From Deltaproteobacteria bacterium (GTDB lineage: Bacteria > Bdellovibrionota_B > Oligoflexia > Oligoflexales > Bog-1112), in the NCBI GenBank assembly GCA_020635195.1, contig JACKAG010000005.1:22559-86558 (forward strand): a DNA stretch of 64,000 nt, given 5' to 3'. Numbering within the stretch: position 1 is the first letter of the stretch; each line of letters starts with the position of its first letter. This document shows positions 1 to 64,000 of the stretch, one piece after another. The notes beneath the pieces are model-generated. The model worked only from the letters and a program-made list of their open reading frames with translations. It was not told the origin of the DNA and did not search any database. A program made the position numbers and the translations under genes.

Positions 1-4
1 CTTA

Positions 5-778
5 TCAGACATCAGACGTCTTTTTTGAGGGAGATTTACGGATCATTCTGATCACCAGAATGGAAAGCTCATACATCACATAAAGGGGCAGAGCCATACC
101 AATCTGAGACATCGGATCTGGTGGTGTAAGCACAGCTCCTACAAACAAAGTCCCCACTATCACATAACGCCGGTATTTTGCCAGACCTTCCGCCGAAACC
201 AGATCAAGCACAGCCAAAAGAACCAGAATGACAGGGGTTTCGAAGACCAGACCAAAGCCCAGAATCATCAGTGTCAGCATGGACACATAGTCTGTAATGG
301 TAATCATAGGAACCCCGACCTCCTGTCCCAGCTGAATCAGGAATTCAAGAGCAAGGGGGAAGATAACCCAAAAACAGAACGCAATTCCGGAAATAAATAA
401 ACTTGTCGAAGCAAAAATAAATGGAAGAACCAGTTTTTTTTCGTGTTCATACAGAGCAGGCTCGATAAACTTCCAGAACTGCCAGATCCAGACAGGACTG
501 GAGACGATGACGGCACTGAGCAGACTAACCCGGATACTGGTTAGAAATACGTCCAGAGGCCCGGTAAAATGCAGGACTTCTTCTGCCGCAGGCAGAGCAG
601 ATCGCAGTGGTCCTTTCAGAAACTCAATCAATTCACGCGAAAAAATCATTGCCAGAATAAAGCAGACCAGGACAGCCGCAAAAGACCGGATCAGACACTG
701 ACGTAGTTCTGAAAGGTGCTCAAGCAGGCTCATGGCCTTCCCGCCATGTTCATCCATACTTTTTCTTCGCCTCCTCAC
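5..778 (-). CDS. tatC: Twin-arginine translocase subunit TatC
   Basis: 257-aa polytopic membrane ORF with TatC-like motifs 'SLLEHLSELR', 'FTGPLDVFLTSIRVS', 'FETPVILVLLA' and 'LTPPDPMSQ'. The start is ambiguous: GTG at 778, ATG at 757 or ATG at 733. Confidence 0.9.
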   Translation of the reverse strand: MRRRRKSMDEHGGKAMSLLEHLSELRQCLIRSFAAVLVCFILAMIFSRELIEFLKGPLRSALPAAEEVLHFTGPLDVFLTSIRVSLLSAVIVSSPVWIWQFWKFIEPALYEHEKKLVLPFIFASTSLFISGIAFCFWVIFPLALEFLIQLGQEVGVPMITITDYVSMLTLMILGFGLVFETPVILVLLAVLDLVSAEGLAKYRRYVIVGTLFVGAVLTPPDPMSQIGMALPLYVMYELSILVIRMIRKSPSKKTSDV

Positions 779-803
779 ATTCTCCTGTCATATCGCCCAT
801 CAC

Positions 804-3578
804 TCAGTGAGCCTCCAGCCAGTTATTCCCAACTCCCACTTCCACTTTCAGAGGAACGGAAAGTTGCATCGCCTGCTCCATCCCCTGGCGCACCAGCTCA
901 CACAGCTCCCCGACTTCTTCGTCCGGACATTCAAAAAGCAGTTCATCATGAACCTGTAACAGCATCTCGGCCTGCATGCTGCGCTCTCTGAGCATCCGGT
1001 CGATACGTATCATAGCAAGCTTAATCAGATCCGCAGCACTACCCTGAATGGGAGAATTGACCGCGATATGCCGGGCGCTTACAGCGGCCATGGCTCCTTC
1101 TTTGCCATCCAGGCCACTAATGGGGCGTCTTCTGCCACAAATCGTCTGACTGTATCCATGCTCTGTCGCAAAAGCAATCGCCTGATCGATAAAGCTCCGG
1201 ATACCGGGAAAGCTTTCAAAGTAGCAGTCGATAAACTCCCGGGCTTCTTTCTGGCTGACGCCTGTCGTTTTTGCAAGGCGCTGAGGCCCCATCCCATACG
1301 CAATTCCATAATTGATGGCCTTTGCCCGGGATCTGTCTGTAGAGCTGACATCTCCGGGCTCCTTCCGGAACATACTGGCTGCTGTACTGATATGAATATC
1401 CCTCTCCTGAGCAAAAGCCTCCCTGAGTCCAGAATCCCCGGATAAATGAGCAAGGATACGTAATTCAATCTGCGAATAATCCGCAGATATAAGTTTTGAA
1501 CCGGACCGGCTGACAAATGCAGAACGGACCTCCCGCCCCCGCGCTGTTCTGACAGGAATATTCTGTAGATTTGGACGAGAAGAACTCAGACGCCCCGTTG
1601 CAGTTCCGGTGGGATGAAAGCTGCTGTGAATCCGGCCCGTGGTTTCATGAATCAGTTGTGGCAGTGTATCCACATAAGTATTTTTCAGCTTATAAATTTC
1701 CCGATACGAGAGGAGAGCAGCGACAAAAGGGTGTGATGACATCGATTCCAGGACTGAAACATCCGTTGAATAACCACTCTTCGTCTTTTTAATCTTTGTC
1801 ACCCCTAATTGTTCATGAATCCGGAGCTTATCAAAGAGAATCACGCGGAGCTGTGCAGGGGAATTCACATTGAATTCTTCACCGGCCTCCCGGTAAATCT
1901 GAGCCTGTAATGACTGGATATCCCCAAGAAAGGTTTCCGAAAGATCCGCCAGAGCCTGGGCGTTGACAGAAATCCCGACCTCTTCCATTCTGGCTAACAA
2001 GGGCAAGACAGGCAAATCAATGTCCTGATAAACCCTGAGAAGATCTCCTGACAAACGTGGGAAAAGCTTCTGATACAGCTGCAAACAACAGTCTGCATCC
2101 TCACTCGCATAAATAGCGAGTTTCTCCGGATCAGCCTGCCTCATGCTGATATCTTTTTTCGCTCCCATCAGAGCAGACGTCGGGATCTTTTCAATGCCAA
2201 GCTCTTCACGGCTCAGGGCGTCTATCCCATAACTTCCCCGGGAGGGGTTCAGGACAAAAGCCGCAACCATGCTATCTCCAAAAGGAGGACATAGGTTAAT
2301 TCCCAAATGTTTCAGCATCTGAAGATCAAATTTCAGATTATGAGCGACTTTAACTGGCCCCTCAGACTTTTCAAAAAGTGCTTTTAAAAGAGCCACAATC
2401 TCATCCTGAGTCATCTGGCTCTGATGCTCAGGAATCAGAGGAATATAGCAGGCCAGCCCAGGCCCCCAGGCAAGGCTGACTCCCAGCGGCCTGTCTGAAA
2501 CAAGATCAAGACCACTGGTTTCGGTATCAAAAGCAAAACAGTCGACCTTATGGAGATCAGCCAACACGGCATCCAGTTGTTCCCGTCTGGTCACAAACTG
2601 ATAAGAGCCTCTGGCAGCTGCAACAGCAAAGATCTCCGGGTCCTTCGGATCTTTGCTCTGTCTCTGCTGCTTCTGAGCTGTTTGACTCTGCTTTAAATCC
2701 TGGATGCCTTTTCTGATCCTGTCATTCAGCGACCTGAGTCCCATCTCTTCACAAAAGCCCAGCAGAGCTTCCTGAGCCAGAGCCTGATCCGGATCAAAAC
2801 TCATCTCGTCCCGCTTCAGATTCAGCGAAACATCCGTCCTGATCGTGACCAGCTGGCGAGACAAAAACGCCATGGACTTCTGCTCTCTTAGCATTTTAGC
2901 CTGACGGGGATTCCCAATCTGATCGAGATTCTGATAAATGTCATCCAGACTTCCCCAGCGCCGGATCAGACTGGTCGCACCTTTCTCTCCGATACCTCTG
3001 ACGCCAGGGACATGATCCGAAGAATCGCCCCAGATTGCCAGAACATCCCGGACCTGGTCCGGACGGCAGCCAAATTTCCTGAACACCCCTTCCGTATCAA
3101 CCAGTTCAATACTCTGATTTTTTTTAGGCGCATAAAGGAAAACTCTGTCATTGATCAGCTGCATAAAATCTTTGTCACCTGAAACAATATAACAGGATGT
3201 TTCCGCATCGGCCCACTGGCTGACCAGAGAGCCAATCAGGTCATCTGCTTCCAGCCCCTTTTCCTGAATCAGGGGCAGCCCCCACAGAGAAAACATCCGG
3301 AACAGCTCAGGAATCTGTCTGGCGAGGGCCTCTGGCATCTCTCCACGGTTTGCCTTATATTCCGGATAAATTTCATGGCGGAAATTCGGCCCCTCTGAAT
3401 CACTGGCCAGAATCAGTAAATCAGGTCTTTCCCTTTCAATCAAACCCATCAGAAACATAGCAGAGCCGTGCAATGCAGACGTCGGAAACCCCGCCTGATT
3501 GGTAAAGCCACGGGGAGATAAGGCATGAAAAAGCCTGAAAGCCATCGCCATTACATCCACAACAAAGATTTTTCGCAT
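804..3578 (-). CDS. polA: DNA polymerase I (5'-3' exonuclease, 3'-5' exonuclease and polymerase domains)
   Basis: It has an N-terminal 5'-nuclease region ('GDKDFMQL', 'VPGVRGIGEKGA'), an ExoI-like motif 'FAFDTETSGLD', and polymerase motifs 'DYSQIELRILAHLS', 'RSRAKAINYGIAYGM' and 'LLQVHDELLFE'. I place the start at ATG 3576-3578 (MRKIFVVD). The ORF-track extension to 3722 looks non-coding. Confidence 0.95.
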   Translation of the reverse strand: MRKIFVVDVMAMAFRLFHALSPRGFTNQAGFPTSALHGSAMFLMGLIERERPDLLILASDSEGPNFRHEIYPEYKANRGEMPEALARQIPELFRMFSLWGLPLIQEKGLEADDLIGSLVSQWADAETSCYIVSGDKDFMQLINDRVFLYAPKKNQSIELVDTEGVFRKFGCRPDQVRDVLAIWGDSSDHVPGVRGIGEKGATSLIRRWGSLDDIYQNLDQIGNPRQAKMLREQKSMAFLSRQLVTIRTDVSLNLKRDEMSFDPDQALAQEALLGFCEEMGLRSLNDRIRKGIQDLKQSQTAQKQQRQSKDPKDPEIFAVAAARGSYQFVTRREQLDAVLADLHKVDCFAFDTETSGLDLVSDRPLGVSLAWGPGLACYIPLIPEHQSQMTQDEIVALLKALFEKSEGPVKVAHNLKFDLQMLKHLGINLCPPFGDSMVAAFVLNPSRGSYGIDALSREELGIEKIPTSALMGAKKDISMRQADPEKLAIYASEDADCCLQLYQKLFPRLSGDLLRVYQDIDLPVLPLLARMEEVGISVNAQALADLSETFLGDIQSLQAQIYREAGEEFNVNSPAQLRVILFDKLRIHEQLGVTKIKKTKSGYSTDVSVLESMSSHPFVAALLSYREIYKLKNTYVDTLPQLIHETTGRIHSSFHPTGTATGRLSSSRPNLQNIPVRTARGREVRSAFVSRSGSKLISADYSQIELRILAHLSGDSGLREAFAQERDIHISTAASMFRKEPGDVSSTDRSRAKAINYGIAYGMGPQRLAKTTGVSQKEAREFIDCYFESFPGIRSFIDQAIAFATEHGYSQTICGRRRPISGLDGKEGAMAAVSARHIAVNSPIQGSAADLIKLAMIRIDRMLRERSMQAEMLLQVHDELLFECPDEEVGELCELVRQGMEQAMQLSVPLKVEVGVGNNWLEAH

Positions 3579-3768
3579 GATCAGTCTCTTTCGTCTGGCA
3601 AGATCAGGTAGGTAAAGCAGAAAAACCGGCCGCTGGAAGATAGCACAGAAAATCACAGCCTGAAAGAAACAGAACCTTCCCGGCAAATAAGCGTTTGGGG
3701 GGAAGTTTGCGTTCCCTGGCAAATCAGTATACGATAAGTCCCGTCATTAAGTACAGGAGCAGGATAAG

Positions 3769-5064
3769 ATGGCTAACGATGATGTAGCAGAGCTAAAAAT
3801 CGGTTCAAAAGTGTATCCGTTACCTATCGTTGCAGGAACTATTGGAGATGAAGGTCTTGATATCCGGAAATTACGGCAGGACAGTGGTTATATCACCCTA
3901 GACTCAGGTTATGGGAATACCGGAGCCTGCAAAAGTGCGATCACCTTTATCGACGGGGAAAAGGGAATCCTCCGCTACCGTGGAATCCCTATTGAAATTC
4001 TGGCAGAAAAGTCAACTTTTGTCGAAACCAGCTACCTCCTCATCTATGGACACCTGCCCAACAAAGCCGAGCTCTCTGACTTCAGCAATAAACTCCGTTA
4101 TCATTCTTTGATTCATGAAGACATGCTGCATTTTTATGATGGCTATCCTTCAACAGCACATCCGATGGCCATCCTTTCCTCCATGGTCTGTTCCCTTTCC
4201 GCCTATTATCCGGATTCTCTCGATCCGAAAGACCCTGAGCAGGTGGATCACCTGATTCCCCGGGTCCTGTCAAAGCTCAGAACGATTGCAGCCTACTCTT
4301 ACAAGAAATCAATCGGACAACCTGTTGTCTATCCCAGAAACTCGCTCAGATATTGTGAAAATTTTCTGCATATGATGTTTGCAGTTCCTTCTGAGCCTTA
4401 TGAAGTAGATCCGGATATTGCCGCAGCTCTCAACATGCTGCTGATTCTGCATGCAGACCATGAGCAGAACTGTTCCACATCGACAGTCCGTCTGGTGGGC
4501 TCGTCGGATGCGAATCTTTTTGCCTCCATCGCAGCTGGTATCTGCGCTCTGTGGGGCCCCAAACATGGTGGTGCCAATCAGGCCGTCGTCGAAATGCTCG
4601 AAGAAATCCAGAGAAATGGCGGCGATGTTCAAAAAGCCCTCGCCTTATCAAAAGACAAAGACAGTCATTTTAAACTTATGGGTTTTGGGCACCGGGTCTA
4701 CAAAAATTTCGACCCCAGAGCAAAAGTCATCAAAGCCCAGTGCGACACCCTGCTGGGCAAGCTCAAGAAAGCAGATCCACTCCTGGATATCGCCCGACGT
4801 CTGGAAGAAGAAGCCCTGCGAGATCCTTATTTTGCAGACCGGAAACTTTACCCAAATGTTGATTTTTATTCGGGTGTTCTGTATCGGGTTCTGAACATCC
4901 CCATCAACATGTATACGGTGATGTTTTCTCTGGGACGCCTGCCAGGATGGATTGCCCACTGGAGAGAGATGCATCTGGGCGGAGATGAGCGGATTGGCCG
5001 TCCCAGGCAGATTTATACAGGTACCGTTGAAGCTCCTTATATTCCTCTCATGGAACGACGCTGA
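3769..5064 (+). CDS. gltA: Citrate synthase
   Basis: 431-aa ORF with 'ITFIDGEKGILRYRGIPIE', 'LILHADHEQNCSTSTVR' and 'GFGHRVYKNFDPRA', which are the catalytic His/His/Asp context of citrate synthases. Confidence 0.95.
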   Translation: MANDDVAELKIGSKVYPLPIVAGTIGDEGLDIRKLRQDSGYITLDSGYGNTGACKSAITFIDGEKGILRYRGIPIEILAEKSTFVETSYLLIYGHLPNKAELSDFSNKLRYHSLIHEDMLHFYDGYPSTAHPMAILSSMVCSLSAYYPDSLDPKDPEQVDHLIPRVLSKLRTIAAYSYKKSIGQPVVYPRNSLRYCENFLHMMFAVPSEPYEVDPDIAAALNMLLILHADHEQNCSTSTVRLVGSSDANLFASIAAGICALWGPKHGGANQAVVEMLEEIQRNGGDVQKALALSKDKDSHFKLMGFGHRVYKNFDPRAKVIKAQCDTLLGKLKKADPLLDIARRLEEEALRDPYFADRKLYPNVDFYSGVLYRVLNIPINMYTVMFSLGRLPGWIAHWREMHLGGDERIGRPRQIYTGTVEAPYIPLMERR

Positions 5065-5081
5065 AGATAGAAATCCGGAAA

Positions 5082-5120
5082 GCCCTGCGGAAAAAACATG
5101 GTCCGCAGGGCGGATGATTT
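5082..5120 (+). terminator. Candidate intrinsic terminator downstream of gltA
   Basis: A 9-bp GC-rich inverted repeat, GCCCTGCGG (5082-5090) and CCGCAGGGC (5103-5111), flanks a 12-nt loop and is followed by GGATGATTTTG. It starts 18 nt after the gltA stop. Confidence 0.45.
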
Positions 5121-5332
5121 TGCCGGGACTCTGGCGAAGCTGTAAAATAGTTTCAGCTATTGCCATTTTTCATGAAATCGAAGACAAAGCGTTCAGGGGA
5201 TCAGAAACCCTGAATCTTTATATGCACTCATTGTCAAGCAGAAGGCTTCCCATGCATTTCAGACGGACATCTTCCTGCCCTGCTAAGAGACAGAAGAACC
5301 CAAAGCAAAGGACCAGAATTGCTCACTCCAGA

Positions 5333-6211
5333 ATGTCCCTCTGGCACGTTCTGACTGTGTTCGCCGGGGCTGCTGCCAGCCCTCTCCTTGCAGACAACAG
5401 CCAGATTCCGGACGTTGCTGTACAACCTGCGGTCGCAGAGCTCCAGCTGACAACCGCAACATCTGTCATTGACCGGATGCTGATGGCAGGACCGGTTGTC
5501 TCACTCGTCTTGCTGATCCTAGCTTCTATGTCTGTCTTTACCTGGGCAATCTTTCTGAGCAAATGGCTTTATCTGAAACGTATTCATAAAAATTGTGAGG
5601 CTTTTATCAAGAGCTTCTGGGACAGCCGCTCCCTGAATGATCTCAACAGCCGACTGCTGGACTATCCTTATAGTCCGGTCAGAGAGGTCTTCAGAAGCGG
5701 CTATGCTGAGCTGGTCCGGGGAAGCCAGATGCGGGAATCTGGTAATCAGACACACAGTGAACTTGCCATGCGGGTTGCAATCGACAACCTCAGCAGAAGC
5801 CTTCAGAAATCACGCCAGACAGAAAAGCAGCAACTTGAACGATACCTTCCCGTCCTCGCCATAAGCGCCTCTGCATGTCCTTTTATCGGGCTGTTCGGAA
5901 CCGTATGGGGAATTATGACCGCATTTGAAGGTATTGCCCGAAGCGGAAGCTCAAGTCTTGCTGCCGTTGCTCCCGGAATCTCAGAAGCTCTTGTGGCCAC
6001 AGCCTTTGGTCTGGCTGCGGCCATCCCGGCAGCCGTCGGATACAATATCGCAGCGTACCGGATCAGAGGAATGATGGCCCATCTGGATGGTTTTGGTCAT
6101 GATTTTCTGAATATCGTCGAGCGATATCTTTTTACAGATAAGTTCAGCAATCAGAATCGTCCGGCCAGAACAGACCCTGTCCGGGATACCAGCACACCAG
6201 GAGTCCCTTAA
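5333..6211 (+). CDS. tolQ: MotA/TolQ/ExbB-family proton channel (TolQ by synteny)
   Basis: It has TM helices and the family motifs 'GLFGTVWGIMTAF' and 'VAPGISEALVATAFGLAAAIPA', and is followed by tolR/tolA/tolB. I place the start at ATG 5333 (MSLWHV). The ORF-track start at 4952 overlaps the gltA 3' end and is rejected. Confidence 0.85.
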   Translation: MSLWHVLTVFAGAAASPLLADNSQIPDVAVQPAVAELQLTTATSVIDRMLMAGPVVSLVLLILASMSVFTWAIFLSKWLYLKRIHKNCEAFIKSFWDSRSLNDLNSRLLDYPYSPVREVFRSGYAELVRGSQMRESGNQTHSELAMRVAIDNLSRSLQKSRQTEKQQLERYLPVLAISASACPFIGLFGTVWGIMTAFEGIARSGSSSLAAVAPGISEALVATAFGLAAAIPAAVGYNIAAYRIRGMMAHLDGFGHDFLNIVERYLFTDKFSNQNRPARTDPVRDTSTPGVP

Positions 6212-6213
6212 AC

Positions 6214-6648
6214 GTGGCGTTTGCTTCCATCAGTCCCTCCGGACCAGATGATGACAACAAGGACCTTGCGGAGATCAACATCATTCCGCTGGTAGATATC
6301 ATGCTGGTGCTTCTCATCATCTTTATGGTTGCAGCCCCACTGTCCATCAGTGGAATTCATGTACAACTCCCCAGAAGTCAGGCAAAAGGCGGGCAGGTTG
6401 ATCAAAAGAAAATCATCCTCTCTATCGATGAAAAAGGGGATTATTTTATAGATAAAACCAGAATCCAACCAGAACATCTGGAGGCTAAAATAGAAGCCGT
6501 TTTTGCCGTTCGGGACGAAAAAGAGCTTTATATCAGAGCAGATAAAAATGTGTCCTATGGTCGGGTCGTTGATGCCATGACTGCCGCTAAACTCGCAGGA
6601 GTCCGGAAACTGTCTATGCTGACAACAGCACCTGCCAGCCCCCGCTGA
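6214..6648 (+). CDS. tolR: ExbD/TolR-family protein
   Basis: 144 aa with a GTG start 3 nt after the tolQ stop. It has a single TM helix 'INIIPLVDIMLVLLIIFMVAAP' and a periplasmic ExbD-like domain ('LYIRADKNVSYGRVVDAM'). Confidence 0.85.
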   Translation: MAFASISPSGPDDDNKDLAEINIIPLVDIMLVLLIIFMVAAPLSISGIHVQLPRSQAKGGQVDQKKIILSIDEKGDYFIDKTRIQPEHLEAKIEAVFAVRDEKELYIRADKNVSYGRVVDAMTAAKLAGVRKLSMLTTAPASPR

Positions 6649-6688
6649 GACTTCAGTGGCCTGACGTCTTATTTCAGGAGATATCGGT

Positions 6689-7546
6689 TTGAGCCCGAAT
6701 CCGTTCCACAGGGAGTCACAAAAGACCGAAACCCTTGTGCTGAAAATATTCCTCTTTTTTTCTGTCACGATGCATGTTGCTATCCTGCTGATCTCTCCGG
6801 CAGACTGGGCCATCCCCAGACCCACGACTCCAGCCGAATTTGCCATTGAAGCTGGCCTGGTGATGGAAGAACTGCCGATACTAAACCATACGAAAGATCC
6901 GGAAATCCCGGAAGCTATGGACCCAAAGCAGGCAAAGAAAATGCTGCCTCAGCTCCCTAAGCGTGTACAGATCCGTGATTCTGCAAACTCCACTGAAGAA
7001 GGTGCTTTTGACCCTTCTGAGACTGCAAAACAAGCTTCAGAAGACACGCAGAAAAAAATGGTAACGACAAAAGCAGCTGAGAGCCTCACTCAGGACCAGG
7101 AAGCGGCAGAGTATTATAAAGATGAAATTTTCAAACGACTGGAAAAAGAGCTCCGGCGACAACAGCATAAGGAAAAGAAAGAAGAAAAAAAGCGTAAAAA
7201 AGATGCAAAAATAACCCGCCAACTTTTATCGAAACGAAAGCAGGAGCTGAAAGAACGGAGCTCCGCCAATGCAGAGCATCCCTACGTAAGAGAACTCCAG
7301 CAGAGTATCAACGCCCGCTACATCCCTCCGGCTATCTACCAGAATCCGGCCTATGGGCAAACCGTGATATTATTGCAAATTGGCCGAAATGGTGCCATTG
7401 AAAGCCTCCGGATGATCCATTCATCAAACAACGTCGCTCTTGACCGTTTTGCTGAAAAAAGCCTCAATGACATGAGTCCGTTTCCTTCTCCTCCCCGGGA
7501 ACTGTGGGGACAAGCGTTTCAGATTCATCTTGGCAGACGGATGTAA
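6689..7546 (+). CDS. tolA: TolA/TonB-family envelope-spanning protein
   Basis: It has an N-terminal TM helix, a Lys/Glu-rich helical linker ('KEKKEEKKRKKDAK') and a C-terminal TonB/TolA-like domain. It sits between tolR and tolB and uses a TTG start. Confidence 0.65.
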   Translation: MSPNPFHRESQKTETLVLKIFLFFSVTMHVAILLISPADWAIPRPTTPAEFAIEAGLVMEELPILNHTKDPEIPEAMDPKQAKKMLPQLPKRVQIRDSANSTEEGAFDPSETAKQASEDTQKKMVTTKAAESLTQDQEAAEYYKDEIFKRLEKELRRQQHKEKKEEKKRKKDAKITRQLLSKRKQELKERSSANAEHPYVRELQQSINARYIPPAIYQNPAYGQTVILLQIGRNGAIESLRMIHSSNNVALDRFAEKSLNDMSPFPSPPRELWGQAFQIHLGRRM

Positions 7547-7602
7547 CCATCCTGTCATGAAACTCTGTCTGCCCACAAAGAAGAAAAAGGAGAATAGCAG
7601 AC

Positions 7603-9021
7603 ATGATACGCAATCTATTACTGAAGATGTTCCAGGGAAGCCTGCTCCTTTGCCTCATGAGCCAGGCATCTGCAAACATCCAACCCATCGTCATCAATAT
7701 CGACAATCCGAAATTCAGAAAACTGGTCACCGCGATCCCCGAAATGACGGTCAGCCCGGACCAGAAGGACATGACAGGCCACGGAGCACGACTCAGCAAA
7801 AGACTTAGTCAGCTTCTTGAATTTTCAGGTTATTTCAGAATACTCCGGGAAGCCGGACTCCGGGGAATGACAGAGACAAGGACCACCAGAGCAGATCCGG
7901 ACAAAATTGCAGGCTTTGAGAAAGAAGACCTGCGACAATGGCAGGCTATCGGGGTTGAATCTCTCACCATAGGCCGCCTGATCCGACTGCCACAGGGAAC
8001 ATACAGGCTGGAACTACGCAGCGCAGATATTTCTGCTGGTCAGCGTCTCCTGGGAAAAGCATACATCCTGAAGAGCCTGGATGAGGCAGATATGGCCCTG
8101 AAACAGTATGCCGATCAGCTCCTGACAGCCTACACTGGAAAACCCGGAATCTTTAACAGCAAAATCATCTTTACCGGAAAGAAAACCTTACACTCCATGA
8201 AGCAGATTTATATGTGTGATGTCGACGGAGGGGGCCTGATACAGCTGACCTCTGCAAAAGCAATTCATCTGTCACCCTCTTTCAGTCCTGATGGCAGTAA
8301 AATTCTGTATACATCCTATGAATCAGGAAATCCGGACCTTTATATGATGAACCTCAGCAACCGAAGCGTGCAGAAAATTTCCGGAGAACAAGGCCTTAAC
8401 AGCGGAGGAGTCTTTTCTGACAACGGCAAACTGATCGCTTTTTCAGGCTCCATTGCCGGAAACACGGAAATTTACATGAAAGACTTTATCAGCCCGCAGC
8501 GTCGGCCTCTGCTCCAGGGACATGGCATTGATGTTGATCCGGCTTTTTCTCCGGATGGAAGGTGGCTGGCTTTTGTCTCAGGAAGATACGGGCAGCCTCA
8601 TATTTTCCGTGCCGCACTGCAATGGAATCAGGATCGCAGCCAGGTCAGAGTAACCGGCGATACCCGCCTCACTTATGCAGGCTGGTACAATGCCACACCA
8701 GCCTGGTCACCCGACTCCGCAAGGCTGGCGTTTGCAGGCTTTGACCGGGATATTGGGCGCTTCGACCTCTTCCTGATGAATGCTGATGGTACAAATATGG
8801 AACGGCTCACCCTGAATGCAGGAGATAACGAGAATCCCTCCTGGTCGCCAAACGGTCAGATGATCATATTCAGTTCAAACCGGATTGCCCCTGCGGGGGC
8901 CAGAAAGGGACCACCGCAACTCTTTATCATGAACCGGGATGGAAGCAGCCAGCGAGTCCTGGCCACAGGCCTCTATTCTGCTGAAACCCCCCGCTGGGGT
9001 CCGTTTACGCTGACACACTGA
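7603..9021 (+). CDS. tolB: Tol-Pal system beta-propeller protein TolB
   Basis: It has a signal peptide and an N-terminal TolB domain, followed by repeated PD40 motifs ('SPSFSPDGSKILYTSYESGNPDLYM', 'PAFSPDGRWLAFVS', 'PAWSPDSARLAFAG', 'PSWSPNGQMIIFSSNR'). Confidence 0.92.
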   Translation: MIRNLLLKMFQGSLLLCLMSQASANIQPIVINIDNPKFRKLVTAIPEMTVSPDQKDMTGHGARLSKRLSQLLEFSGYFRILREAGLRGMTETRTTRADPDKIAGFEKEDLRQWQAIGVESLTIGRLIRLPQGTYRLELRSADISAGQRLLGKAYILKSLDEADMALKQYADQLLTAYTGKPGIFNSKIIFTGKKTLHSMKQIYMCDVDGGGLIQLTSAKAIHLSPSFSPDGSKILYTSYESGNPDLYMMNLSNRSVQKISGEQGLNSGGVFSDNGKLIAFSGSIAGNTEIYMKDFISPQRRPLLQGHGIDVDPAFSPDGRWLAFVSGRYGQPHIFRAALQWNQDRSQVRVTGDTRLTYAGWYNATPAWSPDSARLAFAGFDRDIGRFDLFLMNADGTNMERLTLNAGDNENPSWSPNGQMIIFSSNRIAPAGARKGPPQLFIMNRDGSSQRVLATGLYSAETPRWGPFTLTH

Positions 9022-9067
9022 CTCTGGTTTTCCAGAAATCAGCCCGGGTTTCTGCGACGCTCTGCGA

Positions 9068-10330
9068 TCAGTCTTCCAGAAGTGAGAATATACGCTCACA
9101 CCAGATTCTGCTGAACGCACTTTCCTGATAAGATCGGCCTTCCCACTGCAAACTGGCCTGCCCATCTGCTGACATGGCAGCCCGGAGTCCCTGCAGTCGA
9201 ACCGAAAGATCCTGAAGAATACTCCGGGATGTTTCTTCATTAATATCAAAGGTTTGCCTTCTCTTAACAAGAACCAAACCCGCAACATCTTCATCATAAA
9301 CTCGATAACAAATAGAGCGAGTTCTACGGAAATATCTGCTAAGTTCTTCCAGAAAATCCTGATCACAGAGACGAAGAAAACTGGCAGGCAGACGTGTTAG
9401 CATCAGATGGGCTAATCTGAGCCTTCTGCTGACTTCTGCCTGGTTGAAACAATTCTGAAGCTCAAAAGGGATGAGTTTCTCTGAAATGTTGACATGCAGA
9501 CGATCGGCGTAGTCTTCAGCATAAGCCATCTCAAACCCCTCGCTACGCATCTTCTTCTCAATAGAAGCTCTCACAATTTCAGTGACCCTCTCAAAGAGAG
9601 GCAGCTGCGGAAACTCTTGCTCCATCATAGCCAGGTTCACAGAGGAGAAAGCCCTCAAAACCTTAGTCTCAATATCATTACATAAAGCATCCCATAGCGC
9701 ACTGAGGACAAGAACAGAAGCCAGACGCAGCCTCTGTGACTGCCACGGCGCTGGGGCCAGCTTCCGGCAAAGAAGTTCCGTGAGCCTGTCCATATCAGCC
9801 GCAAGCAGATCCGGAGAACTCTGCTGATGCATATTCACAAGAGAGTTCATCCATCCCGAAATCTCATGGACTGCCTTTTGGGCTGACAGCTCCCCTCGAA
9901 TATCCTCCACAAGACGCTGGCGCTGAATTTTCTGTAAAAAGTCCAGGTCACGGACCGGAATGATAGCTCCCCCGGACAGGGTGGTCTCCGACAGCAGAGC
10001 ATCCGGATCAGAGTCTTCGGGATTTCCAGCAAGAGAGATCCCTTCCATAAACCATGCAGGCCCTTGTGGCAGCGGAAGCTCAATCGCCACCCTCTCTACC
10101 GGGATGCTCAGAGCCATCGAAATCCCCCGAATCAGATCCGGGATACGATGCTCCGCATCAATCTGATAAGCGATAAGATCAGATGATTCCCCGCTATTGA
10201 AAGCATCGACAGATCTGAGATAAAGATATAATTGAGGAGAGGTGGTGTCGATTTCCACCGCGGATGCAGGTCGTGAGAGTAAAGATGTGAATGACGAAAC
10301 AAGAAGACAAAAGATAACAGAGGATTTCAT
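9068..10330 (-). CDS. Secreted hypothetical protein, paralog A (tentative N-terminal beta-grasp/ubiquitin-like region plus a helical C-terminal region)
   Basis: 420-aa ORF with signal peptide 'MKSSVIFCLLVSSFTSLLSRPASA'. It shares several collinear motifs with the neighbouring ORF at 10641-11786: 'DPDALLSETTLSGGAI' vs 'DDPEMPLSETGFTPSGGSL', 'RLRLASVLVLSALWD' vs 'IRRLALLLTVFEED', and 'FLRLCDQDFLEEL' vs 'FLKLCDMNHSDLLSEVL'. I recognise no family. Confidence 0.7.
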   Translation of the reverse strand: MKSSVIFCLLVSSFTSLLSRPASAVEIDTTSPQLYLYLRSVDAFNSGESSDLIAYQIDAEHRIPDLIRGISMALSIPVERVAIELPLPQGPAWFMEGISLAGNPEDSDPDALLSETTLSGGAIIPVRDLDFLQKIQRQRLVEDIRGELSAQKAVHEISGWMNSLVNMHQQSSPDLLAADMDRLTELLCRKLAPAPWQSQRLRLASVLVLSALWDALCNDIETKVLRAFSSVNLAMMEQEFPQLPLFERVTEIVRASIEKKMRSEGFEMAYAEDYADRLHVNISEKLIPFELQNCFNQAEVSRRLRLAHLMLTRLPASFLRLCDQDFLEELSRYFRRTRSICYRVYDEDVAGLVLVKRRQTFDINEETSRSILQDLSVRLQGLRAAMSADGQASLQWEGRSYQESAFSRIWCERIFSLLED

Positions 10331-10500
10331 AAGATAAACTTTCTTTTACGTCAGCAATTCCCCGCTGGGTCTAAAACCCTTGCTATCAAAGGGTTTTGAA
10401 ATATTGTCTCCGCAGAATTTTTTGCCATATAAATATTTATTATTAACTCTTAGCTGAACCTCAGATCGGATCAGTGCCTTATGTCAGCTATCCCCCCAGA

Positions 10501-10522
10501 TATACAGCTTTTATACAGCTTT
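10501..10522. repeat. Tandem 11-nt direct repeat (TATACAGCTTT x2) in the intergenic region between the two paralogs
   Basis: The repeat is read directly at 10501-10511 and 10512-10522, about 170-190 nt upstream of the start of the 9068-10330 gene. Its function is unknown. Confidence 0.8.
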
Positions 10523-10640
10523 TTTTATGTGTATGCGGAGAACCACTCTGTTTTTTCCTTTAGTTTTGGGAGGTTGCATACTGGCGAAGAATTGCTGCTT
10601 TTACGTGTGTGTCCGTTGTGTGGTCCGTATCGTTTCTTCG

Positions 10641-11786
10641 TTACAGGGGCAGCGCAGCCTCTCCCGGAGCAGCCGGGTCTTGCTGATCCGTGCCTTCCGC
10701 ATCCCCCCGTAAGAGACGGATCATTTTTTTATAGAACTGAATGAAAGGATGACTCAAAATAGGATCACTATCCGGAGAATCATCCGCCTCCGCATGATAA
10801 AAATCTTCATATTCTGACCACAGAACAGATGAAATCGACCGTGCATCTTCTTCTGTAAGGACTTCAGACAGCAAATCAGAATGATTCATATCACATAATT
10901 TCAGAAAAATACTAAGGCTTCGGAGACGAACAAGCAACTGCCGACTCTTATCATCTCTGTCAGAATTCAGACCCGGTGCCAGTTGCTGTAACGGAATCTC
11001 GCAACAATGATCTCGCTGCATTTCCTGAAGAAACAAATCCTGATACTGTTGCAATATGTCAGAAAGAATAGCACGATTCCTCTCACAATTTATACAGCCA
11101 ACCAGTGATAATTTAAATCCATCATGAAGCTCTCTCGCACAGCTCTGAAACAGGTCTGAATACAGAGGCTCACGCGGATCTACTGCCGGATCTTCCTCAA
11201 ACACGGTCAGCAACAGTGCTAATCGACGAATAAAATAATGCAGATTGCTTCTTGCAGAAGAAGATGGCTCTGGCGTCTTCTCCATCAAAAAAAGGGCAAG
11301 CTCTTCTGCCAGAGTTTTCAGCAGATTGTCATCAACAGAAGCTCCTGCACCTTCATCAAGGCGGCGAATCCAGTCCCCGATATCCGAAGGAACAGGGTGC
11401 TGTGATAATCGCAGACATGGGCATCGTTGCATCGATGCGCTCAGACTCCCCCCCGAAGGCGTAAAACCCGTCTCTGACAGCGGCATTTCAGGATCATCAA
11501 AGTCCCCGATATCATTAGCTAAGTAGTAATAGTCTATATGATCCTGTGAACAGACTCGTGGCAGCTCTTCCATCAAAGAATCACTCAGATCCTGCACTGT
11601 CGCATCAGGATTCAGTTCACGACAATGCAGCCCGCCTGAGCAATTAACGTGAACCCGAATTCTGGGACTGTCTGTCCTCTCCGATCCAAAAGCTACTGTC
11701 TGATCTGAAAACAAGGAGATTACAACATAACTGATGAAAAATAAAGTAAAAAAACAAGAAGAACCCAATTGCACTCTCATAGACAA
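10641..11786 (-). CDS. Secreted hypothetical protein, paralog B (tentative N-terminal beta-grasp/ubiquitin-like region)
   Basis: 381-aa ORF with a hydrophobic N-terminal leader 'CFFTLFFISYVVISLF'. It is collinear with paralog A (see the 9068-10330 feature). A TTG start at 11786 has GGA 6 nt upstream, and ATG at 11780 is an alternative. Confidence 0.7.
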   Translation of the reverse strand: MSMRVQLGSSCFFTLFFISYVVISLFSDQTVAFGSERTDSPRIRVHVNCSGGLHCRELNPDATVQDLSDSLMEELPRVCSQDHIDYYYLANDIGDFDDPEMPLSETGFTPSGGSLSASMQRCPCLRLSQHPVPSDIGDWIRRLDEGAGASVDDNLLKTLAEELALFLMEKTPEPSSSARSNLHYFIRRLALLLTVFEEDPAVDPREPLYSDLFQSCARELHDGFKLSLVGCINCERNRAILSDILQQYQDLFLQEMQRDHCCEIPLQQLAPGLNSDRDDKSRQLLVRLRSLSIFLKLCDMNHSDLLSEVLTEEDARSISSVLWSEYEDFYHAEADDSPDSDPILSHPFIQFYKKMIRLLRGDAEGTDQQDPAAPGEAALPL

Positions 11787-12021
11787 GATCTATCCTTTTA
11801 ATTTTGAATCATTATTTCATCTGGCCTTATGTTGAGGCCAGACGGATGTTTTCTGTACATGCGGCAGAGATTTATATGTTACAAAAAATCAATCGTCAAC
11901 AAAAAAACAAGTCCCTTAAGACGCAGATTAAAAAATCTTCTGTGGTGGAGATTCTTTCTTTCATATATTCTATATACTTATCATGATTTCTAATGAACCA
12001 ACCTGATAAAAGAGGTTTAAG

Positions 12022-12540
12022 ATGTCTGATCAGAAAAAACAGAAAATGTATCTTCCCCGACTGAACTCTTTGTGCAGCCTCGTCCTCCTCCTCAGCCTGG
12101 CAGAGCTGGCGACAGCAGAAGTTCCGGTACAGGATGCCAGTGCCAACAAGGGGCGGCAGTTGTACGCGACAAAAGGCTGCCCCACCTGTCATGGTCTGGA
12201 AAAAAACTGGCATGACAGCAACTATAAAGTTACGTTTCCAAATACCAGAGCGCTGGTGGGATTCTCCGCCGCTGTCAATGAAAAAGCCTCAGAAAACCTG
12301 GATGAAGCAGGCTACATCGAACATTTCGTTCATTCTGTTCTTAAAGATGGCAAGAATCTGAGCACTGATGAGAGCAAAGTCTACGAAAAGATTAAACGAA
12401 ACCCCCAGGGAGTGACTCTGATGGCCAGCATGATCAAAAGTCATTTCACCAAGGCTTCGGAAGCACAAAAGAATGAGGAAATTAAAGCCATAGCAGACTA
12501 CATCCGGGCCTTCAGAAAAAACCCGGCACTCTTTAAATAG
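12022..12540 (+). CDS. Periplasmic c-type cytochrome (class I-like, monohaem)
   Basis: It has a signal peptide 'LCSLVLLLSLAELATA', a single CxxCH motif 'CPTCH' (12178-12192) and a candidate distal Met in 'GVTLMASM'. Confidence 0.75.
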   Translation: MSDQKKQKMYLPRLNSLCSLVLLLSLAELATAEVPVQDASANKGRQLYATKGCPTCHGLEKNWHDSNYKVTFPNTRALVGFSAAVNEKASENLDEAGYIEHFVHSVLKDGKNLSTDESKVYEKIKRNPQGVTLMASMIKSHFTKASEAQKNEEIKAIADYIRAFRKNPALFK

Positions 12541-12611
12541 ATCTGTCACAGAGGGAAACTCTGAGCAGACATAAGCCTTTTCCTTCCCATCAACCTTATA
12601 GAAATTTCGCT

Positions 12612-13367
12612 TCAGAAATGAAGCCCGGAGGGTATGCCACAGCTCAGATGCTGCGTATCTCGCCATTTCAGCAGAGCCTGCCGGATCTGCGCATCTGCTT
12701 TAATAATCCGGAAGCCCCCGCCAGACAAAAGCTGCTGTCCCCCGGAAGACTCCGTATTCTGCCGGAGCCAGACCAGTTCCGTCAGCAGCGTCGCGCCATC
12801 ATGAGGATCGCCAGGGCAGTGTAAAACGACATCAACAATAGCTGATGGAGCTACATCCATTCCGGAAAGTTCTGCCGCAAAAAAGCCCTGCCTCCCCCAC
12901 TGAAAGTGAGGGTTAGCTGTACTAAACAAAGGATGGCTTAATGTCAGATCAAGGCTGGCTTCCGGCTTAAGAGCTGGTCCGGATAATGTCCATATTTTTT
13001 GTGGATCTGCAACTCTCAGCAGATAATCTGTCAGCTCAGAAATTCTGACAGGTTTCTCAAAGATCCGATCGATACCGGAGTTCATCAGCTCAGCAAGTGA
13101 AATCTCCGGATTTCCTGTCATAAGAATCACGGGAACGGCAGGACTCTGCTCACGGACATGTCGGAGCACCTGAAGGCCATCTCCATCGGGCATATGCAGA
13201 TCTGAGATAATCACATCAGGATGTTCCCTGTTAAATAACTCACAAGCCTCTCTGCCTCCGGTCGCTTCTACCGTCAGCACCCCTTCACTTTCCAGCTCAA
13301 AAACGATGCAATCTCTGAGATTTGCTTCATCTTCTGCAATCAGAATTTTCAATGGAGTCGTCATCAT
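12612..13367 (-). CDS. Response regulator: receiver domain plus a C-terminal PilZ-like region (tentative)
   Basis: The REC domain shows 'KILIAEDE', 'VIISDLHMPDGDG' and 'PVILMTG'. The C-terminal ~120 aa ('WGRQGFFAAE ... VVLHCPG ... ELVWLR ... GGGFRII') has a PilZ-like strand pattern. I do not see canonical RxxxR / DxSxxG c-di-GMP motifs. Confidence 0.8.
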   Translation of the reverse strand: MMTTPLKILIAEDEANLRDCIVFELESEGVLTVEATGGREACELFNREHPDVIISDLHMPDGDGLQVLRHVREQSPAVPVILMTGNPEISLAELMNSGIDRIFEKPVRISELTDYLLRVADPQKIWTLSGPALKPEASLDLTLSHPLFSTANPHFQWGRQGFFAAELSGMDVAPSAIVDVVLHCPGDPHDGATLLTELVWLRQNTESSGGQQLLSGGGFRIIKADAQIRQALLKWRDTQHLSCGIPSGLHF

Positions 13368-13391
13368 ACACTCTTTAAAACAGGATAAAAA

Positions 13392-14603
13392 TTATGCGAT
13401 TTCCTGGTGTTTCCTGTCTGTTTCTGATGCAGATTTCTGTGATCTTTGCTTCATAGGCAGCCTGATCACAAACTTCGTATTCGGACTGCTGGCATCAACT
13501 ACCAGCGTCCCCTGATGAGCTTCAATAATACCCTTTATAATACTCATACCCAGCCCGGTACCCTCACCTGCCCTCTTGGTCGTAAAAAATGGTTCAAAAA
13601 TTTTTTTCCGGACTTCCTCCGGAATCCCGCCCCCGCTATCTGTGACTGTCAACTCAATTTCTTCTTTGCCCTCTGATTTCCGCCCTTCAAGGCGTATCCA
13701 TTTTTCATTCATATCGCGAATCGCATCACAGGAATTATTCAGAAGATTGAGAATCACCTGCTGAATCTGAGAGCCGCGGCACTCAAAACTCAGGTTCTCC
13801 GGGACATCTGAAACTAGCCTGATACCGTAAATCTTTATTTTTGCACCATAAAAACTCAATGTTTTTTCAATCAACTCTGCTACCGACTCCCGAAGGAAAG
13901 GGTCACCGTCACTTTGTCTGGAAAATCCTCTCAATCCATCAATAATACTGATCATCCGCTGTGTCTCAGACTGGATAACCTCTGTAATTTTGAAGAGCAT
14001 CGGAGACTCGATCCCCTCCTTTTTTAGCTGAATAAGCAGATGCCGGGACCGGGTCTGAATGATACTGAGGGGATTCACAATTTCATGAACAATTCCGGCA
14101 GACAGTTCTCCCAGAGTCGCCATTTTGTGAGCATGCTCCAGATCTGCTCTGAGGTTAAACTCCTGTACTGCCCGTGTAACAGCTGCCAGCAACTCATCCT
14201 TCTGACATGGTTTCCGCAAATAATCGAAGGCACCAAGCCGCAAACATTCAATCGCAGAAGCCCGATCTTCAGACTGGGTCAGCATAATCGTAATCGTTTG
14301 AGGAAGACTCTCTCTGATCTTAGCCAGAAGAGTAATACCATCTTCCCCTGGCATATTGATATCCAGAACCACAACCGGAGGATTCATCTGACGAAGAAGC
14401 CCGATCGTATCGGCAACAGGCTCCTGCTCAAAGGCACGATAAACATCTGACAACATCGCGACAAGTAACGCGCGGATCATAGGGTCATCATCGACCACAA
14501 CAACATCAACATTCGTCTCGTGAAACTCGTCGGACATCATGATGATCTGACTCTGGGCTGAAGTGAACACAAGACGCTGAAGGTATTCCCGCGTCACAGA
14601 CAT
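13392..14603 (-). CDS. Hybrid sensor histidine kinase (N-terminal receiver, HisKA and HATPase_c domains)
   Basis: It has a REC domain ('VVVVDDDPM', '[13 protein letters not shown]'), an H-box '[13 protein letters not shown]', an N-box '[11 protein letters not shown]' and a G-box '[18 protein letters not shown]'. No TM segment is evident, so it is probably cytoplasmic. Confidence 0.9.
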
Positions 14604-14620
14604 CCTTCGGCCAGAGATTT

Positions 14621-14677
14621 AAAAACTAAAAAATCAAAAGAAAATTCTGATACAAAAAATATTTTTTCATATCAGAA
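14621..14677 (-). terminator. Candidate intrinsic terminator of pckG (AT-rich near-perfect 33-nt palindrome plus U-tract)
   Basis: The plus-strand sequence at 14645-14677, TTCTGATACAAAAAATATTTTTTCATATCAGAA, is nearly self-complementary. On the minus strand it is followed by TTTTCTTTTGATTTTTT. It lies 33 nt downstream of the pckG stop. Confidence 0.5.
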
Positions 14678-14709
14678 TCAAAGCTTAGCCATCACAACCA
14701 GAGAATATC

Positions 14710-16452
14710 TTAGCCGAGATCATCAATCATCTGATCCTGCTCTTCTCTGAGACGATCAGGAACAGAAACCCCAAAAGTTTCCAGGTAGGTCCTGACCTTA
14801 CTGATTTCATCCCTCCAGCCCTGCTTATCAATAGCACACAGCTCCTGCATATCCTCTTTACGCATATTAAGTCCATCTGTCGAAATAGCTCCTTCTGCGG
14901 GGAGCAGACCAATCGCAGATCGACAGGCTTCGGCCCGACCTTCTGCCCGATCAAGGACCCATCTCAGGACCCTGAGGTTTTCACCAAAACCAGGCCACAG
15001 ATATCGTCCATCAGCTCCCTGACGGAACCAGTTCACATGAAAGACCCTGGGAAGCTCAGAGCAGACACTTTCAAAGCTCAGCCAGTGCCTCCAGTAGTCG
15101 GCAAAGTTATAACCACAGAAAGGTTTCATGGCCATAGGGTCATGACGAAGAATACCAACTTTGCCGGTCGCCGCTGCTGTGGTTTCAGATGCAACAGAAG
15201 CTCCCATTAACACGCCATGCGCCCAGTTTTTTGATTCATAAACCAGAGGAATCAGTGACGGACGCCGCCCCCCGAAAACAATTGCAGAAATGGGGACTCC
15301 TTCCGGATTTTCCATTTCCCGGCTCCACGAGGGACACTGATGTGCAGCTACTGTAAATCTGGAATTAGGATGAGCGGCAGGTCCCTGACCTGGTGTATAA
15401 GGTCGCCCCTGCCAGTCCACAGCTGGGACCTCATCATCCTTACCTTCCCACCATGGCTGTCCATCCGCAGTCATAGCGACATTCGTAAAAATCGTATCCC
15501 GACTGAGCATATTCAGGGCATTCGGGTTGGTCTTCCGCGATGTTCCCGGAGCAACACCAAAAAACCCTGCTTCAGGGTTAATCGCCCATAAACGACCATC
15601 TTTACCGGGATGAAGCCATGCAATATCATCGCCAACAGTCCAGACTTTCCAGCCTTTATGACTTTCCGGAGGAATCAGCATCGCAAGATTTGTTTTTCCA
15701 CACTGGGAGGGAAAAGCAGCAGCAATATAGCGGACCTCTCCTTCAGGGTTTTCAATGCCAACAATCAGCATATGCTCAGCCAGCCACCCCTCCTGCAAAC
15801 CCTGATAACTGGCAATCCGCAGAGCATGGCATTTTTTCCCAAGAAGGGCATTCCCACCATAGCCAGAACCTATGCTGTTAATCATAAGCTCTTCCGGGAA
15901 GTGCATGATCAGCCGGTGCTCTTCTTTCAGATCTCCGGTCGAGTGCAGCCCTTTCACAAAAACACCATCTTCTGTGATTTTCTCAAGAGCCGCATCCCCC
16001 ATCCGGGTCATCAGCTTCATGTTCGCCACGACATAAGGGCTGTCGGTAATCTCAACCCCACAGCGGGCATAGGGGGAATCCAGAGGCCCCATGCAATAAG
16101 GCACCACATACATGGTCCGGCCCTGCATACAGCCGGAAAACAGTGCATCCGCTTTCTGATGTCCGTCAGAAGGATGCATCCAGTTATTGTTAGGACCTGC
16201 CGACTCCTGTTTTTCCGTACAAACGAAAGTCAGATGCTCCGTTCTGGCAACATCATTCGGATCTGAGCGGTGCAGGTAACAGCCCGGGTGCGTCGTCTGA
16301 TTCAGCTCCAGCAATGAGCCATCTGCCAGCATCAGCCGGATCAGATCCTGATACTCCTGCTCACTCCCCGTACACCAGTGAACAGAGGCCGCTTTAGTCA
16401 GCCTTGCGCTCTCCTCTACCCAGTCCTTTAGTTTCTGACATATTTTCATCAT
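14710..16452 (-). CDS. pckG: Phosphoenolpyruvate carboxykinase (GTP)
   Basis: It resembles GTP-type PEPCK throughout ('FPSQCGKTNLAML', 'VGDDIAWL', 'NWFR' near the C-terminus). I place the start at ATGATG 16447-16452 (MMKICQKL). The upstream extension to 16602 is rejected. Confidence 0.93.
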   Translation of the reverse strand: MMKICQKLKDWVEESARLTKAASVHWCTGSEQEYQDLIRLMLADGSLLELNQTTHPGCYLHRSDPNDVARTEHLTFVCTEKQESAGPNNNWMHPSDGHQKADALFSGCMQGRTMYVVPYCMGPLDSPYARCGVEITDSPYVVANMKLMTRMGDAALEKITEDGVFVKGLHSTGDLKEEHRLIMHFPEELMINSIGSGYGGNALLGKKCHALRIASYQGLQEGWLAEHMLIVGIENPEGEVRYIAAAFPSQCGKTNLAMLIPPESHKGWKVWTVGDDIAWLHPGKDGRLWAINPEAGFFGVAPGTSRKTNPNALNMLSRDTIFTNVAMTADGQPWWEGKDDEVPAVDWQGRPYTPGQGPAAHPNSRFTVAAHQCPSWSREMENPEGVPISAIVFGGRRPSLIPLVYESKNWAHGVLMGASVASETTAAATGKVGILRHDPMAMKPFCGYNFADYWRHWLSFESVCSELPRVFHVNWFRQGADGRYLWPGFGENLRVLRWVLDRAEGRAEACRSAIGLLPAEGAISTDGLNMRKEDMQELCAIDKQGWRDEISKVRTYLETFGVSVPDRLREEQDQMIDDLG

Positions 16453-16696
16453 CTGATGTCTCCCTACTCTGAATCGGTCATTCCGGATGCTCTTCTTATC
16501 ATCCCTGCTGACTGCCAAAGTCTCAAGACTTTTCAGAGGCAGTTCTGTAAGCCCGGATAGCCCAAAAGGGACTGAGTCGCCAGGATCATACTGCCTGGTC
16601 AACCAAAATCAAAGAATCGGCAACACGCTATAATGGACATCACCAGTCAGCAAGGGTCTTTCATCACGATAAAGAAAGGCATTTTCAAAGAAAAAC

Positions 16697-19600
16697 ATGG
16701 AAGAAAGCACTGTTAAAAGTAAAGACCGAAGAAAAAACAGCTTAATGATCCGAATTCCACTCTTTGGCTTTGCAGGCTGCCTCTGTCTGATTGTTTTATT
16801 TTATCTTTTTTTACTGATATTTATAGATGGGAATCGTGTCAGAGAATGGACCCGATCCACCATTCTGGACAAAAGCGGGCTTATATTTCAGGCAGATGAG
16901 TTTCATTTTAATCTGAATCACGGGCTATCTGTCTCAAAAATCAGACTCAATCTCCCCGGCAGCAAAGACAGCCCAGAGACGAACCTGAAAGACCAGGCTA
17001 TTTTTACCGCAGATCAGCTGAGCCTTCATTACAGACTTGCTGATATTTTTTCAGGAAAAATCGGGATCTCAGAATTCAGCCTGCTTAATCCTGTCCTTTC
17101 TCTTGAAAAAAAAGAGGGGGTCTTGAACTTTGACCAAATATTACAACACATGAACTCACAGACGCAGATGGAACCCGACAAAGCAGCAGAAAAACCATCT
17201 GAAAGCAGCTCATTATCAACGTTTCTTCCCCTGATATCAGAGAATTTCAGCCTGCCTGTTCAGCTTTTTCTCCGCAAGGTCGCCATTAAGAATCTGAGCA
17301 TTTTATGGTCCGAAAGCTCTTCTCAGGAAGGAACCATGCAGTCCCGGAAAGCGGAGCTGAGGGGGCTCTCTGCTCAGGTTCAGCTTGAAGCCCAGGGCAA
17401 AGAAAGTGACCTGATCCTTCATCTTCACCAGGAAAAAACCGCAGAAAAAGAAAGACTCATCGTCACATATGAAGCATCCCAGGGCCCCTCAGGACAGGCA
17501 GCAGATCAGAAAATCATGATCGGATCAGAGCTTGACATCAGGCTAGAACTCAAAAATCTCAGGAACATGCAGCTCAGTTTTCGACACAAACTGGACGAAG
17601 TGACCGGAATTCAGGCTCTCCCCCCGGAACTGGACAGCCAGCTCAACATTTCGCTGTCCATCACAGAGGATCTGCGGAAGATACGTATCGAAGAAATGAA
17701 AGCTCATATCGGAACTCTGCCTGGAACTCTGGCCGAATTTGCTGCGACAGGGGATGTGACATTACTCACTTCAGCTAAAGATCGCTTTCTGATCAACCTG
17801 GACAGTTCCTGCCTTCTTTCTCTGGAAGACATCACAGAGACAGCCCTTCCTCTGATACAGCAAATACAGCCCGAACTCAGCAAGGGTCTGAAAGCCAGTG
17901 GTTACCTCGAACTGAAGTCACTCAGCATCAAAGGAGTCGCCGATCCAGCCAGTCTCTCCAGCCTTCAGAAGCCCGGTAGCCAGCTCAGCGATGGACTACC
18001 AGCCATCAACGCCAGATTATATCTGAACCAGATCAGCGCAGATATTCCGGCAAAAGGGCTTCGTCTGCATCCAGTCAATGGACAGATCGCTCTTTCACTA
18101 AGCCCTGCCCTGACAGGATCAGGAAGCCAGATTGATATCTATCAGGACCTTCACCTGGAAGGCGTGGAGTCTGCCTCAGAACTTTCTGGCTTATCTCTGA
18201 AAAGTTCCGTCACAGATCTGTCACTGCGTTCACTGATCCGGGCGAACTGGCCATCTCTGGAATTCCCTGTCATCCGCAACCAGATCCGATCACCTTCCAT
18301 CACAGCCTGGACGAATGGGCAGCAAAGCTTCAGATCCCCATTCTTTCTGGAACAGCAGGCTTTTATCAGTTCCGGGCAGGAAGATGCCTCTGCCTCACTT
18401 CAGGTCAGATCAGGAAAGCTGCTGTCCATCCGGATCAACGGACGATGTGAGCAGAAATGCCTGAAAACTGATGTTCAAAGTGATCTGAGACTTGACTCTC
18501 TGGAAAGCCTTCTCCGGATCGTCCGCCCCTTCACCAGAGCCTTAGGGATGGAAGAAAAACTCCCCGCGGTACTTACCGGACATGTCAATCTTCATTCTGA
18601 AATGACAGGTTCCCTGCCTGCTTTCGGGCTCCTCAGTTTGCAGCAACTGAATCAGGGAGCGCATATAAACTTTCGCAAGCAGCTGAATATCGGAAATTTT
18701 TCATTCCGTGATCCGCTCAGAGGACTCGACCTGAAGAACCTGGAACTGAATCTCAGCAGCAGCGGAGATCTCCGGAAACAGCAGAGTACATTCAGCTGCC
18801 GCATCGATTCTGCGAAGATTCTGACAGCCGGGACAGAGACAACAGAAGCACAGAGCTTCTCTCTTAGCCGCTTTGCCATCAATCAGAGCCTGCAATCAGA
18901 ACGGCTATCCCCCTTCCCGGAGCATTTTTCCCCGGAATGGCTTCTGTCAGCGATGAAGGCAGAGCATGAACTGGACCTTTACTGGGGCAGCCTGGATACG
19001 GGGGCCGTATTTCCGGCTCCCTTAAAAGATTTCCGGATGAAAACAGCTCTGAGTGTTCACCATGGCAGAAAGATAAATCTCAGAGAGTTACAGTTACAGC
19101 TCCCGGACTTTGGAGCCACATTGAAAAGCAATCTGACAGCTGATTTTTCTTCATCCATCCTGCAAGGCAGCCTGCCACAAACACTCAAAGGGAATATCGA
19201 TGCCCTTATCGACCAGTCAGGAACAGAGGACATTCCCCTGCCTTTCAAAAGCTCCGGAAAATTTTCACTAAATCTCGGAGTCCACAGCCGCGATCATATG
19301 GCGACCGTGCTCACCGATGGAAAACTCGAATTTAATCACTTCAGCCTGAAATCTGCTGATCAGGAAGGGAGTTCTAACCCTCCCATGATCATTCATGATG
19401 TCAACGGCAACATACCCTTTCAGCGCACATTTGATCTGTCTATGCTGTCATCCTCAGAAAAAAAACACATGAATCCTGCAGACAATCCTGAAGAAAACGA
19501 CCGGGATGACTCTCAGATTTCTTCAGTTCCTGAACTGGAATCGCTTCTGTCATCCTGGGAGCATCGCAGTCTTAAGCTGCATGATGTCAAGAAAAACGCA

Positions 19601-20284
19601 ATGACACTCGCAGATTACAATCATATCCGTCCGTTCTATCCTACAAAACAATCGGTCCGTATAGCACGCCTTGCGGCTGCAAATCTGATGGCCGAGGATC
19701 TCGAATTCGACATTGAACTCAGTCAGAACTGGATTTCCCTCAATCAGTTTATGATGACGTTTCTCGATGGTCAGGTTCAGGGTTCTGTACAACTCGGATT
19801 TGACGGACTTCATCCTCATACCCTGCGATCGACCCTGCATCTCAGCCATCTGGATACTCACAAACTTCTGGATCGTTTCCCTGCCTTACAGCAGGAGACA
19901 GATTCAGGTTTACTGAGTGCCGACCCATGGCTGGATGCTTCTGTCCATCTGAATTACAGAATTCCGCAGCAGGATATATCAGGAGGAATCAATATTACAT
20001 CCATTGGTAAAGAACAGCTGAGAATGATGCTGTTTTACGTTGATCCTGAAGAGAAAGATCCTGCCATTGAAAAAGTAAGAAGCGCTTTGCGTTTTGGCGA
20101 AGTCGATCTGGTCCAGATCCCCATTAAAAACGGGGAAGCTGATATCGATGTCGGCGTCAGACTTATGGCAGGAATTCCATTTCCTCTGCCTAAAATCACT
20201 CATATTTCTCTGGCAACGATTCTGAACAATATGATGAAACAATCATCGAAGAAAGAAGCAGAAGAACAAAAAAAGACTCTCTGA
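16697..20284 (+). CDS. AsmA-like (YdbH/TamB-type) envelope-spanning protein
   Basis: 1,195 aa with one N-terminal TM helix 'IPLFGFAGCLCLIVLFYLFLLIF', followed by a long repetitive, beta-rich region without other TM segments. It is followed directly by a DUF1318/YdbL-like gene, as ydbH is in E. coli. The family call is by architecture and synteny. Confidence 0.6.
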   Translation: MEESTVKSKDRRKNSLMIRIPLFGFAGCLCLIVLFYLFLLIFIDGNRVREWTRSTILDKSGLIFQADEFHFNLNHGLSVSKIRLNLPGSKDSPETNLKDQAIFTADQLSLHYRLADIFSGKIGISEFSLLNPVLSLEKKEGVLNFDQILQHMNSQTQMEPDKAAEKPSESSSLSTFLPLISENFSLPVQLFLRKVAIKNLSILWSESSSQEGTMQSRKAELRGLSAQVQLEAQGKESDLILHLHQEKTAEKERLIVTYEASQGPSGQAADQKIMIGSELDIRLELKNLRNMQLSFRHKLDEVTGIQALPPELDSQLNISLSITEDLRKIRIEEMKAHIGTLPGTLAEFAATGDVTLLTSAKDRFLINLDSSCLLSLEDITETALPLIQQIQPELSKGLKASGYLELKSLSIKGVADPASLSSLQKPGSQLSDGLPAINARLYLNQISADIPAKGLRLHPVNGQIALSLSPALTGSGSQIDIYQDLHLEGVESASELSGLSLKSSVTDLSLRSLIRANWPSLEFPVIRNQIRSPSITAWTNGQQSFRSPFFLEQQAFISSGQEDASASLQVRSGKLLSIRINGRCEQKCLKTDVQSDLRLDSLESLLRIVRPFTRALGMEEKLPAVLTGHVNLHSEMTGSLPAFGLLSLQQLNQGAHINFRKQLNIGNFSFRDPLRGLDLKNLELNLSSSGDLRKQQSTFSCRIDSAKILTAGTETTEAQSFSLSRFAINQSLQSERLSPFPEHFSPEWLLSAMKAEHELDLYWGSLDTGAVFPAPLKDFRMKTALSVHHGRKINLRELQLQLPDFGATLKSNLTADFSSSILQGSLPQTLKGNIDALIDQSGTEDIPLPFKSSGKFSLNLGVHSRDHMATVLTDGKLEFNHFSLKSADQEGSSNPPMIIHDVNGNIPFQRTFDLSMLSSSEKKHMNPADNPEENDRDDSQISSVPELESLLSSWEHRSLKLHDVKKNAMTLADYNHIRPFYPTKQSVRIARLAAANLMAEDLEFDIELSQNWISLNQFMMTFLDGQVQGSVQLGFDGLHPHTLRSTLHLSHLDTHKLLDRFPALQQETDSGLLSADPWLDASVHLNYRIPQQDISGGINITSIGKEQLRMMLFYVDPEEKDPAIEKVRSALRFGEVDLVQIPIKNGEADIDVGVRLMAGIPFPLPKITHISLATILNNMMKQSSKKEAEEQKKTL

Positions 20285-20310
20285 TCACTCAAGACAGCAC
20301 AGGATCTGAT

Positions 20311-20859
20311 ATGGAAAAAATGATCTTTTTATCCCTGCTCCTTCTCTTTCCTGCCTGTAAACTCGCACTGAAGATACCGGAAATTAAAAGTGCAAAAACT
20401 GAACTCGAAGAACAGGTTCTTGGTTCCTGGCAGAAGATTGACCATGACCTGATTCTGATGTCCACAGTCAGAGGCGAAGGAAGCAGCTCCCGGAGCACCC
20501 ATCCTTATGAACAGGCAAAAAAGAACCGGGCGTTCAATCAGGATGATCTGGATGAATTACGGGACCAGCAAATCATCGGAGAAAGATATGACGGACACGT
20601 GGTCATCCTGGATCAGAGCATCACAGGAGTCATCCCCTCTGACGGATCACTTCAGAAACTGGCAAAGATCATTGTCGCAGAGGAAAACCGGGACCGTAAA
20701 ATCCTCTGGGAAAACGGAACCAGTGCATCACATGCCACAGGAGCTGCACAGGTGGACAGCAGCAGAAAAATCTGGACACAGGATCTGAGAAAGCACTTAA
20801 AAGCAGGAGTCTGGTATCAAAATGAAGCACAAAAGTGGGTCCGGAAAGCAGCTCCGTAA
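20311..20859 (+). CDS. YdbL-like (DUF1318) lipoprotein
   Basis: It has a lipobox 'LLFPAC'. Its C-terminus 'GVWYQNEAQKWVRK' resembles the E. coli YdbL C-terminus as I recall it ('GEYVQGINGKWVRK'). 'IGERYDGHVVIL' and 'IVAEENRDRKILWE' lie in the corresponding core positions. Confidence 0.6.
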   Translation: MEKMIFLSLLLLFPACKLALKIPEIKSAKTELEEQVLGSWQKIDHDLILMSTVRGEGSSSRSTHPYEQAKKNRAFNQDDLDELRDQQIIGERYDGHVVILDQSITGVIPSDGSLQKLAKIIVAEENRDRKILWENGTSASHATGAAQVDSSRKIWTQDLRKHLKAGVWYQNEAQKWVRKAAP

Positions 20860-23800
20860 TCGTGAATTCTTGCTGCTCCCAATACTCTTTCTGATCAGCT
20901 GCGCTTCCGGAGGACAACAGCCCCCGTCCGGAAATATAAGCGCAGAAAAAGAGCGTGTGTTTTTTACAGAACCAGGTCAGCTGACAGCAGGAACGGCTTT
21001 AACCTTTTCAGCAGATCTGTCTGCAAAAGGTGACTTCATTGTTTATACCTCCGACCGACAGGGAAACCTCGATATCTGGACCAAACGCAGCTCTGGCGGC
21101 TTCGCCCGGCCTCTGACCTGGCATGCCTCTGATGATAAAGGTCCGGCCATTTCTCCTGACGGAAAAAAGATTCTTTTTGTCTCGCGTCGCCTTGATGCTG
21201 CAGGGGACATTGTTCTGATGCCCATCCTTAAAGGGCGAAAATCAGAAGAAAACATCCAGGTCTTTCCCCATGAAGGTTATGAGGACTCTGATCCGGCCTG
21301 GTTTCCTGATGGTAAACGCTTTGTCTTTGTCGCAGGGCGCAACGGAAAAAAACCACAGCTGATGATTTCAGATACAGATTCCGGAGAGATCCAGGCTCTG
21401 GACGAGGCCCTGGGTGTACAACCTGCTGTCTTCCCGGACGGAGAGAGAATCATCTTTGTTGCTGACGGAGCTCTGAAAGTCTATCATTCTACGGAAAATC
21501 GCATTTCCCAGCTAACAGAAGGAGGCCTGGTACAGGATGCCTCACCTGCTTTCAGTGACGATGGCCGCTATATTGTTTTCACACGCTATGCAGATGATAC
21601 CAACCAGGATGGGCAGTTAAATGCAGACGATCATCCGACCATCTGGATCATGAGCACTGACAGACAAAATCCATCTCTTCCTCTGGAAAGCTTTCATATG
21701 ATGCCCCTGAGTTCGGCAAAATTTTCCAGCTGGAAACCCGTTGTGCGTCATCAGAAAGTCTGGTTTTCAAAGCAGACAGGATCAGCTATGAACCTGTTCT
21801 TCATACCATCCGACGGTCAGGCCAGCCCACCGGACAACCTGGAAGAGATGAAAGAAAAGCTGTCACTGCTCAGCCATGATGACGATAAAATATATTACCT
21901 TCGTCGCTCCGCCAGTGCTTTTTTTATAAAAGGCCGCCATGATGATGCAGGAGAAGCAGCTCTTTCAGAACTGATGTTTTATGCAAATCATGGCAAAGAG
22001 GCAGAAGCAGGGTGGTTACGAAAAAAAATACAGGCCGCTTTTCCTGATTTTACCTGGCTTCAGAGCCTGGCAGATCTTGTCATGCTCGAATTACGTCTGA
22101 ACGTGGCTCTGAAAAACGGGCGGCGACAACTGCCACAGATGCCTCCCTCATTCACTCCTCAGATTACAGAAACAGAGCCTGATCGGGTTCACTGCTACCA
22201 GCAGCTACTCAGGGGAAAAATTCTGACCGCTCATGACAGAATCTCTGAGGCCGCAGCATTGTTTGAAAGCATCTCTGATCACTGCTCCCGCCACACAGAG
22301 ATCCTGGCAGAAGCAAGCTTCCAGCGTGGTCGCCTGCTGGCACAGCTGAGCGGATCAGAATCCGCCATATCTGCCATGCTGCTGCTGACCCGGAATCTGC
22401 CCGGAGAAAAAAATGCTGTCACCAAAGCTGCGAGACTGGCCGTTCAGTTAACAGAGGAAAACAAACAGAATAAAATTGCAGCATTGCATCTTTTGAGAGA
22501 ACAAGCAAAGGGACTTCCTCTTTTGCCTGCGATGGCTCATCTGCGGATCGGGGAGCTTTTTGCCAGTCAGGGAAAAGAAATTGTCGCTGCAAACGAATAT
22601 CGGGTCATGATTGAGCAGTACCCGGAATCGCCAGAGGTTCTGCTACAGGCAGCGACTCAGCTCTCGTCCATCCTGCAACATAGCGGGCGTCTCAGAGAAG
22701 CTTCCGCAGTGATGCAAACCCTCTATCAACAGCTCCGGGAAAAAGGACCAGAATACCGGGAACAGGGAAGAAAACTCCTCAGAGATGTTCTGGGACGCAG
22801 GGGTTATCAGCTCCTCCTGGAACATGATAAAAAAGCAGCCCTGGAGAATTTTCGGCTTCTCCTCACGATTGATCCCGGCTCTTATGTTGCGGTGAAAGGC
22901 CTTTTGCGAATACAGAGTCAGGAGGCTGATCCGGAGGCAGACAAAAAGCGACTGGCAGCACTTTGCCTGCCTCCGGAGCCAACTCCGGCTCAGAGACTCT
23001 ATTTTGAAGGTCTTAAGAGCTCCTGGGATGTGTCAGAACATCTGAGCCCATCAGAAAATCTACAACGACTGGATGACAGCATCCTGAGTTTTGAGCAAGC
23101 CCGGGACCTGGATGATCAGGCTGCGGCCATTCATCAGGCTCTGGGGTGGGCATACCAGCAAAAGGCCTGGTGGATCAGGCAGGATGAAGAACGAGGGGGA
23201 ATGGCCTCTGTTCTGGGAGCCGGATGGAATCAGCTGCAACTGGGCTCCCTTGCAGAACTCAACTTCGATATCCGGGTTCTGAACCCCTTCCGGGAAGAAG
23301 ATCCCGACTGGCTCGAATCCGCAATCGACTCCTGGCTCGCTGCCGCAGCTCTTGCTCCTGAAGGGAGTCTGGAACAGGTTCAGATCAGTCAGAACCTTGC
23401 CAATGCTTATTATGAGAAAAACCTGTTTCAACAGGCTCTCCGCTACTTTGTCATGAGAATTCAGAATATCAGATCCGTTCCTGCCGAAAGCACGGCGTCC
23501 GAGGCTCTGTTATGGCAAAGAGCTGGCCGGACTGCATGGCAGGTGGAGGAGAATGACTTATCCATAAACTTTTTCAGAAGAAGCACAGCACTCTGGCAGC
23601 AGAGTGGACAGCAGGAGCAGCTATTAAAAACCCAGGATTCACTCGCTCTCAGCCTTCGCTCGGGAGGCTACATCCAGGAGGCGGCAAACCTCTATGAAGC
23701 CATGCTGACACTCCCTCCGGAAGAACTGATCCGGGAAAATCGGGTCCGGCTCCTCTTAAGTCTCAGCCAGTGCTATCAAAAAATGGAACAGAGGCAAAAG

Positions 23801-26800
23801 GCACTGGATACGCTGAACTCAGCAGAAGAACTCCTTAAAACACTGACAGAAAACCCCATCTGGCGCACTCAGCACCTGCTGGTCCTGGAAAGCGTCCGGG
23901 GCGACATCTGGAAAAAAAGCAGACAACGCTCCGGACAGATTCGCAGCATGGAGCAGAAGATTTTGCTGCTGCGATTCCTGCGAGACGACGGCATCAAACG
24001 TGAGGATAAAGAGGAGGCCTGGTACGCACAGGAACTCGCCTATGCCCTGAACCAGCTTGGATTTCTTCAGCTTGACGCAGGGCATTACCAGAAAGCAGCA
24101 GAACATTTTCAGGAGGCATCGGATTTTTCTGAACTCATGTACGAAGATCGCAGCAAAACCCCACCACCCGTCTGGCTTGCCAACCTTTTCAGTCTCGCAC
24201 GGGTCCAGCTGAAACGCTGGAAGGCTGGTGCTCTGCCTCAGAAGGAGCTGTCCCTGCTGAAAGAACGCCTCCGCAAAGAAAGTGCCCCATGGATCAGGAG
24301 CCTTTCTGAAGAAGCGACACAGGATATTCCATCTGCCCGGACAGCACAGCTCCCCAATGGACACAAGAATATCCCGGACTATATCCCGGAGCTCTTATCA
24401 CTCTATGGAATGGTTTTGTTAACATCTCCTGACAGTAGGCGAGAGGGAAGCCAGTCTCTGGCTATGTCATTTGAGATGGTTTCTGCCAGCTCCGGTAAAA
24501 AGCCACTTCCTCTTCTGGCAGAATCCTGGCTCAACTCTGATCCGACACCAGCAGCCAGAAACAGAAAACAAGCCTCTGCTTCTGCCCGGCAGCTCAGGAA
24601 GGGAATCACACGAAACCCTCTTATGATTCTGAAGTACCTCATTGCTGAGCAGCTCTGGGAGGATGCCTGGAGCAACGCAGAAACGCTTGTAGAGGCAGGA
24701 CTGACCCTGCCAGAGCCCACAGACCGGATGCTACTCCGGGATATCTACGAGGCCCGTGTTTCACCAGAAATGGCCACCGGTTTTTCCAGAGCATTTCAGG
24801 CATTTTCTGACTACCGGCGCCTGCGAGATAAAGAGCTCTTCAACCGGATTTTCCCATCGATTCAGCAGAAAGGTCCTCCCCAGGAATGGAAGAACCCCCT
24901 CTCAAAAGAAAAAACCGTAGAGGCACTGCGCTCCATCATGAATCCCGGGGATATGATGCTAAGCGCCCACTACTTTCGGAAGCAAAAGCAATGGCAGTTT
25001 TTATGGCTCTCCACAAAGGCAGAGGGAATTCATAGTTCTGCTGTCGTTCACTCAGAAGATGCCTCTGTCATCATCCGGCAACTTTCTTCCAGACTCGCAG
25101 CTCCCCTGAAAGAAATCCAGCGCCTTTATATCATCCCGTCAGATGAGGCATGGGACTTAGCCTGGGAAACCCTGGAAAGTCCCACTCATGATCTGCGCAT
25201 CAGCTATCTGCCATCATATGATGCCCTCCCCACAAGGGCAGAAAATCAGGCAAAGCCGGACCTGATGACCGTCAGTGATGATCCCTCATGGCTTCTCACA
25301 GCATCTGCTTCCTTCATGGCAGCTGCCAGACTACTCATCGCTGAGAGATCAGAAGAAGCCAGACTGCCTGGATTTCTTGCTCATATCAGCCATAGGTACC
25401 TGACTCAACAGCCCTTACAGCTGAAACGGCTGAACGGAACGGATCTTTCCTGGAGGCAGACACTTTATTCCTCTGCCAGCCTGAATCCGGATCAGATCAG
25501 ACAGATGGAGCTGCCCGAACTTTCGGAGATCATATTCACCCAGCTAGAAATCGATGATGACACAAGCCTGAGCCATGATCTTCCGGAGCACTGGCAGACT
25601 CTCTGGTACAGCTTCCATGCTGCAGGAGCGTCACGCGTTCTGATTCCCTGGACAAAAGAGAGAAAACAGCCTGTCCCTCATCTGAAATTGCCCACAGAAC
25701 TTGCCGGAAAGCTTTCCCCGGCATCTGTCCTTCAAAAGCATCAGCAAAAGGTGAGGATGATCGGACCGTTCTCCCCCTTAGCTTCCGGGGAAGAACAGAC
25801 AGAGAATGCGGAAGAACTCGCTGATATCGCTTTTGAAGAAGCGGAAGAAGCTGCATCAGCCGGAGACTATAACGCAGCAGCAAGACAATGGCTCAGATAT
25901 CTCTGGTACATCAGAAAAACAGAAGAAGAGACAGGAAGCGGCTACCGGGAAGGTCTTTCGAGACTGGCCATTAATTTCTACATGGCAGGATGGTACCAGG
26001 AAGCATTGCAGGTCCAGTCTCTGATCATCAGTCTGAACAAAAATGATCCGGATGCAGCTGATCCCGGAAGGACCGTGATGAACGCTGCAAACTTTGCGTT
26101 ACTGGCAGAAGAACACGATGATGCCACTCAGCTTTTAAAGAAAGCTGAGGTGATCTTTACAGAAGAGGATGATCAGGAGGCTCTGACGGAGCTGTGGAGA
26201 GTCCGGGGCATCCTCTATGACCGGACGGGAGACTATCCTGCCTCTGTCCGGGCCTATCTGAAATCCGCAGACTTCGCAGGAGAAGAAGGAGCCGCTGCGG
26301 CCTATCGTTCTGCCGGAAGCATCTATCAGCTGCGCCTTAATGAATTTGATAAAGCCCTGGATTATTTTCATCAGGCATCTGATCTTTACGCAAAAGATCA
26401 GAATATAAAGGATCTGATTACAGTATTAAGTGAAGAAGCGGCGACGTATATTTCTCTTGGGCAGGCCACACGGGCCCTTGCGATTCTTGAAGAAGCCCTG
26501 AAAAAAATTCCGGAAGAAGGGCAGCATGAGCTGCGTATCCGGATATTACAGGGGCTGGGAATTGCGGCCTTCCGGGCAGGCCGACTTAATCAGGTTCTGG
26601 AAATCCTCACAGAAGTCAACAGACTCATCGAAGCTCTTCCCGGGCAAAGTCAGAAAGACATTCTTATGAAATCTGGCTTTACGATCGATCGTATGAATTT
26701 GCAGGGAATGCTTGCTGCAAAGAATCAGAATTTTAAAGAAGCCTTCCGTTTGTTTTCTCAAGCCCTTAAAATGGCAAAACAGCATAAGATGTCCGCAAAA

Positions 26801-28678
26801 GAAGCCTTTCTTCTTAACAACTATGGTTTCTGGCTCAGGGAAAGCGGAGATGCCGGAAAATCTCTGGAATATTTCAGAAAGGCCTTTCATATCGATCGTC
26901 TGGCAAAGATCAGAAAAGATATGGCCTTCGATCTCAGAAATATGGGCCTAAGTGAACTGGTTCTTGATTACAGGAAAAATGCAGAAAATCACCTCAGAGA
27001 ATCCCTTGAAATCAGCCAGCAGATGGGAATCCTTTACAATCTGATTTATTGCCATTTTGGTCTTGGGGATTTATACCGGAAACAGAAACTCTATCCCAAA
27101 GCTCTTGAGCATTTCCGGAAAGCCGGAACACTTGCAACAGGAGCTGGCCTTGAGGATTTTATGTGGAAATCCCTTGCCGCAAGATCTCTGGTCGAGCGTG
27201 ATATGGGAGAAAAAGAAAAAGCAGTACATACGGCTATGAAAAGTATTGAATTGATTGAATCCCTGAGTCCTGGATTACAGTCCGGATCATCTGTTACAGG
27301 ACTTTCCTCCGAAAGAGGAGTTCAGGAAGTTTACGACGAACTTGTCTTCATGCTGGTGGAGAAAAAAGAATATGAGCTTGCTCTGGATATCAGCGAGCGG
27401 TCAAAAAAACGATTTTTAACGGACAGCCTTGGAGCAGGAAAACAGAGATTCGCACAGACAGAATCCTCTGTATTATTCTCAGAACTCAAAAATGATCTTG
27501 GAACCCTTCAGCTTCTGAATATCCGCAAAAGAAAAGAGCCAGAAGGGGCAGAACGAAAAAAAACAGAAGCTGCATTTGAGTCCTTAAAAAAGATGATTCA
27601 CAATAAAATGACCCAGCTCAGAAAAAGTGATCCACAAGCCTGGAAACTTTTCCGGGTCAGCAAAACAGATTTCCATCAGGTCAGACAGGCGTTGGCTCCC
27701 AACATGGCTCTGCTGAATTATCATATAACAAAAAATGCGATCTTTCTCTGGCTACTCAGAAAAGAAGGGATCACCTTCCGACGCATCGATACGAGTCGAC
27801 AGCAGCTGCACAAGATGCTCTCTGATTATCAAGAAATTATTGAGAACTATTCTGCAACAGGACAGCTGAGCCGTCAGTTAGGAGAGATTCTGATCGCTCC
27901 TGTTACAAAGGAATTATCCGGAATCCGGCTGATTGGCATGATTCCCCATGGCCCGTTACAGCAGTTATCATTTGCCAGCCTGACTCATCAGGGAGAATGG
28001 TTATCCTCTCAGGCTGGTTTATTTTATCTTGAGTTACTGGAAGACTTTCTGAAAGAAAAGGCAGCCCCATCGAGACTCATGAAGCAAAATGCCAAAATTT
28101 TTGCCATGGCAAACCCTGAAACAGAAGGTCTGTCTCAGATTTCTTTTGCTCAAAAAGAAGTGGAAGCTATCGCCAGAAGCTTTCCAAACACCACAATCTA
28201 TCATGGAAAACAGGCAAAGAAATCTATCCTTTTGCGGGAAGGGCACAGAGCTGATATTCTGCATCTTGCCGTGCATGGCCGTTTTTCCGGGACAGAGAGC
28301 AGGCAACATGCACTATATTTCTCAGGGAAAACAGATCCTTCAGCAAAACTCAGTCCATCTGAAATTTTCAGTTCCGGATTGAACCCTTATCTGGTGACAC
28401 TGTCTGCATGTGAGTCCGGCAAACAGGAGTCACAGGGAGCAGGTGGCTTTCTTAGTTTCTCCAGGGCTTTTTATTACAGTGGAGCCAGGATGCTTTTATC
28501 AGCTTTATGGCGTCTGGACGACATTTCAACAGCTGTGCTAATGAAGCGATTTTACCGAGAACTCTCACGAGGAACAGCTCCCTGGGAGGCTCTGAGCCGA
28601 GCACAGACTGTCGTCCGTCGATATTTTCCTCACCCTGCCTTCTGGGCCGCATTCAGGCTCAGCGGAGCATATCTCTGA
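20822..28678 (+). CDS. Giant lipoprotein: TolB-like PD40 repeats, an extended TPR-like repeat region and a C-terminal CHAT (caspase-fold) protease domain
   Basis: 2,618-aa uninterrupted ORF with a lipobox 'FLISC' (Cys codon 20900-20902). PD40 motifs include 'DFIVYTSDRQGNLDIW', 'PAISPDGKKILFVSRR', 'PAWFPDGKRFVFVAGR', 'PAVFPDGERIIFVA' and 'PAFSDDGRYIVFTR'. About 2,000 aa of helical-repeat sequence follow. The C-terminal CHAT signature has 'ILHLAVHGRF' (His codon 28274-28276) and 'LVTLSACESG' (Cys codon 28409-28411). It overlaps the upstream gene by 38 nt. Confidence 0.85.
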   Translation: MKHKSGSGKQLRNREFLLLPILFLISCASGGQQPPSGNISAEKERVFFTEPGQLTAGTALTFSADLSAKGDFIVYTSDRQGNLDIWTKRSSGGFARPLTWHASDDKGPAISPDGKKILFVSRRLDAAGDIVLMPILKGRKSEENIQVFPHEGYEDSDPAWFPDGKRFVFVAGRNGKKPQLMISDTDSGEIQALDEALGVQPAVFPDGERIIFVADGALKVYHSTENRISQLTEGGLVQDASPAFSDDGRYIVFTRYADDTNQDGQLNADDHPTIWIMSTDRQNPSLPLESFHMMPLSSAKFSSWKPVVRHQKVWFSKQTGSAMNLFFIPSDGQASPPDNLEEMKEKLSLLSHDDDKIYYLRRSASAFFIKGRHDDAGEAALSELMFYANHGKEAEAGWLRKKIQAAFPDFTWLQSLADLVMLELRLNVALKNGRRQLPQMPPSFTPQITETEPDRVHCYQQLLRGKILTAHDRISEAAALFESISDHCSRHTEILAEASFQRGRLLAQLSGSESAISAMLLLTRNLPGEKNAVTKAARLAVQLTEENKQNKIAALHLLREQAKGLPLLPAMAHLRIGELFASQGKEIVAANEYRVMIEQYPESPEVLLQAATQLSSILQHSGRLREASAVMQTLYQQLREKGPEYREQGRKLLRDVLGRRGYQLLLEHDKKAALENFRLLLTIDPGSYVAVKGLLRIQSQEADPEADKKRLAALCLPPEPTPAQRLYFEGLKSSWDVSEHLSPSENLQRLDDSILSFEQARDLDDQAAAIHQALGWAYQQKAWWIRQDEERGGMASVLGAGWNQLQLGSLAELNFDIRVLNPFREEDPDWLESAIDSWLAAAALAPEGSLEQVQISQNLANAYYEKNLFQQALRYFVMRIQNIRSVPAESTASEALLWQRAGRTAWQVEENDLSINFFRRSTALWQQSGQQEQLLKTQDSLALSLRSGGYIQEAANLYEAMLTLPPEELIRENRVRLLLSLSQCYQKMEQRQKALDTLNSAEELLKTLTENPIWRTQHLLVLESVRGDIWKKSRQRSGQIRSMEQKILLLRFLRDDGIKREDKEEAWYAQELAYALNQLGFLQLDAGHYQKAAEHFQEASDFSELMYEDRSKTPPPVWLANLFSLARVQLKRWKAGALPQKELSLLKERLRKESAPWIRSLSEEATQDIPSARTAQLPNGHKNIPDYIPELLSLYGMVLLTSPDSRREGSQSLAMSFEMVSASSGKKPLPLLAESWLNSDPTPAARNRKQASASARQLRKGITRNPLMILKYLIAEQLWEDAWSNAETLVEAGLTLPEPTDRMLLRDIYEARVSPEMATGFSRAFQAFSDYRRLRDKELFNRIFPSIQQKGPPQEWKNPLSKEKTVEALRSIMNPGDMMLSAHYFRKQKQWQFLWLSTKAEGIHSSAVVHSEDASVIIRQLSSRLAAPLKEIQRLYIIPSDEAWDLAWETLESPTHDLRISYLPSYDALPTRAENQAKPDLMTVSDDPSWLLTASASFMAAARLLIAERSEEARLPGFLAHISHRYLTQQPLQLKRLNGTDLSWRQTLYSSASLNPDQIRQMELPELSEIIFTQLEIDDDTSLSHDLPEHWQTLWYSFHAAGASRVLIPWTKERKQPVPHLKLPTELAGKLSPASVLQKHQQKVRMIGPFSPLASGEEQTENAEELADIAFEEAEEAASAGDYNAAARQWLRYLWYIRKTEEETGSGYREGLSRLAINFYMAGWYQEALQVQSLIISLNKNDPDAADPGRTVMNAANFALLAEEHDDATQLLKKAEVIFTEEDDQEALTELWRVRGILYDRTGDYPASVRAYLKSADFAGEEGAAAAYRSAGSIYQLRLNEFDKALDYFHQASDLYAKDQNIKDLITVLSEEAATYISLGQATRALAILEEALKKIPEEGQHELRIRILQGLGIAAFRAGRLNQVLEILTEVNRLIEALPGQSQKDILMKSGFTIDRMNLQGMLAAKNQNFKEAFRLFSQALKMAKQHKMSAKEAFLLNNYGFWLRESGDAGKSLEYFRKAFHIDRLAKIRKDMAFDLRNMGLSELVLDYRKNAENHLRESLEISQQMGILYNLIYCHFGLGDLYRKQKLYPKALEHFRKAGTLATGAGLEDFMWKSLAARSLVERDMGEKEKAVHTAMKSIELIESLSPGLQSGSSVTGLSSERGVQEVYDELVFMLVEKKEYELALDISERSKKRFLTDSLGAGKQRFAQTESSVLFSELKNDLGTLQLLNIRKRKEPEGAERKKTEAAFESLKKMIHNKMTQLRKSDPQAWKLFRVSKTDFHQVRQALAPNMALLNYHITKNAIFLWLLRKEGITFRRIDTSRQQLHKMLSDYQEIIENYSATGQLSRQLGEILIAPVTKELSGIRLIGMIPHGPLQQLSFASLTHQGEWLSSQAGLFYLELLEDFLKEKAAPSRLMKQNAKIFAMANPETEGLSQISFAQKEVEAIARSFPNTTIYHGKQAKKSILLREGHRADILHLAVHGRFSGTESRQHALYFSGKTDPSAKLSPSEIFSSGLNPYLVTLSACESGKQESQGAGGFLSFSRAFYYSGARMLLSALWRLDDISTAVLMKRFYRELSRGTAPWEALSRAQTVVRRYFPHPAFWAAFRLSGAYL

Positions 28679-29000
28679 TCATCCTGGCATCTCACAAGCC
28701 AGAGACTCAGCCCCTTAAGGATTCCGGGATTCAAGGAATACTTCGGACCAAAAATCACCTTTATTTCTGATACTAAAAAAGATAAGTCCTGGCTGATTCA
28801 GATCCAATGACACTTTTTCGTCTACAATCTACAATATAATGAATAAAAAACTCTGCTTAATTCGTAGCCGGACACAGAGAAAATCTTGCAGGTCTTACAG
28901 ATTTTTGTTATTGAATTCGCTTATTTTCTGAACAGTTTTTTAAAGTTCGGACTTTTTCAGAACATATCAAATCCCCATGAATTCATAAAAAGGTTATGAA

Positions 29001-29375
29001 ATGAAAAGTTTAGCCTTGGTTTTGCCTCTCTTTTTCTACAGTAGTCTGGCTCCCGGAGCAGAACAGAAAATGGATGATCCACTGGGGATTATGGCATTTT
29101 TATTCAAAGACACTGCATGGAAAGCATGCATCCCCACCATCCGGACGTCGTCTGACAAACTTCCTAAGCCAGAAACAGAACAAGAAATAGATGACCCGCT
29201 GGGGATTATGGCATTTTTATTCAAAGATACTGCCTGGAAAGCATGCATCCCTGCCATCCAGGCAACAGCATCACAGTTGAGTGACAAGAAGAGCTCTGAT
29301 GAAAGGGCGAAAAGGGATGTGAGCAAAACCAAAAATCATAAAACAGTCCGTTTCTTGTTACCCCCCTCCGCTTAG
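29001..29375 (+). CDS. Small secreted protein with an internally duplicated Cys-containing module
   Basis: 124 aa with signal peptide 'MKSLALVLPLFFYSSLAPGA'. The module 'DDPLGIMAFLFKDTAWKACIP' occurs twice. AAGG lies 9 nt upstream of the ATG. I recognise no family. Confidence 0.6.
   Translation: MKSLALVLPLFFYSSLAPGAEQKMDDPLGIMAFLFKDTAWKACIPTIRTSSDKLPKPETEQEIDDPLGIMAFLFKDTAWKACIPAIQATASQLSDKKSSDERAKRDVSKTKNHKTVRFLLPPSA
29073..29252 (+). repeat. Two copies of a 63-nt (21-codon) module, offset by 117 nt
   Basis: Copies at 29073-29135 and 29190-29252 encode the identical peptide DDPLGIMAFLFKDTAWKACIP with only synonymous differences. Similarity extends a few codons on each side (EQKM/EQEI and T-I-R/A-I-Q). 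Confidence 0.95.
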
Positions 29376-29496
29376 CCGCCATCACGAGAGAGTCGACCTT
29401 GCTTATACACAATAAAAGCAAATCTCCTCTGCACAGTCAGGCAAATTAAAAAGCCAATTCCATTCAGTATATTACAAATAAAATCCATAATCCGGA

Positions 29497-29523
29497 TCAA
29501 ATTTTCGGAAAAATCCCCGAAAT
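29497..29523 (+). promoter_or_regulatory. Weak sigma-28-like promoter candidate upstream of cheA
   Basis: The sequence is TCAA-N15-CCCGAAAT, compared with the TAAA-N15-GCCGATAA type consensus. It is plausible only if cheA starts at the in-frame TTG 29566-29568, which has GAGGA 7 nt upstream, rather than at GTG 29524. Confidence 0.2.
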
Positions 29524-31395
29524 GTGCCAGGTCAGGCTAATATCATAAGCCATGAGGATCAGGCATTGGCGGATAGCTACGAAGAAATCATCAGGCAAAC
29601 CTTTTTAGAAGAAGCCGAGCAAAGCCTTGCCGATATCGAGCAATGTATCATCGAAATTGACCGCTATTCGTCCAGAAAAAAGATTTATCCGTCCGAGATA
29701 TCATCAAACTTCGCAAATCTTTTCCGTCTGGTCCATAATCTAAAAGGATCTTCCGCAGGCGTGGGCTTTTCGAAAGTCTCAGACTTAAGCCATATCCTGG
29801 AAACATTTTTAACCACGATCAAAAACGAAAATTTTCAGATTTCAGGAGAAACATGCGACTTTATCCTTGAATGTAATGATTTTTTTCGAAAAATGATCGT
29901 AAAAATTTCACAAAATCCGGATAGTCAGTTTGATCTGAAATATTTTGATAACAAAGCAGAGCAACAATTAAGCTCTATGAAGACGAATATTCCAAGCGAT
30001 AACAAAACAGAACAAAAGAAAGAACCTGTCGCAGAAATTACAGAACAGAAGAAAGAACCTGTCGCAGAAATTACAGAACAGAAGAAAGAATCTGTCACAG
30101 AGATTGCAGAACAGAAAAAAGAACCTGTCACAGAGATTTATAATGACAACAAATTATCCGGAGAACAGACCGTCATGACTGAGCCATCCTCAAGCACCGC
30201 CCCTGTTCAGGAACGTGAACAACTCACGAAAGATGAGAGTATTCGCGTCAGAATGTATCAGATCGAGCAGCTGAATAATTATGTGGGTGAAATGGTCGTC
30301 ATGCAAACCGTTCTGAATCAGCAAAAAACAGAATTAAATCAGGAGCTGCTTTCAAAAGTCATTCCCCAGATGGATAAAACGGTGAAAGAAATTCAGAACC
30401 TTTCTCTCGGCCTTCGCATGATTCCCATCAGTCAGCTTTTTACAAAAATCCAGAGGGTCTGCCGGGATACCAGCAGAGCTGTCGGAAAAGAGGTGGAATT
30501 AACGCTCGAAGGAGAACAGACTGAAGTTGACAAAACCATTATTGAAAAAATCAGTGATCCTTTAGTCCATATGGTCCGGAATTCCATTGATCATGGGCTC
30601 GAATCAAAAGAAGAACGCCTCAGAATTGGAAAAGAACCGATCGGACATGTCACGCTCAGATGCTATCACGATGGCGGTCATGTCATCATTGAAGTCTCTG
30701 ATGACGGCGCAGGACTTAATAAAAAGTTAATTGAAGAAAAAGCCATCAAAAATAAACTGATCCCCGAAAACCACAACCTGAGAGAAGATGATATTCTTAA
30801 CCTGATCTTCCATGGTGGTTTTTCGACCAAAGATACAGCTACAGATGTCTCAGGCAGGGGGGTCGGAATGGATGTCGTTCTCACAAACATCCAGTCTCTT
30901 TCCGGAGAAATCGATATCGCGACCCATCCCGGAAAAGGCAGCACATTTAAAATATCCGTGCCTCTCTCTCTGGCTGTCATCGATGGTGTTGTTGCCAATG
31001 TAAACACAAACCGATATATTCTTCCGATGTCCCAGGTTTTTGAATCCGTCAAAATATCTCCTGAAGATCTTGATAAAGCTTCAGGTGTCGGAACTATTTT
31101 TAACCTGCGCGGGAAAAATATTCCGGTCATATTTGCCCATGAAATTCTGAGTGAAAAATCCTCCTCAAAAGAATTTTATACTGCTGTTATTATAAGAAAA
31201 CATGGTTTTGAACCCTATGCCGTACTGGTGGATGAAATTCTTAAACAACAGCAGATTGTTGTCAAACCCATTTCAAAAGCACTTAAATTTACACGATCTT
31301 TGATTGGTACGGCTATTCTCGGGGACGGGCTTCCTGCTTTTATCATCGATCTTTTTGATGTGAGTCAATATGTCAAAGGTTTAGCAAAGAGTTGA
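29524..31395 (+). CDS. cheA: Chemotaxis histidine kinase CheA
   Basis: It has an HPt domain ('LFRLVHNLKGSSAGVGF'), a dimerisation/HATPase region ('LVHMVRNSIDHGLE', 'DDGAGLN', 'GRGVGMDVV') and a C-terminal CheW-like domain. The alternative start at TTG 29566 has the better RBS. Confidence 0.92.
   Translation: MPGQANIISHEDQALADSYEEIIRQTFLEEAEQSLADIEQCIIEIDRYSSRKKIYPSEISSNFANLFRLVHNLKGSSAGVGFSKVSDLSHILETFLTTIKNENFQISGETCDFILECNDFFRKMIVKISQNPDSQFDLKYFDNKAEQQLSSMKTNIPSDNKTEQKKEPVAEITEQKKEPVAEITEQKKESVTEIAEQKKEPVTEIYNDNKLSGEQTVMTEPSSSTAPVQEREQLTKDESIRVRMYQIEQLNNYVGEMVVMQTVLNQQKTELNQELLSKVIPQMDKTVKEIQNLSLGLRMIPISQLFTKIQRVCRDTSRAVGKEVELTLEGEQTEVDKTIIEKISDPLVHMVRNSIDHGLESKEERLRIGKEPIGHVTLRCYHDGGHVIIEVSDDGAGLNKKLIEEKAIKNKLIPENHNLREDDILNLIFHGGFSTKDTATDVSGRGVGMDVVLTNIQSLSGEIDIATHPGKGSTFKISVPLSLAVIDGVVANVNTNRYILPMSQVFESVKISPEDLDKASGVGTIFNLRGKNIPVIFAHEILSEKSSSKEFYTAVIIRKHGFEPYAVLVDEILKQQQIVVKPISKALKFTRSLIGTAILGDGLPAFIIDLFDVSQYVKGLAKS
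30007..30138 (+). repeat. 4 x 33-nt in-frame tandem repeat in the cheA linker
   Basis: It encodes TEQKKEPVAEI / TEQKKEPVAEI / TEQKKESVTEI / AEQKKEPVTEI. The units are at 30007, 30040, 30073 and 30106. Confidence 0.95.
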
Positions 31396-31397
31396 AT

Positions 31398-31886
31398 ATG
31401 ATTGAATCTTCAAAAACAACAGACACAAAGTCAGAAGACCGCTTTCTGGAATTCATGATCAGGGATGAGTTTTTTGGAATTCCCCTGCTAGAAATCAGAG
31501 AAGTGATCGGCGTCCCGAAAACAATACCGATACCAGGAGCCCCATCCTGGTATCAGGGAATTATGAATTTACGTGGACAGGTCATCCCTATTATAGACCT
31601 CGGGCTCAAACTGGGATCAGGTCATACAGAAAAAACAAATGAAACTGCTGTCATCATCGTTGAATGCACCTCCGTAACCATCGGAATCATCGTCGATGCA
31701 GTCAAAAAAGTCATCACAGCAACTGAAAAAACAATACAGAAAAACCAGAGTCAGAATACAAAAAAAGATCTGAAAATTGATGGTGTTTTCAGAAATGGAG
31801 AACAGATGACTCTGATTCTTAACATTGAGAAATCATTAAATCTGGACGATATCGTTAACGCTACTCCTGGTAGCACTTTAATATAG
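31398..31886 (+). CDS. cheW: Chemotaxis coupling protein CheW
   Basis: It is a CheW-like domain ('[21 protein letters not shown]', '[15 protein letters not shown]', 'VIIVE ... IGIIVDAV'). ATG 31398 lies 3 nt after the cheA stop. The ORF-track TTG at 31392 lacks a spaced RBS. Confidence 0.9.
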
Positions 31887-31899
31887 GAATGGGACTGCG

Positions 31900-34380
31900 A
31901 TGAGTTTTAAAATCAGTAATTTAAGTTTAAGAGTTAAGTTAATTGCGCTCTTCATTCTGACATCTTTGCTGCCGATTTCGGTATCGAGCTGGATCACATG
32001 GAGCAACAATACCTCAACACTGTTAGAAGAAACAGAAAACAACTTAAAGACTTTCCTTGAAATAAAAGGGAAAAGTCTCGAAGATGCCATTCAGACGATG
32101 CGAAGTCAGGTAAAAACACTTGCAAAAAACAGAACCACTGTTGAAGCTATGGCAAATTTTTCTGAAGCATTCAATAAATACCCAGATGAAATATCTAATA
32201 AACCAAGCCGGGAAGATATTCTTCAATCGCTGACATCATATTATCAGAGCGAATTTGGCAATGAATTTAAGAACCGAAACGGCGGAATTTCAACAGATAG
32301 TCTTGTTAATCTGGCACAGTTAAAAGATCCTTCTCTCTACCTACAATATAGCTATATTTCTGAAAATAAAAATCCACTTGGATCAAAAGATACACTTAAG
32401 TTTTCTCCTGATGGTTCCAGCTGGAGCAACTTTCATAAAGAATACCACTCAACTTTTGTTAATTTTCTTTATGAATTTGGATATTATGATGTTTTTCTTA
32501 TCGAACCTGAAAATGCAACCATCGTCTATACTGTATTTAAAGAACTTGATTTTGCAACCTCATTAAAAAATGGTCCTTATTCTAATACAAAATTTGCTGA
32601 AATTGCAAAAGCTGCATTAAATGCAACATCTGATAATTCATTTATCACGGATCTTGAAACCTATTACCCTTCATACAATGATCCTGCCGGATTTATCGGA
32701 GCACCTATTATTAAAGATGGAAAAACAATAGGAGCTCTGGTTTTCCAGATACCTGTAGCCAAGCTTGATGCTATACTCACCAGTGACAAAAAGTGGAAAG
32801 ATGTCGGAGGAGGAGAGACCGGAGAAACCTATATCCTTGGAAAAGATCAATATATGAGGAGCACATCCCGTCTTCTGATCGAAAACAAAGAGGATTATTT
32901 TTCAAAAATTGAAAAAGATTCTTTCCCCGAAGAACGATTAAACTACATAAAAGCAAAAGGCACAACAACTCTGATGCAACGTGTTAATTCCGAATCCGCT
33001 CAGAAAGCAATTTCTGGTAAAAGTGGTTTTACATCAGCCATCAACTACCTGGGAAATTCTGTTCTGAGTGCATACAGACCTTTAAACATCAAAGGTGTTG
33101 ACTGGTTTATTATCTCAGAAATGACAGAAGAAGAAGCCCTGATCCCGGTTTCAAATCTGACACGTCTCTTACTTATCGTTAATCTTGCTGCAATCATCAT
33201 TATTGCCTTAATTTCATTTATTTTCGCAACAACAATGACAAAAAACATTGTCCGGTCAGTTTCAGGGCTTGACCGATCTGCAACAGAAACCCTGACCAGT
33301 AGTTCTAATGTCCGCTCCGCGTCCGCCGTGGTTTCCTCTTCAGTCACCGAGCAGGCATCTGCCATTCAGGAAACGGTCTCAACATTGAATGAGATCAGGG
33401 CCATGAGCCAGAAAAGTTTAGAATTCTCTGAAAAATCATCAGAAAAAGCAGACTCCTCTATGAGAATCGCAAAGGAAGGTGAACAGGTCGTAGCAGAGAT
33501 GGAACAGTCTATGGCGGATATCTCAGACAGCAACGATAAAATCATGCAAGCTGTTTCAGACAGCAATAAAGAAATTCAGAGCATTGTTGAAGTTATCAAC
33601 AGCATTGCAGAAAAAACAAATGTTATCAACGACATTGTTTTTCAGACCAAACTTCTCTCATTTAATGCCTCTGTCGAAGCCGCAAGAGCTGGCGAACACG
33701 GAAAGGGCTTTGCTGTCGTCGCTGAAGAGGTCGGTAATCTTGCTCAGATGAGTGGTAACGCAGCCAAAGAAATCAGCGAAATGTTAAATGACAGCGTCAA
33801 AAAAGTAGAGAGCATTGTAACAAACACATCCAGTCAGGTCGCAGGACTTATCGAAGTCGGAACCTCCAAGGTATCGAGAGGAACTGAAATTGCAAACCGT
33901 TGCAGGGAAGTTCTGTCAAATGTTGTCTCGGATATTTCGAATGTCACAACCATGATGAGCGAAATCAACAGTGGTGCCAGAGAGATCTCTGAGGGTGTTT
34001 CCAATATCTCTACCGCAATGAATCAGCTGGACAAGTCGACCCATGCAAATTCTGATATATCTCATAAAACATCTGGCTATGCGAAGAGTCTTGCCGATCA
34101 GGCGAACCATCTTGCTGACATTGTCTACCAACTCAGAAAAGTTGTATTAGGAAAAAGCAGTGAATCTGACAGAAAGGATGTGAGAAGCGGACAAAAAGAG
34201 GAAGAAGATATCGCAAATTCAGCAGATCTGAACGAACGAAAGCGCTCTGCAAGAAGCCCGCAAAGAGACTATAATCCGGTCGTTCCCATCAAAGAGGACA
34301 GGAAGGACAAAATTGGAGGCATTGGCGAGTCCTCTGTCATCCCAAGTGCTTCCGATGATGGTTTCAAAGAAGTCAGCTAA
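31900..34380 (+). CDS. Methyl-accepting chemotaxis protein with a periplasmic double-Cache-like sensor
   Basis: It has two TM segments flanking a ~370-aa periplasmic region ('[17 protein letters not shown]', typical of dCache). These are followed by the MCP signalling domain ('[31 protein letters not shown]'). Confidence 0.9.
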
Positions 34381-34389
34381 AAGAGAGCT

Positions 34390-36672
34390 ATGAATCAGAC
34401 ATATTCTCAGGATTCATTTCTGAGTTTTATTGAAAATATTTTTACAAGTTCGACTGGCATCACATTTGATCATGACCAGCGAAACATTATTTTATTAAAA
34501 ATCGAAAAACACATCAGAAGTCTCGGGCTACCCTCTTTTCAGGAATATGAAAAATATTTCCTGAAACATCCGGAACAGGAAAAAGAATCCCTTATTTCTA
34601 TCCTGACTGTTCACCATACTTCTTTTTTCAGAAATATCAGTCATTTCAACTACATCGAACAGAACATCCACGACATGGTACGCGCCATTATGAAATCAGG
34701 CCGATCTGAACTCTCTGTCTGGTCCTCTGCATGTAGCTTTGGGCACGAAGTGTATTCTCTCGCTCTGCTTCTGGATTACCACCTTCGCAGATACCATGAT
34801 ACGTTCACCTTTCGGATACTGGGATCTGATGTCGATACACTCAGTCTGAAAATCGCTCAAAATGGCGTTTACCGTACCGTTCAGGCAGAAAAAATACCAG
34901 GACAATATCATCAGAATCATATTATCTATGGAACAGGAAATGCTAAAGGCTATATAAAGATATCAGATAAACTAAAGAGAAAATGTCATTTTAAAAAACA
35001 TAATCTGATTTCAGATTCAATGCATGATATGTTTGATCTGATATTTTGCAGAAATGTACTGATTTATTTCTCCGAATCCATGCAGCAGGAAGCCATCTCA
35101 AAAATGGCGAAAAATCTATATCCAAATGGCATAATTATTCTTGGCTCTTCAGAATCACTGTTTAAATATCCGGATATGCTCGAATCCATCGGGGATTCCA
35201 AATATAAAATAAGGGACAACAAAACAAAATCATTAAACGAACATGAGCACAAAAAAAATCCAAACGTGTATAAGCTGATATCCGGATCTCAGCCATCATC
35301 TTTCATCAATCAGGACACCAGTTATATTGCTGTCCTGTGCAAACATAAAGAAAGAATGCTTTTATTCAGAGTGCATGATATCCCTTCTGTTTCATACGAC
35401 ATAAAAAAAGCGATCAAAAATCATTCTTTTGAAAACTACTCCGTCAGATATATCGCTCTGGAGCGTGAAGAAAAAGAACTCCGTAAAAAACTGCTTCTGT
35501 CTTTCGATCAGACCACAGGAGTGAGCGTCAACAGACGATTTGACCTTAATGTCTCAGGACGAATCTTTCGCACCCATTCTCTTATCCAGGAAAACAATCA
35601 GATAAAACAAAATATAAAAGAAAAACAAGAGATCATAACAACAACACAAGAAAGAAAAATAAGAGTCCTCGTGGTCGATGATTCAAAAACCAATCAGCTC
35701 ATTATGAAAAAACTGCTTCCTGAAATGCCAGGGATCGAATGGGTTGGAGAGGTGCTTGATCCGAGAGACTTTTCCAGAATATCTCAGGAATTAAAGCCTG
35801 ATGTCATCACACTCGACATGAACATGCCCCACATGAATGGATGTGATATTTTACGCCAGATGAAACAGTCCGTATGGATACCGGCAATTATTGTCAGTTC
35901 ACTTGGGATGGAAGAAGGCTCTGCCGTCTTTGAAGCCCTGGAACTTGGGGCATTCGATTATATTCAGAAACCTGAGAAAGAAAACCTGGTCAGTTTTTCC
36001 AGGCTCCTTGAAGAAAAAATACGCTTTGCAAGTCAGCATAACCGCAGAAGCAAAAAGCAACACAACACAACACAATTATCCCGGACAAAAATCGACCTGA
36101 AAAAAATCATCGCGATCGGATCATCAACTGGTGGCCCAACTGCACTCAAAGAACTTCTGAGCTCTTTGACAGGCGAGATTCCCCCCATTGTCATTGTCCA
36201 GCATATCCCGCCAGAATTCTCAAGAGTTCTTGCAGAACGCTTCAATCACCTCTTCCCTTTTACCGTCCGGGAAGCCACAGACGGCGATGTCCTGGCAGCT
36301 AACAACGTTTATATAGCCCCCGGGGGAAGGCAAATGTATGTGACCTGCGGGACGAGTGGAAAGATTTTTTTAAAAGTAAAGCATGATCCACCTTATGGCG
36401 GATTCTGTCCTTCCGTTGACGTTCTGTTCAGCTCAGTCGCAGACTGCCTTGGAAAAAAAGCTGTCGGTATCCTGCTGACAGGCATGGGTAGTGATGGAGC
36501 AGAGGGAATGGCTAAAATGAAAAGAAAGGGTGCCCTGACCATTGCCCAAAGCGAAGAAAGCTGTGTCGTCTTCGGCATGCCAAAGGCGGCAATAGCACTA
36601 GGGGCTGCTGACAAAGTCTGTGATATAAGCGATATCATCCCCACAATATCAAAACTTCAGTCCGGCAGCTAA
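34390..36672 (+). CDS. Fusion protein: CheR methyltransferase, an unassigned ~150-aa region, a receiver domain and the CheB methylesterase
   Basis: The N-terminal half is CheR-like ('SVWSSACSFGHEVYSLALLL', 'DLIFCRNVLIYF'). Residues ~423-545 are a REC domain ('IRVLVVDDS', 'VITLDMNMPHMNG'). The C-terminal part is CheB-like with a Ser/His/Asp context ('AIGSSTGGPTAL', 'IVQHIPPEFS', 'LTGMGSDGA'). It is a single uninterrupted 760-aa ORF. Confidence 0.88.
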   Translation: MNQTYSQDSFLSFIENIFTSSTGITFDHDQRNIILLKIEKHIRSLGLPSFQEYEKYFLKHPEQEKESLISILTVHHTSFFRNISHFNYIEQNIHDMVRAIMKSGRSELSVWSSACSFGHEVYSLALLLDYHLRRYHDTFTFRILGSDVDTLSLKIAQNGVYRTVQAEKIPGQYHQNHIIYGTGNAKGYIKISDKLKRKCHFKKHNLISDSMHDMFDLIFCRNVLIYFSESMQQEAISKMAKNLYPNGIIILGSSESLFKYPDMLESIGDSKYKIRDNKTKSLNEHEHKKNPNVYKLISGSQPSSFINQDTSYIAVLCKHKERMLLFRVHDIPSVSYDIKKAIKNHSFENYSVRYIALEREEKELRKKLLLSFDQTTGVSVNRRFDLNVSGRIFRTHSLIQENNQIKQNIKEKQEIITTTQERKIRVLVVDDSKTNQLIMKKLLPEMPGIEWVGEVLDPRDFSRISQELKPDVITLDMNMPHMNGCDILRQMKQSVWIPAIIVSSLGMEEGSAVFEALELGAFDYIQKPEKENLVSFSRLLEEKIRFASQHNRRSKKQHNTTQLSRTKIDLKKIIAIGSSTGGPTALKELLSSLTGEIPPIVIVQHIPPEFSRVLAERFNHLFPFTVREATDGDVLAANNVYIAPGGRQMYVTCGTSGKIFLKVKHDPPYGGFCPSVDVLFSSVADCLGKKAVGILLTGMGSDGAEGMAKMKRKGALTIAQSEESCVVFGMPKAAIALGAADKVCDISDIIPTISKLQSGS

Positions 36673-36682
36673 AAAGCGAGCT

Positions 36683-37060
36683 TCAATCCCCCCCGGAAGC
36701 AGAGAAGGCTCTTTCAAGGCTGGCTGCGCTAAATGCAGACAACTTAACGACCTCAACCCTGTCCCCTGTCCTGACTGGCCGGAAAGCCTCATCGACCCGC
36801 AGCAAGCCAGAAGGGAGCACAACACCACTCCCTACCCAGGCAGAACCTTTGGCATCATAAACACTCACCTGTAAACCTGGTTTAAGTGACTGCGGAAGCC
36901 GGCAGAAACTCTTTTCCGCACCTGCTGAACTGTAACTTTTACAGGACTGTACGCTAAAGGTTCTGCCCAGTGCCCTCTCACTTCCCAGAATCACAGAAAA
37001 AAATCCTGTGATAACGGATAATACAAGCATTAGCCCGGCTAAGTATGAACTCCTGTCCAT
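36683..37060 (-). CDS. Small membrane-anchored or secreted hypothetical protein
   Basis: 125 aa with an N-terminal hydrophobic segment 'LAGLMLVLSVITGFFSVILG' and a strong RBS (GAAGGGGG) a few nt upstream of the ATG. I recognise no family. Confidence 0.5.
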   Translation of the reverse strand: MDRSSYLAGLMLVLSVITGFFSVILGSERALGRTFSVQSCKSYSSAGAEKSFCRLPQSLKPGLQVSVYDAKGSAWVGSGVVLPSGLLRVDEAFRPVRTGDRVEVVKLSAFSAASLERAFSASGGD

Positions 37061-37429
37061 GATGCCCCCTTCTCAGACAGATTTCGTATATGCTCTCTTT
37101 TTACTCTTACTTGAGTCATCTGGGCTTATATGTATGCAAGGACCGGACCATGCGGCGCTCACATTTTTTTTACAGAATTATCATCCGCTTATTCAGAAAA
37201 AACATCACAAGAGCCTGACAAAATCTGAACAACTGTCAGATTTGCAGCCAATAAGGAGAGAGAAGCACAAAATGAAAAGAAAACGGCAATTTAAGAAAAA
37301 GGTCAATAAAAGGTGCCATCAGGCTATACAGCCTGATATAATCAAACAGACAAGCCATTCACAAGAGGGAAAAGTCAGTCCTTGCCCCCCGGCTCCGGAG
37401 CTCTCTTTAATTCCGGAACCGAAGCAGAA

Positions 37430-37723
37430 TCAGCCTTTTTTACTGAAACCTGAATCGACCCGCTGCCTTAACTCCGTTCCGGTACGCCAGACAGGAAGTC
37501 TCTTAGGAGGAACCATAACCTCTGCCCCGGTCTTTGGGTTTCTGCCGGTGTATGCCTTATATTCCTTTACAGAAAAGGCACCAAACCCCCGGATTTCTAC
37601 CCGACCACCCTGACAAAGAGCATTGGTAATGCTTCCGAAGAATACATCTATCAGCTCTTCTGCCTTGAACAGGGTGATCCCGGCCCGCTCTGCCACTCTT
37701 TCGATCAGCTCCGACTTAACCAT
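37430..37723 (-). CDS. ihfB: HU/IHF-family DNA-binding protein (IHF beta-like)
   Basis: 97 aa. 'KSELIERVA', 'RVEIRGFGAFSVK' and 'GRNPKTGAEVMVPPKRLPVWRTGTELRQRV' closely follow the IHF-beta pattern. Confidence 0.85.
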   Translation of the reverse strand: MVKSELIERVAERAGITLFKAEELIDVFFGSITNALCQGGRVEIRGFGAFSVKEYKAYTGRNPKTGAEVMVPPKRLPVWRTGTELRQRVDSGFSKKG

Positions 37724-37949
37724 GATCTTTTATGCTCCCAGCTAATGTATACCACCGACTATTTTAACCTTTTTGGACGACCAGAGATAGTTTCTGATCT
37801 TTGATCTCTTCCGGAACCATTCATCACGGTTCACTTTTCATCCTCTGAAGACAGAGATCAACAGCCCTTTAGTCCTCTGAAACCCTTCTCTATAACAGAA
37901 AAGTGAGCTGTCAGTGTCTGCCATCCATTCTGACTAAGTCAACCTTTTT

Positions 37950-39089
37950 TCAGGATAACCGAGAACTTGTCCCGGGCAAACCAGAAGCTGTGACAACATT
38001 GCGCCTCAATGGAGCAGAGAAGATTGACTCCTGATGTTTAGCAGCCAGCTGTCCACAGGCAGCAGAAACCTCCATTCCCTTACTATAGCGCACCGGCGAC
38101 GGGTAGCCCCTCGCAGACAGATAGGACTGAAAGTCTTCAATCTCCCGTAGAGCTGGCCGTTGATACTCCAGCCCCGGATGAGGGTTAAATGGAATCAGAT
38201 TTACCTTTGCTCTCAACCCATGCAAAAACCGGACAAGCTCTTTTGCCTCACGGCGGGTCGCATTTTTGTCCCGGATCAGAATATATTCAATGGTGATTCT
38301 TTGTCCTGTCTGCTTTTGCCAGAAAAGCAGAGCCTCCTTCAGCTCTGCAAGAGGGTATTTACGGTTGACCGGCATCAGCTCAGTCCTCAGTTCATCCCTT
38401 GCCGCGTGCAAAGATACGGCCAGAGAGCAGAGAGACTTATCTGCCAGCCTCATGATTCCAGGGACAAGGCCAGAGGTCGAAACCGTCACCCTTCTGTAAG
38501 AAAGGCCAAAAGCGTCCGGAGAGGTCAGAAGCCGGACGGCAGCCAGAACAGAATCCGGGTTATCCAGAGGCTCCCCCATCCCCATAAACACAACATGGCT
38601 GATTCTTCTTTCTTCCGACTCCAGCAGCTGATTTGCCAGCATAAACTGAGCTATAATTTCATCCGCTCTCAGATGCCGGAAAAAGCCCAGCTTCCCGGTC
38701 TGACAAAAACGGCAGGCCAGCTTACAGCCCACCTGACTGGAGACACAAAGACTTGTCCGCCCTTCATATCTGAGAATGACAGCCTCAAACTGCATCCCTT
38801 TCGCATCCCGCAGCAATAGCTTGCTTGCACCATCTTCACTATCCAGACGGCTGACGATCCCGGGCAGGCTCCAGTCAAAGCTATCCCTGAGCTGAGTCCG
38901 GAAAGATGCGGGCAGGTTACTCATCCGATCCGGATCACTGATCCTTTTCTGGAATAGCCAGTCCACAAGCTGCCTGGCCCGAAATGCCGGCTGCCCCATT
39001 TCCCCGATCTGTCTGATCAGGGCATCCGGAGTCTGAGATAAAATATGAGGCGTGGAGCCTTCCAGCTGCTCCTGCATTGCAGTGGTCAT
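37950..39089 (-). CDS. rlmN: 23S rRNA/tRNA adenine-C2 methyltransferase RlmN (radical SAM)
   Basis: It has the radical-SAM cluster motif 'CVSSQVGCKLACRFCQTG', together with 'FMGMGEPLDN', 'TVSTSG' and a C-terminal 'SAACGQL'. Confidence 0.92.
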   Translation of the reverse strand: MTTAMQEQLEGSTPHILSQTPDALIRQIGEMGQPAFRARQLVDWLFQKRISDPDRMSNLPASFRTQLRDSFDWSLPGIVSRLDSEDGASKLLLRDAKGMQFEAVILRYEGRTSLCVSSQVGCKLACRFCQTGKLGFFRHLRADEIIAQFMLANQLLESEERRISHVVFMGMGEPLDNPDSVLAAVRLLTSPDAFGLSYRRVTVSTSGLVPGIMRLADKSLCSLAVSLHAARDELRTELMPVNRKYPLAELKEALLFWQKQTGQRITIEYILIRDKNATRREAKELVRFLHGLRAKVNLIPFNPHPGLEYQRPALREIEDFQSYLSARGYPSPVRYSKGMEVSAACGQLAAKHQESIFSAPLRRNVVTASGLPGTSSRLS

Positions 39090-39214
39090 CTGAAAAAAAC
39101 CTTATTATTATAGTCAGTCTGAAAAAAGACAGAGAAATATATCACCAATCCATATGGAAAATGCCATAGATGGTTCTGGGAAAACTAAGGTCGAACAATA
39201 CCTGCGTCCCCTCT

Positions 39215-39997
39215 TTATGGCAACTGAAGAAGCTTTTTTGCTGTATTTTTAAGGTCTTCCATAGATGGCCGAGGGGTTCTGGTCACAGCCGAAAAATATT
39301 CCTGACACACATCTCCGGTCGAAGTTCCAATAGCAACCACACGCCAGCTGCGCAGTTCACGGCCCACAAAATCCCAGTAACGGACAAAGCCCCGGACAGC
39401 AGACGGACTGGCAAAGCAGATGACCCCACTCCTGAAAATATCGGGACAGCGGCTGCGCTCTCCCTCGTCCAGGTCTCCACCCGACTCTCTCCAGCAGCCA
39501 TTGCGGGTTTCATAGAGATTGACAACCAGAGTATCAAAACCAGCCCTGCGCAAAGATCCGCCAAGATCAAAAGCCCTGAGCCTTCCCCCCGGAAGAAAAA
39601 ACCGCACATCCTGACCTCTGTACTGATCAGCCAGCCAGCCAGCAAGGTCTTTTGCTTTCTGCACTCCATCCGGAACGCTCGCTTCTACCTGAAAGTCCCC
39701 CAGCCTGAGGCTGGTTGCCGGTCCCACAGCATAACAGGCGGCAGAGTTCTGCACGATGGTCCGCACTCTCTTTAATGAATGAAAAAAACCAGCTCCGTGA
39801 GAACTTGTAAACACAGAAACAATCGGAATCGTCTGATCCGTCTGATAATAATCGGGCGGAATCTGACGATTGACATCCGATTCCGCAAGAGGACAGACTT
39901 TGACACAAGGAAGGCGCAAAACATGCTCCCTGCAATCTGCCAGAAGGATCTGATCCTGATGCCAGTCATCCGCGGAGCGGGTCCAGACCATCTTCAC
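39215..39997 (-). CDS. hemD: Uroporphyrinogen-III synthase
   Basis: 260 aa with a 4-nt start/stop overlap with hemC. Its length and position in the hemA-hemC-hemD order fit HemD. The sequence is weakly conserved, as is usual for HemD, so the call rests largely on synteny. Confidence 0.7.
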   Translation of the reverse strand: MKMVWTRSADDWHQDQILLADCREHVLRLPCVKVCPLAESDVNRQIPPDYYQTDQTIPIVSVFTSSHGAGFFHSLKRVRTIVQNSAACYAVGPATSLRLGDFQVEASVPDGVQKAKDLAGWLADQYRGQDVRFFLPGGRLRAFDLGGSLRRAGFDTLVVNLYETRNGCWRESGGDLDEGERSRCPDIFRSGVICFASPSAVRGFVRYWDFVGRELRSWRVVAIGTSTGDVCQEYFSAVTRTPRPSMEDLKNTAKKLLQLP

Positions 39998-41022
39998 TCC
40001 TGTCCCCCTCTGCCCTGAAAAGACTGAGAAAATACAGGAGATTTCTCCGCCAAAACCGAGTCCAGACCATCTTCACGCAAAAGACGCAGAACCCTCCTCC
40101 CCAGAGCAGCAGAATCTTCGCTTTCTGTCTGCGAAAGCCGGATGCTGGCCCTGGCACTTTCTCCTTTTCCATTGAGAACAACCGCAGAAACGCCCACAGC
40201 AGCACCATCACACTCTTTCATATGTATCCCGACTGGCATGGTACAGTCCCCTCCCAGCATCCTGAGCAGCTGGCGTTCAAAACGCACCTCCCGATGCGTC
40301 TTCTCGCAACAAAGGGACTCAAAGAACCCGCGGAGTTGATGATTCTTTGTTGTTTCCAGAACCAGAGCTCCCTGAGACGGACTTGGAACAAACCAGTCCG
40401 GACGAAGCAGATGGACATCCAGATCCGCAGCAAGTTCTGTCAGACGCTCCAGCGAAGCTGCAGCCAGTATCAACCCATCCCAGCTACTTTCACGAAGCTT
40501 TCTGATCCTGGTATCCACATTTCCCCGCAAAGGAAAGACCACAACATCATCGGATGCCTCCCTCAAAAGGCACGCCCTTCTGAGGCTCCCGGTCGCAATT
40601 TTCATACCTTTCCGGCTCAGAATATCCTCAGGACCGACCTCTGCCCCCTTCCCGAACATCCCCTTCCGCTCCGGATGCAGAACCAGCACATCACCCGCAG
40701 CATGTCGCGGCAGGACGGCTGACAGACAAAAAGGCTCCGGAGTTTCAACAGGCAGATCCTTCAGACTATGCACAGCAAGATCAGCCTCTCCCCGAAGGAG
40801 GATGTCTTCAATTTCACGGATAAAGACCCCTTTTCCACCGATCTCATGAAGAAAACGATTCTGAACCCGATCTCCCGTAGTTTTTACCTCGACAATCCGG
40901 CCAGAATAGCCAGCTTCCTCCAGAAGAGTCCGGACGTATTCTGCCTGCCAGAGGGCCAGCCTGCTTCCCCTGCTGGCAATCTGCAGGGGACGGTTTACAG
41001 GCGAATAATCTGACTGTTGCAT
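39994..41022 (-). CDS. hemC: Hydroxymethylbilane synthase (porphobilinogen deaminase)
   Basis: 'LQIASRGSRLALWQAEYV', 'VKTTGDRV', 'GGKGVFIREIE' and 'DLAVHSLKDLP' are present, along with the cofactor Cys context 'LGGDCTMPVG'. Confidence 0.93.
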   Translation of the reverse strand: MQQSDYSPVNRPLQIASRGSRLALWQAEYVRTLLEEAGYSGRIVEVKTTGDRVQNRFLHEIGGKGVFIREIEDILLRGEADLAVHSLKDLPVETPEPFCLSAVLPRHAAGDVLVLHPERKGMFGKGAEVGPEDILSRKGMKIATGSLRRACLLREASDDVVVFPLRGNVDTRIRKLRESSWDGLILAAASLERLTELAADLDVHLLRPDWFVPSPSQGALVLETTKNHQLRGFFESLCCEKTHREVRFERQLLRMLGGDCTMPVGIHMKECDGAAVGVSAVVLNGKGESARASIRLSQTESEDSAALGRRVLRLLREDGLDSVLAEKSPVFSQSFQGRGGQE

Positions 41023-42386
41023 GAAGCCTCATCCTCACCATGTTTATCATCTGACAGGTTCTGCCTGGCTACGCTCGTCCTGGCAGGTGAGCGGGAAAAC
41101 ATCAGCCTGATAGCCGAAGCCAGCTGCTCTCTGAGTGCTTCTTCCCCTGGTCTGTTTACAACCTTCGCCGCATCACCGAGAATCTTCCCTGCCACCGATC
41201 GCAACATCCCAAAAAGAGCCTGCCTTTGCTGTTCTGACAGGTCATGAAAAAGCGATCGGCCAAGCGTTTTCTCTGCCTCTCTCTTCAGAAGATCCTCAAG
41301 GTAATCCCGGAACGAAGCCAGCACAGGTTTCACCGCAGCAGCAGAAAGCCATTGCATATAAAGGGCGGCTCCCTGATGAACAAAGACCCGTGCACGCTCA
41401 GCTTCCCTGCGCCTCTCTCCCAGATTCCCTTTCACAACTTTCTCAAGGTCATCAACTTCGAATAAATACACATCATCCAGACTGCCGCAACCCGGTTCAA
41501 TATCTCTCGGGATGGCAATATCCACAAGGAAGAGTGAGCGGCCCTTCCTTTCTTTCATAATTTTTTTCAGCATCCGACGGGAAATCACAGGATTACGGGC
41601 TCCTGTGGAGCTGATAACAATATCAGAACGGAGAAGACAATCTGTAAGATTGTCCCAGCTATGGGCACTGCCGGCTCCGAGACTCTGCACCAGCGCTTCT
41701 GCTCTGCTCCGGGTCCGGTTCACAACCAGAAGATCCCTGGGGTGATAAGAACAGGCGTATCTGGCAGCAATTTTTGCCATCTCCCCTGCCCCTATAATCA
41801 GAAATGTGTGCTCTTTGAGGTCAAGAAAAACCTTCCTGGCCAGATCAATCGCGGCATGACTGATAGATACTTTTTTTTCGCCGATTTTTGTTTTACTTCT
41901 GATCTTCTTGACCACAGCAAGGGCGTCCTGACACAGTCTGTCAAGAAAGGGCCCCAGAGTTCCTGCATCAGCAGCCAGAAAAAAAGCCTTCTTGAACTGG
42001 CCAGTAATCTGCGTCTCCCCGATAATCAGAGAGTCCAGACTGGCTGCCACAGCCAGTACATGCTCAACCGCTGCCTGCCCCTCAAGAAAAAATGTGTGCT
42101 TGCGGATCAGACGCTCAGAGGGAGGCTGGCGACCCCCATGACGCTGAAAATCTGCCCAGACCAGCAGGAGATCTTCCAGAGGACGGCTGTTATTTTCCGA
42201 CAGAGCATAAATTTCAAAACGGTTACAGGTAGACAACACAACCAGCTCATGAAAGCCATGATGCTGCATAATCGCTTTCATGACAGATTGCAGCTGTTCA
42301 GGATCGAGATACATCAGTTCTCTGAACTCAGCTGAGGCCGTCTTGTGATTCGCCCCAAAACAACAAAATGCCGGTTTCAGCATCAA
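40995..42386 (-). CDS. hemA: Glutamyl-tRNA reductase
   Basis: It has the catalytic Cys motif 'LSTCNRFEIYA', 'GETQITGQFK' and the NADPH site 'IIGAGEMA'. It is upstream of hemC. Confidence 0.93.
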   Translation of the reverse strand: MMLKPAFCCFGANHKTASAEFRELMYLDPEQLQSVMKAIMQHHGFHELVVLSTCNRFEIYALSENNSRPLEDLLLVWADFQRHGGRQPPSERLIRKHTFFLEGQAAVEHVLAVAASLDSLIIGETQITGQFKKAFFLAADAGTLGPFLDRLCQDALAVVKKIRSKTKIGEKKVSISHAAIDLARKVFLDLKEHTFLIIGAGEMAKIAARYACSYHPRDLLVVNRTRSRAEALVQSLGAGSAHSWDNLTDCLLRSDIVISSTGARNPVISRRMLKKIMKERKGRSLFLVDIAIPRDIEPGCGSLDDVYLFEVDDLEKVVKGNLGERRREAERARVFVHQGAALYMQWLSAAAVKPVLASFRDYLEDLLKREAEKTLGRSLFHDLSEQQRQALFGMLRSVAGKILGDAAKVVNRPGEEALREQLASAIRLMFSRSPARTSVARQNLSDDKHGEDEASCNSQIIRL

Positions 42387-42389
42387 GGT

Positions 42390-43205
42390 TTATCCGCCTC
42401 CCTGATAAAAAGACAAACCAAAAAATGTGATAAGCAGCAGACAAAAACCAATCAGGCTGATCTGGGCAATTCTTTTAAACGGAACATGAAACCAATGACG
42501 AGCTAGCAAAGCCAGAAAATAACAAGACCAGACAGTGAGCGCCCATGTAATTTTACGCCCATATATCTGCATACTACCATCAAAATACCAGCAAAAATAG
42601 ACAGCACCACTGATCAACGCAGCCGTCAGAAAGAAAAAACCGGCCCAGAGTACTGCGATCAGAATCGTTTCCAGAAGATCCAGTGCGGGTATGCGAGAGG
42701 TCAGCTGCTCAAGTAATTTTTTCTTGAGCAGACGCTGCTGCCATAGGTACAGAACAGCCACCAGACTGGCCAGAAGTGCCAGCAACTGGCCCATCGTAGC
42801 GCCCGCAATATGAAAGGCCAGATAAAGCTGGGGGGAATCGACATCGTAGAGTCCGCCTCCCGGAGCAGAACTCAGAAACTGAAACAAAACAAAAACAGCC
42901 ATGAGTAAGGATGCATAGGCCAGAAGTCCGGAAATTCTGAGCCAGAATCTGATAATAATCACAAGCCATGAGAGAAAGGCCACCAGTATCAACCACCGCG
43001 CCGACACAAAGACCAGCTCCGGTAAGAGGGCATAACTCGCACAGGCCACAGAGGCCGATACGGCTCCCAATACGAAAAGAACCTGCGCCACCTTCGCCAG
43101 ACTCCCGCGCAGAACCGAGTCTGAGCGTGCCGACTGAAAGCTCAGGGCTGCCGCAACAGCAAAATTGAGCAGACAAAAATGACTCATGATCACATGTAAA
43201 AACAC
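42390..43205 (-). CDS. Cytochrome c assembly (CcsA/HemX-like) integral membrane protein
   Basis: 271-aa polytopic membrane ORF ending 3 nt upstream of hemA, in the position occupied by ccsA-like/hemX genes in other hem operons. The call is by architecture and synteny. Confidence 0.55.
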   Translation of the reverse strand: MFLHVIMSHFCLLNFAVAAALSFQSARSDSVLRGSLAKVAQVLFVLGAVSASVACASYALLPELVFVSARWLILVAFLSWLVIIIRFWLRISGLLAYASLLMAVFVLFQFLSSAPGGGLYDVDSPQLYLAFHIAGATMGQLLALLASLVAVLYLWQQRLLKKKLLEQLTSRIPALDLLETILIAVLWAGFFFLTAALISGAVYFCWYFDGSMQIYGRKITWALTVWSCYFLALLARHWFHVPFKRIAQISLIGFCLLLITFFGLSFYQGGG

Positions 43206-43343
43206 AGCAGCTCCTGTCCGGTGATCATCCAGAGCTCCTCTGGCCTTTCCACATCGGCCAGGTTATAACACAACTAAATTCTGGTCTGGTGCCCGGCCCC
43301 TGACCTGACTTGGCCACAAGACTCTGATATCGCAAGGAATGCC

Positions 43344-44678
43344 GTGAGAACAGCCCCCGAAAACTGGCGTCCTGACTCCTGGAAAGCCTTCACAGCGGCC
43401 CAGCAACCTCTTTACGATGATCCTGCACATGTGCAGGAGGTCATCAGACGCATCCGCAGCTGGCCTCCCCTGGTCTACCCAGGTGAGGTGAAGCAACTGC
43501 GACGGGAATTAGCGCTGGCCTCGGAGCGCAGGCGTTTTATCCTCCAGGGAGGTGATTGCGCCGAAAAATTCTCCGACTGCAATCGTGAGTCTATCACAGC
43601 AAAACTGAAAATTCTCCTTCAGATGTCTGTGATACTCTGCTATGCCAGTAAGCGCCCTATCATAAAAATCGGAAGAATTGCAGGTCAGTATGGAAAACCC
43701 CGCTCAAATCTGACAGAAGAAGTCAGGGGATGCCAGATCCACAGCTATCGCGGTGATAATATCAATGCCTTCGAGCCGGATGCGGAAGCAAGAAAACCGG
43801 ACCCGGAAAGACTCGCTCAGGGACAGCAGATAGCCGCCATGACACTGAATTACATCCGGGCCCTCTCCGCTGGTGGATTTGCAGATCTGCACCATCCTGA
43901 TCACTGGAACCTGAACTTTCTCAGCCGGGCCCCCCACCGGGAGCAATATGAGGCCACAATCAGCAGCATCCACAAAGCGATCGGTTTTGTGGAAAGCATC
44001 GGCTACCGGGATGCCTCGTCATCGAAAATTGACTTTTACACCTCCCATGAAGGTCTGATCTTAGCTCTGGAAGAAGCCATGACCAGCCTGCATACGGACG
44101 GCGCCTACTATAATCACGGAGCCCACATGCTCTGGATTGGTGACCGGACCCGGCAGGTGAATGGCGCACATGCTGAATACTTCCGGGGTATCGAAAACCC
44201 TGTCGGCATCAAGGTCGGCCCCTCTTCCAGCCCTGAAGAGATTTCAGAGCTCATCCATATCATCAACCCCTCCAATGAAGCCGGTCGGATTATGCTGATC
44301 ACCCGCTTTGGCTGTGAAGCCGTGCAGGATTTTTTACCTGCAATGATTGAACAGATCAGCTCTGCCAGACAAAAGGTCTGCTGGAGCTGCGATCCGATGC
44401 ATGGAAACATCATAAAAACCAAAAATGGCATCAAAACAAGGGATTTCAACGCGATTCTTGCCGAACTCAAAAGGACCTTTGAAATCCACAAACAGCTCAG
44501 AAGCTATCTGGGGGCTGTTCACTTCGAGCTGACAGGTGAAGATGTCACCGAATGCACCGGAGGGGCAGAGGGGATCACAGATCAGGACCTCTCCACCAAC
44601 TATGAAAGTTTCTGTGACCCACGCCTGAATTATAGTCAGAGTCTCGAAATGGCATTTCTGATTGCACAGATGCTCTGA
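43344..44678 (+). CDS. 3-deoxy-7-phosphoheptulonate (DAHP) synthase, class II
   Basis: 444 aa with 'WRPDSWK ... QQPLYDD', 'ILQGGDCAE', 'KIGRIAGQYGKPRS' and 'HMLWIGDRTR', which are typical of class II (plant-like) DAHP synthases. A GTG start has AAGGA 6 nt upstream. Confidence 0.9.
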   Translation: MRTAPENWRPDSWKAFTAAQQPLYDDPAHVQEVIRRIRSWPPLVYPGEVKQLRRELALASERRRFILQGGDCAEKFSDCNRESITAKLKILLQMSVILCYASKRPIIKIGRIAGQYGKPRSNLTEEVRGCQIHSYRGDNINAFEPDAEARKPDPERLAQGQQIAAMTLNYIRALSAGGFADLHHPDHWNLNFLSRAPHREQYEATISSIHKAIGFVESIGYRDASSSKIDFYTSHEGLILALEEAMTSLHTDGAYYNHGAHMLWIGDRTRQVNGAHAEYFRGIENPVGIKVGPSSSPEEISELIHIINPSNEAGRIMLITRFGCEAVQDFLPAMIEQISSARQKVCWSCDPMHGNIIKTKNGIKTRDFNAILAELKRTFEIHKQLRSYLGAVHFELTGEDVTECTGGAEGITDQDLSTNYESFCDPRLNYSQSLEMAFLIAQML

Positions 44679-44829
44679 CCCTCTGAGTTTCAGCAAAGGA
44701 TAAGGCTTCACATAGGATATAGGGAAGACGGAGCGGCGGTCATTTTTTTCGGAACTGAAGGGTTCTCATCATAAGGATGAAAAATTCCAGAGGATATTCC
44801 AAAGGTTGAGAACAATCCCTTATTAATTA

Positions 44830-44858
44830 TTGAGACTTTTCTTGATTTTTGATATATT
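44830..44858 (+). promoter_or_regulatory. Sigma-70-type promoter candidate for the 44922 gene
   Basis: It reads TTGAGA (44830-44835), a 17-nt spacer, then TATATT (44853-44858), about 64 nt upstream of the ATG at 44922. Confidence 0.45.
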
Positions 44859-44921
44859 TTTAAAACTTCTGAATACAGAACATTAGCTGACAGGTTATCT
44901 GTTCAAAAAAAGGACCACAAC

Positions 44922-45506
44922 ATGAGAATTTTATGTGCTATTTTTTTTGTCATTTTCAGTAGTAGTCTGGCTATGGGAGGATTAAGTTCCGAGGGCTTCT
45001 CAAATGCATACCAAAGGGACGAGATAATAGAAGGCATTCCTATCGGGTCTCCAGTTGTTGATGTGATTCAACCTGATAGCAAGACACCCTATGCAAAGAC
45101 ATTCCATGCAACAAGTGAAGGGAACAAAAAGAACGTACAACCACAGACTCAGCATCTGAAGAAGAAGTCAGATTACGCAGATTACGCAGATTACGCATTT
45201 ATTGCAGTTGCTACATTCGGTTTTATCGCATATCAGTACTACGTGAACAAACAAAAACAAAAACAAAAACAAAAACAAATGACGAAAACTCTCGATGATA
45301 AAATCAGCACAGCCCACCACGATCTGTTTGTTATTCCTGATAATTATGCCGATGGTATCACCAGAAAGCGCTACTATCCTGAACCAGTTCACTATCATCC
45401 TGAGCCAGTTCACTATCATCCTGAACCAGTTCACTATCATCCTGAACCCGTTCACTATCATCCTGAACCAGTTCACTATCATCCTGAACCCGTTCACTAT
45501 CGCTAA
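44922..45506 (+). CDS. Signal-peptide, single-TM protein with three different in-frame tandem repeats
   Basis: It has a leader 'MRILCAIFFVIFSSSLAMGG' and a TM segment 'FIAVATFGFIAYQYY'. The repeats are (DYA)3 before the TM, (KQ)5 directly after it, and (PEPVHYH)6 forming the C-terminus. I recognise no family. Confidence 0.65.
   Translation: MRILCAIFFVIFSSSLAMGGLSSEGFSNAYQRDEIIEGIPIGSPVVDVIQPDSKTPYAKTFHATSEGNKKNVQPQTQHLKKKSDYADYADYAFIAVATFGFIAYQYYVNKQKQKQKQKQMTKTLDDKISTAHHDLFVIPDNYADGITRKRYYPEPVHYHPEPVHYHPEPVHYHPEPVHYHPEPVHYHPEPVHYR
45171..45197 (+). repeat. 3 x 9-nt tandem repeat (GATTACGCA), encoding DYA x3
   Basis: The repeat is read directly, with units at 45171, 45180 and 45189. Confidence 0.95.
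45249..45278 (+). repeat. 5 x 6-nt tandem repeat (AAACAA), encoding (KQ)5
   Basis: The repeat is read directly and is in frame with the 44922 ORF. Confidence 0.95.
45378..45503 (+). repeat. 6 x 21-nt tandem repeat (CCTGAACCAGTTCACTATCAT), encoding PEPVHYH x6
   Basis: Units start at 45378, 45399, 45420, 45441, 45462 and 45483, with only single-nucleotide differences. The array runs to the stop codon. Confidence 0.95.
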
Positions 45507-45761
45507 TCCCGGATAACCCATCCATAATCATAGCGCTCTTCCGTTACACAGACCTCTTTTTTTGTGTCCTGAACACGGAAGAAGCCTGAACCTCAGACAA
45601 AGAATTGTAAGACTCTCTGTGTCTCGCTTAATATCAGATCTTTCCAGAGAGCCTTTCCTGTCACATGCCGCTGCTTTTCAAAACATGTCATCCCAAACGA
45701 CCATTCAGGATCATAGCCCCTGCTATAAAGTCTGAAAGCTCAGATCAGGGCCAGATTATCA

Positions 45762-47957
45762 TCAATCCGTGAAGACTTTTTTCAGGTTTACCGACTCACC
45801 TGTCCTTGCATAAATGGTAAAACCAAGCCCTGCTGTCTTCTCAAAGAGCTCTTCCAGAACCTGGACATCCGTATCTTCCACCTCTCCCGGCAATGGTAAG
45901 CCGAAAAATGTGATATCCGCATATTTCGAATGATCCTGCACAAGATCAAAAAAACTCTGATCTGTCCGCAGCAGAAGATTCGCAGTGACCTGTTTCAGAC
46001 GACTCTCTGCGACCAGAAAGTTCAGGGCATGCTCTGCCCGGACACGAGCAGACTCACTATCAATCACAGTATAAATTGTGATAAAGGAGTCTTTCCACTG
46101 GTCACTCTCCCTCAGTAAGTGAGCTAAAGTCAGCATAAAAGGTCCGCTGACTTCCTCCCTTTGTCCCCACCAGATATTAATTTTCGGGTTTTTAACACGA
46201 TCAGAGATTTCCCGTATAGAGTTTATTCCATTATTCCGGATAACAAGGCTGTTTCGTTTATTCTGATAAACCAGGCGAAGACAGGCTGAAAGAATTTTCT
46301 TATCCAGATTCCAGTCATAAAGATAAATATTCGGGCGAAGGCTCCCCAGTCCATAGAAATCAAGCATCTGTCCGGTAAAACCGAATTCATCACAACCTAC
46401 AGCAATTTTAACCAGACTCTGAATCCCTTTATCAGCGACCCATTTTTGCAGCATTTTTTCCCTGGATCGCATTCTTTCAGGATCATCAAAGGATCTTACG
46501 TCCTGATCAAAGGACACTCCGAGTGTTGTAAATCCCCGTTTTTTTGCAAAAGCATCGGCAATCTCAATCAGAGAAGGATTCTTCTGAGGAAGTCCTGTCA
46601 CCAGAGCAATATCAGGCCTCCATGAACGCTCATTCAGCTCAAATGTTTCCAGCTGATAAAGGGCCTTGCGGACCAGAAAAAGAATCATTCCAGGTCGCAT
46701 ATCTGCAAAATGTGTCCGGATTTCTCTTTGTCTCACCCAGAAGTAGAGTCCGCAACAGATCAGCATTGCGATATAAGTCGCTCCTGCATTGATCATCAGC
46801 ATCACACCCAGACAGGCTGCTGCCCCGGCAAAAGACAGCATCCAGTGCATCTTAAATGTAGGCCTCCATGTCGGAGAACCGATGACACCCTCGACCCCTG
46901 AAACCAGATTCAAAATTCCATACGTGACAAGAAAAAACATCGTCAGAACAGGAGCTATGAGGTTCAGATCTCCGAGGACAACACAAAAAGCTGCGATACA
47001 AAATGTCAAAACAGTTGCCATCTGTGGACTGTTATTTGCAGATGTTTTTCCGAAGAGCGAGGGGACAATCCGGTCTGTAGCAAGAGCCCTGAGTGTTCGC
47101 GGTGCAGCCAGCATAGAACCGAGTGCGCTGGATAATGTAGCGCCCCAGATCCCCGCATAAATTGCCGGACGATACACAGAGATTTTCCCGAGTATCATCG
47201 AATCATTCACCAGATCTTCTGCCGGAGCCGCATGCCACATGATCCAGGGAACCATCAGATAGACAAGATATCCGACCACAACAGCAGCAACCGTTCCAAG
47301 CGGAATCGACTGCCCCGGATTTTTCAGATCCCCCGACATCGAAACCCCACTGAGTATCCCGGTCACTGCTGGAAAAAAGATGGCAAATACAGACCAGAAA
47401 GAGACCTCATGAAGGGCTGACTGCTGCGCCTGATCAAAATGATCCAGCGGGCTTCCCAAAAAAGCAGAGAAAAGAGAGGCCGCGATTAAAACAAAGATAA
47501 GAAGCTGTATCCTGAGTGCAAAATCCGCTGAATAATAGGCCAGAGCAGAAATAAGCACCAGAACAAGAAGACCAATCACCTGATGAGGCAGCCACGGGAG
47601 GAAAACCTGAACAGACTCAGAAAATCCCGTAATATAGAAGGCCGCTCCGACGGCCTGAGCCATGTAGAGGGGCAGACCAACCGCAGAGCCGGACTCGATA
47701 CCAAAAGAGCGTGAAACCATATAGTACGCGCCCCCTGCTCCGACTTTCATATTGGTTGCGGTAGAAGAAATGGAAAGAGCGGTGAGGAAAGTAATGGAAG
47801 AAGACAGCGTCACAATGATAAAGGTCTGAAACATTCCAACATTGCCAACAACCCAGCCCATCCGAAGATACATGACAACACCAAGTATCGTCAGAATACT
47901 CGGTAAGAAGACACCTGAAAAGGTCCCGAACTTCTTCATCTGCACAGATTCCGTCAT
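45762..47957 (-). CDS. APC-superfamily transporter of the cation-chloride cotransporter (SLC12-like) type, with a large cytoplasmic C-terminal domain
   Basis: 731 aa. It has an N-terminal 12-TM-like permease ('GTFSGVFLPSILTILGVVMYLRMGWVVGNVG' is typical of CCC/amino acid permease family members), followed by a ~280-aa soluble C-terminal domain. Confidence 0.75.
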   Translation of the reverse strand: MTESVQMKKFGTFSGVFLPSILTILGVVMYLRMGWVVGNVGMFQTFIIVTLSSSITFLTALSISSTATNMKVGAGGAYYMVSRSFGIESGSAVGLPLYMAQAVGAAFYITGFSESVQVFLPWLPHQVIGLLVLVLISALAYYSADFALRIQLLIFVLIAASLFSAFLGSPLDHFDQAQQSALHEVSFWSVFAIFFPAVTGILSGVSMSGDLKNPGQSIPLGTVAAVVVGYLVYLMVPWIMWHAAPAEDLVNDSMILGKISVYRPAIYAGIWGATLSSALGSMLAAPRTLRALATDRIVPSLFGKTSANNSPQMATVLTFCIAAFCVVLGDLNLIAPVLTMFFLVTYGILNLVSGVEGVIGSPTWRPTFKMHWMLSFAGAAACLGVMLMINAGATYIAMLICCGLYFWVRQREIRTHFADMRPGMILFLVRKALYQLETFELNERSWRPDIALVTGLPQKNPSLIEIADAFAKKRGFTTLGVSFDQDVRSFDDPERMRSREKMLQKWVADKGIQSLVKIAVGCDEFGFTGQMLDFYGLGSLRPNIYLYDWNLDKKILSACLRLVYQNKRNSLVIRNNGINSIREISDRVKNPKINIWWGQREEVSGPFMLTLAHLLRESDQWKDSFITIYTVIDSESARVRAEHALNFLVAESRLKQVTANLLLRTDQSFFDLVQDHSKYADITFFGLPLPGEVEDTDVQVLEELFEKTAGLGFTIYARTGESVNLKKVFTD

Positions 47958-48151
47958 ACCGTATCTCTTTCCTTAAAGAACAAACCCGCCATCAGCTCCT
48001 ATCCTGGCTTGATGATTTCCATTTCAGAGCAACAGACAGCAATATAATATTCCTGAGTTAAGTTGAATAGCATTTCATTCTGGAAGGAAAGGACTTCTGA
48101 GTACTCAGGCAAAAGATAAGAAATCAAAGCCCGGACACATGAGTGTGGCGA

Positions 48152-48961
48152 TTATAAAGAGCTTTTGTAAGCTATAAGAGAGTTCCAGCCATTCATGAAA
48201 TAGTCCCGAATTCCACCCAAAAATGACGGAGGCTGAAACTCTTTGCAGAATCCGTAGCTGGAACGCGCTATCTCCTGAGCAAAGTCCCAGACAGCCTCAG
48301 GTTTGCCGCCTTGGCTGATTTCTGATTCACTCATCCTGCTAAGTTTTTCAGAAAGGACAGGATCTGTGCTCATCCGGAGGGCAAATTCCTGTTCTCTGTT
48401 TCTAAGGGCTGTAAGTTCGTCTTCCCTGTTGCCTGATGCAACTGTAAATGACGTATAAGTGCTGTCAAAATCTTCAAATAAAAGCTCTCTGGTTTCAGGC
48501 TTAAACCCTGAAAAGAGCTGCAAAGCGGCTGTAAAAGCGTTGTCATCTTTATTACGAGATGTCTCCTTAATATCGTAATCATTCCGATAAGATTTCCCCG
48601 TAATATAGCGAGCACAGCCAATCATGATAATCAGATCGTCTTGCAAAATACCTTTCATTTTACTGAGATTTTCGATCTTTTTGCGAAGCTTAGGTGCTTT
48701 ATTTCCGGAAAGGACTTCGAAGGTCTCAGAGAGATACACATCGAAAAACAAATGCTCGTCCTGTGATTTTTCCCAGCGGAAGTCGTTTCGCTCTCCATTC
48801 GTGACGACAGAGTAGCAGTCCACCACCCTGTCACTGAGATCAGGAAACAGATCTGTCGAGATTTTTTCTATAGTTTCTTTCGTTTCTTTCCCTACGGAGT
48901 AAGCAGCCGTTGCACAGCCAAGGATCGCAGCCGCCAGGAACAGATAGCGCGTCTTTCTCAT
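48152..48961 (-). CDS. Hypothetical lipoprotein
   Basis: 269 aa with a lipobox 'AAILGC'. I recognise no family. Confidence 0.6.
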   Translation of the reverse strand: MRKTRYLFLAAAILGCATAAYSVGKETKETIEKISTDLFPDLSDRVVDCYSVVTNGERNDFRWEKSQDEHLFFDVYLSETFEVLSGNKAPKLRKKIENLSKMKGILQDDLIIMIGCARYITGKSYRNDYDIKETSRNKDDNAFTAALQLFSGFKPETRELLFEDFDSTYTSFTVASGNREDELTALRNREQEFALRMSTDPVLSEKLSRMSESEISQGGKPEAVWDFAQEIARSSYGFCKEFQPPSFLGGIRDYFMNGWNSLIAYKSSL

Positions 48962-49303
48962 AGGAACAACCTTCTGTCAGACGTTAAGTCGAAATACCCA
49001 TGAAGATATAACGTATTTGTGATTAAACGTCATGAGAATAAGATCATGAGCTGAATCAGAAAGATCATGGAAGTGGAAAAGGGCGAGATATGACTCAGGT
49101 GAGAGAAATCACTAAAGCCTCAAAGCATGAGCCCGGTTTCTGGTAAAAGCTGTCAAGCTTTCAAAGGCCCATAGAATGAGTTTTAGCGTTCCTGGTGGCA
49201 TTACTGAGAATAAAAAAAGAAAACACCGAACCCAGGACTTCTCCGCAGTTTTAGCTGTTGCTCATTTTTTTGGTGTCTGAAGGGAAAAGAACAGGGGCAG
49301 AAT

Positions 49304-50794
49304 TTAATTTCCTGCTCCAGCTGCTTTCAGAAAATCTACAATCTCTTTATTCCCTTTCAGCATAGCCACACGGATGGGATTATGATCAAAATCGTCAGCC
49401 TTATGAACATCCGCACCTTTTGTGACGAGAAGCTCTACGATCTCTTTGTCTTTATTATAAGATACTGCCCAAAGGAGTGGGGTCCAGCCAAAAGCGTCAG
49501 CCCGATTCACATTCGCGCCAGCTTCAATAAGATGCTTTACACTCTCTTTGTGACCACCCTTTACCGCCTGATTAAGAGGAAGGTGCCCACAAATGTCAAT
49601 CTGATTCACATTCACACCTTTTTTGATAAAAAACTCTATAAGCTCTGTCATTCCACGCTCTGCTACCTCTGTGAGGTTTGTTTCCCCATTCTCTGCTTTC
49701 CAATAGAAAATTGATCGAGAGGAAGGGTCCTCAGCCTGAGCCCCATCTGCACCAGCTGCCATGAGACGATCTGCGATTTCTGTGTGACCATTATACAGGG
49801 CCAGATTGAGAGGAGTTTCGCCAAACCTGTGATTATTATTCACATGCGAGCCAGCTGCAATGAGAAGCTCTACAAACTCTTTTCGCCCATGCTTCGCCGC
49901 CTGGCTGAGAGCGTTTCCTCCCTGCTTATCTGCCCTATTCACCTTCGCACCTGCTGCGATAAGACATTCTAAAACAGCTTTATCTTGATTCTTCCCCCCA
50001 CAAGCCCAGCTGAGGGGAACATAGCCATTATTGTCAGCCTTATTCACATCCGCACCAGCTTCTTTAACGAGAAACTCGACAACGACTTTATCTCCATTCC
50101 ACGCCCCCCAACAGAGGGGAGTACAGCCATTATTGTCAGCCTTATTCACATCCGAGCCTGCTGCGATAAGACATTCTAAAACAGCTTTATCTTGACTCCC
50201 CCCCCCACAAACCAAGCTGAAGGGGGTCCTGCCATTATTGTCAGCCTTATTCACATCCGCGCCTGCTGCGATAAGACATTCTAAAACAGCTTTATCTTGA
50301 CTCCCCCCCCCACAAACCAAGCTGAAGGGGGTCCTGCCATTATTGTCAGCCTTATTCACATCCGCACCCGCTCCAATGAGAAGCTCGACAATGGCTTTAT
50401 CTCTATTATGAGACACAGCCAAAATGAGTGGAGACTCTTCGTCAAAACAAGAGAACTGATTCACATCCGCACCAGCTCTAATGAGAAGCTCGACAATGGC
50501 TTTGTGTCCATTCTTCACTGCAAAGCAGAGAGGAGTGCTGATATAGCCATCAAAAAAACCGCCGCTAGCAGAAGAGTCCTCGCTCTCATCATCACTATCA
50601 CTCCAGGACTCACTAGCACCATACCCATCCACATTGGCTCCTCTCTCAAGAAGCAAATGCACTGCTTCCCAATGACCTTTGCTTGCAGCAATGGTGAGAG
50701 GCGTATTTCCGGCCATATTGTCTCCCACTCCCACAGCCAAACAAGAACTAAAAAAAACAAACAAAATTGAAAAAATTGACAATGATATTCTCAT
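49304..50794 (-). CDS. Secreted ankyrin-repeat protein
   Basis: It has a leader 'MRISLSIFSILFVFFSSCLAVGVG'. About 10 or more ankyrin repeats follow the consensus 'G.TPL..A...GH...VE.LI.AGADVN'. It includes near-identical 35-aa units 'KADNNGRTPFSLVCGGGSQDKAVLECLIAAGADVN'. Confidence 0.9.
   Translation of the reverse strand: MRISLSIFSILFVFFSSCLAVGVGDNMAGNTPLTIAASKGHWEAVHLLLERGANVDGYGASESWSDSDDESEDSSASGGFFDGYISTPLCFAVKNGHKAIVELLIRAGADVNQFSCFDEESPLILAVSHNRDKAIVELLIGAGADVNKADNNGRTPFSLVCGGGSQDKAVLECLIAAGADVNKADNNGRTPFSLVCGGGSQDKAVLECLIAAGSDVNKADNNGCTPLCWGAWNGDKVVVEFLVKEAGADVNKADNNGYVPLSWACGGKNQDKAVLECLIAAGAKVNRADKQGGNALSQAAKHGRKEFVELLIAAGSHVNNNHRFGETPLNLALYNGHTEIADRLMAAGADGAQAEDPSSRSIFYWKAENGETNLTEVAERGMTELIEFFIKKGVNVNQIDICGHLPLNQAVKGGHKESVKHLIEAGANVNRADAFGWTPLLWAVSYNKDKEIVELLVTKGADVHKADDFDHNPIRVAMLKGNKEIVDFLKAAGAGN
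50126..50366. repeat. About 2.3 copies of a 105-bp tandem repeat inside the ankyrin gene, each full copy carrying a C9 (coding-strand G9) homopolymer
   Basis: Units at 50126-50230 and 50231-50335 differ at one position (50155 A vs 50260 C). A partial third copy extends to about 50366. The C9 runs are at 50198-50206 and 50303-50311 and encode Gly-Gly-Gly. Confidence 0.95.
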
Positions 50795-50922
50795 TCTATT
50801 GGTCCTTTGCTACGTGATTTGTCTTTCAATTAACCTCATGTATGCACAGAGCTCCGCACACTATCAAAGAACAAGAAAAAATTGCAATAATATTCTGCAT
50901 TCTACGACTCTTCCAGACTTTT

Positions 50923-51531
50923 TTATTGTGTTGAGCATTCTTTTCTGTGTCTGGAAGAAGAAGAAGAAGAACCAGAGGGGGGATTTATGCGATTACTATC
51001 ATAATCCATCAAAATTTTTGATATTTCTGTATGCCTCAGCCTCGTCGTCCAGAAGGATATCACACACTCATCCACATCTGCTCCAGCTGCAATAAGAACT
51101 TGCAGGACCTCTTCGTGATCATTCCACGCGGCAAGATAGGTAGGGTTTGATAAAGAATTGGGCTTCGCATTTACATCTGCTCCAGCAGCGATGAGAAGCT
51201 GCACGATCTCTTTATGGCCCTTTTGCGCTGCCAAAGAGATCGTGGGCCAGCCATTCCTGTCCCTCTGATGAACATCCGCACCAGCTGCAAGAAGAAGCTC
51301 TACGATCTCTTTGTGACCCTCGCGTACTGCAAGATTGAGGGGGATGCCGCCATTATTTTCAGCCTGATTTACACCAACTCCCCAATCAAGAAGGAATCCC
51401 ACAATATCCTTGTGACCATTCTTTACAGCTGCGATCAGAGGTGTATCCCCCACATCCAGGCTGATATCTCCTGCCCCTGTAGCCAGATTACTGCCAAAAA
51501 CCATGAAGGAGACGACAAATAATATTCTCAC
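50923..51531 (-). CDS. Secreted ankyrin-repeat protein (short)
   Basis: It has a leader 'MRILFVVSFMVFGSNLATGAG', about 5 ankyrin repeats ('GDTPLIAAVKNGHKDIVGFLL', 'GIPLNLAVREGHKEIVELLLAAGADV', and others) and a C-terminal poly-Ser from a (TCT)n run. A GTG start has GGGAG 4 nt upstream. Confidence 0.85.
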   Translation of the reverse strand: MRILFVVSFMVFGSNLATGAGDISLDVGDTPLIAAVKNGHKDIVGFLLDWGVGVNQAENNGGIPLNLAVREGHKEIVELLLAAGADVHQRDRNGWPTISLAAQKGHKEIVQLLIAAGADVNAKPNSLSNPTYLAAWNDHEEVLQVLIAAGADVDECVISFWTTRLRHTEISKILMDYDSNRINPPSGSSSSSSRHRKECSTQ

Positions 51532-51600
51532 ATGACTCCCTTTTTCATTAAATCCTGTCCTGTATAACAGCAGTTCAGCCCCTCTGACAAGGAGGACTCA

Positions 51601-51625
51601 CATGTTTCCCAGAATGGGAAACATG
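51601..51625. repeat. Perfect 11-bp inverted repeat with a 3-nt spacer (CATGTTTCCCA-GAA-TGGGAAACATG)
   Basis: It is read directly. It lies about 70 nt upstream of the 50923-51531 ankyrin gene start and about 140 nt downstream of the 51764 lipoprotein gene stop. No U-tract follows it on either strand. Confidence 0.9.
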
Positions 51626-51763
51626 AAACATTCGGCTGGCATCAGGGTTATCCCGCCGGCTTTTCATATGCTTCAGCTGACAGACAGAGCAGGGAACAGC
51701 GACAGAGCGAAAACATTTATCTTCTCTCAGCTGCTCAGGGAAAGCTATCAGGACAGCGAGACA

Positions 51764-52504
51764 CTATAGGATAGTAATCCGCCTGATTTCCCACTGGAAG
51801 AATCGGGATTTCTTTGGATAGATGGCCAGAAGCAGCGTTTGCTCACCAGGAGCAGCATCCCGCCATTCCGTCTCGGGAGCCACCGGACTTTTTATCGTAC
51901 CGGAACTGACATACCAGAAGAGTTTGACAGGTTCATCAACTGATTTTGTCAGGCTTGCCTTAAGAGCAAGCGGAGCCTGACGACCGTTCCCCTCGTCCGG
52001 ACTGTCCAGAGTCAGCTGATGAGCCGTCCAGCCCAGAGCCTCTGAATCCGCAGCAACAGACAAAACATCCCCAAGCATGACTTCCTCTTTGCCATCATCT
52101 GCCCGAAGCCTGACACCATAGCGGAAGCGAACCACGCCGTTCATAGCCTCTGATATTGCAGCAGTCGGTGCAGGAACAGACACCGTCCCCGTCTGACGAT
52201 AAAGGCTGAGAGCTCCATAAGAGCTGAGATTTCCGTCTTCGTTCAGTGTCATCGTTAAACGAAGGGCCTCCGGAGTCTCTTCATCAAGGTATGCCTCTGA
52301 CAGGCTGATGTTCCGCTCAGATGGTAGCAGAGCAACAATTTCCAGACCGACCACAGCTGCCCCGCTCACAACAGGACTGTCCGCACGAATACCGACCCCT
52401 CTGAGCTTATTTACGCGCTCCGGAGGGTCGTCATCCCGGTTGCAGGAAAGAGACAGCACTAAAAGCAAGATCAGCCCGTAAACAGGGGATAAACAGGACC
52501 TCAT
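51764..52504 (-). CDS. Hypothetical lipoprotein translationally coupled to the TonB-dependent receptor
   Basis: 246 aa with a lipobox 'LSLSC'. Its ATG overlaps the upstream receptor stop (TGATG, sharing nt 52504). I recognise no family. Confidence 0.65.
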   Translation of the reverse strand: MRSCLSPVYGLILLLVLSLSCNRDDDPPERVNKLRGVGIRADSPVVSGAAVVGLEIVALLPSERNISLSEAYLDEETPEALRLTMTLNEDGNLSSYGALSLYRQTGTVSVPAPTAAISEAMNGVVRFRYGVRLRADDGKEEVMLGDVLSVAADSEALGWTAHQLTLDSPDEGNGRQAPLALKASLTKSVDEPVKLFWYVSSGTIKSPVAPETEWRDAAPGEQTLLLAIYPKKSRFFQWEIRRITIL

Positions 52505-54711
52505 CAGAACTCTCCTGTCACTTCAATATAAGGAATCGGAGGAATTCCACGAAAATAATCCTTTTTGCTGTAATCATAATTATATGCAACCCCAAATGCC
52601 TGCCTTTCTGCCGAAAGGAATTCCACACCAAAGCGATAGCGAATTTTAAAGTAATCATAGAGCTGGTCCCAGGAAGTATAAAGATCGGCCTGATGCCATG
52701 CCGGAAGTCTCGATTCATACAATGCATCCGGACGATAACGGGGCTGGTATTTGTTGTACGTGGTGTTAAAAACAGCACCCTCGATCGGCGTATAGCGGTC
52801 TCCACTATGATAGTTAAGACGTCCACCAAGAGTCCACTGTCCCGAAAGTTTATACGCACCCACCAGATTAATCACATGAGTCTGGTCATTTTCTGAAGGA
52901 CGCCAGGACGACAGTTCATTTTTCTTTTCTTCCGTCACAGACCATGTATAAGACAGCCATCCGAACCATCGCCCTGTCAGATTTTTTCTCAGAAATATTT
53001 CAAGGCCACGACTACGCAGACGCCCGCTGTTGCTGTATCTCAGAATCGGGTCAGACTGAACCATCCTGGTATTTTCTTTTGCATAGAGCTGAAACTCACC
53101 TGTCCAGCTCTGACCCCACTGTTGTTCAACACCAAGAATATAATGATCTGACAATTCCCAGCTGAGTTCCGGATTTCCATAATCCTGATCGAGCTCGGCA
53201 TATTCCGGAGATCTGGAATAGCGACCAACAGCAAACCTGAAAATGCGATCCTTCGTAAGATCCCAGGTCGCAGTCATACGGGGATCTGCTCCACTATGGC
53301 GAAGATCTGAAGAACGAAAGACTCTCAGACCTGGTGTAAAAACAGCATCAGCAACAGGCACATCAACTGAGGTCCAGGCAGACCCGATATAACCTTTCCC
53401 GTCAAATCTGGTTTCAACCACCGGAGCATCTTCAAAATCCGGAAACGGATCATCTGCATCAATTCTTGGAACACGGATACTCACCCGGGCCTGTGTCCAT
53501 TCCAGTTCAGCTCCCAGCTGCCATCGGCTCCGGCGACCAAGACGCTTCTGAAGAACAAAAGGCATCCTGTAGCTCCAGGCATTAATTCTGACAAAATTAT
53601 CCTGAAAATCATTATCAATATGTGAAAAAAGTACCTGCGGACTGACCGTATAAGACCAGCCCTCACTCAGCGATTTTCGTTGCGTAAGACCAAGTGTTCC
53701 AAAATAGGTTCCTATATCAAATCGTGCCTTTCCGGACTCATCTGCTGCACCGTTATTTCCAAGTTCAAGCCTGAGCCTGTCTGACGAACTCAGAGCCATC
53801 ACTTTCAGATATCCATCATCACGCTTCTGAAGATATCGGGCATGAGCATCATAAAACCCAGGGACAATCAGGTCATCTTCAGAGACAGAGGGGATAATGT
53901 AATCAAGAAAACTTTTTCTCACAGAAACAGAGATTCCTTCATGATCCGACAACGGTCTTTCATGAAAGACAGAAGCAAACATCGGAACATTCAGGGTCAT
54001 CTGAGTCAGGCTTTGTCCTGGAATGTCCTCTGGCGTTTCGAGAACAATCACTCCGCCTGTTGCATTTCCCCATTCCGCTGAAAAACCACCTGACTGAAAA
54101 TTCACCTGAGACACCAGTTTTTTCGGAAGAACCGAAATACCCCCGATACTATGATAAACAAAGGGAACAGCCATACCATCGACATAGTAAAGACTGTCTC
54201 CCGGCGCCGAACCACGGATAACAACCTCCGGACGAAACCCCTGAACCTGGACCCCCGGCAGCAGTCTGGTAATCTGTGCCGGATCTCCTCTTGGAGTGAC
54301 TTCCCGAACTTCTTCCGCAGAAACCTGTTTGGAAGAGATCATTCTGTTTCTTTTTCCTCTGATCACGACCTGATTCTGCGGTATATCAGGATATAAAAAA
54401 ATGACTTCATCATTCCGGAAAACTTCGACACTCAGACTTTCCTCAACATATCCATCACGATAGATTTCAAAATCCCCTGAATAAGCTGACGGAAAGGTCA
54501 CACTGATCCGCCCATCCGGATCAGAATAGAAGACCTGATCATCAAAGCGGACTTCGACCCTCTCAAGAGGACGGCCACTTCCTTTTTCACGAAAGATCTT
54601 TCGGACCACAGAGACAGAAGAATTCTGAGAAACCTGAAGATCTGTCGCCCTCAGCGTTGTGAAGGCTCCTGATAAAGACAAAAGACAAGCGAGACAGAGA
54701 GTATATCTCAT
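52504..54711 (-). CDS. TonB-dependent outer-membrane receptor-like protein with an N-terminal carboxypeptidase-regulatory-like domain
   Basis: It has a signal peptide 'MRYTLCLACLLSLSGAFTTLRA' and a CarbopepD_reg-like segment ('VEVRFDDQVFYSDPDGRISV'). A plug region follows ('ITRLLPGVQV', 'VIRGSAPGDSLYYVDGMAV'), then a long beta-barrel region ending in a terminal Phe ('IEVTGEF'). I place the start at ATG 54711. Confidence 0.8.
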   Translation of the reverse strand: MRYTLCLACLLSLSGAFTTLRATDLQVSQNSSVSVVRKIFREKGSGRPLERVEVRFDDQVFYSDPDGRISVTFPSAYSGDFEIYRDGYVEESLSVEVFRNDEVIFLYPDIPQNQVVIRGKRNRMISSKQVSAEEVREVTPRGDPAQITRLLPGVQVQGFRPEVVIRGSAPGDSLYYVDGMAVPFVYHSIGGISVLPKKLVSQVNFQSGGFSAEWGNATGGVIVLETPEDIPGQSLTQMTLNVPMFASVFHERPLSDHEGISVSVRKSFLDYIIPSVSEDDLIVPGFYDAHARYLQKRDDGYLKVMALSSSDRLRLELGNNGAADESGKARFDIGTYFGTLGLTQRKSLSEGWSYTVSPQVLFSHIDNDFQDNFVRINAWSYRMPFVLQKRLGRRSRWQLGAELEWTQARVSIRVPRIDADDPFPDFEDAPVVETRFDGKGYIGSAWTSVDVPVADAVFTPGLRVFRSSDLRHSGADPRMTATWDLTKDRIFRFAVGRYSRSPEYAELDQDYGNPELSWELSDHYILGVEQQWGQSWTGEFQLYAKENTRMVQSDPILRYSNSGRLRSRGLEIFLRKNLTGRWFGWLSYTWSVTEEKKNELSSWRPSENDQTHVINLVGAYKLSGQWTLGGRLNYHSGDRYTPIEGAVFNTTYNKYQPRYRPDALYESRLPAWHQADLYTSWDQLYDYFKIRYRFGVEFLSAERQAFGVAYNYDYSKKDYFRGIPPIPYIEVTGEF

Positions 54712-54752
54712 CAAAACTTCCGGCCCCCTATCCAGCAAAATCGCTCATATAA

Positions 54753-54780
54753 GATTCATATGAATCATGATAAAGATCAT
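54753..54780. promoter_or_regulatory. Two adjacent AT-rich dyads upstream of the receptor gene (candidate Fur-like or other metalloregulator operator)
   Basis: GATTCATATGAATC (54753-54766) is a perfect 14-nt palindrome. It is followed immediately by ATGATAAAGATCAT (54767-54780), which has 5-bp palindromic arms. The site lies 42-69 nt upstream of the receptor start codon. It contains the TGATAA and ATCAT elements seen in Fur boxes but does not match the full 19-bp consensus. Confidence 0.3.
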
Positions 54781-55066
54781 AACGCTATAAGCATATTTTG
54801 TCATTATTTCAAAAGATAAAACAGAGCATCTCCCTCAAGAAACGTTCCAGATTTTTCATCATGTTTTTTTTAAAATGAAAATAAGAGATAAGAAAGACTC
54901 CGTCAAAATAGCGCATATTGTATCAAAAGAAAAAATCATTCAATATTATGAATGAAACACATTTAACGAAAATCAGTTCATGATAAAGAAAAGGTCCATC
55001 CTTATCTTTATTTTACTGAATTTCAGTGTTCAGTTTAAATCACAACACCTGTCAGGAGGCCTGTGA

Positions 55067-55681
55067 ATGTTAAAAAAAATGACGATGACACTTGCAGCTA
55101 TGCTGTTTTCTGGTTCTGCATTTGCCTGGACAATCAGATGGGATGCGGATAATTACCGTGCCGGAGGTAATGACTGTAAAAAAGACAACACTGTCTTTGC
55201 AATTGCAGCAGGAGAGGAAATTTCTTTTATCATGACAGCCCTCGGAACAAACCTCAGTGGTTTCTCAGGCGGAAAGCTGGAAGAGCGAAAGTTCTGTACC
55301 CTGATGATACCTGCGACTGTTAAACAAGGTCTTTATCTGGCGAAGCTCACCCATAGAGTTCTCGGAGGATTTCTGAGGACAGGTAACGCCGAAGGCAAAA
55401 TCAGTGTTTCTTCTACCTTCTATAATAACCCTGTCAGCCCGATCTCATTCAGCACCAACAGCTACAGAAATAACAGTGTACCCTTCTTCGAGAAAAAAGC
55501 CTCGACAAACTTTCGGGTAAATCCAAGATATTGCCAATCCGATTACAGAGGTATTATGCGATCCAGCATTGCAGTAACAGGTCAGCGAAAAAGTATTAAT
55601 GACGGAATCGTCATTCAGGCTGACGGATACGATGTTAAATTCGAAACAACCGCTCAGATTTTCAAATGCCCGGGTTTTTAA
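55067..55681 (+). CDS. Secreted protein, DUF4360-like (tentative)
   Basis: 204 aa with signal peptide 'LAAMLFSGSAFA' and AGGAGG 8 nt upstream of the ATG. The two-Cys layout ('AGGNDC ... RKFCTLMI') is collinear with the next ORF and matches my recollection of the DUF4360 'GSGC ... NC' pattern. Confidence 0.6.
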   Translation: MLKKMTMTLAAMLFSGSAFAWTIRWDADNYRAGGNDCKKDNTVFAIAAGEEISFIMTALGTNLSGFSGGKLEERKFCTLMIPATVKQGLYLAKLTHRVLGGFLRTGNAEGKISVSSTFYNNPVSPISFSTNSYRNNSVPFFEKKASTNFRVNPRYCQSDYRGIMRSSIAVTGQRKSINDGIVIQADGYDVKFETTAQIFKCPGF

Positions 55682-55845
55682 ATCTTTAATTTCATGAAAG
55701 TACTTTATCACAGCAGCTTTCATGACACAAAAGAGGGCAACAGTTGCCAGGATCATCCGCAACTGTTGCCTTTTTTCTTTGCGTATTTTTTTTATTCTTA
55801 ACAAATAACAAATGTTCATCACAGATAAGGATAAGGAACAGAGCC

Positions 55846-56601
55846 ATGAATCTTTATCAGGATAAACAGAAGACAATAAAAATTTCATCTCTTCTGTCAG
55901 TTTTTTCTGCGTTCATGCTATCGATGATATTCGTCCAGACAGCCATCGCTGCAATTCCGGTATCAGAAGCATCCACAGAAAAAGTATCTGATAAAAATCC
56001 TCTGGAAATGAGGGACTGGCTGGCTCTGGGTTCCGGGTGCCGTGGCCGTCAGGGAGAAAACAGAAAAGACAGTAAAGTCCGTGCAGAAATTCATGCAGAC
56101 CGTCGCAATCCGATGATTTATCATGTTGACTTTGCGCTGGACTCCTATCAACTGAATGGTGATAAAGCCGTCGGTGATAAAGCCACATTTGCCAGAGAAT
56201 GCTCTCTCAGAATTGCAGCTTATCCGGGTAAAAATCTTAAAATATCAAATTTTTCTATGGAAACTTCGCTTGATGTCCAAAGAGATAAAGGATCTGCTCT
56301 GACTCTCGCATCACGGATCATGACAGCCCAGGGAAGCCTGAATGAATGGTCTTTCATTCATGAAAAAAACAGTGCCATGCAGAACAGCACACACAAGATA
56401 TCCCTGAGCCCCGACCAACATGGACACAAGATGATGAGTGATATTCCCTGTGAAACTCCTAAAATTCTGGGTGCCGATTTCCGGATTATAAATGAACGGG
56501 AAAATTTCAGGCCAAAAGTACTGGTCAAACCAAGCGGAAAAGGGAAAGTCAGGATGACCATCACCTTATCTTCCTGCAAAAATCCAGAAAAACCGGCATA
56601 A
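55846..56601 (+). CDS. Secreted protein, DUF4360-like (tentative), paralog of 55067-55681
   Basis: I place the start at ATG 55846 (MNLYQDK), with AAGGA upstream. It has a leader 'LLSVFSAFMLSMIFVQTAIA' and the motifs 'LGSGCRG' and 'ARECSLRIAAYPG'. Confidence 0.6.
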   Translation: MNLYQDKQKTIKISSLLSVFSAFMLSMIFVQTAIAAIPVSEASTEKVSDKNPLEMRDWLALGSGCRGRQGENRKDSKVRAEIHADRRNPMIYHVDFALDSYQLNGDKAVGDKATFARECSLRIAAYPGKNLKISNFSMETSLDVQRDKGSALTLASRIMTAQGSLNEWSFIHEKNSAMQNSTHKISLSPDQHGHKMMSDIPCETPKILGADFRIINERENFRPKVLVKPSGKGKVRMTITLSSCKNPEKPA

Positions 56602-56650
56602 ACGCGATTACATAAGCTCAGATCGTGATGACAAGATCATATCAGATCTT

Positions 56651-57619
56651 TCAGATCCCGGGAATACAATTCCCCATGTAGCCTTCATTCCAGAAGTGGG
56701 CGAATTGCAGCTTTTCATTTGGCCACCCCAGCGCCGACCGAAGCTCCAGTTCATTGACCAGTAAATCTTTTGTGCCATCAGCATTCTTTCTGACCAGCAA
56801 ATCTACCCTGAGGCCATCTGTATTTACAGCGATTTTTTCAGCCATCCTGATACCTTCTTCCCAAAGCTCAGGATCTTGTAAAGGAGGAGATCCATCAATC
56901 GGGGTTCCGTCGGGATGATAGTAGTGAAATCCACCAGGCCCCATGATGAGCCCTCCACGGACAACTCCCCATATGGTCTGAAACTTATACTCGTCATCAT
57001 GAATGACATATTCCTGCACCAGAAATCCACGGGTCATATGATTTAACAGCCATTCGTTGCTACTGGAAGGTGAATCCATTGCTGCAAATATTTCTTTTTC
57101 AATTTTTTTTGTATCAACATCCTCTCCAGATCCTGTTTTTCCATTCAGAACTCTCCAGACTCCATTTGATGCTGACATGTGATTTGGTTTTACGACATAA
57201 CTTTTGTATTTATCTAAAATATGTGAAAATGGCTCTTTGCTTTTAGACGAATAATACACGGGAATAACGGGGTATCCATTTTTTTCGAGCTCTTTGCTGG
57301 CTTCAATTTTATCGACAATTTTATAAAGTTCTGTGCGCTGAAAATATGTTCTGACATCCTGAAACTCACCCCATCCAAAATTTTCATTCCAGTAAGGGCA
57401 CATATCAAATTCTTTGCGAAGTTTGCTATAGTCCCTATAGACAAGATTCATCTTTTTAACTCCAGGAACACTCTCCCCGGGAAATGGTTCACTACCAGAA
57501 CCCGACCATGAATAATCAGAATCTGTTTTTTTTAGATTTTTTTCTATACGACTTTTGAAAGAACAGCCTGAAAAAATAAATAAGAACAATGTCGATACAA
57601 CCAATGCCTGATTCAGCAT
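56651..57619 (-). CDS. ATP-grasp fold amidoligase-like protein (TupA-like family, tentative) with an N-terminal hydrophobic anchor
   Basis: 322 aa. 'YVVKPNHMSASNGVWRV', 'FLVQEYVIHDDEYKFQTIWG' and 'LRVDLLVRK ... LLVNELELRSALGW' follow the TupA-like ATP-grasp pattern as I recall it. The N-terminus 'ALVVSTLFLFIFSGC' is hydrophobic and contains a lipobox-like FSGC. Confidence 0.55.
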   Translation of the reverse strand: MLNQALVVSTLFLFIFSGCSFKSRIEKNLKKTDSDYSWSGSGSEPFPGESVPGVKKMNLVYRDYSKLRKEFDMCPYWNENFGWGEFQDVRTYFQRTELYKIVDKIEASKELEKNGYPVIPVYYSSKSKEPFSHILDKYKSYVVKPNHMSASNGVWRVLNGKTGSGEDVDTKKIEKEIFAAMDSPSSSNEWLLNHMTRGFLVQEYVIHDDEYKFQTIWGVVRGGLIMGPGGFHYYHPDGTPIDGSPPLQDPELWEEGIRMAEKIAVNTDGLRVDLLVRKNADGTKDLLVNELELRSALGWPNEKLQFAHFWNEGYMGNCIPGI

Positions 57620-58000
57620 AAAGACTCCACTTTTTTATATAACGGACAACTACAACATTCGGAAATGAAGCCAATGACTTTAACGACACAGGTCCAGTAC
57701 ATCTGATATTTCGACGAAAAATGAATACATCAGCTGATTTGTCTCAGAACAGAGATCATAGCAAAAGGACAGTTTATGAGACGCGAATATGCTGACTCTG
57801 ATAATTCCTGCAATCCACCAGAATATTAAAGACCAGGGTCTTTCCCTCCGAGATCTTTTTCCGAAAGAGAAGATCTTAAACCTGCTGAAGAGGGTCAGAC
57901 TCTGAACCGCTATCTAAAGCTTGGCATTATCCTGATTCTTCTGACAGAAGTAAAAAAACTCGGAGCCTTTACAGGCCAGGACCAGCTGAGTCCTGGACGT

Positions 58001-58960
58001 ATGGCTCTGAACTATAAGAGGGCCTCTCACTTCTGGTCACGATATGAGCTTGCAGGAACAGACTCTTCAACCAGAACATCACCTCCTGATTCAATTTTCC
58101 TTGACAGAAAAATCGAAAGTTTTTTTGTCTGTGGCGGTGAATCAGCCCTGTCCGGAGGCAACACAGGCATCCGGGCCAATCTTAAGGTTCTGCATCAGAT
58201 TCAGAAAGGAGAGGAAGAAGAGGCCCCAAAAACACCACGAGAACGGCATCTTCTGAAAACCGAACCATCTGCGGATATCACCTTCGTCAACCATAAAGGA
58301 CTCGAACTGTTTGCAGGGCTCCAGGCTCTGGCTATCGTTTCCGAATCATCTGAAGTCAACTCTCCTGTCACGACATCCAGGATCACCTATAGCCCTGTCA
58401 CCTTATTTGCTCCCCGGGCTGGCCTGATCCGACGCGGAAACTCATGGAGTGGAGGGTTTTACTATAATCACTGGAGGGAAAGCACCCGATCTTTTGAAAA
58501 AGTATCCGGTGACGGCAGCAGTCTTTCCGGAACCAGTTACGTTCTGATTCCATCTTCTTATGGCATCGTCGGGGCCTTTAACTATCAGCAACTCTACTTT
58601 GAATTTGATATAGGCAGTGTTCATGCAGGTGATGGTGGAGAAAGGACCGAAGACGGCAACCTCGTGCAGGATGATTACCTTCGGGCATGGTTCAGCATGT
58701 ACCTCCCTTCCTCCTTGGGAGGCTTTCGCTCTGCCCTTGCCTGGCAATCCATCTCCTACGCAGACAATGCATATGCCAGCCCGGAAAGCATCGCCATGAC
58801 ATCCCTTCGCCTTGACTATATGAGCGGAACTCCCGACGATGGCTTTTACACGGGCATTATATTTGCTTACGGGACAGGAGGAACTGATATCACGGAATAT
58901 AAAGCCCGTTTCCGATCGCAGGCTCTTGCCTTTAGCCTGGGGCTTTTCATTCCTATCTGA
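58001..58960 (+). CDS. Hypothetical protein (beta-rich, possibly an outer-membrane protein)
   Basis: 319-aa ORF with an alternating beta-strand-like composition and an aromatic/Gly-rich C-terminal half. No signal peptide follows the annotated ATG. I recognise no family. Confidence 0.4.
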   Translation: MALNYKRASHFWSRYELAGTDSSTRTSPPDSIFLDRKIESFFVCGGESALSGGNTGIRANLKVLHQIQKGEEEEAPKTPRERHLLKTEPSADITFVNHKGLELFAGLQALAIVSESSEVNSPVTTSRITYSPVTLFAPRAGLIRRGNSWSGGFYYNHWRESTRSFEKVSGDGSSLSGTSYVLIPSSYGIVGAFNYQQLYFEFDIGSVHAGDGGERTEDGNLVQDDYLRAWFSMYLPSSLGGFRSALAWQSISYADNAYASPESIAMTSLRLDYMSGTPDDGFYTGIIFAYGTGGTDITEYKARFRSQALAFSLGLFIPI

Positions 58961-59141
58961 TCACATCCTGATACTCATCTTTCTCAAAAATCCTGTGAAA
59001 AAGACTGTGTGCTCAGAGCCTTTTGATCGCGTTCTGTGCAAAGCTAAAGCATGTTCATAAAAAAAATTTCAACCATCATAAAGAGATGACCGAGATAAAA
59101 GAAACCTATGTGACGGATACGGCGCATCGCAGGAGACCGCT

Positions 59142-59864
59142 GTGAGACAGCACAAGCAGTTTCAGACAAAAAATCAATCTTTTCTGATCCTGATCTGCCT
59201 GACATCACTTCTGACATCCTGCTATTTTGTCGATTTTTTTAGTAAAAATGAGGACAACAACAGTCCTCCAGATCAGGAAAGTCTCAGCAGCCTACAGGAC
59301 ACAGTTCTTGGACAATCATTAGGGAACAAAGCCGGCTCTGTCGATACTCTGGCTCTGGAGACGGTACACAGCACGACGAGCACAATTCCACCAGCCTCAA
59401 TCCGGGCAGATCCTGATCTTTATGCCAGACGCCTCCTGCTACAATACCGACCAGAAGGGTCCACCGTCGCCCGTGAAATCGGAGCGATCGAGGCCTACCG
59501 CCTCCTTCTCGGAGGAGCCAGTCAGGATTTCCAGAAAACCCCACAGACATCATTTGATGCAACGTCTCTTCTGGCCATGTTTTCTGTCTCCAGGCGTATC
59601 TGTACAGCTCTGGTTGCGCCAGATCCCGCACTGCATCAGGACTGGCAGAGTATCCTTCCTTCTCCACCAGAGGACAGGGACAGCAATCTCCGTTTTCTGG
59701 CTCAGAGAATATCAGGAAGGCCATCATCTGATGTGACAGAACATCAGCTCACAAGCCTGAAGGACATTATGGATGCATGGTCTGACGGCAGCGCTGACAA
59801 CTCAGAATCCTATATTCCGGCATGCATCACCCTGATGATGGATGCCGAATCCCTGTTTCTCTAA
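59142..59864 (+). CDS. Lipoprotein with a DUF1595-like C-terminal region (tentative)
   Basis: It has a GTG start and a lipobox 'LLTSC'. The C-terminal 'FLAQRISGRPSSDVTEHQL ... IPACITLMMDAESLFL' resembles the 'RAFRRP ... SP-FL' pattern of the DUF1595 module found in Planctomycete-type multidomain proteins. Confidence 0.5.
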   Translation: MRQHKQFQTKNQSFLILICLTSLLTSCYFVDFFSKNEDNNSPPDQESLSSLQDTVLGQSLGNKAGSVDTLALETVHSTTSTIPPASIRADPDLYARRLLLQYRPEGSTVAREIGAIEAYRLLLGGASQDFQKTPQTSFDATSLLAMFSVSRRICTALVAPDPALHQDWQSILPSPPEDRDSNLRFLAQRISGRPSSDVTEHQLTSLKDIMDAWSDGSADNSESYIPACITLMMDAESLFL

Positions 59865-59890
59865 GCAGGCTGACTCTCATAAGGTTTTTT

Positions 59891-61582
59891 ATGATGCCAC
59901 ATCACGATCATAACATCCTGTCATGGCAATCCCTTTTTCTGATAACTTTTCTTCTTTTATTTTTTCCGACAACAGCCAGCTATAGTGACACAAACCTGAA
60001 TCAGTCCCTGAAACGAGCACAATATCTTCTGAATGCAAGCGTTCCGACAGATCAGGATTTTTCTGAAACCACAGACCAGAATACGTATCAGCAAAAAATC
60101 CGTAATTTTCTCAATCACGATAATTTTTATAATATTGTCCTAAGATATCATGAAACATTATTCGGAACAGGGCTTCCCATAGAATATATGGACGAACTGT
60201 TAAAAGACGATATCGATCATAAAGTGAATAAATTCGCTCAGATTTTGTGTGAAACATCAGAAGAAGATCAGCGTCTGCACTGTAGCTGGGCCAGTGAAAG
60301 AGAGCAGTCAAAAGTCAGCAGCTGCCCAAAAGCATGGGAAGAGCCTGTCTCTGTTTTCTGGTATCCTGGAATCGTCGCCTGGGTCTGCCCATCTCTGGTT
60401 CATTCCTGCGGAAACGATCTGAGCCGCTGTTTCATCGAATATAAAGATGAAGACATTGCTGCAAACAGTGAGCTGGGAACGACAGAGGCTTTTGATTCCC
60501 GATATTCTGTGATCAAATCGCTCAGCAAGCAGTCTGCCGGAATTGCAACCGCTGTCACAATTGCAAATTACCCCTATACCAAAATTCTCGAACCAGGACT
60601 CACAGCTGTAGATGGAGCTATCGCACATTTTTACCGTCAGAAACATCATTTTAAACTGGATCAGCTGAATCTTTCAGATGAACTTTTGCGACTGGTCGAA
60701 GGAATTTCCCTCACGGACACTCGCTTTCATTTAATTTATACAGGTCAGACCTACGAACATGGAGGAATCCTCAGTACTTTCGGATGGCTGCGTCGTTATG
60801 AAAAAAACCGCAGCAGAGCCAACCAGCTTTATGAGCGGCTGCTCTGCCGAAAATTTACCGCAGAACTTCCAAAAATTTTCCCCCAGGACCCCGGAAATCT
60901 ACGGGAAGCCCCCGGATGCAGTGGCTGCCATGCGACCCTGGACCCACTGGCTGATTTTTTTCTTGCCTGGGGTGAGGGTGGAGAACTCTACCAGGGACAG
61001 CGCAACACGGTACAAACAAGCTTCAGCGGACACAGTGGACGCTATCTGGCCGATATTGCAAATATCATACGTCAGGATAATGCATTTGCGACCTGTACCG
61101 TCGAACATGTCTGGGAATGGCTGATTGGCAGAGTCTTTCATTCATCTGAATCAAAAATCAGAGCTGCTCTGACCAATTACTTTATTACAACAAATTATAG
61201 TTTTCGTGAGCTGGTCTATGCGATTGCGACCCATCCCACCTTTATGGAAACGTCCCGCGGGAATAGTCTGGTCGACGACCCTCTCTCTGAACCTCCTCTG
61301 GGAGAGCTGCCAGGAGGGAATGATCTGCCATCATGTGATAGCCCCATCGACTTTGCAACAGATATTCAGCCGCTGACCACAGCCTGCACCTCCTGCCACA
61401 GTGGCAATAACACGCTCTCTCCTCTGCTGACAGAAGCGGACTGGGATGCTGCTGCAAGCGCAGCGATTTCCATGATGACCAGCGGAGAAATGCCTCCGGG
61501 ACAGACAGGGCCACCACGCATCGGCCCCAACTATGAATTTAAAGAAAAAGTCCGTTGCTGGGTCGAAAGGAATAAACAATGA
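59891..61582 (+). CDS. Secreted DUF1588/DUF1592-like protein with a C-terminal CxxCH motif
   Basis: I place the start at ATG 59891 (MMPHHDH), with a hydrophobic leader 'LFLITFLLLFFPTTA'. 'GCSGCHATLDPLADFF' matches the DUF1588-type 'CxxCHxxxDPxG/A' motif. A second CxxCH ('CTSCH') lies at 61385-61399. Confidence 0.6.
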   Translation: MMPHHDHNILSWQSLFLITFLLLFFPTTASYSDTNLNQSLKRAQYLLNASVPTDQDFSETTDQNTYQQKIRNFLNHDNFYNIVLRYHETLFGTGLPIEYMDELLKDDIDHKVNKFAQILCETSEEDQRLHCSWASEREQSKVSSCPKAWEEPVSVFWYPGIVAWVCPSLVHSCGNDLSRCFIEYKDEDIAANSELGTTEAFDSRYSVIKSLSKQSAGIATAVTIANYPYTKILEPGLTAVDGAIAHFYRQKHHFKLDQLNLSDELLRLVEGISLTDTRFHLIYTGQTYEHGGILSTFGWLRRYEKNRSRANQLYERLLCRKFTAELPKIFPQDPGNLREAPGCSGCHATLDPLADFFLAWGEGGELYQGQRNTVQTSFSGHSGRYLADIANIIRQDNAFATCTVEHVWEWLIGRVFHSSESKIRAALTNYFITTNYSFRELVYAIATHPTFMETSRGNSLVDDPLSEPPLGELPGGNDLPSCDSPIDFATDIQPLTTACTSCHSGNNTLSPLLTEADWDAAASAAISMMTSGEMPPGQTGPPRIGPNYEFKEKVRCWVERNKQ

Positions 61583-62982
61583 ACCAAAAAAAAACTGCCA
61601 ACAAACGCCCAGAAAAAAACGCTGTTTCTCCACCTGAGTTATGTCTTCCGGAAGAGGTCCCCGTACTCAGCAGACGTCAGCTTCTCAGCCATGGAATCAG
61701 CCTCACCGCATATGCAAACCTGGCCAGCCTGCTGAGCCCTGACAAAGCACGATCACAATCCGGAAGTCAGAGTTATCCTCTGAAAAGAAAGCTGGTCTGG
61801 ATCAATATGTCAGGAGGCTGGGACATCCTTGAAGTCATGGACCCTAAAACCGGCTCCACTCCAGGAATCGATATGATTTATGATTACGAGCTAAGCCATC
61901 AGCTAACGGGCGGAGAAGACAATGCCCGACTTGGCCGCTGGTTGCCTGGGATGGCAGGCATCGGGGAAGATCTTTTGATTATCAGAGGACTGGCCATGGG
62001 GACCACATCTCATATGGCAGGCTCTGTCTATATGGACACCGGTATTCTGAGCAATGCCGGACGGGTGAATTCGGCCTCGATTCCCGCTATCGTCGCATCA
62101 GAGAGCAGCTCGACCATACCCCTGATTCAGCTCAATGGAGGATCAGAGCCAATGACAGACCGGGGCCTTCTTAAACCGGTCTCTGCGGTGAGAGCAGAAA
62201 ACCTTGAACTTTACCGCTCGATGTATCCGGAGGATACACAGGATGCTGCGCGGCAGAGCAAAATTCTCGACTACATAACAGAGTCCACAACACGATACCG
62301 GCAAAGCCTTGACCCGGATAAGCCCGGATCGGAGAATGACCGGCTGGAAAGCCTCGAAACCTCCGTTGCAAAAGTGCGGACTCAGTTTGACAACAATGTC
62401 GGAGAAAAGCTTGTCCTTTCGAGCTCTGATCTTAGTAATTTCTCTCAGGGTGCCCCGACCGGTATGGGGCGGGGAATGATCCAGACCTTTGCTCTGGCCC
62501 AGAAGCTGATCACTGAAGGAATCTGTGACTGTATTAATCTTGGGATTGGTGGATTTGACACCCACTCCAACCAAAGCACGCGTCTGCAAACAACCCTGAC
62601 AGGAGTGGATTTTGTCATCCGAAGATTCGTTGATGGACTGCGGACTGCCGGTATCCTTGACAGCACTCTGATTGTGCTCTATTCCGACTTTGGCAGAACA
62701 CCAAAAATCAATGGCTCAAATGGACGGGATCACTGGCCCGTTGGCGGAGCCCTGATGATTGGTGGAGGAATCCGGGGAGGGAGGGCCGTTGGGGGCACAG
62801 ATGACTCCATGAGAGCCTATAGCATAGATCCTGATTCGGGTCGCACCAGTGAAAATGGCCAGCAGCTGAGCCCAATCCACCTGGGAGGCGCCGTTCTCGA
62901 ACTCACTCTGGGAGCAGAGTATCTCCAGTACCGGAATTATCTCAGCAGCCTTCCCGCCCTGACCCATCTCAAAAACAGTTAA
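61579..62982 (+). CDS. DUF1501 (sulfatase/phosphatase-fold) protein with a twin-arginine signal
   Basis: It overlaps the previous gene by 4 nt. It has a Tat-like 'SRRQLLSHGISL' and 'GRDHWPVGGALMIGGGIRGG', the DUF1501 hallmark. Confidence 0.8.
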   Translation: MNQKKTANKRPEKNAVSPPELCLPEEVPVLSRRQLLSHGISLTAYANLASLLSPDKARSQSGSQSYPLKRKLVWINMSGGWDILEVMDPKTGSTPGIDMIYDYELSHQLTGGEDNARLGRWLPGMAGIGEDLLIIRGLAMGTTSHMAGSVYMDTGILSNAGRVNSASIPAIVASESSSTIPLIQLNGGSEPMTDRGLLKPVSAVRAENLELYRSMYPEDTQDAARQSKILDYITESTTRYRQSLDPDKPGSENDRLESLETSVAKVRTQFDNNVGEKLVLSSSDLSNFSQGAPTGMGRGMIQTFALAQKLITEGICDCINLGIGGFDTHSNQSTRLQTTLTGVDFVIRRFVDGLRTAGILDSTLIVLYSDFGRTPKINGSNGRDHWPVGGALMIGGGIRGGRAVGGTDDSMRAYSIDPDSGRTSENGQQLSPIHLGGAVLELTLGAEYLQYRNYLSSLPALTHLKNS

Positions 62983-63007
62983 ATATGAGTCATCCATCAA
63001 CGATCTG

Positions 63008-63688
63008 TCACACATGGATCAGATCAGATCCCGCCTCTGTCTCTGTCTCTGTCTCTGTCTCTGTCTCCGTCTCTGTTTCTGTTTCTGTTTCTGATTCAGC
63101 CGAAAACGAGTCCTGAGCTTTAAAATGATCCGAAACTTCGGCACTTACCAGTCCAGGGGGCCCGGCATCAAAACCAGTATAACTGTCAGGCTGAAACTGA
63201 AACAGAGCAGAGCCATCACCCTCCTCTCCAAGATCACACCAGTCATCCACTGCTGTTGCAGCTGTTATTGATGTTGCTTCTGCTTCTGCTTCTGCTTCTG
63301 CTTCTGCTTCTGCATAAAAGCTGACATGACAGGATGTCTCCTTCACATCACATGAAAGCCTTCCCGCCTGGGAAGGGCTGAGATCAAAAGCGACCTTTCC
63401 CGGAGCTTGCCATCGCTTCATCTCACATTTACCCTGTCCAAAACTGAGTCCTTCTCCATCTCTACCTGCAAAAACTGTTTTATCCTTAGAAAGAGTGAGA
63501 GAGATGTCGTCAGGAAAATCTACGATATATCTTTCCTGTTTGCCTCGTGCTGCACTAAGCACCAACGTGTACACCTGATTTTTTTCTACTTTTATGTCTA
63601 AGAGCTGCTTCTGAGAGGTATCGATTTCATGAGAGGCAAAGCTTATGGAGCTCAGAAAAAAAACAAAAACCATCACTGATCTGATCAT
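63008..63688 (-). CDS. Secreted hypothetical protein with (AE)n and (ET)n dipeptide-repeat tracts
   Basis: 226 aa with a leader 'MIRSVMVFVFFLSSISFA'. It has an internal 'AEAEAEAEAEAEA' tract and a C-terminal 'SETETETETETETETETETEAG' tract. I recognise no family. Confidence 0.65.
   Translation of the reverse strand: MIRSVMVFVFFLSSISFASHEIDTSQKQLLDIKVEKNQVYTLVLSAARGKQERYIVDFPDDISLTLSKDKTVFAGRDGEGLSFGQGKCEMKRWQAPGKVAFDLSPSQAGRLSCDVKETSCHVSFYAEAEAEAEAEAEATSITAATAVDDWCDLGEEGDGSALFQFQPDSYTGFDAGPPGLVSAEVSDHFKAQDSFSAESETETETETETETETETETEAGSDLIHV
63035..63094. repeat. About 10 x 6-nt tandem repeat (CTCTGT and variants), encoding (ET)n on the minus strand
   Basis: It is read directly. The units degrade from CTCTGT to CTCCGT and TTCTGT toward the 3' end on the plus strand. 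Confidence 0.95.
63276..63311. repeat. 6 x 6-nt perfect tandem repeat (GCTTCT), encoding (AE)6 on the minus strand
   Basis: It is read directly. Confidence 0.95.
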
Positions 63689-63936
63689 AACTTCTCCATT
63701 TATCCATATCGCAGCGAAAAAGAACCCCCGAAAAAAGAACTTTCACTTAAACAATGGCTTCTGTCTATATGAAACTCACCGGATGAAGCAATATCAGAAT
63801 ATTGTGACAGCGAAAGCCATGAAAAACTCTTTTGAAAACTTTCCTGAACAGTCAAGGCTCTCCTGGCCAGAGCCCTTTCTGCCTGGTCCTTTTCCGGAGA
63901 AGGTATGCTAGCCTGATAGAAAGGAGGTGTCTGAAA

Positions 63937-64000
63937 ATGGGTGTTTTTGCAAAAGTAACCCAGAAAAGCAAGGCAACTTCCATCACTGAATCTACCATTA
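63937..64000 (+). CDS. 5' end of an unidentified gene (truncated by the window edge)
   Basis: An ATG at 63937 is preceded by AAGGAGG 9 nt upstream. The frame stays open to the window end (MGVFAKVTQKSKATSITESTI...). Confidence 0.4.
   Translation, partial: MGVFAKVTQKSKATSITESTI

Follow-up and report, generated by a model that had tools for sequence, protein, structure and literature searches.

A giant predicted lipoprotein with two TPR-CHAT units, encoded beside AsmA-like and YdbL-like genes in an Oligoflexales genome

The locus and the N-terminal modules of the giant protein

The window, i.e., the whole stretch of 64,000 nucleotides analyzed from an Oligoflexales genome (GCA_020635195.1, contig JACKAG010000005.1), carries on its forward strand a predicted operon of three genes encoding an AsmA-like protein of 1,195 aa (P0002; 16697..20284), a YdbL-like lipoprotein of 182 aa (P0003; 20311..20859) and a giant protein of 2,618 aa (P0001; 20822..28678). 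The giant gene is the third and last, and its start at 20822 overlaps the last 38 nt of the YdbL-like gene, to which it is predicted to be translationally coupled. The reading frame 20822-28678 is open and yields 2,618 residues, in line with the preliminary description, and the concern that the true start might lie elsewhere is allayed, 20822 being the first start past the upstream stop and being preceded by a Shine-Dalgarno-like AGGAG motif (20805..20809, 12 nt 5' of the ATG). Apart from the AsmA-like and YdbL-like genes, the neighbors are housekeeping genes (PEPCK, che operon), and the PEPCK synteny is kept at three related MAG loci.

The predicted product consists of a lipoprotein signal, a six-bladed PD40 propeller and a duplicated unit of TPR array and CHAT domain, in this order. 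The signal peptide comprises residues 1-27 (20822..20902), with the lipobox L-I-S-C and the lipid-accepting candidate Cys27. The N-terminus MKHKSGSGKQLRNREFLLLPILFLISC, earlier called a typical lipoprotein signal with its Cys codon at 20900-20902, obeys the PROSITE PS51257-type rule (a lipobox whose Cys falls between residues 15 and 35, and K or R among the first seven residues; checked by hand): the n-region carries K2 and K4, LLLPIL is uncharged, and F-L-I-S-C comes next. Residue +2 after Cys27 is Ala, which under the E. coli rule would be suggestive, and only suggestive, of outer-membrane sorting; in this organism the protein is probably lipid-anchored to the outer membrane. Lipoboxes are also present in the nearest relatives, and N-terminal hydrophobic leaders occur in 60 of the 61 full-length family members (12 of these with lipoboxes), so that the predicted export, first proposed for this protein, holds as a conserved family trait. 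Membrane anchoring is not a family constant, because most members have ordinary signal peptides instead of lipoboxes. No internal TM-like segment is found in the giant, which would thus place the protease domain of the predicted exported protein outside the cytoplasm.

The PD40 beta-propeller occupies residues ~45-335 (20954..21826; Pfam PD40 E 2e-28), with four stretches over the Pfam threshold. Inspection by eye of residues ~60-330 gives six blades, five of which have a clear PD40 motif, and the earlier count of at least five motifs is a fair one. Sequence matches of residues 27-360 in the PDB are TolB propellers and S9 peptidase propellers, with TolB chains ranking among the best. The module had been described as TolB-like; this is right for the PD40-type propeller only, a periplasmic six-bladed form of which is shared with TolB, whereas the N-terminal domain of TolB is missing. 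TolB itself is rejected as an identity for the giant, which reaches 86.4 bits against the cut-off of 343 of the TIGR02800 equivalog and aligns to model positions 280-390 only. The genome has its own TolQ, TolA-like and TolB genes (4952-9021), the true full-length TolB being the ORF 7603-9021, which matches TIGR02800 positions 7-418 of 418. The N-terminal module is best described from these profiles as a generic PD40 propeller, and apparently no TolB homologue in the functional sense.

Tandem TPR-CHAT units and the catalytic dyad

The helical, TPR-like region 1 (residues ~336-1300; 21827..24721) has a weak YbgF-type TPR match and is homologous to TPR array 2 (hhalign probability 99.7%, E 3e-26), the latter being recognized by Pfam TPR_12, TPR_2, TPR_1, and TPR_MalT at residues ~1700-2150 (25919..27271). 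Between them lies a pseudo-CHAT (residues ~1353-1643; 24878..25750) without catalytic His or Cys. It is matched by hhalign to the C-terminal CHAT (probability 99.6%, E 4e-24; with 61 sequences, 99.7%, E 2e-26), and its AF2 model (pLDDT 72) has as its top 13 Foldseek matches only Csx29/TPR-CHAT structures, at probability 1.00. These residues are therefore a second, catalytically dead CHAT, and the protein is a tandem [TPR-CHAT]x2; this inactive copy, which appears from its sequence to have lost the dyad, was overlooked in the preliminary description.

The second copy spans residues ~2250-2618 and keeps the catalytic dyad. Pfam places the active CHAT domain (PF12770) at residues 2349-2615 (27866..28666; E 3.3e-50), with 171.6 bits against a cut-off of 24 and coverage of profile positions 3-288 of 289. 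The motifs HLAVHGRF and LSACESG supply His2485 (28274-28276) and Cys2530 (28409-28411) exactly where they had been reported, in the contexts H2485-G2486 and A2529-C2530. The dyad is indeed intact, both residues being invariant in 61/61 full-length family members and Gly2486 conserved in 57 of them. The giant has seven Cys in 2,618 aa, and its CHAT domain holds the catalytic one alone. The family profile matches solved Csx29 chains (E 2e-7), its HG and AC falling on the Csx29 catalytic residues H585/C627 (PMC9729208), and this homology supports a juxtaposition of His2485 and Cys2530 in a caspase-like fold. The protein is a putative CHAT-family (caspase/separase-like) cysteine endopeptidase.

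Csx29, the TPR-CHAT protein of type III-E CRISPR 'Craspase' (PDB 8d9f, 7x8a, 7y9x), likewise places its CHAT protease after a TPR array, its chains are the best fold match of the modeled mid-domain of the giant, and by analogy gating through ligand binding at the TPR part is likely in both. Csx29 is cytoplasmic, about 700 aa long and bound to Cas7-11/crRNA, whereas the giant is predicted to be exported, has 2,618 aa, and differs further in its PD40 propeller, its duplicated unit with one dead copy and its lack of CRISPR context. An identity as a type III-E Craspase was rejected, given the signal peptide and neighbors that include PEPCK, AsmA-like, YdbL-like and che genes and no Cas7-11/gRAMP.

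CHAT and separase are related (PMC9729208). Eukaryotic separase, too, is a giant built of helical repeats, with a caspase-like protease at its C-terminus and an inactive protease-like domain; it differs from the bacterial protein in being cytoplasmic/nuclear, eukaryotic, and securin-regulated. The pseudo and active protease domains of separase are adjacent, whereas those of the giant lie about 600 TPR residues apart. The dead CHAT copy would probably partner the live one structurally, in the way that separase uses its pseudo-protease domain, and this internal dead/live duplication bears on the regulation of caspase-fold enzymes.

Family spread and conserved gene partners

The giant, earlier called unusual, is no singular oddity, tblastn-confirmed loci being present in at least 438 species-level genomes (one genome per species). 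Carriers include Bdellovibrionota/Oligoflexales, Nitrospinota, Geobacter/Geomonas, and Desulfobacterales, the nearest relatives being Bdellovibrionota/Oligoflexales MAGs, and overall identity among members across several phyla is about 20-30%. The giants are a widespread, unstudied family of proteins predicted to be exported. In the order of the window, Oligoflexales, they occur in 25 of 81 genomes (16 of the 56 good ones), and this patchiness means that the giant is not a core envelope-biogenesis factor.

Patchy occurrence within the order (25/81) is also what an envelope conflict or defense sensor might display, in which an invader or damage in the periplasm would be detected through TPR and propeller, and CHAT would trigger suicide or repair in the manner of the cytoplasmic CHAT proteases of type III-E CRISPR and gasdermin systems. 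The likeness of the pseudo-CHAT fold model to Csx29 fits such a sensor, as does the nature of the characterized bacterial CHAT proteases, which are ligand-gated immune effectors (PMC9729208). It is nevertheless quite improbable, since PADLOC gives a generic TPR match and no defense-specific one, the neighbors are of housekeeping type, with the PEPCK synteny kept in the three MAG loci, and the conserved partners are of envelope-biogenesis type, with no toxins, gasdermins or nucleases.

These operon partners, unused in the preliminary description, are the best clue to function. The product of the first gene is shown by its AF2 model (pLDDT 77.7) with a helix at residues 19-42 and then about 45 long beta-strands, i.e., a predicted N-terminal membrane anchor and a long repeating beta-groove (AsmA-like/RBG) fold. 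Its best Foldseek match is the Vps13 N-terminal fragment 6cbc, at probability 1.00 but with low TM-scores. A Pfam search of the protein itself gave no match, its orthologues have DUF748, AsmA, and YhdP matches that are all sub-threshold, and no AsmA-clan family (AsmA, DUF748, YhdP, TamB, YdbH) is matched by it above cut-off; the comparison with E. coli YdbH by hhalign was not significant, and the LIC_11026 family is matched with E 2e-11. The lipoprotein encoded by the second gene has a C-terminal YdbL/DUF1318 domain (PF07027; 34 bits, cut-off 27) and is, over 100 aa, 31% identical to mature E. coli YdbL (E 1e-8). Nine of its 10 orthologues exceed the PF07027 cut-off, the lipobox Cys is conserved in the family alignment, and proteins of this type carry, compared with E. 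coli YdbL, an additional conserved stretch of about 55 aa. The likeness of its N-terminus to YnbE is not significant.

The cassette order is AsmA-like gene (~1,200 aa product), YdbL/DUF1318 lipoprotein gene, giant gene. A DUF1318 gene lies directly upstream of the giant in 34 of the 61 full-length members, from several phyla, and overlaps or abuts its start in 32 of these 34. Among the 81 genomes of the order, the 25 with a giant are also those with the 25 best matches to the AsmA-like protein, and in 24 of them the gene for that protein is the giant's neighbor on one contig. The giant stands apart from the gene pair in Nitrospinota, Desulfonema magnum, and one Myxococcota MAG, so the linkage is frequent, not obligatory. 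In Leptospira, the cassette recurs with a giant of the same size in which no CHAT signature was detectable, so that proteolysis may not be needed for the cassette to work. All five cassette genomes searched lack YnbE (PF13617), in which the YdbL-like gene is present, while the E. coli and Caulobacter controls were positive.

The absence of YnbE, the Leptospira form and the one CHAT copy already dead in the giant are all compatible with a non-catalytic periplasmic TPR/propeller scaffold, e.g., an outer-membrane-side docking partner replacing YnbE, in which CHAT would be structural or self-processing only. Such a scaffold is unlikely, as His and Cys (61/61), together with the motifs around them, stay strictly invariant across several phyla at an overall identity of only about 20-30%, which speaks for selection on catalysis, and most members are not lipoproteins, so that an outer-membrane anchor role like that of YnbE would not be general.

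Gingipains are secreted proteases of clan CD with a caspase fold. Together with the lipoprotein signal with Ala at +2 and the nearest relatives in Bdellovibrionota/Oligoflexales MAGs, they lend some plausibility to a surface-exposed or released protease for external proteins (nutrition, predation, host), for which the AsmA-like protein would aid export or assembly in a TamB-like manner. This is very improbable: non-predatory Geobacter/Geomonas, Nitrospinota, and Desulfobacterales carry the family just as well, the conserved genes of the cassette include no partner of outer-membrane barrel, T9SS or TPS type, and a TPR-gated build fits specific regulated cleavage better than bulk digestion.

Possible roles at an intermembrane bridge

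The domain make-up, the conserved dyad, the leader sequences and the linkage of the genes are shown by the analysis; localization, catalytic activity, gating and substrate are inferred from them. Together they point, with a reasonable degree of confidence, to an exported CHAT cysteine endopeptidase that is TPR-gated and acts in the periplasm with an intermembrane-bridge module. The TPR arrays and the propeller would probably form a ligand or substrate platform gating the protease, as the TPR part does in Csx29, and the giant would act on or with the AsmA-like/YdbL-like module, whose YdbL-like lipoprotein, along with disordered loops in the AsmA-like protein, would be the first candidate substrates. 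Outer-membrane TPR lipoproteins that hand envelope substrates to a periplasmic protease are known from pairs of the NlpI-Prc type; likened by general description, the giant differs in having TPR and protease in one chain and a cysteine CHAT instead of a serine S41 protease. The bacterial CHAT proteases characterized so far act in the cytoplasm as immune effectors, and a conserved, exported, TPR-gated one would carry caspase-like signaling into the periplasm.

In E. coli, YdbH-YnbE-YdbL form and tune a phospholipid bridge between both membranes (PMC11126948; bioRxiv 10.64898/2026.03.16.712125), and YdbL is controlled through proteolysis by the periplasmic protease DegP (bioRxiv 10.64898/2026.03.16.712125). 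The cassette has in common with this system the periplasmic setting and a single operon with an inner-membrane-anchored beta-groove protein followed by a DUF1318/YdbL-domain protein. It differs in having no YnbE and an appended giant protease gene, in a YdbL-like protein that is itself a predicted lipoprotein, and in a large protein without detectable sequence similarity to YdbH. A new intermembrane bridge, consisting of the AsmA-like protein and a lipid-anchored YdbL-like chaperone, without YnbE and ruled by the giant periplasmic caspase-like protease, can be suggested only tentatively and is rather doubtful. Regulated proteolysis would then switch the lipid-transport bridge on or off, and the tandem dead/live CHAT pair would be an intramolecular caspase 'dimer'.

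For the question of how phospholipids arrive at the outer membrane, AsmA-like bridge proteins are of central importance, and the conserved link between AsmA-like, YdbL-like, and giant protease genes offers a concrete hypothesis on bridge partners outside E. coli. The family is present in culturable Geobacter/Geomonas, and the form without detectable CHAT in the saprophyte Leptospira terpstrae. Further exported TPR-CHAT architectures surfaced in the family search.

Export signal and domains of the giant protein

The giant protein P0001 is encoded by an intact ORF of 2,618 aa (20822-28678, + strand), and its N-terminus conforms to the PROSITE-type lipoprotein rule with the codon of Cys27 at 20900-20902. 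The earliest possible start is 20822, with AGGAG 12 nt upstream. The next in-frame start is a TTG at codon 17, use of which would delete the charged n-region; conservation of the leader in relatives argues against it. Among 61 full-length family members, 60 have an N-terminal hydrophobic leader and 12 a lipobox, the nearest relatives of P0001 being among the latter. P0001 has no internal TM-like segment (maximal 19-aa hydropathy window 1.41), so the entire mature chain, including the CHAT domain, is predicted to lie beyond the inner membrane. Judged by its signal sequence and the lack of such a segment, P0001 is an exported giant, and in this organism it would be tethered to the outer membrane; alternatively, it may act as a surface protease. 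It has seven Cys residues, as does the median family member, and the sole Cys of the CHAT domain is the catalytic one. Such Cys-poor proteins fit an oxidising compartment.

Pfam identifies PD40 repeats in four stretches (residues ~50-270, E 2e-28), TPR of several families (between residues ~1700 and 2150) and a CHAT domain of full length (E 3.3e-50; residues 2349-2615 against profile positions 3-288 of 289). The preliminary description of P0001 as an exported CHAT protease with a TolB-like propeller had located the His and Cys codons correctly. Identity of the N-terminal module with TolB was rejected, based on the TolB equivalog model and a full-length TolB at 7603-9021. Every one of the 61 aligned full-length members retains His2485 and Cys2530, and 57 have Gly2486. 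The C-terminal sequence of P0001 alone found no match in the PDB and a family profile was required; the profile of the C-terminal domain matched solved Csx29/TPR-CHAT chains (E 2e-7), with its HG and AC motifs falling on those of Csx29, where the catalytic residues are H585 and C627 (PMC9729208). The CHAT domain of P0001 is conserved and probably active.

Residues ~1353-1643 have no Pfam match and are colinear with the C-terminal CHAT domain by hhalign (30 sequences: probability 99.6%, E 4e-24; 61 sequences: 99.7%, E 2e-26). When residues 1300-1715 were modelled with AF2 (pLDDT 72), the 13 best Foldseek matches were all Csx29/TPR-CHAT chains (probability 1.00, E 1.5e-6 to 3e-4). The catalytic His and Cys are missing from this region, in P0001 as in the family consensus. 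The CHAT domain is thus duplicated, with one copy dead; a third CHAT-like domain was looked for elsewhere in P0001 and none was found. The helical region before the pseudo-CHAT shares homology with the second TPR array (probability 99.7%, E 3e-26), which weighs less since repeat arrays readily match one another. The most apt description of the architecture is a signal, a PD40 propeller, a TPR-pseudoCHAT unit and a TPR-CHAT unit, in that order. The TPR arrays and the propeller would gate the protease, and the dead CHAT copy may partner the live one.

The AsmA-like and YdbL-like operon partners

Two genes precede the giant gene on the same strand, P0002 (16697-20284, +; 1,195 aa) and P0003 (20311-20859, +; 182 aa), and the 3' end of the latter overlaps the start of the giant gene by 38 nt. 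A promoter and terminator scan of the operon gave no more sites than shuffled sequences.

P0002 has no Pfam match, and its orthologues have sub-threshold matches to DUF748, AsmA and YhdP. Its AF2 model (pLDDT 77.7) has an N-terminal helix (residues 19-42) followed by ~45 long beta-strands, and Foldseek places it closest to the N-terminal fragment of Vps13 (probability 1.00), the prototype of the repeating beta-groove (RBG) lipid-transfer fold. The predicted fold and the weak Pfam hints suggest that P0002 is AsmA-like. Sequence homology to E. coli YdbH is unsupported (hhalign probability 2.6%).

P0003 carries a DUF1318 domain over the Pfam cut-off, with 31% identity to mature E. coli YdbL; a lipobox Cys and an N-terminal extension of ~55 aa are both conserved across its family. 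The motif C-T-x-x-(I/V)-(D/E)-V at the start of mature P0003 prompted the idea of a YnbE-YdbL fusion, which is not supported (BLAST E 0.065 over 8 residues; PF13617 matches in 0/10 orthologues). YnbE (PF13617) was found in none of five cassette genomes, E. coli and Caulobacter controls being positive. Three E. coli proteins, AsmA-like YdbH, the YnbE lipoprotein and YdbL of the periplasm, together assemble and adjust a bridge between the membranes that has been implicated in phospholipid transport (PMC11126948). YdbL binds the C-terminal helix of YnbE, and free YdbL is degraded by DegP (bioRxiv 10.64898/2026.03.16.712125). The target of P0001 may lie inside or near such a bridge module.

Linkage and distribution of the cassette

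Relatives of P0001 were collected from among 5.8 billion proteins with a word-based search. Full-length relatives have 28-41% identity, remoter ones ~20%, and all are ~2,500-2,800 aa long with identical Pfam content. When each species was represented by one genome, a scan yielded 438 confirmed loci, found in Oligoflexales/Bdellovibrionota MAGs (including the best match, 33% identity), many Nitrospinota, Geobacter, Geomonas and Citrifermentans, Desulfobacterales including Desulfonema magnum, and others. Database entries for members carry unspecific names ('CHAT domain-containing protein', for example). The word-based search also returned other TPR-CHAT architectures (P0014, P0017, P0025 and P0026), all with leaders; going by such predicted leaders, export of CHAT proteases is recurrent in sequence databases.

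In the fetched loci, 34 of the 61 full-length giants have a DUF1318 gene immediately upstream, overlapping or abutting the giant's start in 32 of the 34. A ~1,200-aa gene is also present in 31 of these loci, the exceptions being mostly contig ends. Linked loci cover Oligoflexales, Bdellovibrionota, proteobacterial MAGs, Desulfuromonadales, Desulfobacterales, Humidesulfovibrio and one Chromatiaceae MAG. By gene order and overlap, the cassette is a conserved operon, translationally coupled, that unites the giant with two partners, one AsmA-like and the other a YdbL-like lipoprotein. In the order to which the window belongs, the giant occurs in 25/81 genomes (16/56 among those of good quality). 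The 25 best matches to P0002 are in exactly these 25 genomes, 24 of which carry both genes side by side on a single contig. Partial, weaker matches occur in 26 giant-less genomes of the order, which suggests that the giant requires the AsmA-like/YdbL-like pair and not vice versa.

The same three-gene order is found in Leptospira terpstrae (L095, 4377-15944, AOGW02000008.1), with a P0002-like protein (1,010 aa, E 8e-21), a DUF1318-like protein (195 aa, E 2e-20) and a PD40/TPR giant of 2,647 aa, in the C-terminus of which a CHAT signature was undetected. This case strengthens a reading of P0001 as a scaffold only, which is weakened by the strict conservation of the dyad. NCBI names given to members of the cluster include 'biopolymer transporter TolR', apparently a misannotation.

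Stand-alone giants occur in Nitrospinota, D. magnum and one Myxococcota MAG. These genomes have a long-form DUF1318 gene elsewhere, adjoining a P0002-like gene in D. magnum and the Myxococcota MAG. In two Nitrospinaceae loci (L066, 17963-18904; L073, 17924-18865), the giant gene is immediately followed, on the opposite strand, by a 313-aa ORF with a weak match to the P0002 family's N-terminal portion (E about 1e-6), and in locus L091 a 422-aa ORF lies ahead of the stand-alone DUF1318 gene; from these ORFs, Nitrospinaceae may have short AsmA-like partners. In Geomonas/Geobacter (L047, 17001-18411; L046, 18488-19935), the giant is followed by two secreted proteins (~170-190 and ~290 aa) whose N-termini are similar; the cassette may have been extended in this lineage specifically.

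All the components belong to known kinds (CHAT, PD40, TPR, RBG/AsmA-like, YdbL). No description of the giant family, its pseudo-CHAT or its linkage to the pair was found in the literature, nor of exported CHAT proteases, nor of CHAT combined with PD40, AsmA-like proteins or two-partner secretion. The few papers naming a CHAT domain with periplasm, lipoprotein or signal peptide are unrelated to this family. P0001 could also be a periplasmic defence sensor; this reading lacks a defence-specific signal, and membership in a defence system was rejected, as PADLOC matched generic TPR alone.

Neighbouring genes

A GTP-type PEPCK gene (14710-16602, - strand) is transcribed divergently from the cassette. 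This synteny recurs in three loci (L002, L003 and L007; 67-71% protein identity), which places the window organism near the Oligoflexales/Bdellovibrionota MAGs. A Tol cluster (4952-9021) encodes TolQ (4952-6211, with ~170 additional N-terminal residues as called), a TolA/TonB-like protein (6689-7546) and the full-length TolB, which aligns to positions 7-418 of the 418 in TIGR02800 and scores 281 bits, below the 343 cut-off.

The interval separating the giant gene from the che operon encodes a 124-aa protein (29001-29375) that bears a signal peptide and two identical copies of DDPLGIMAFLFKDTAWKACIP. It was rejected as a conserved partner or substrate, having homologues in no related locus. The chemosensory cluster (29524-36672) encodes CheA, CheW, an MCP with a dCache domain and a 760-aa protein that unites CheR, a receiver domain and CheB.
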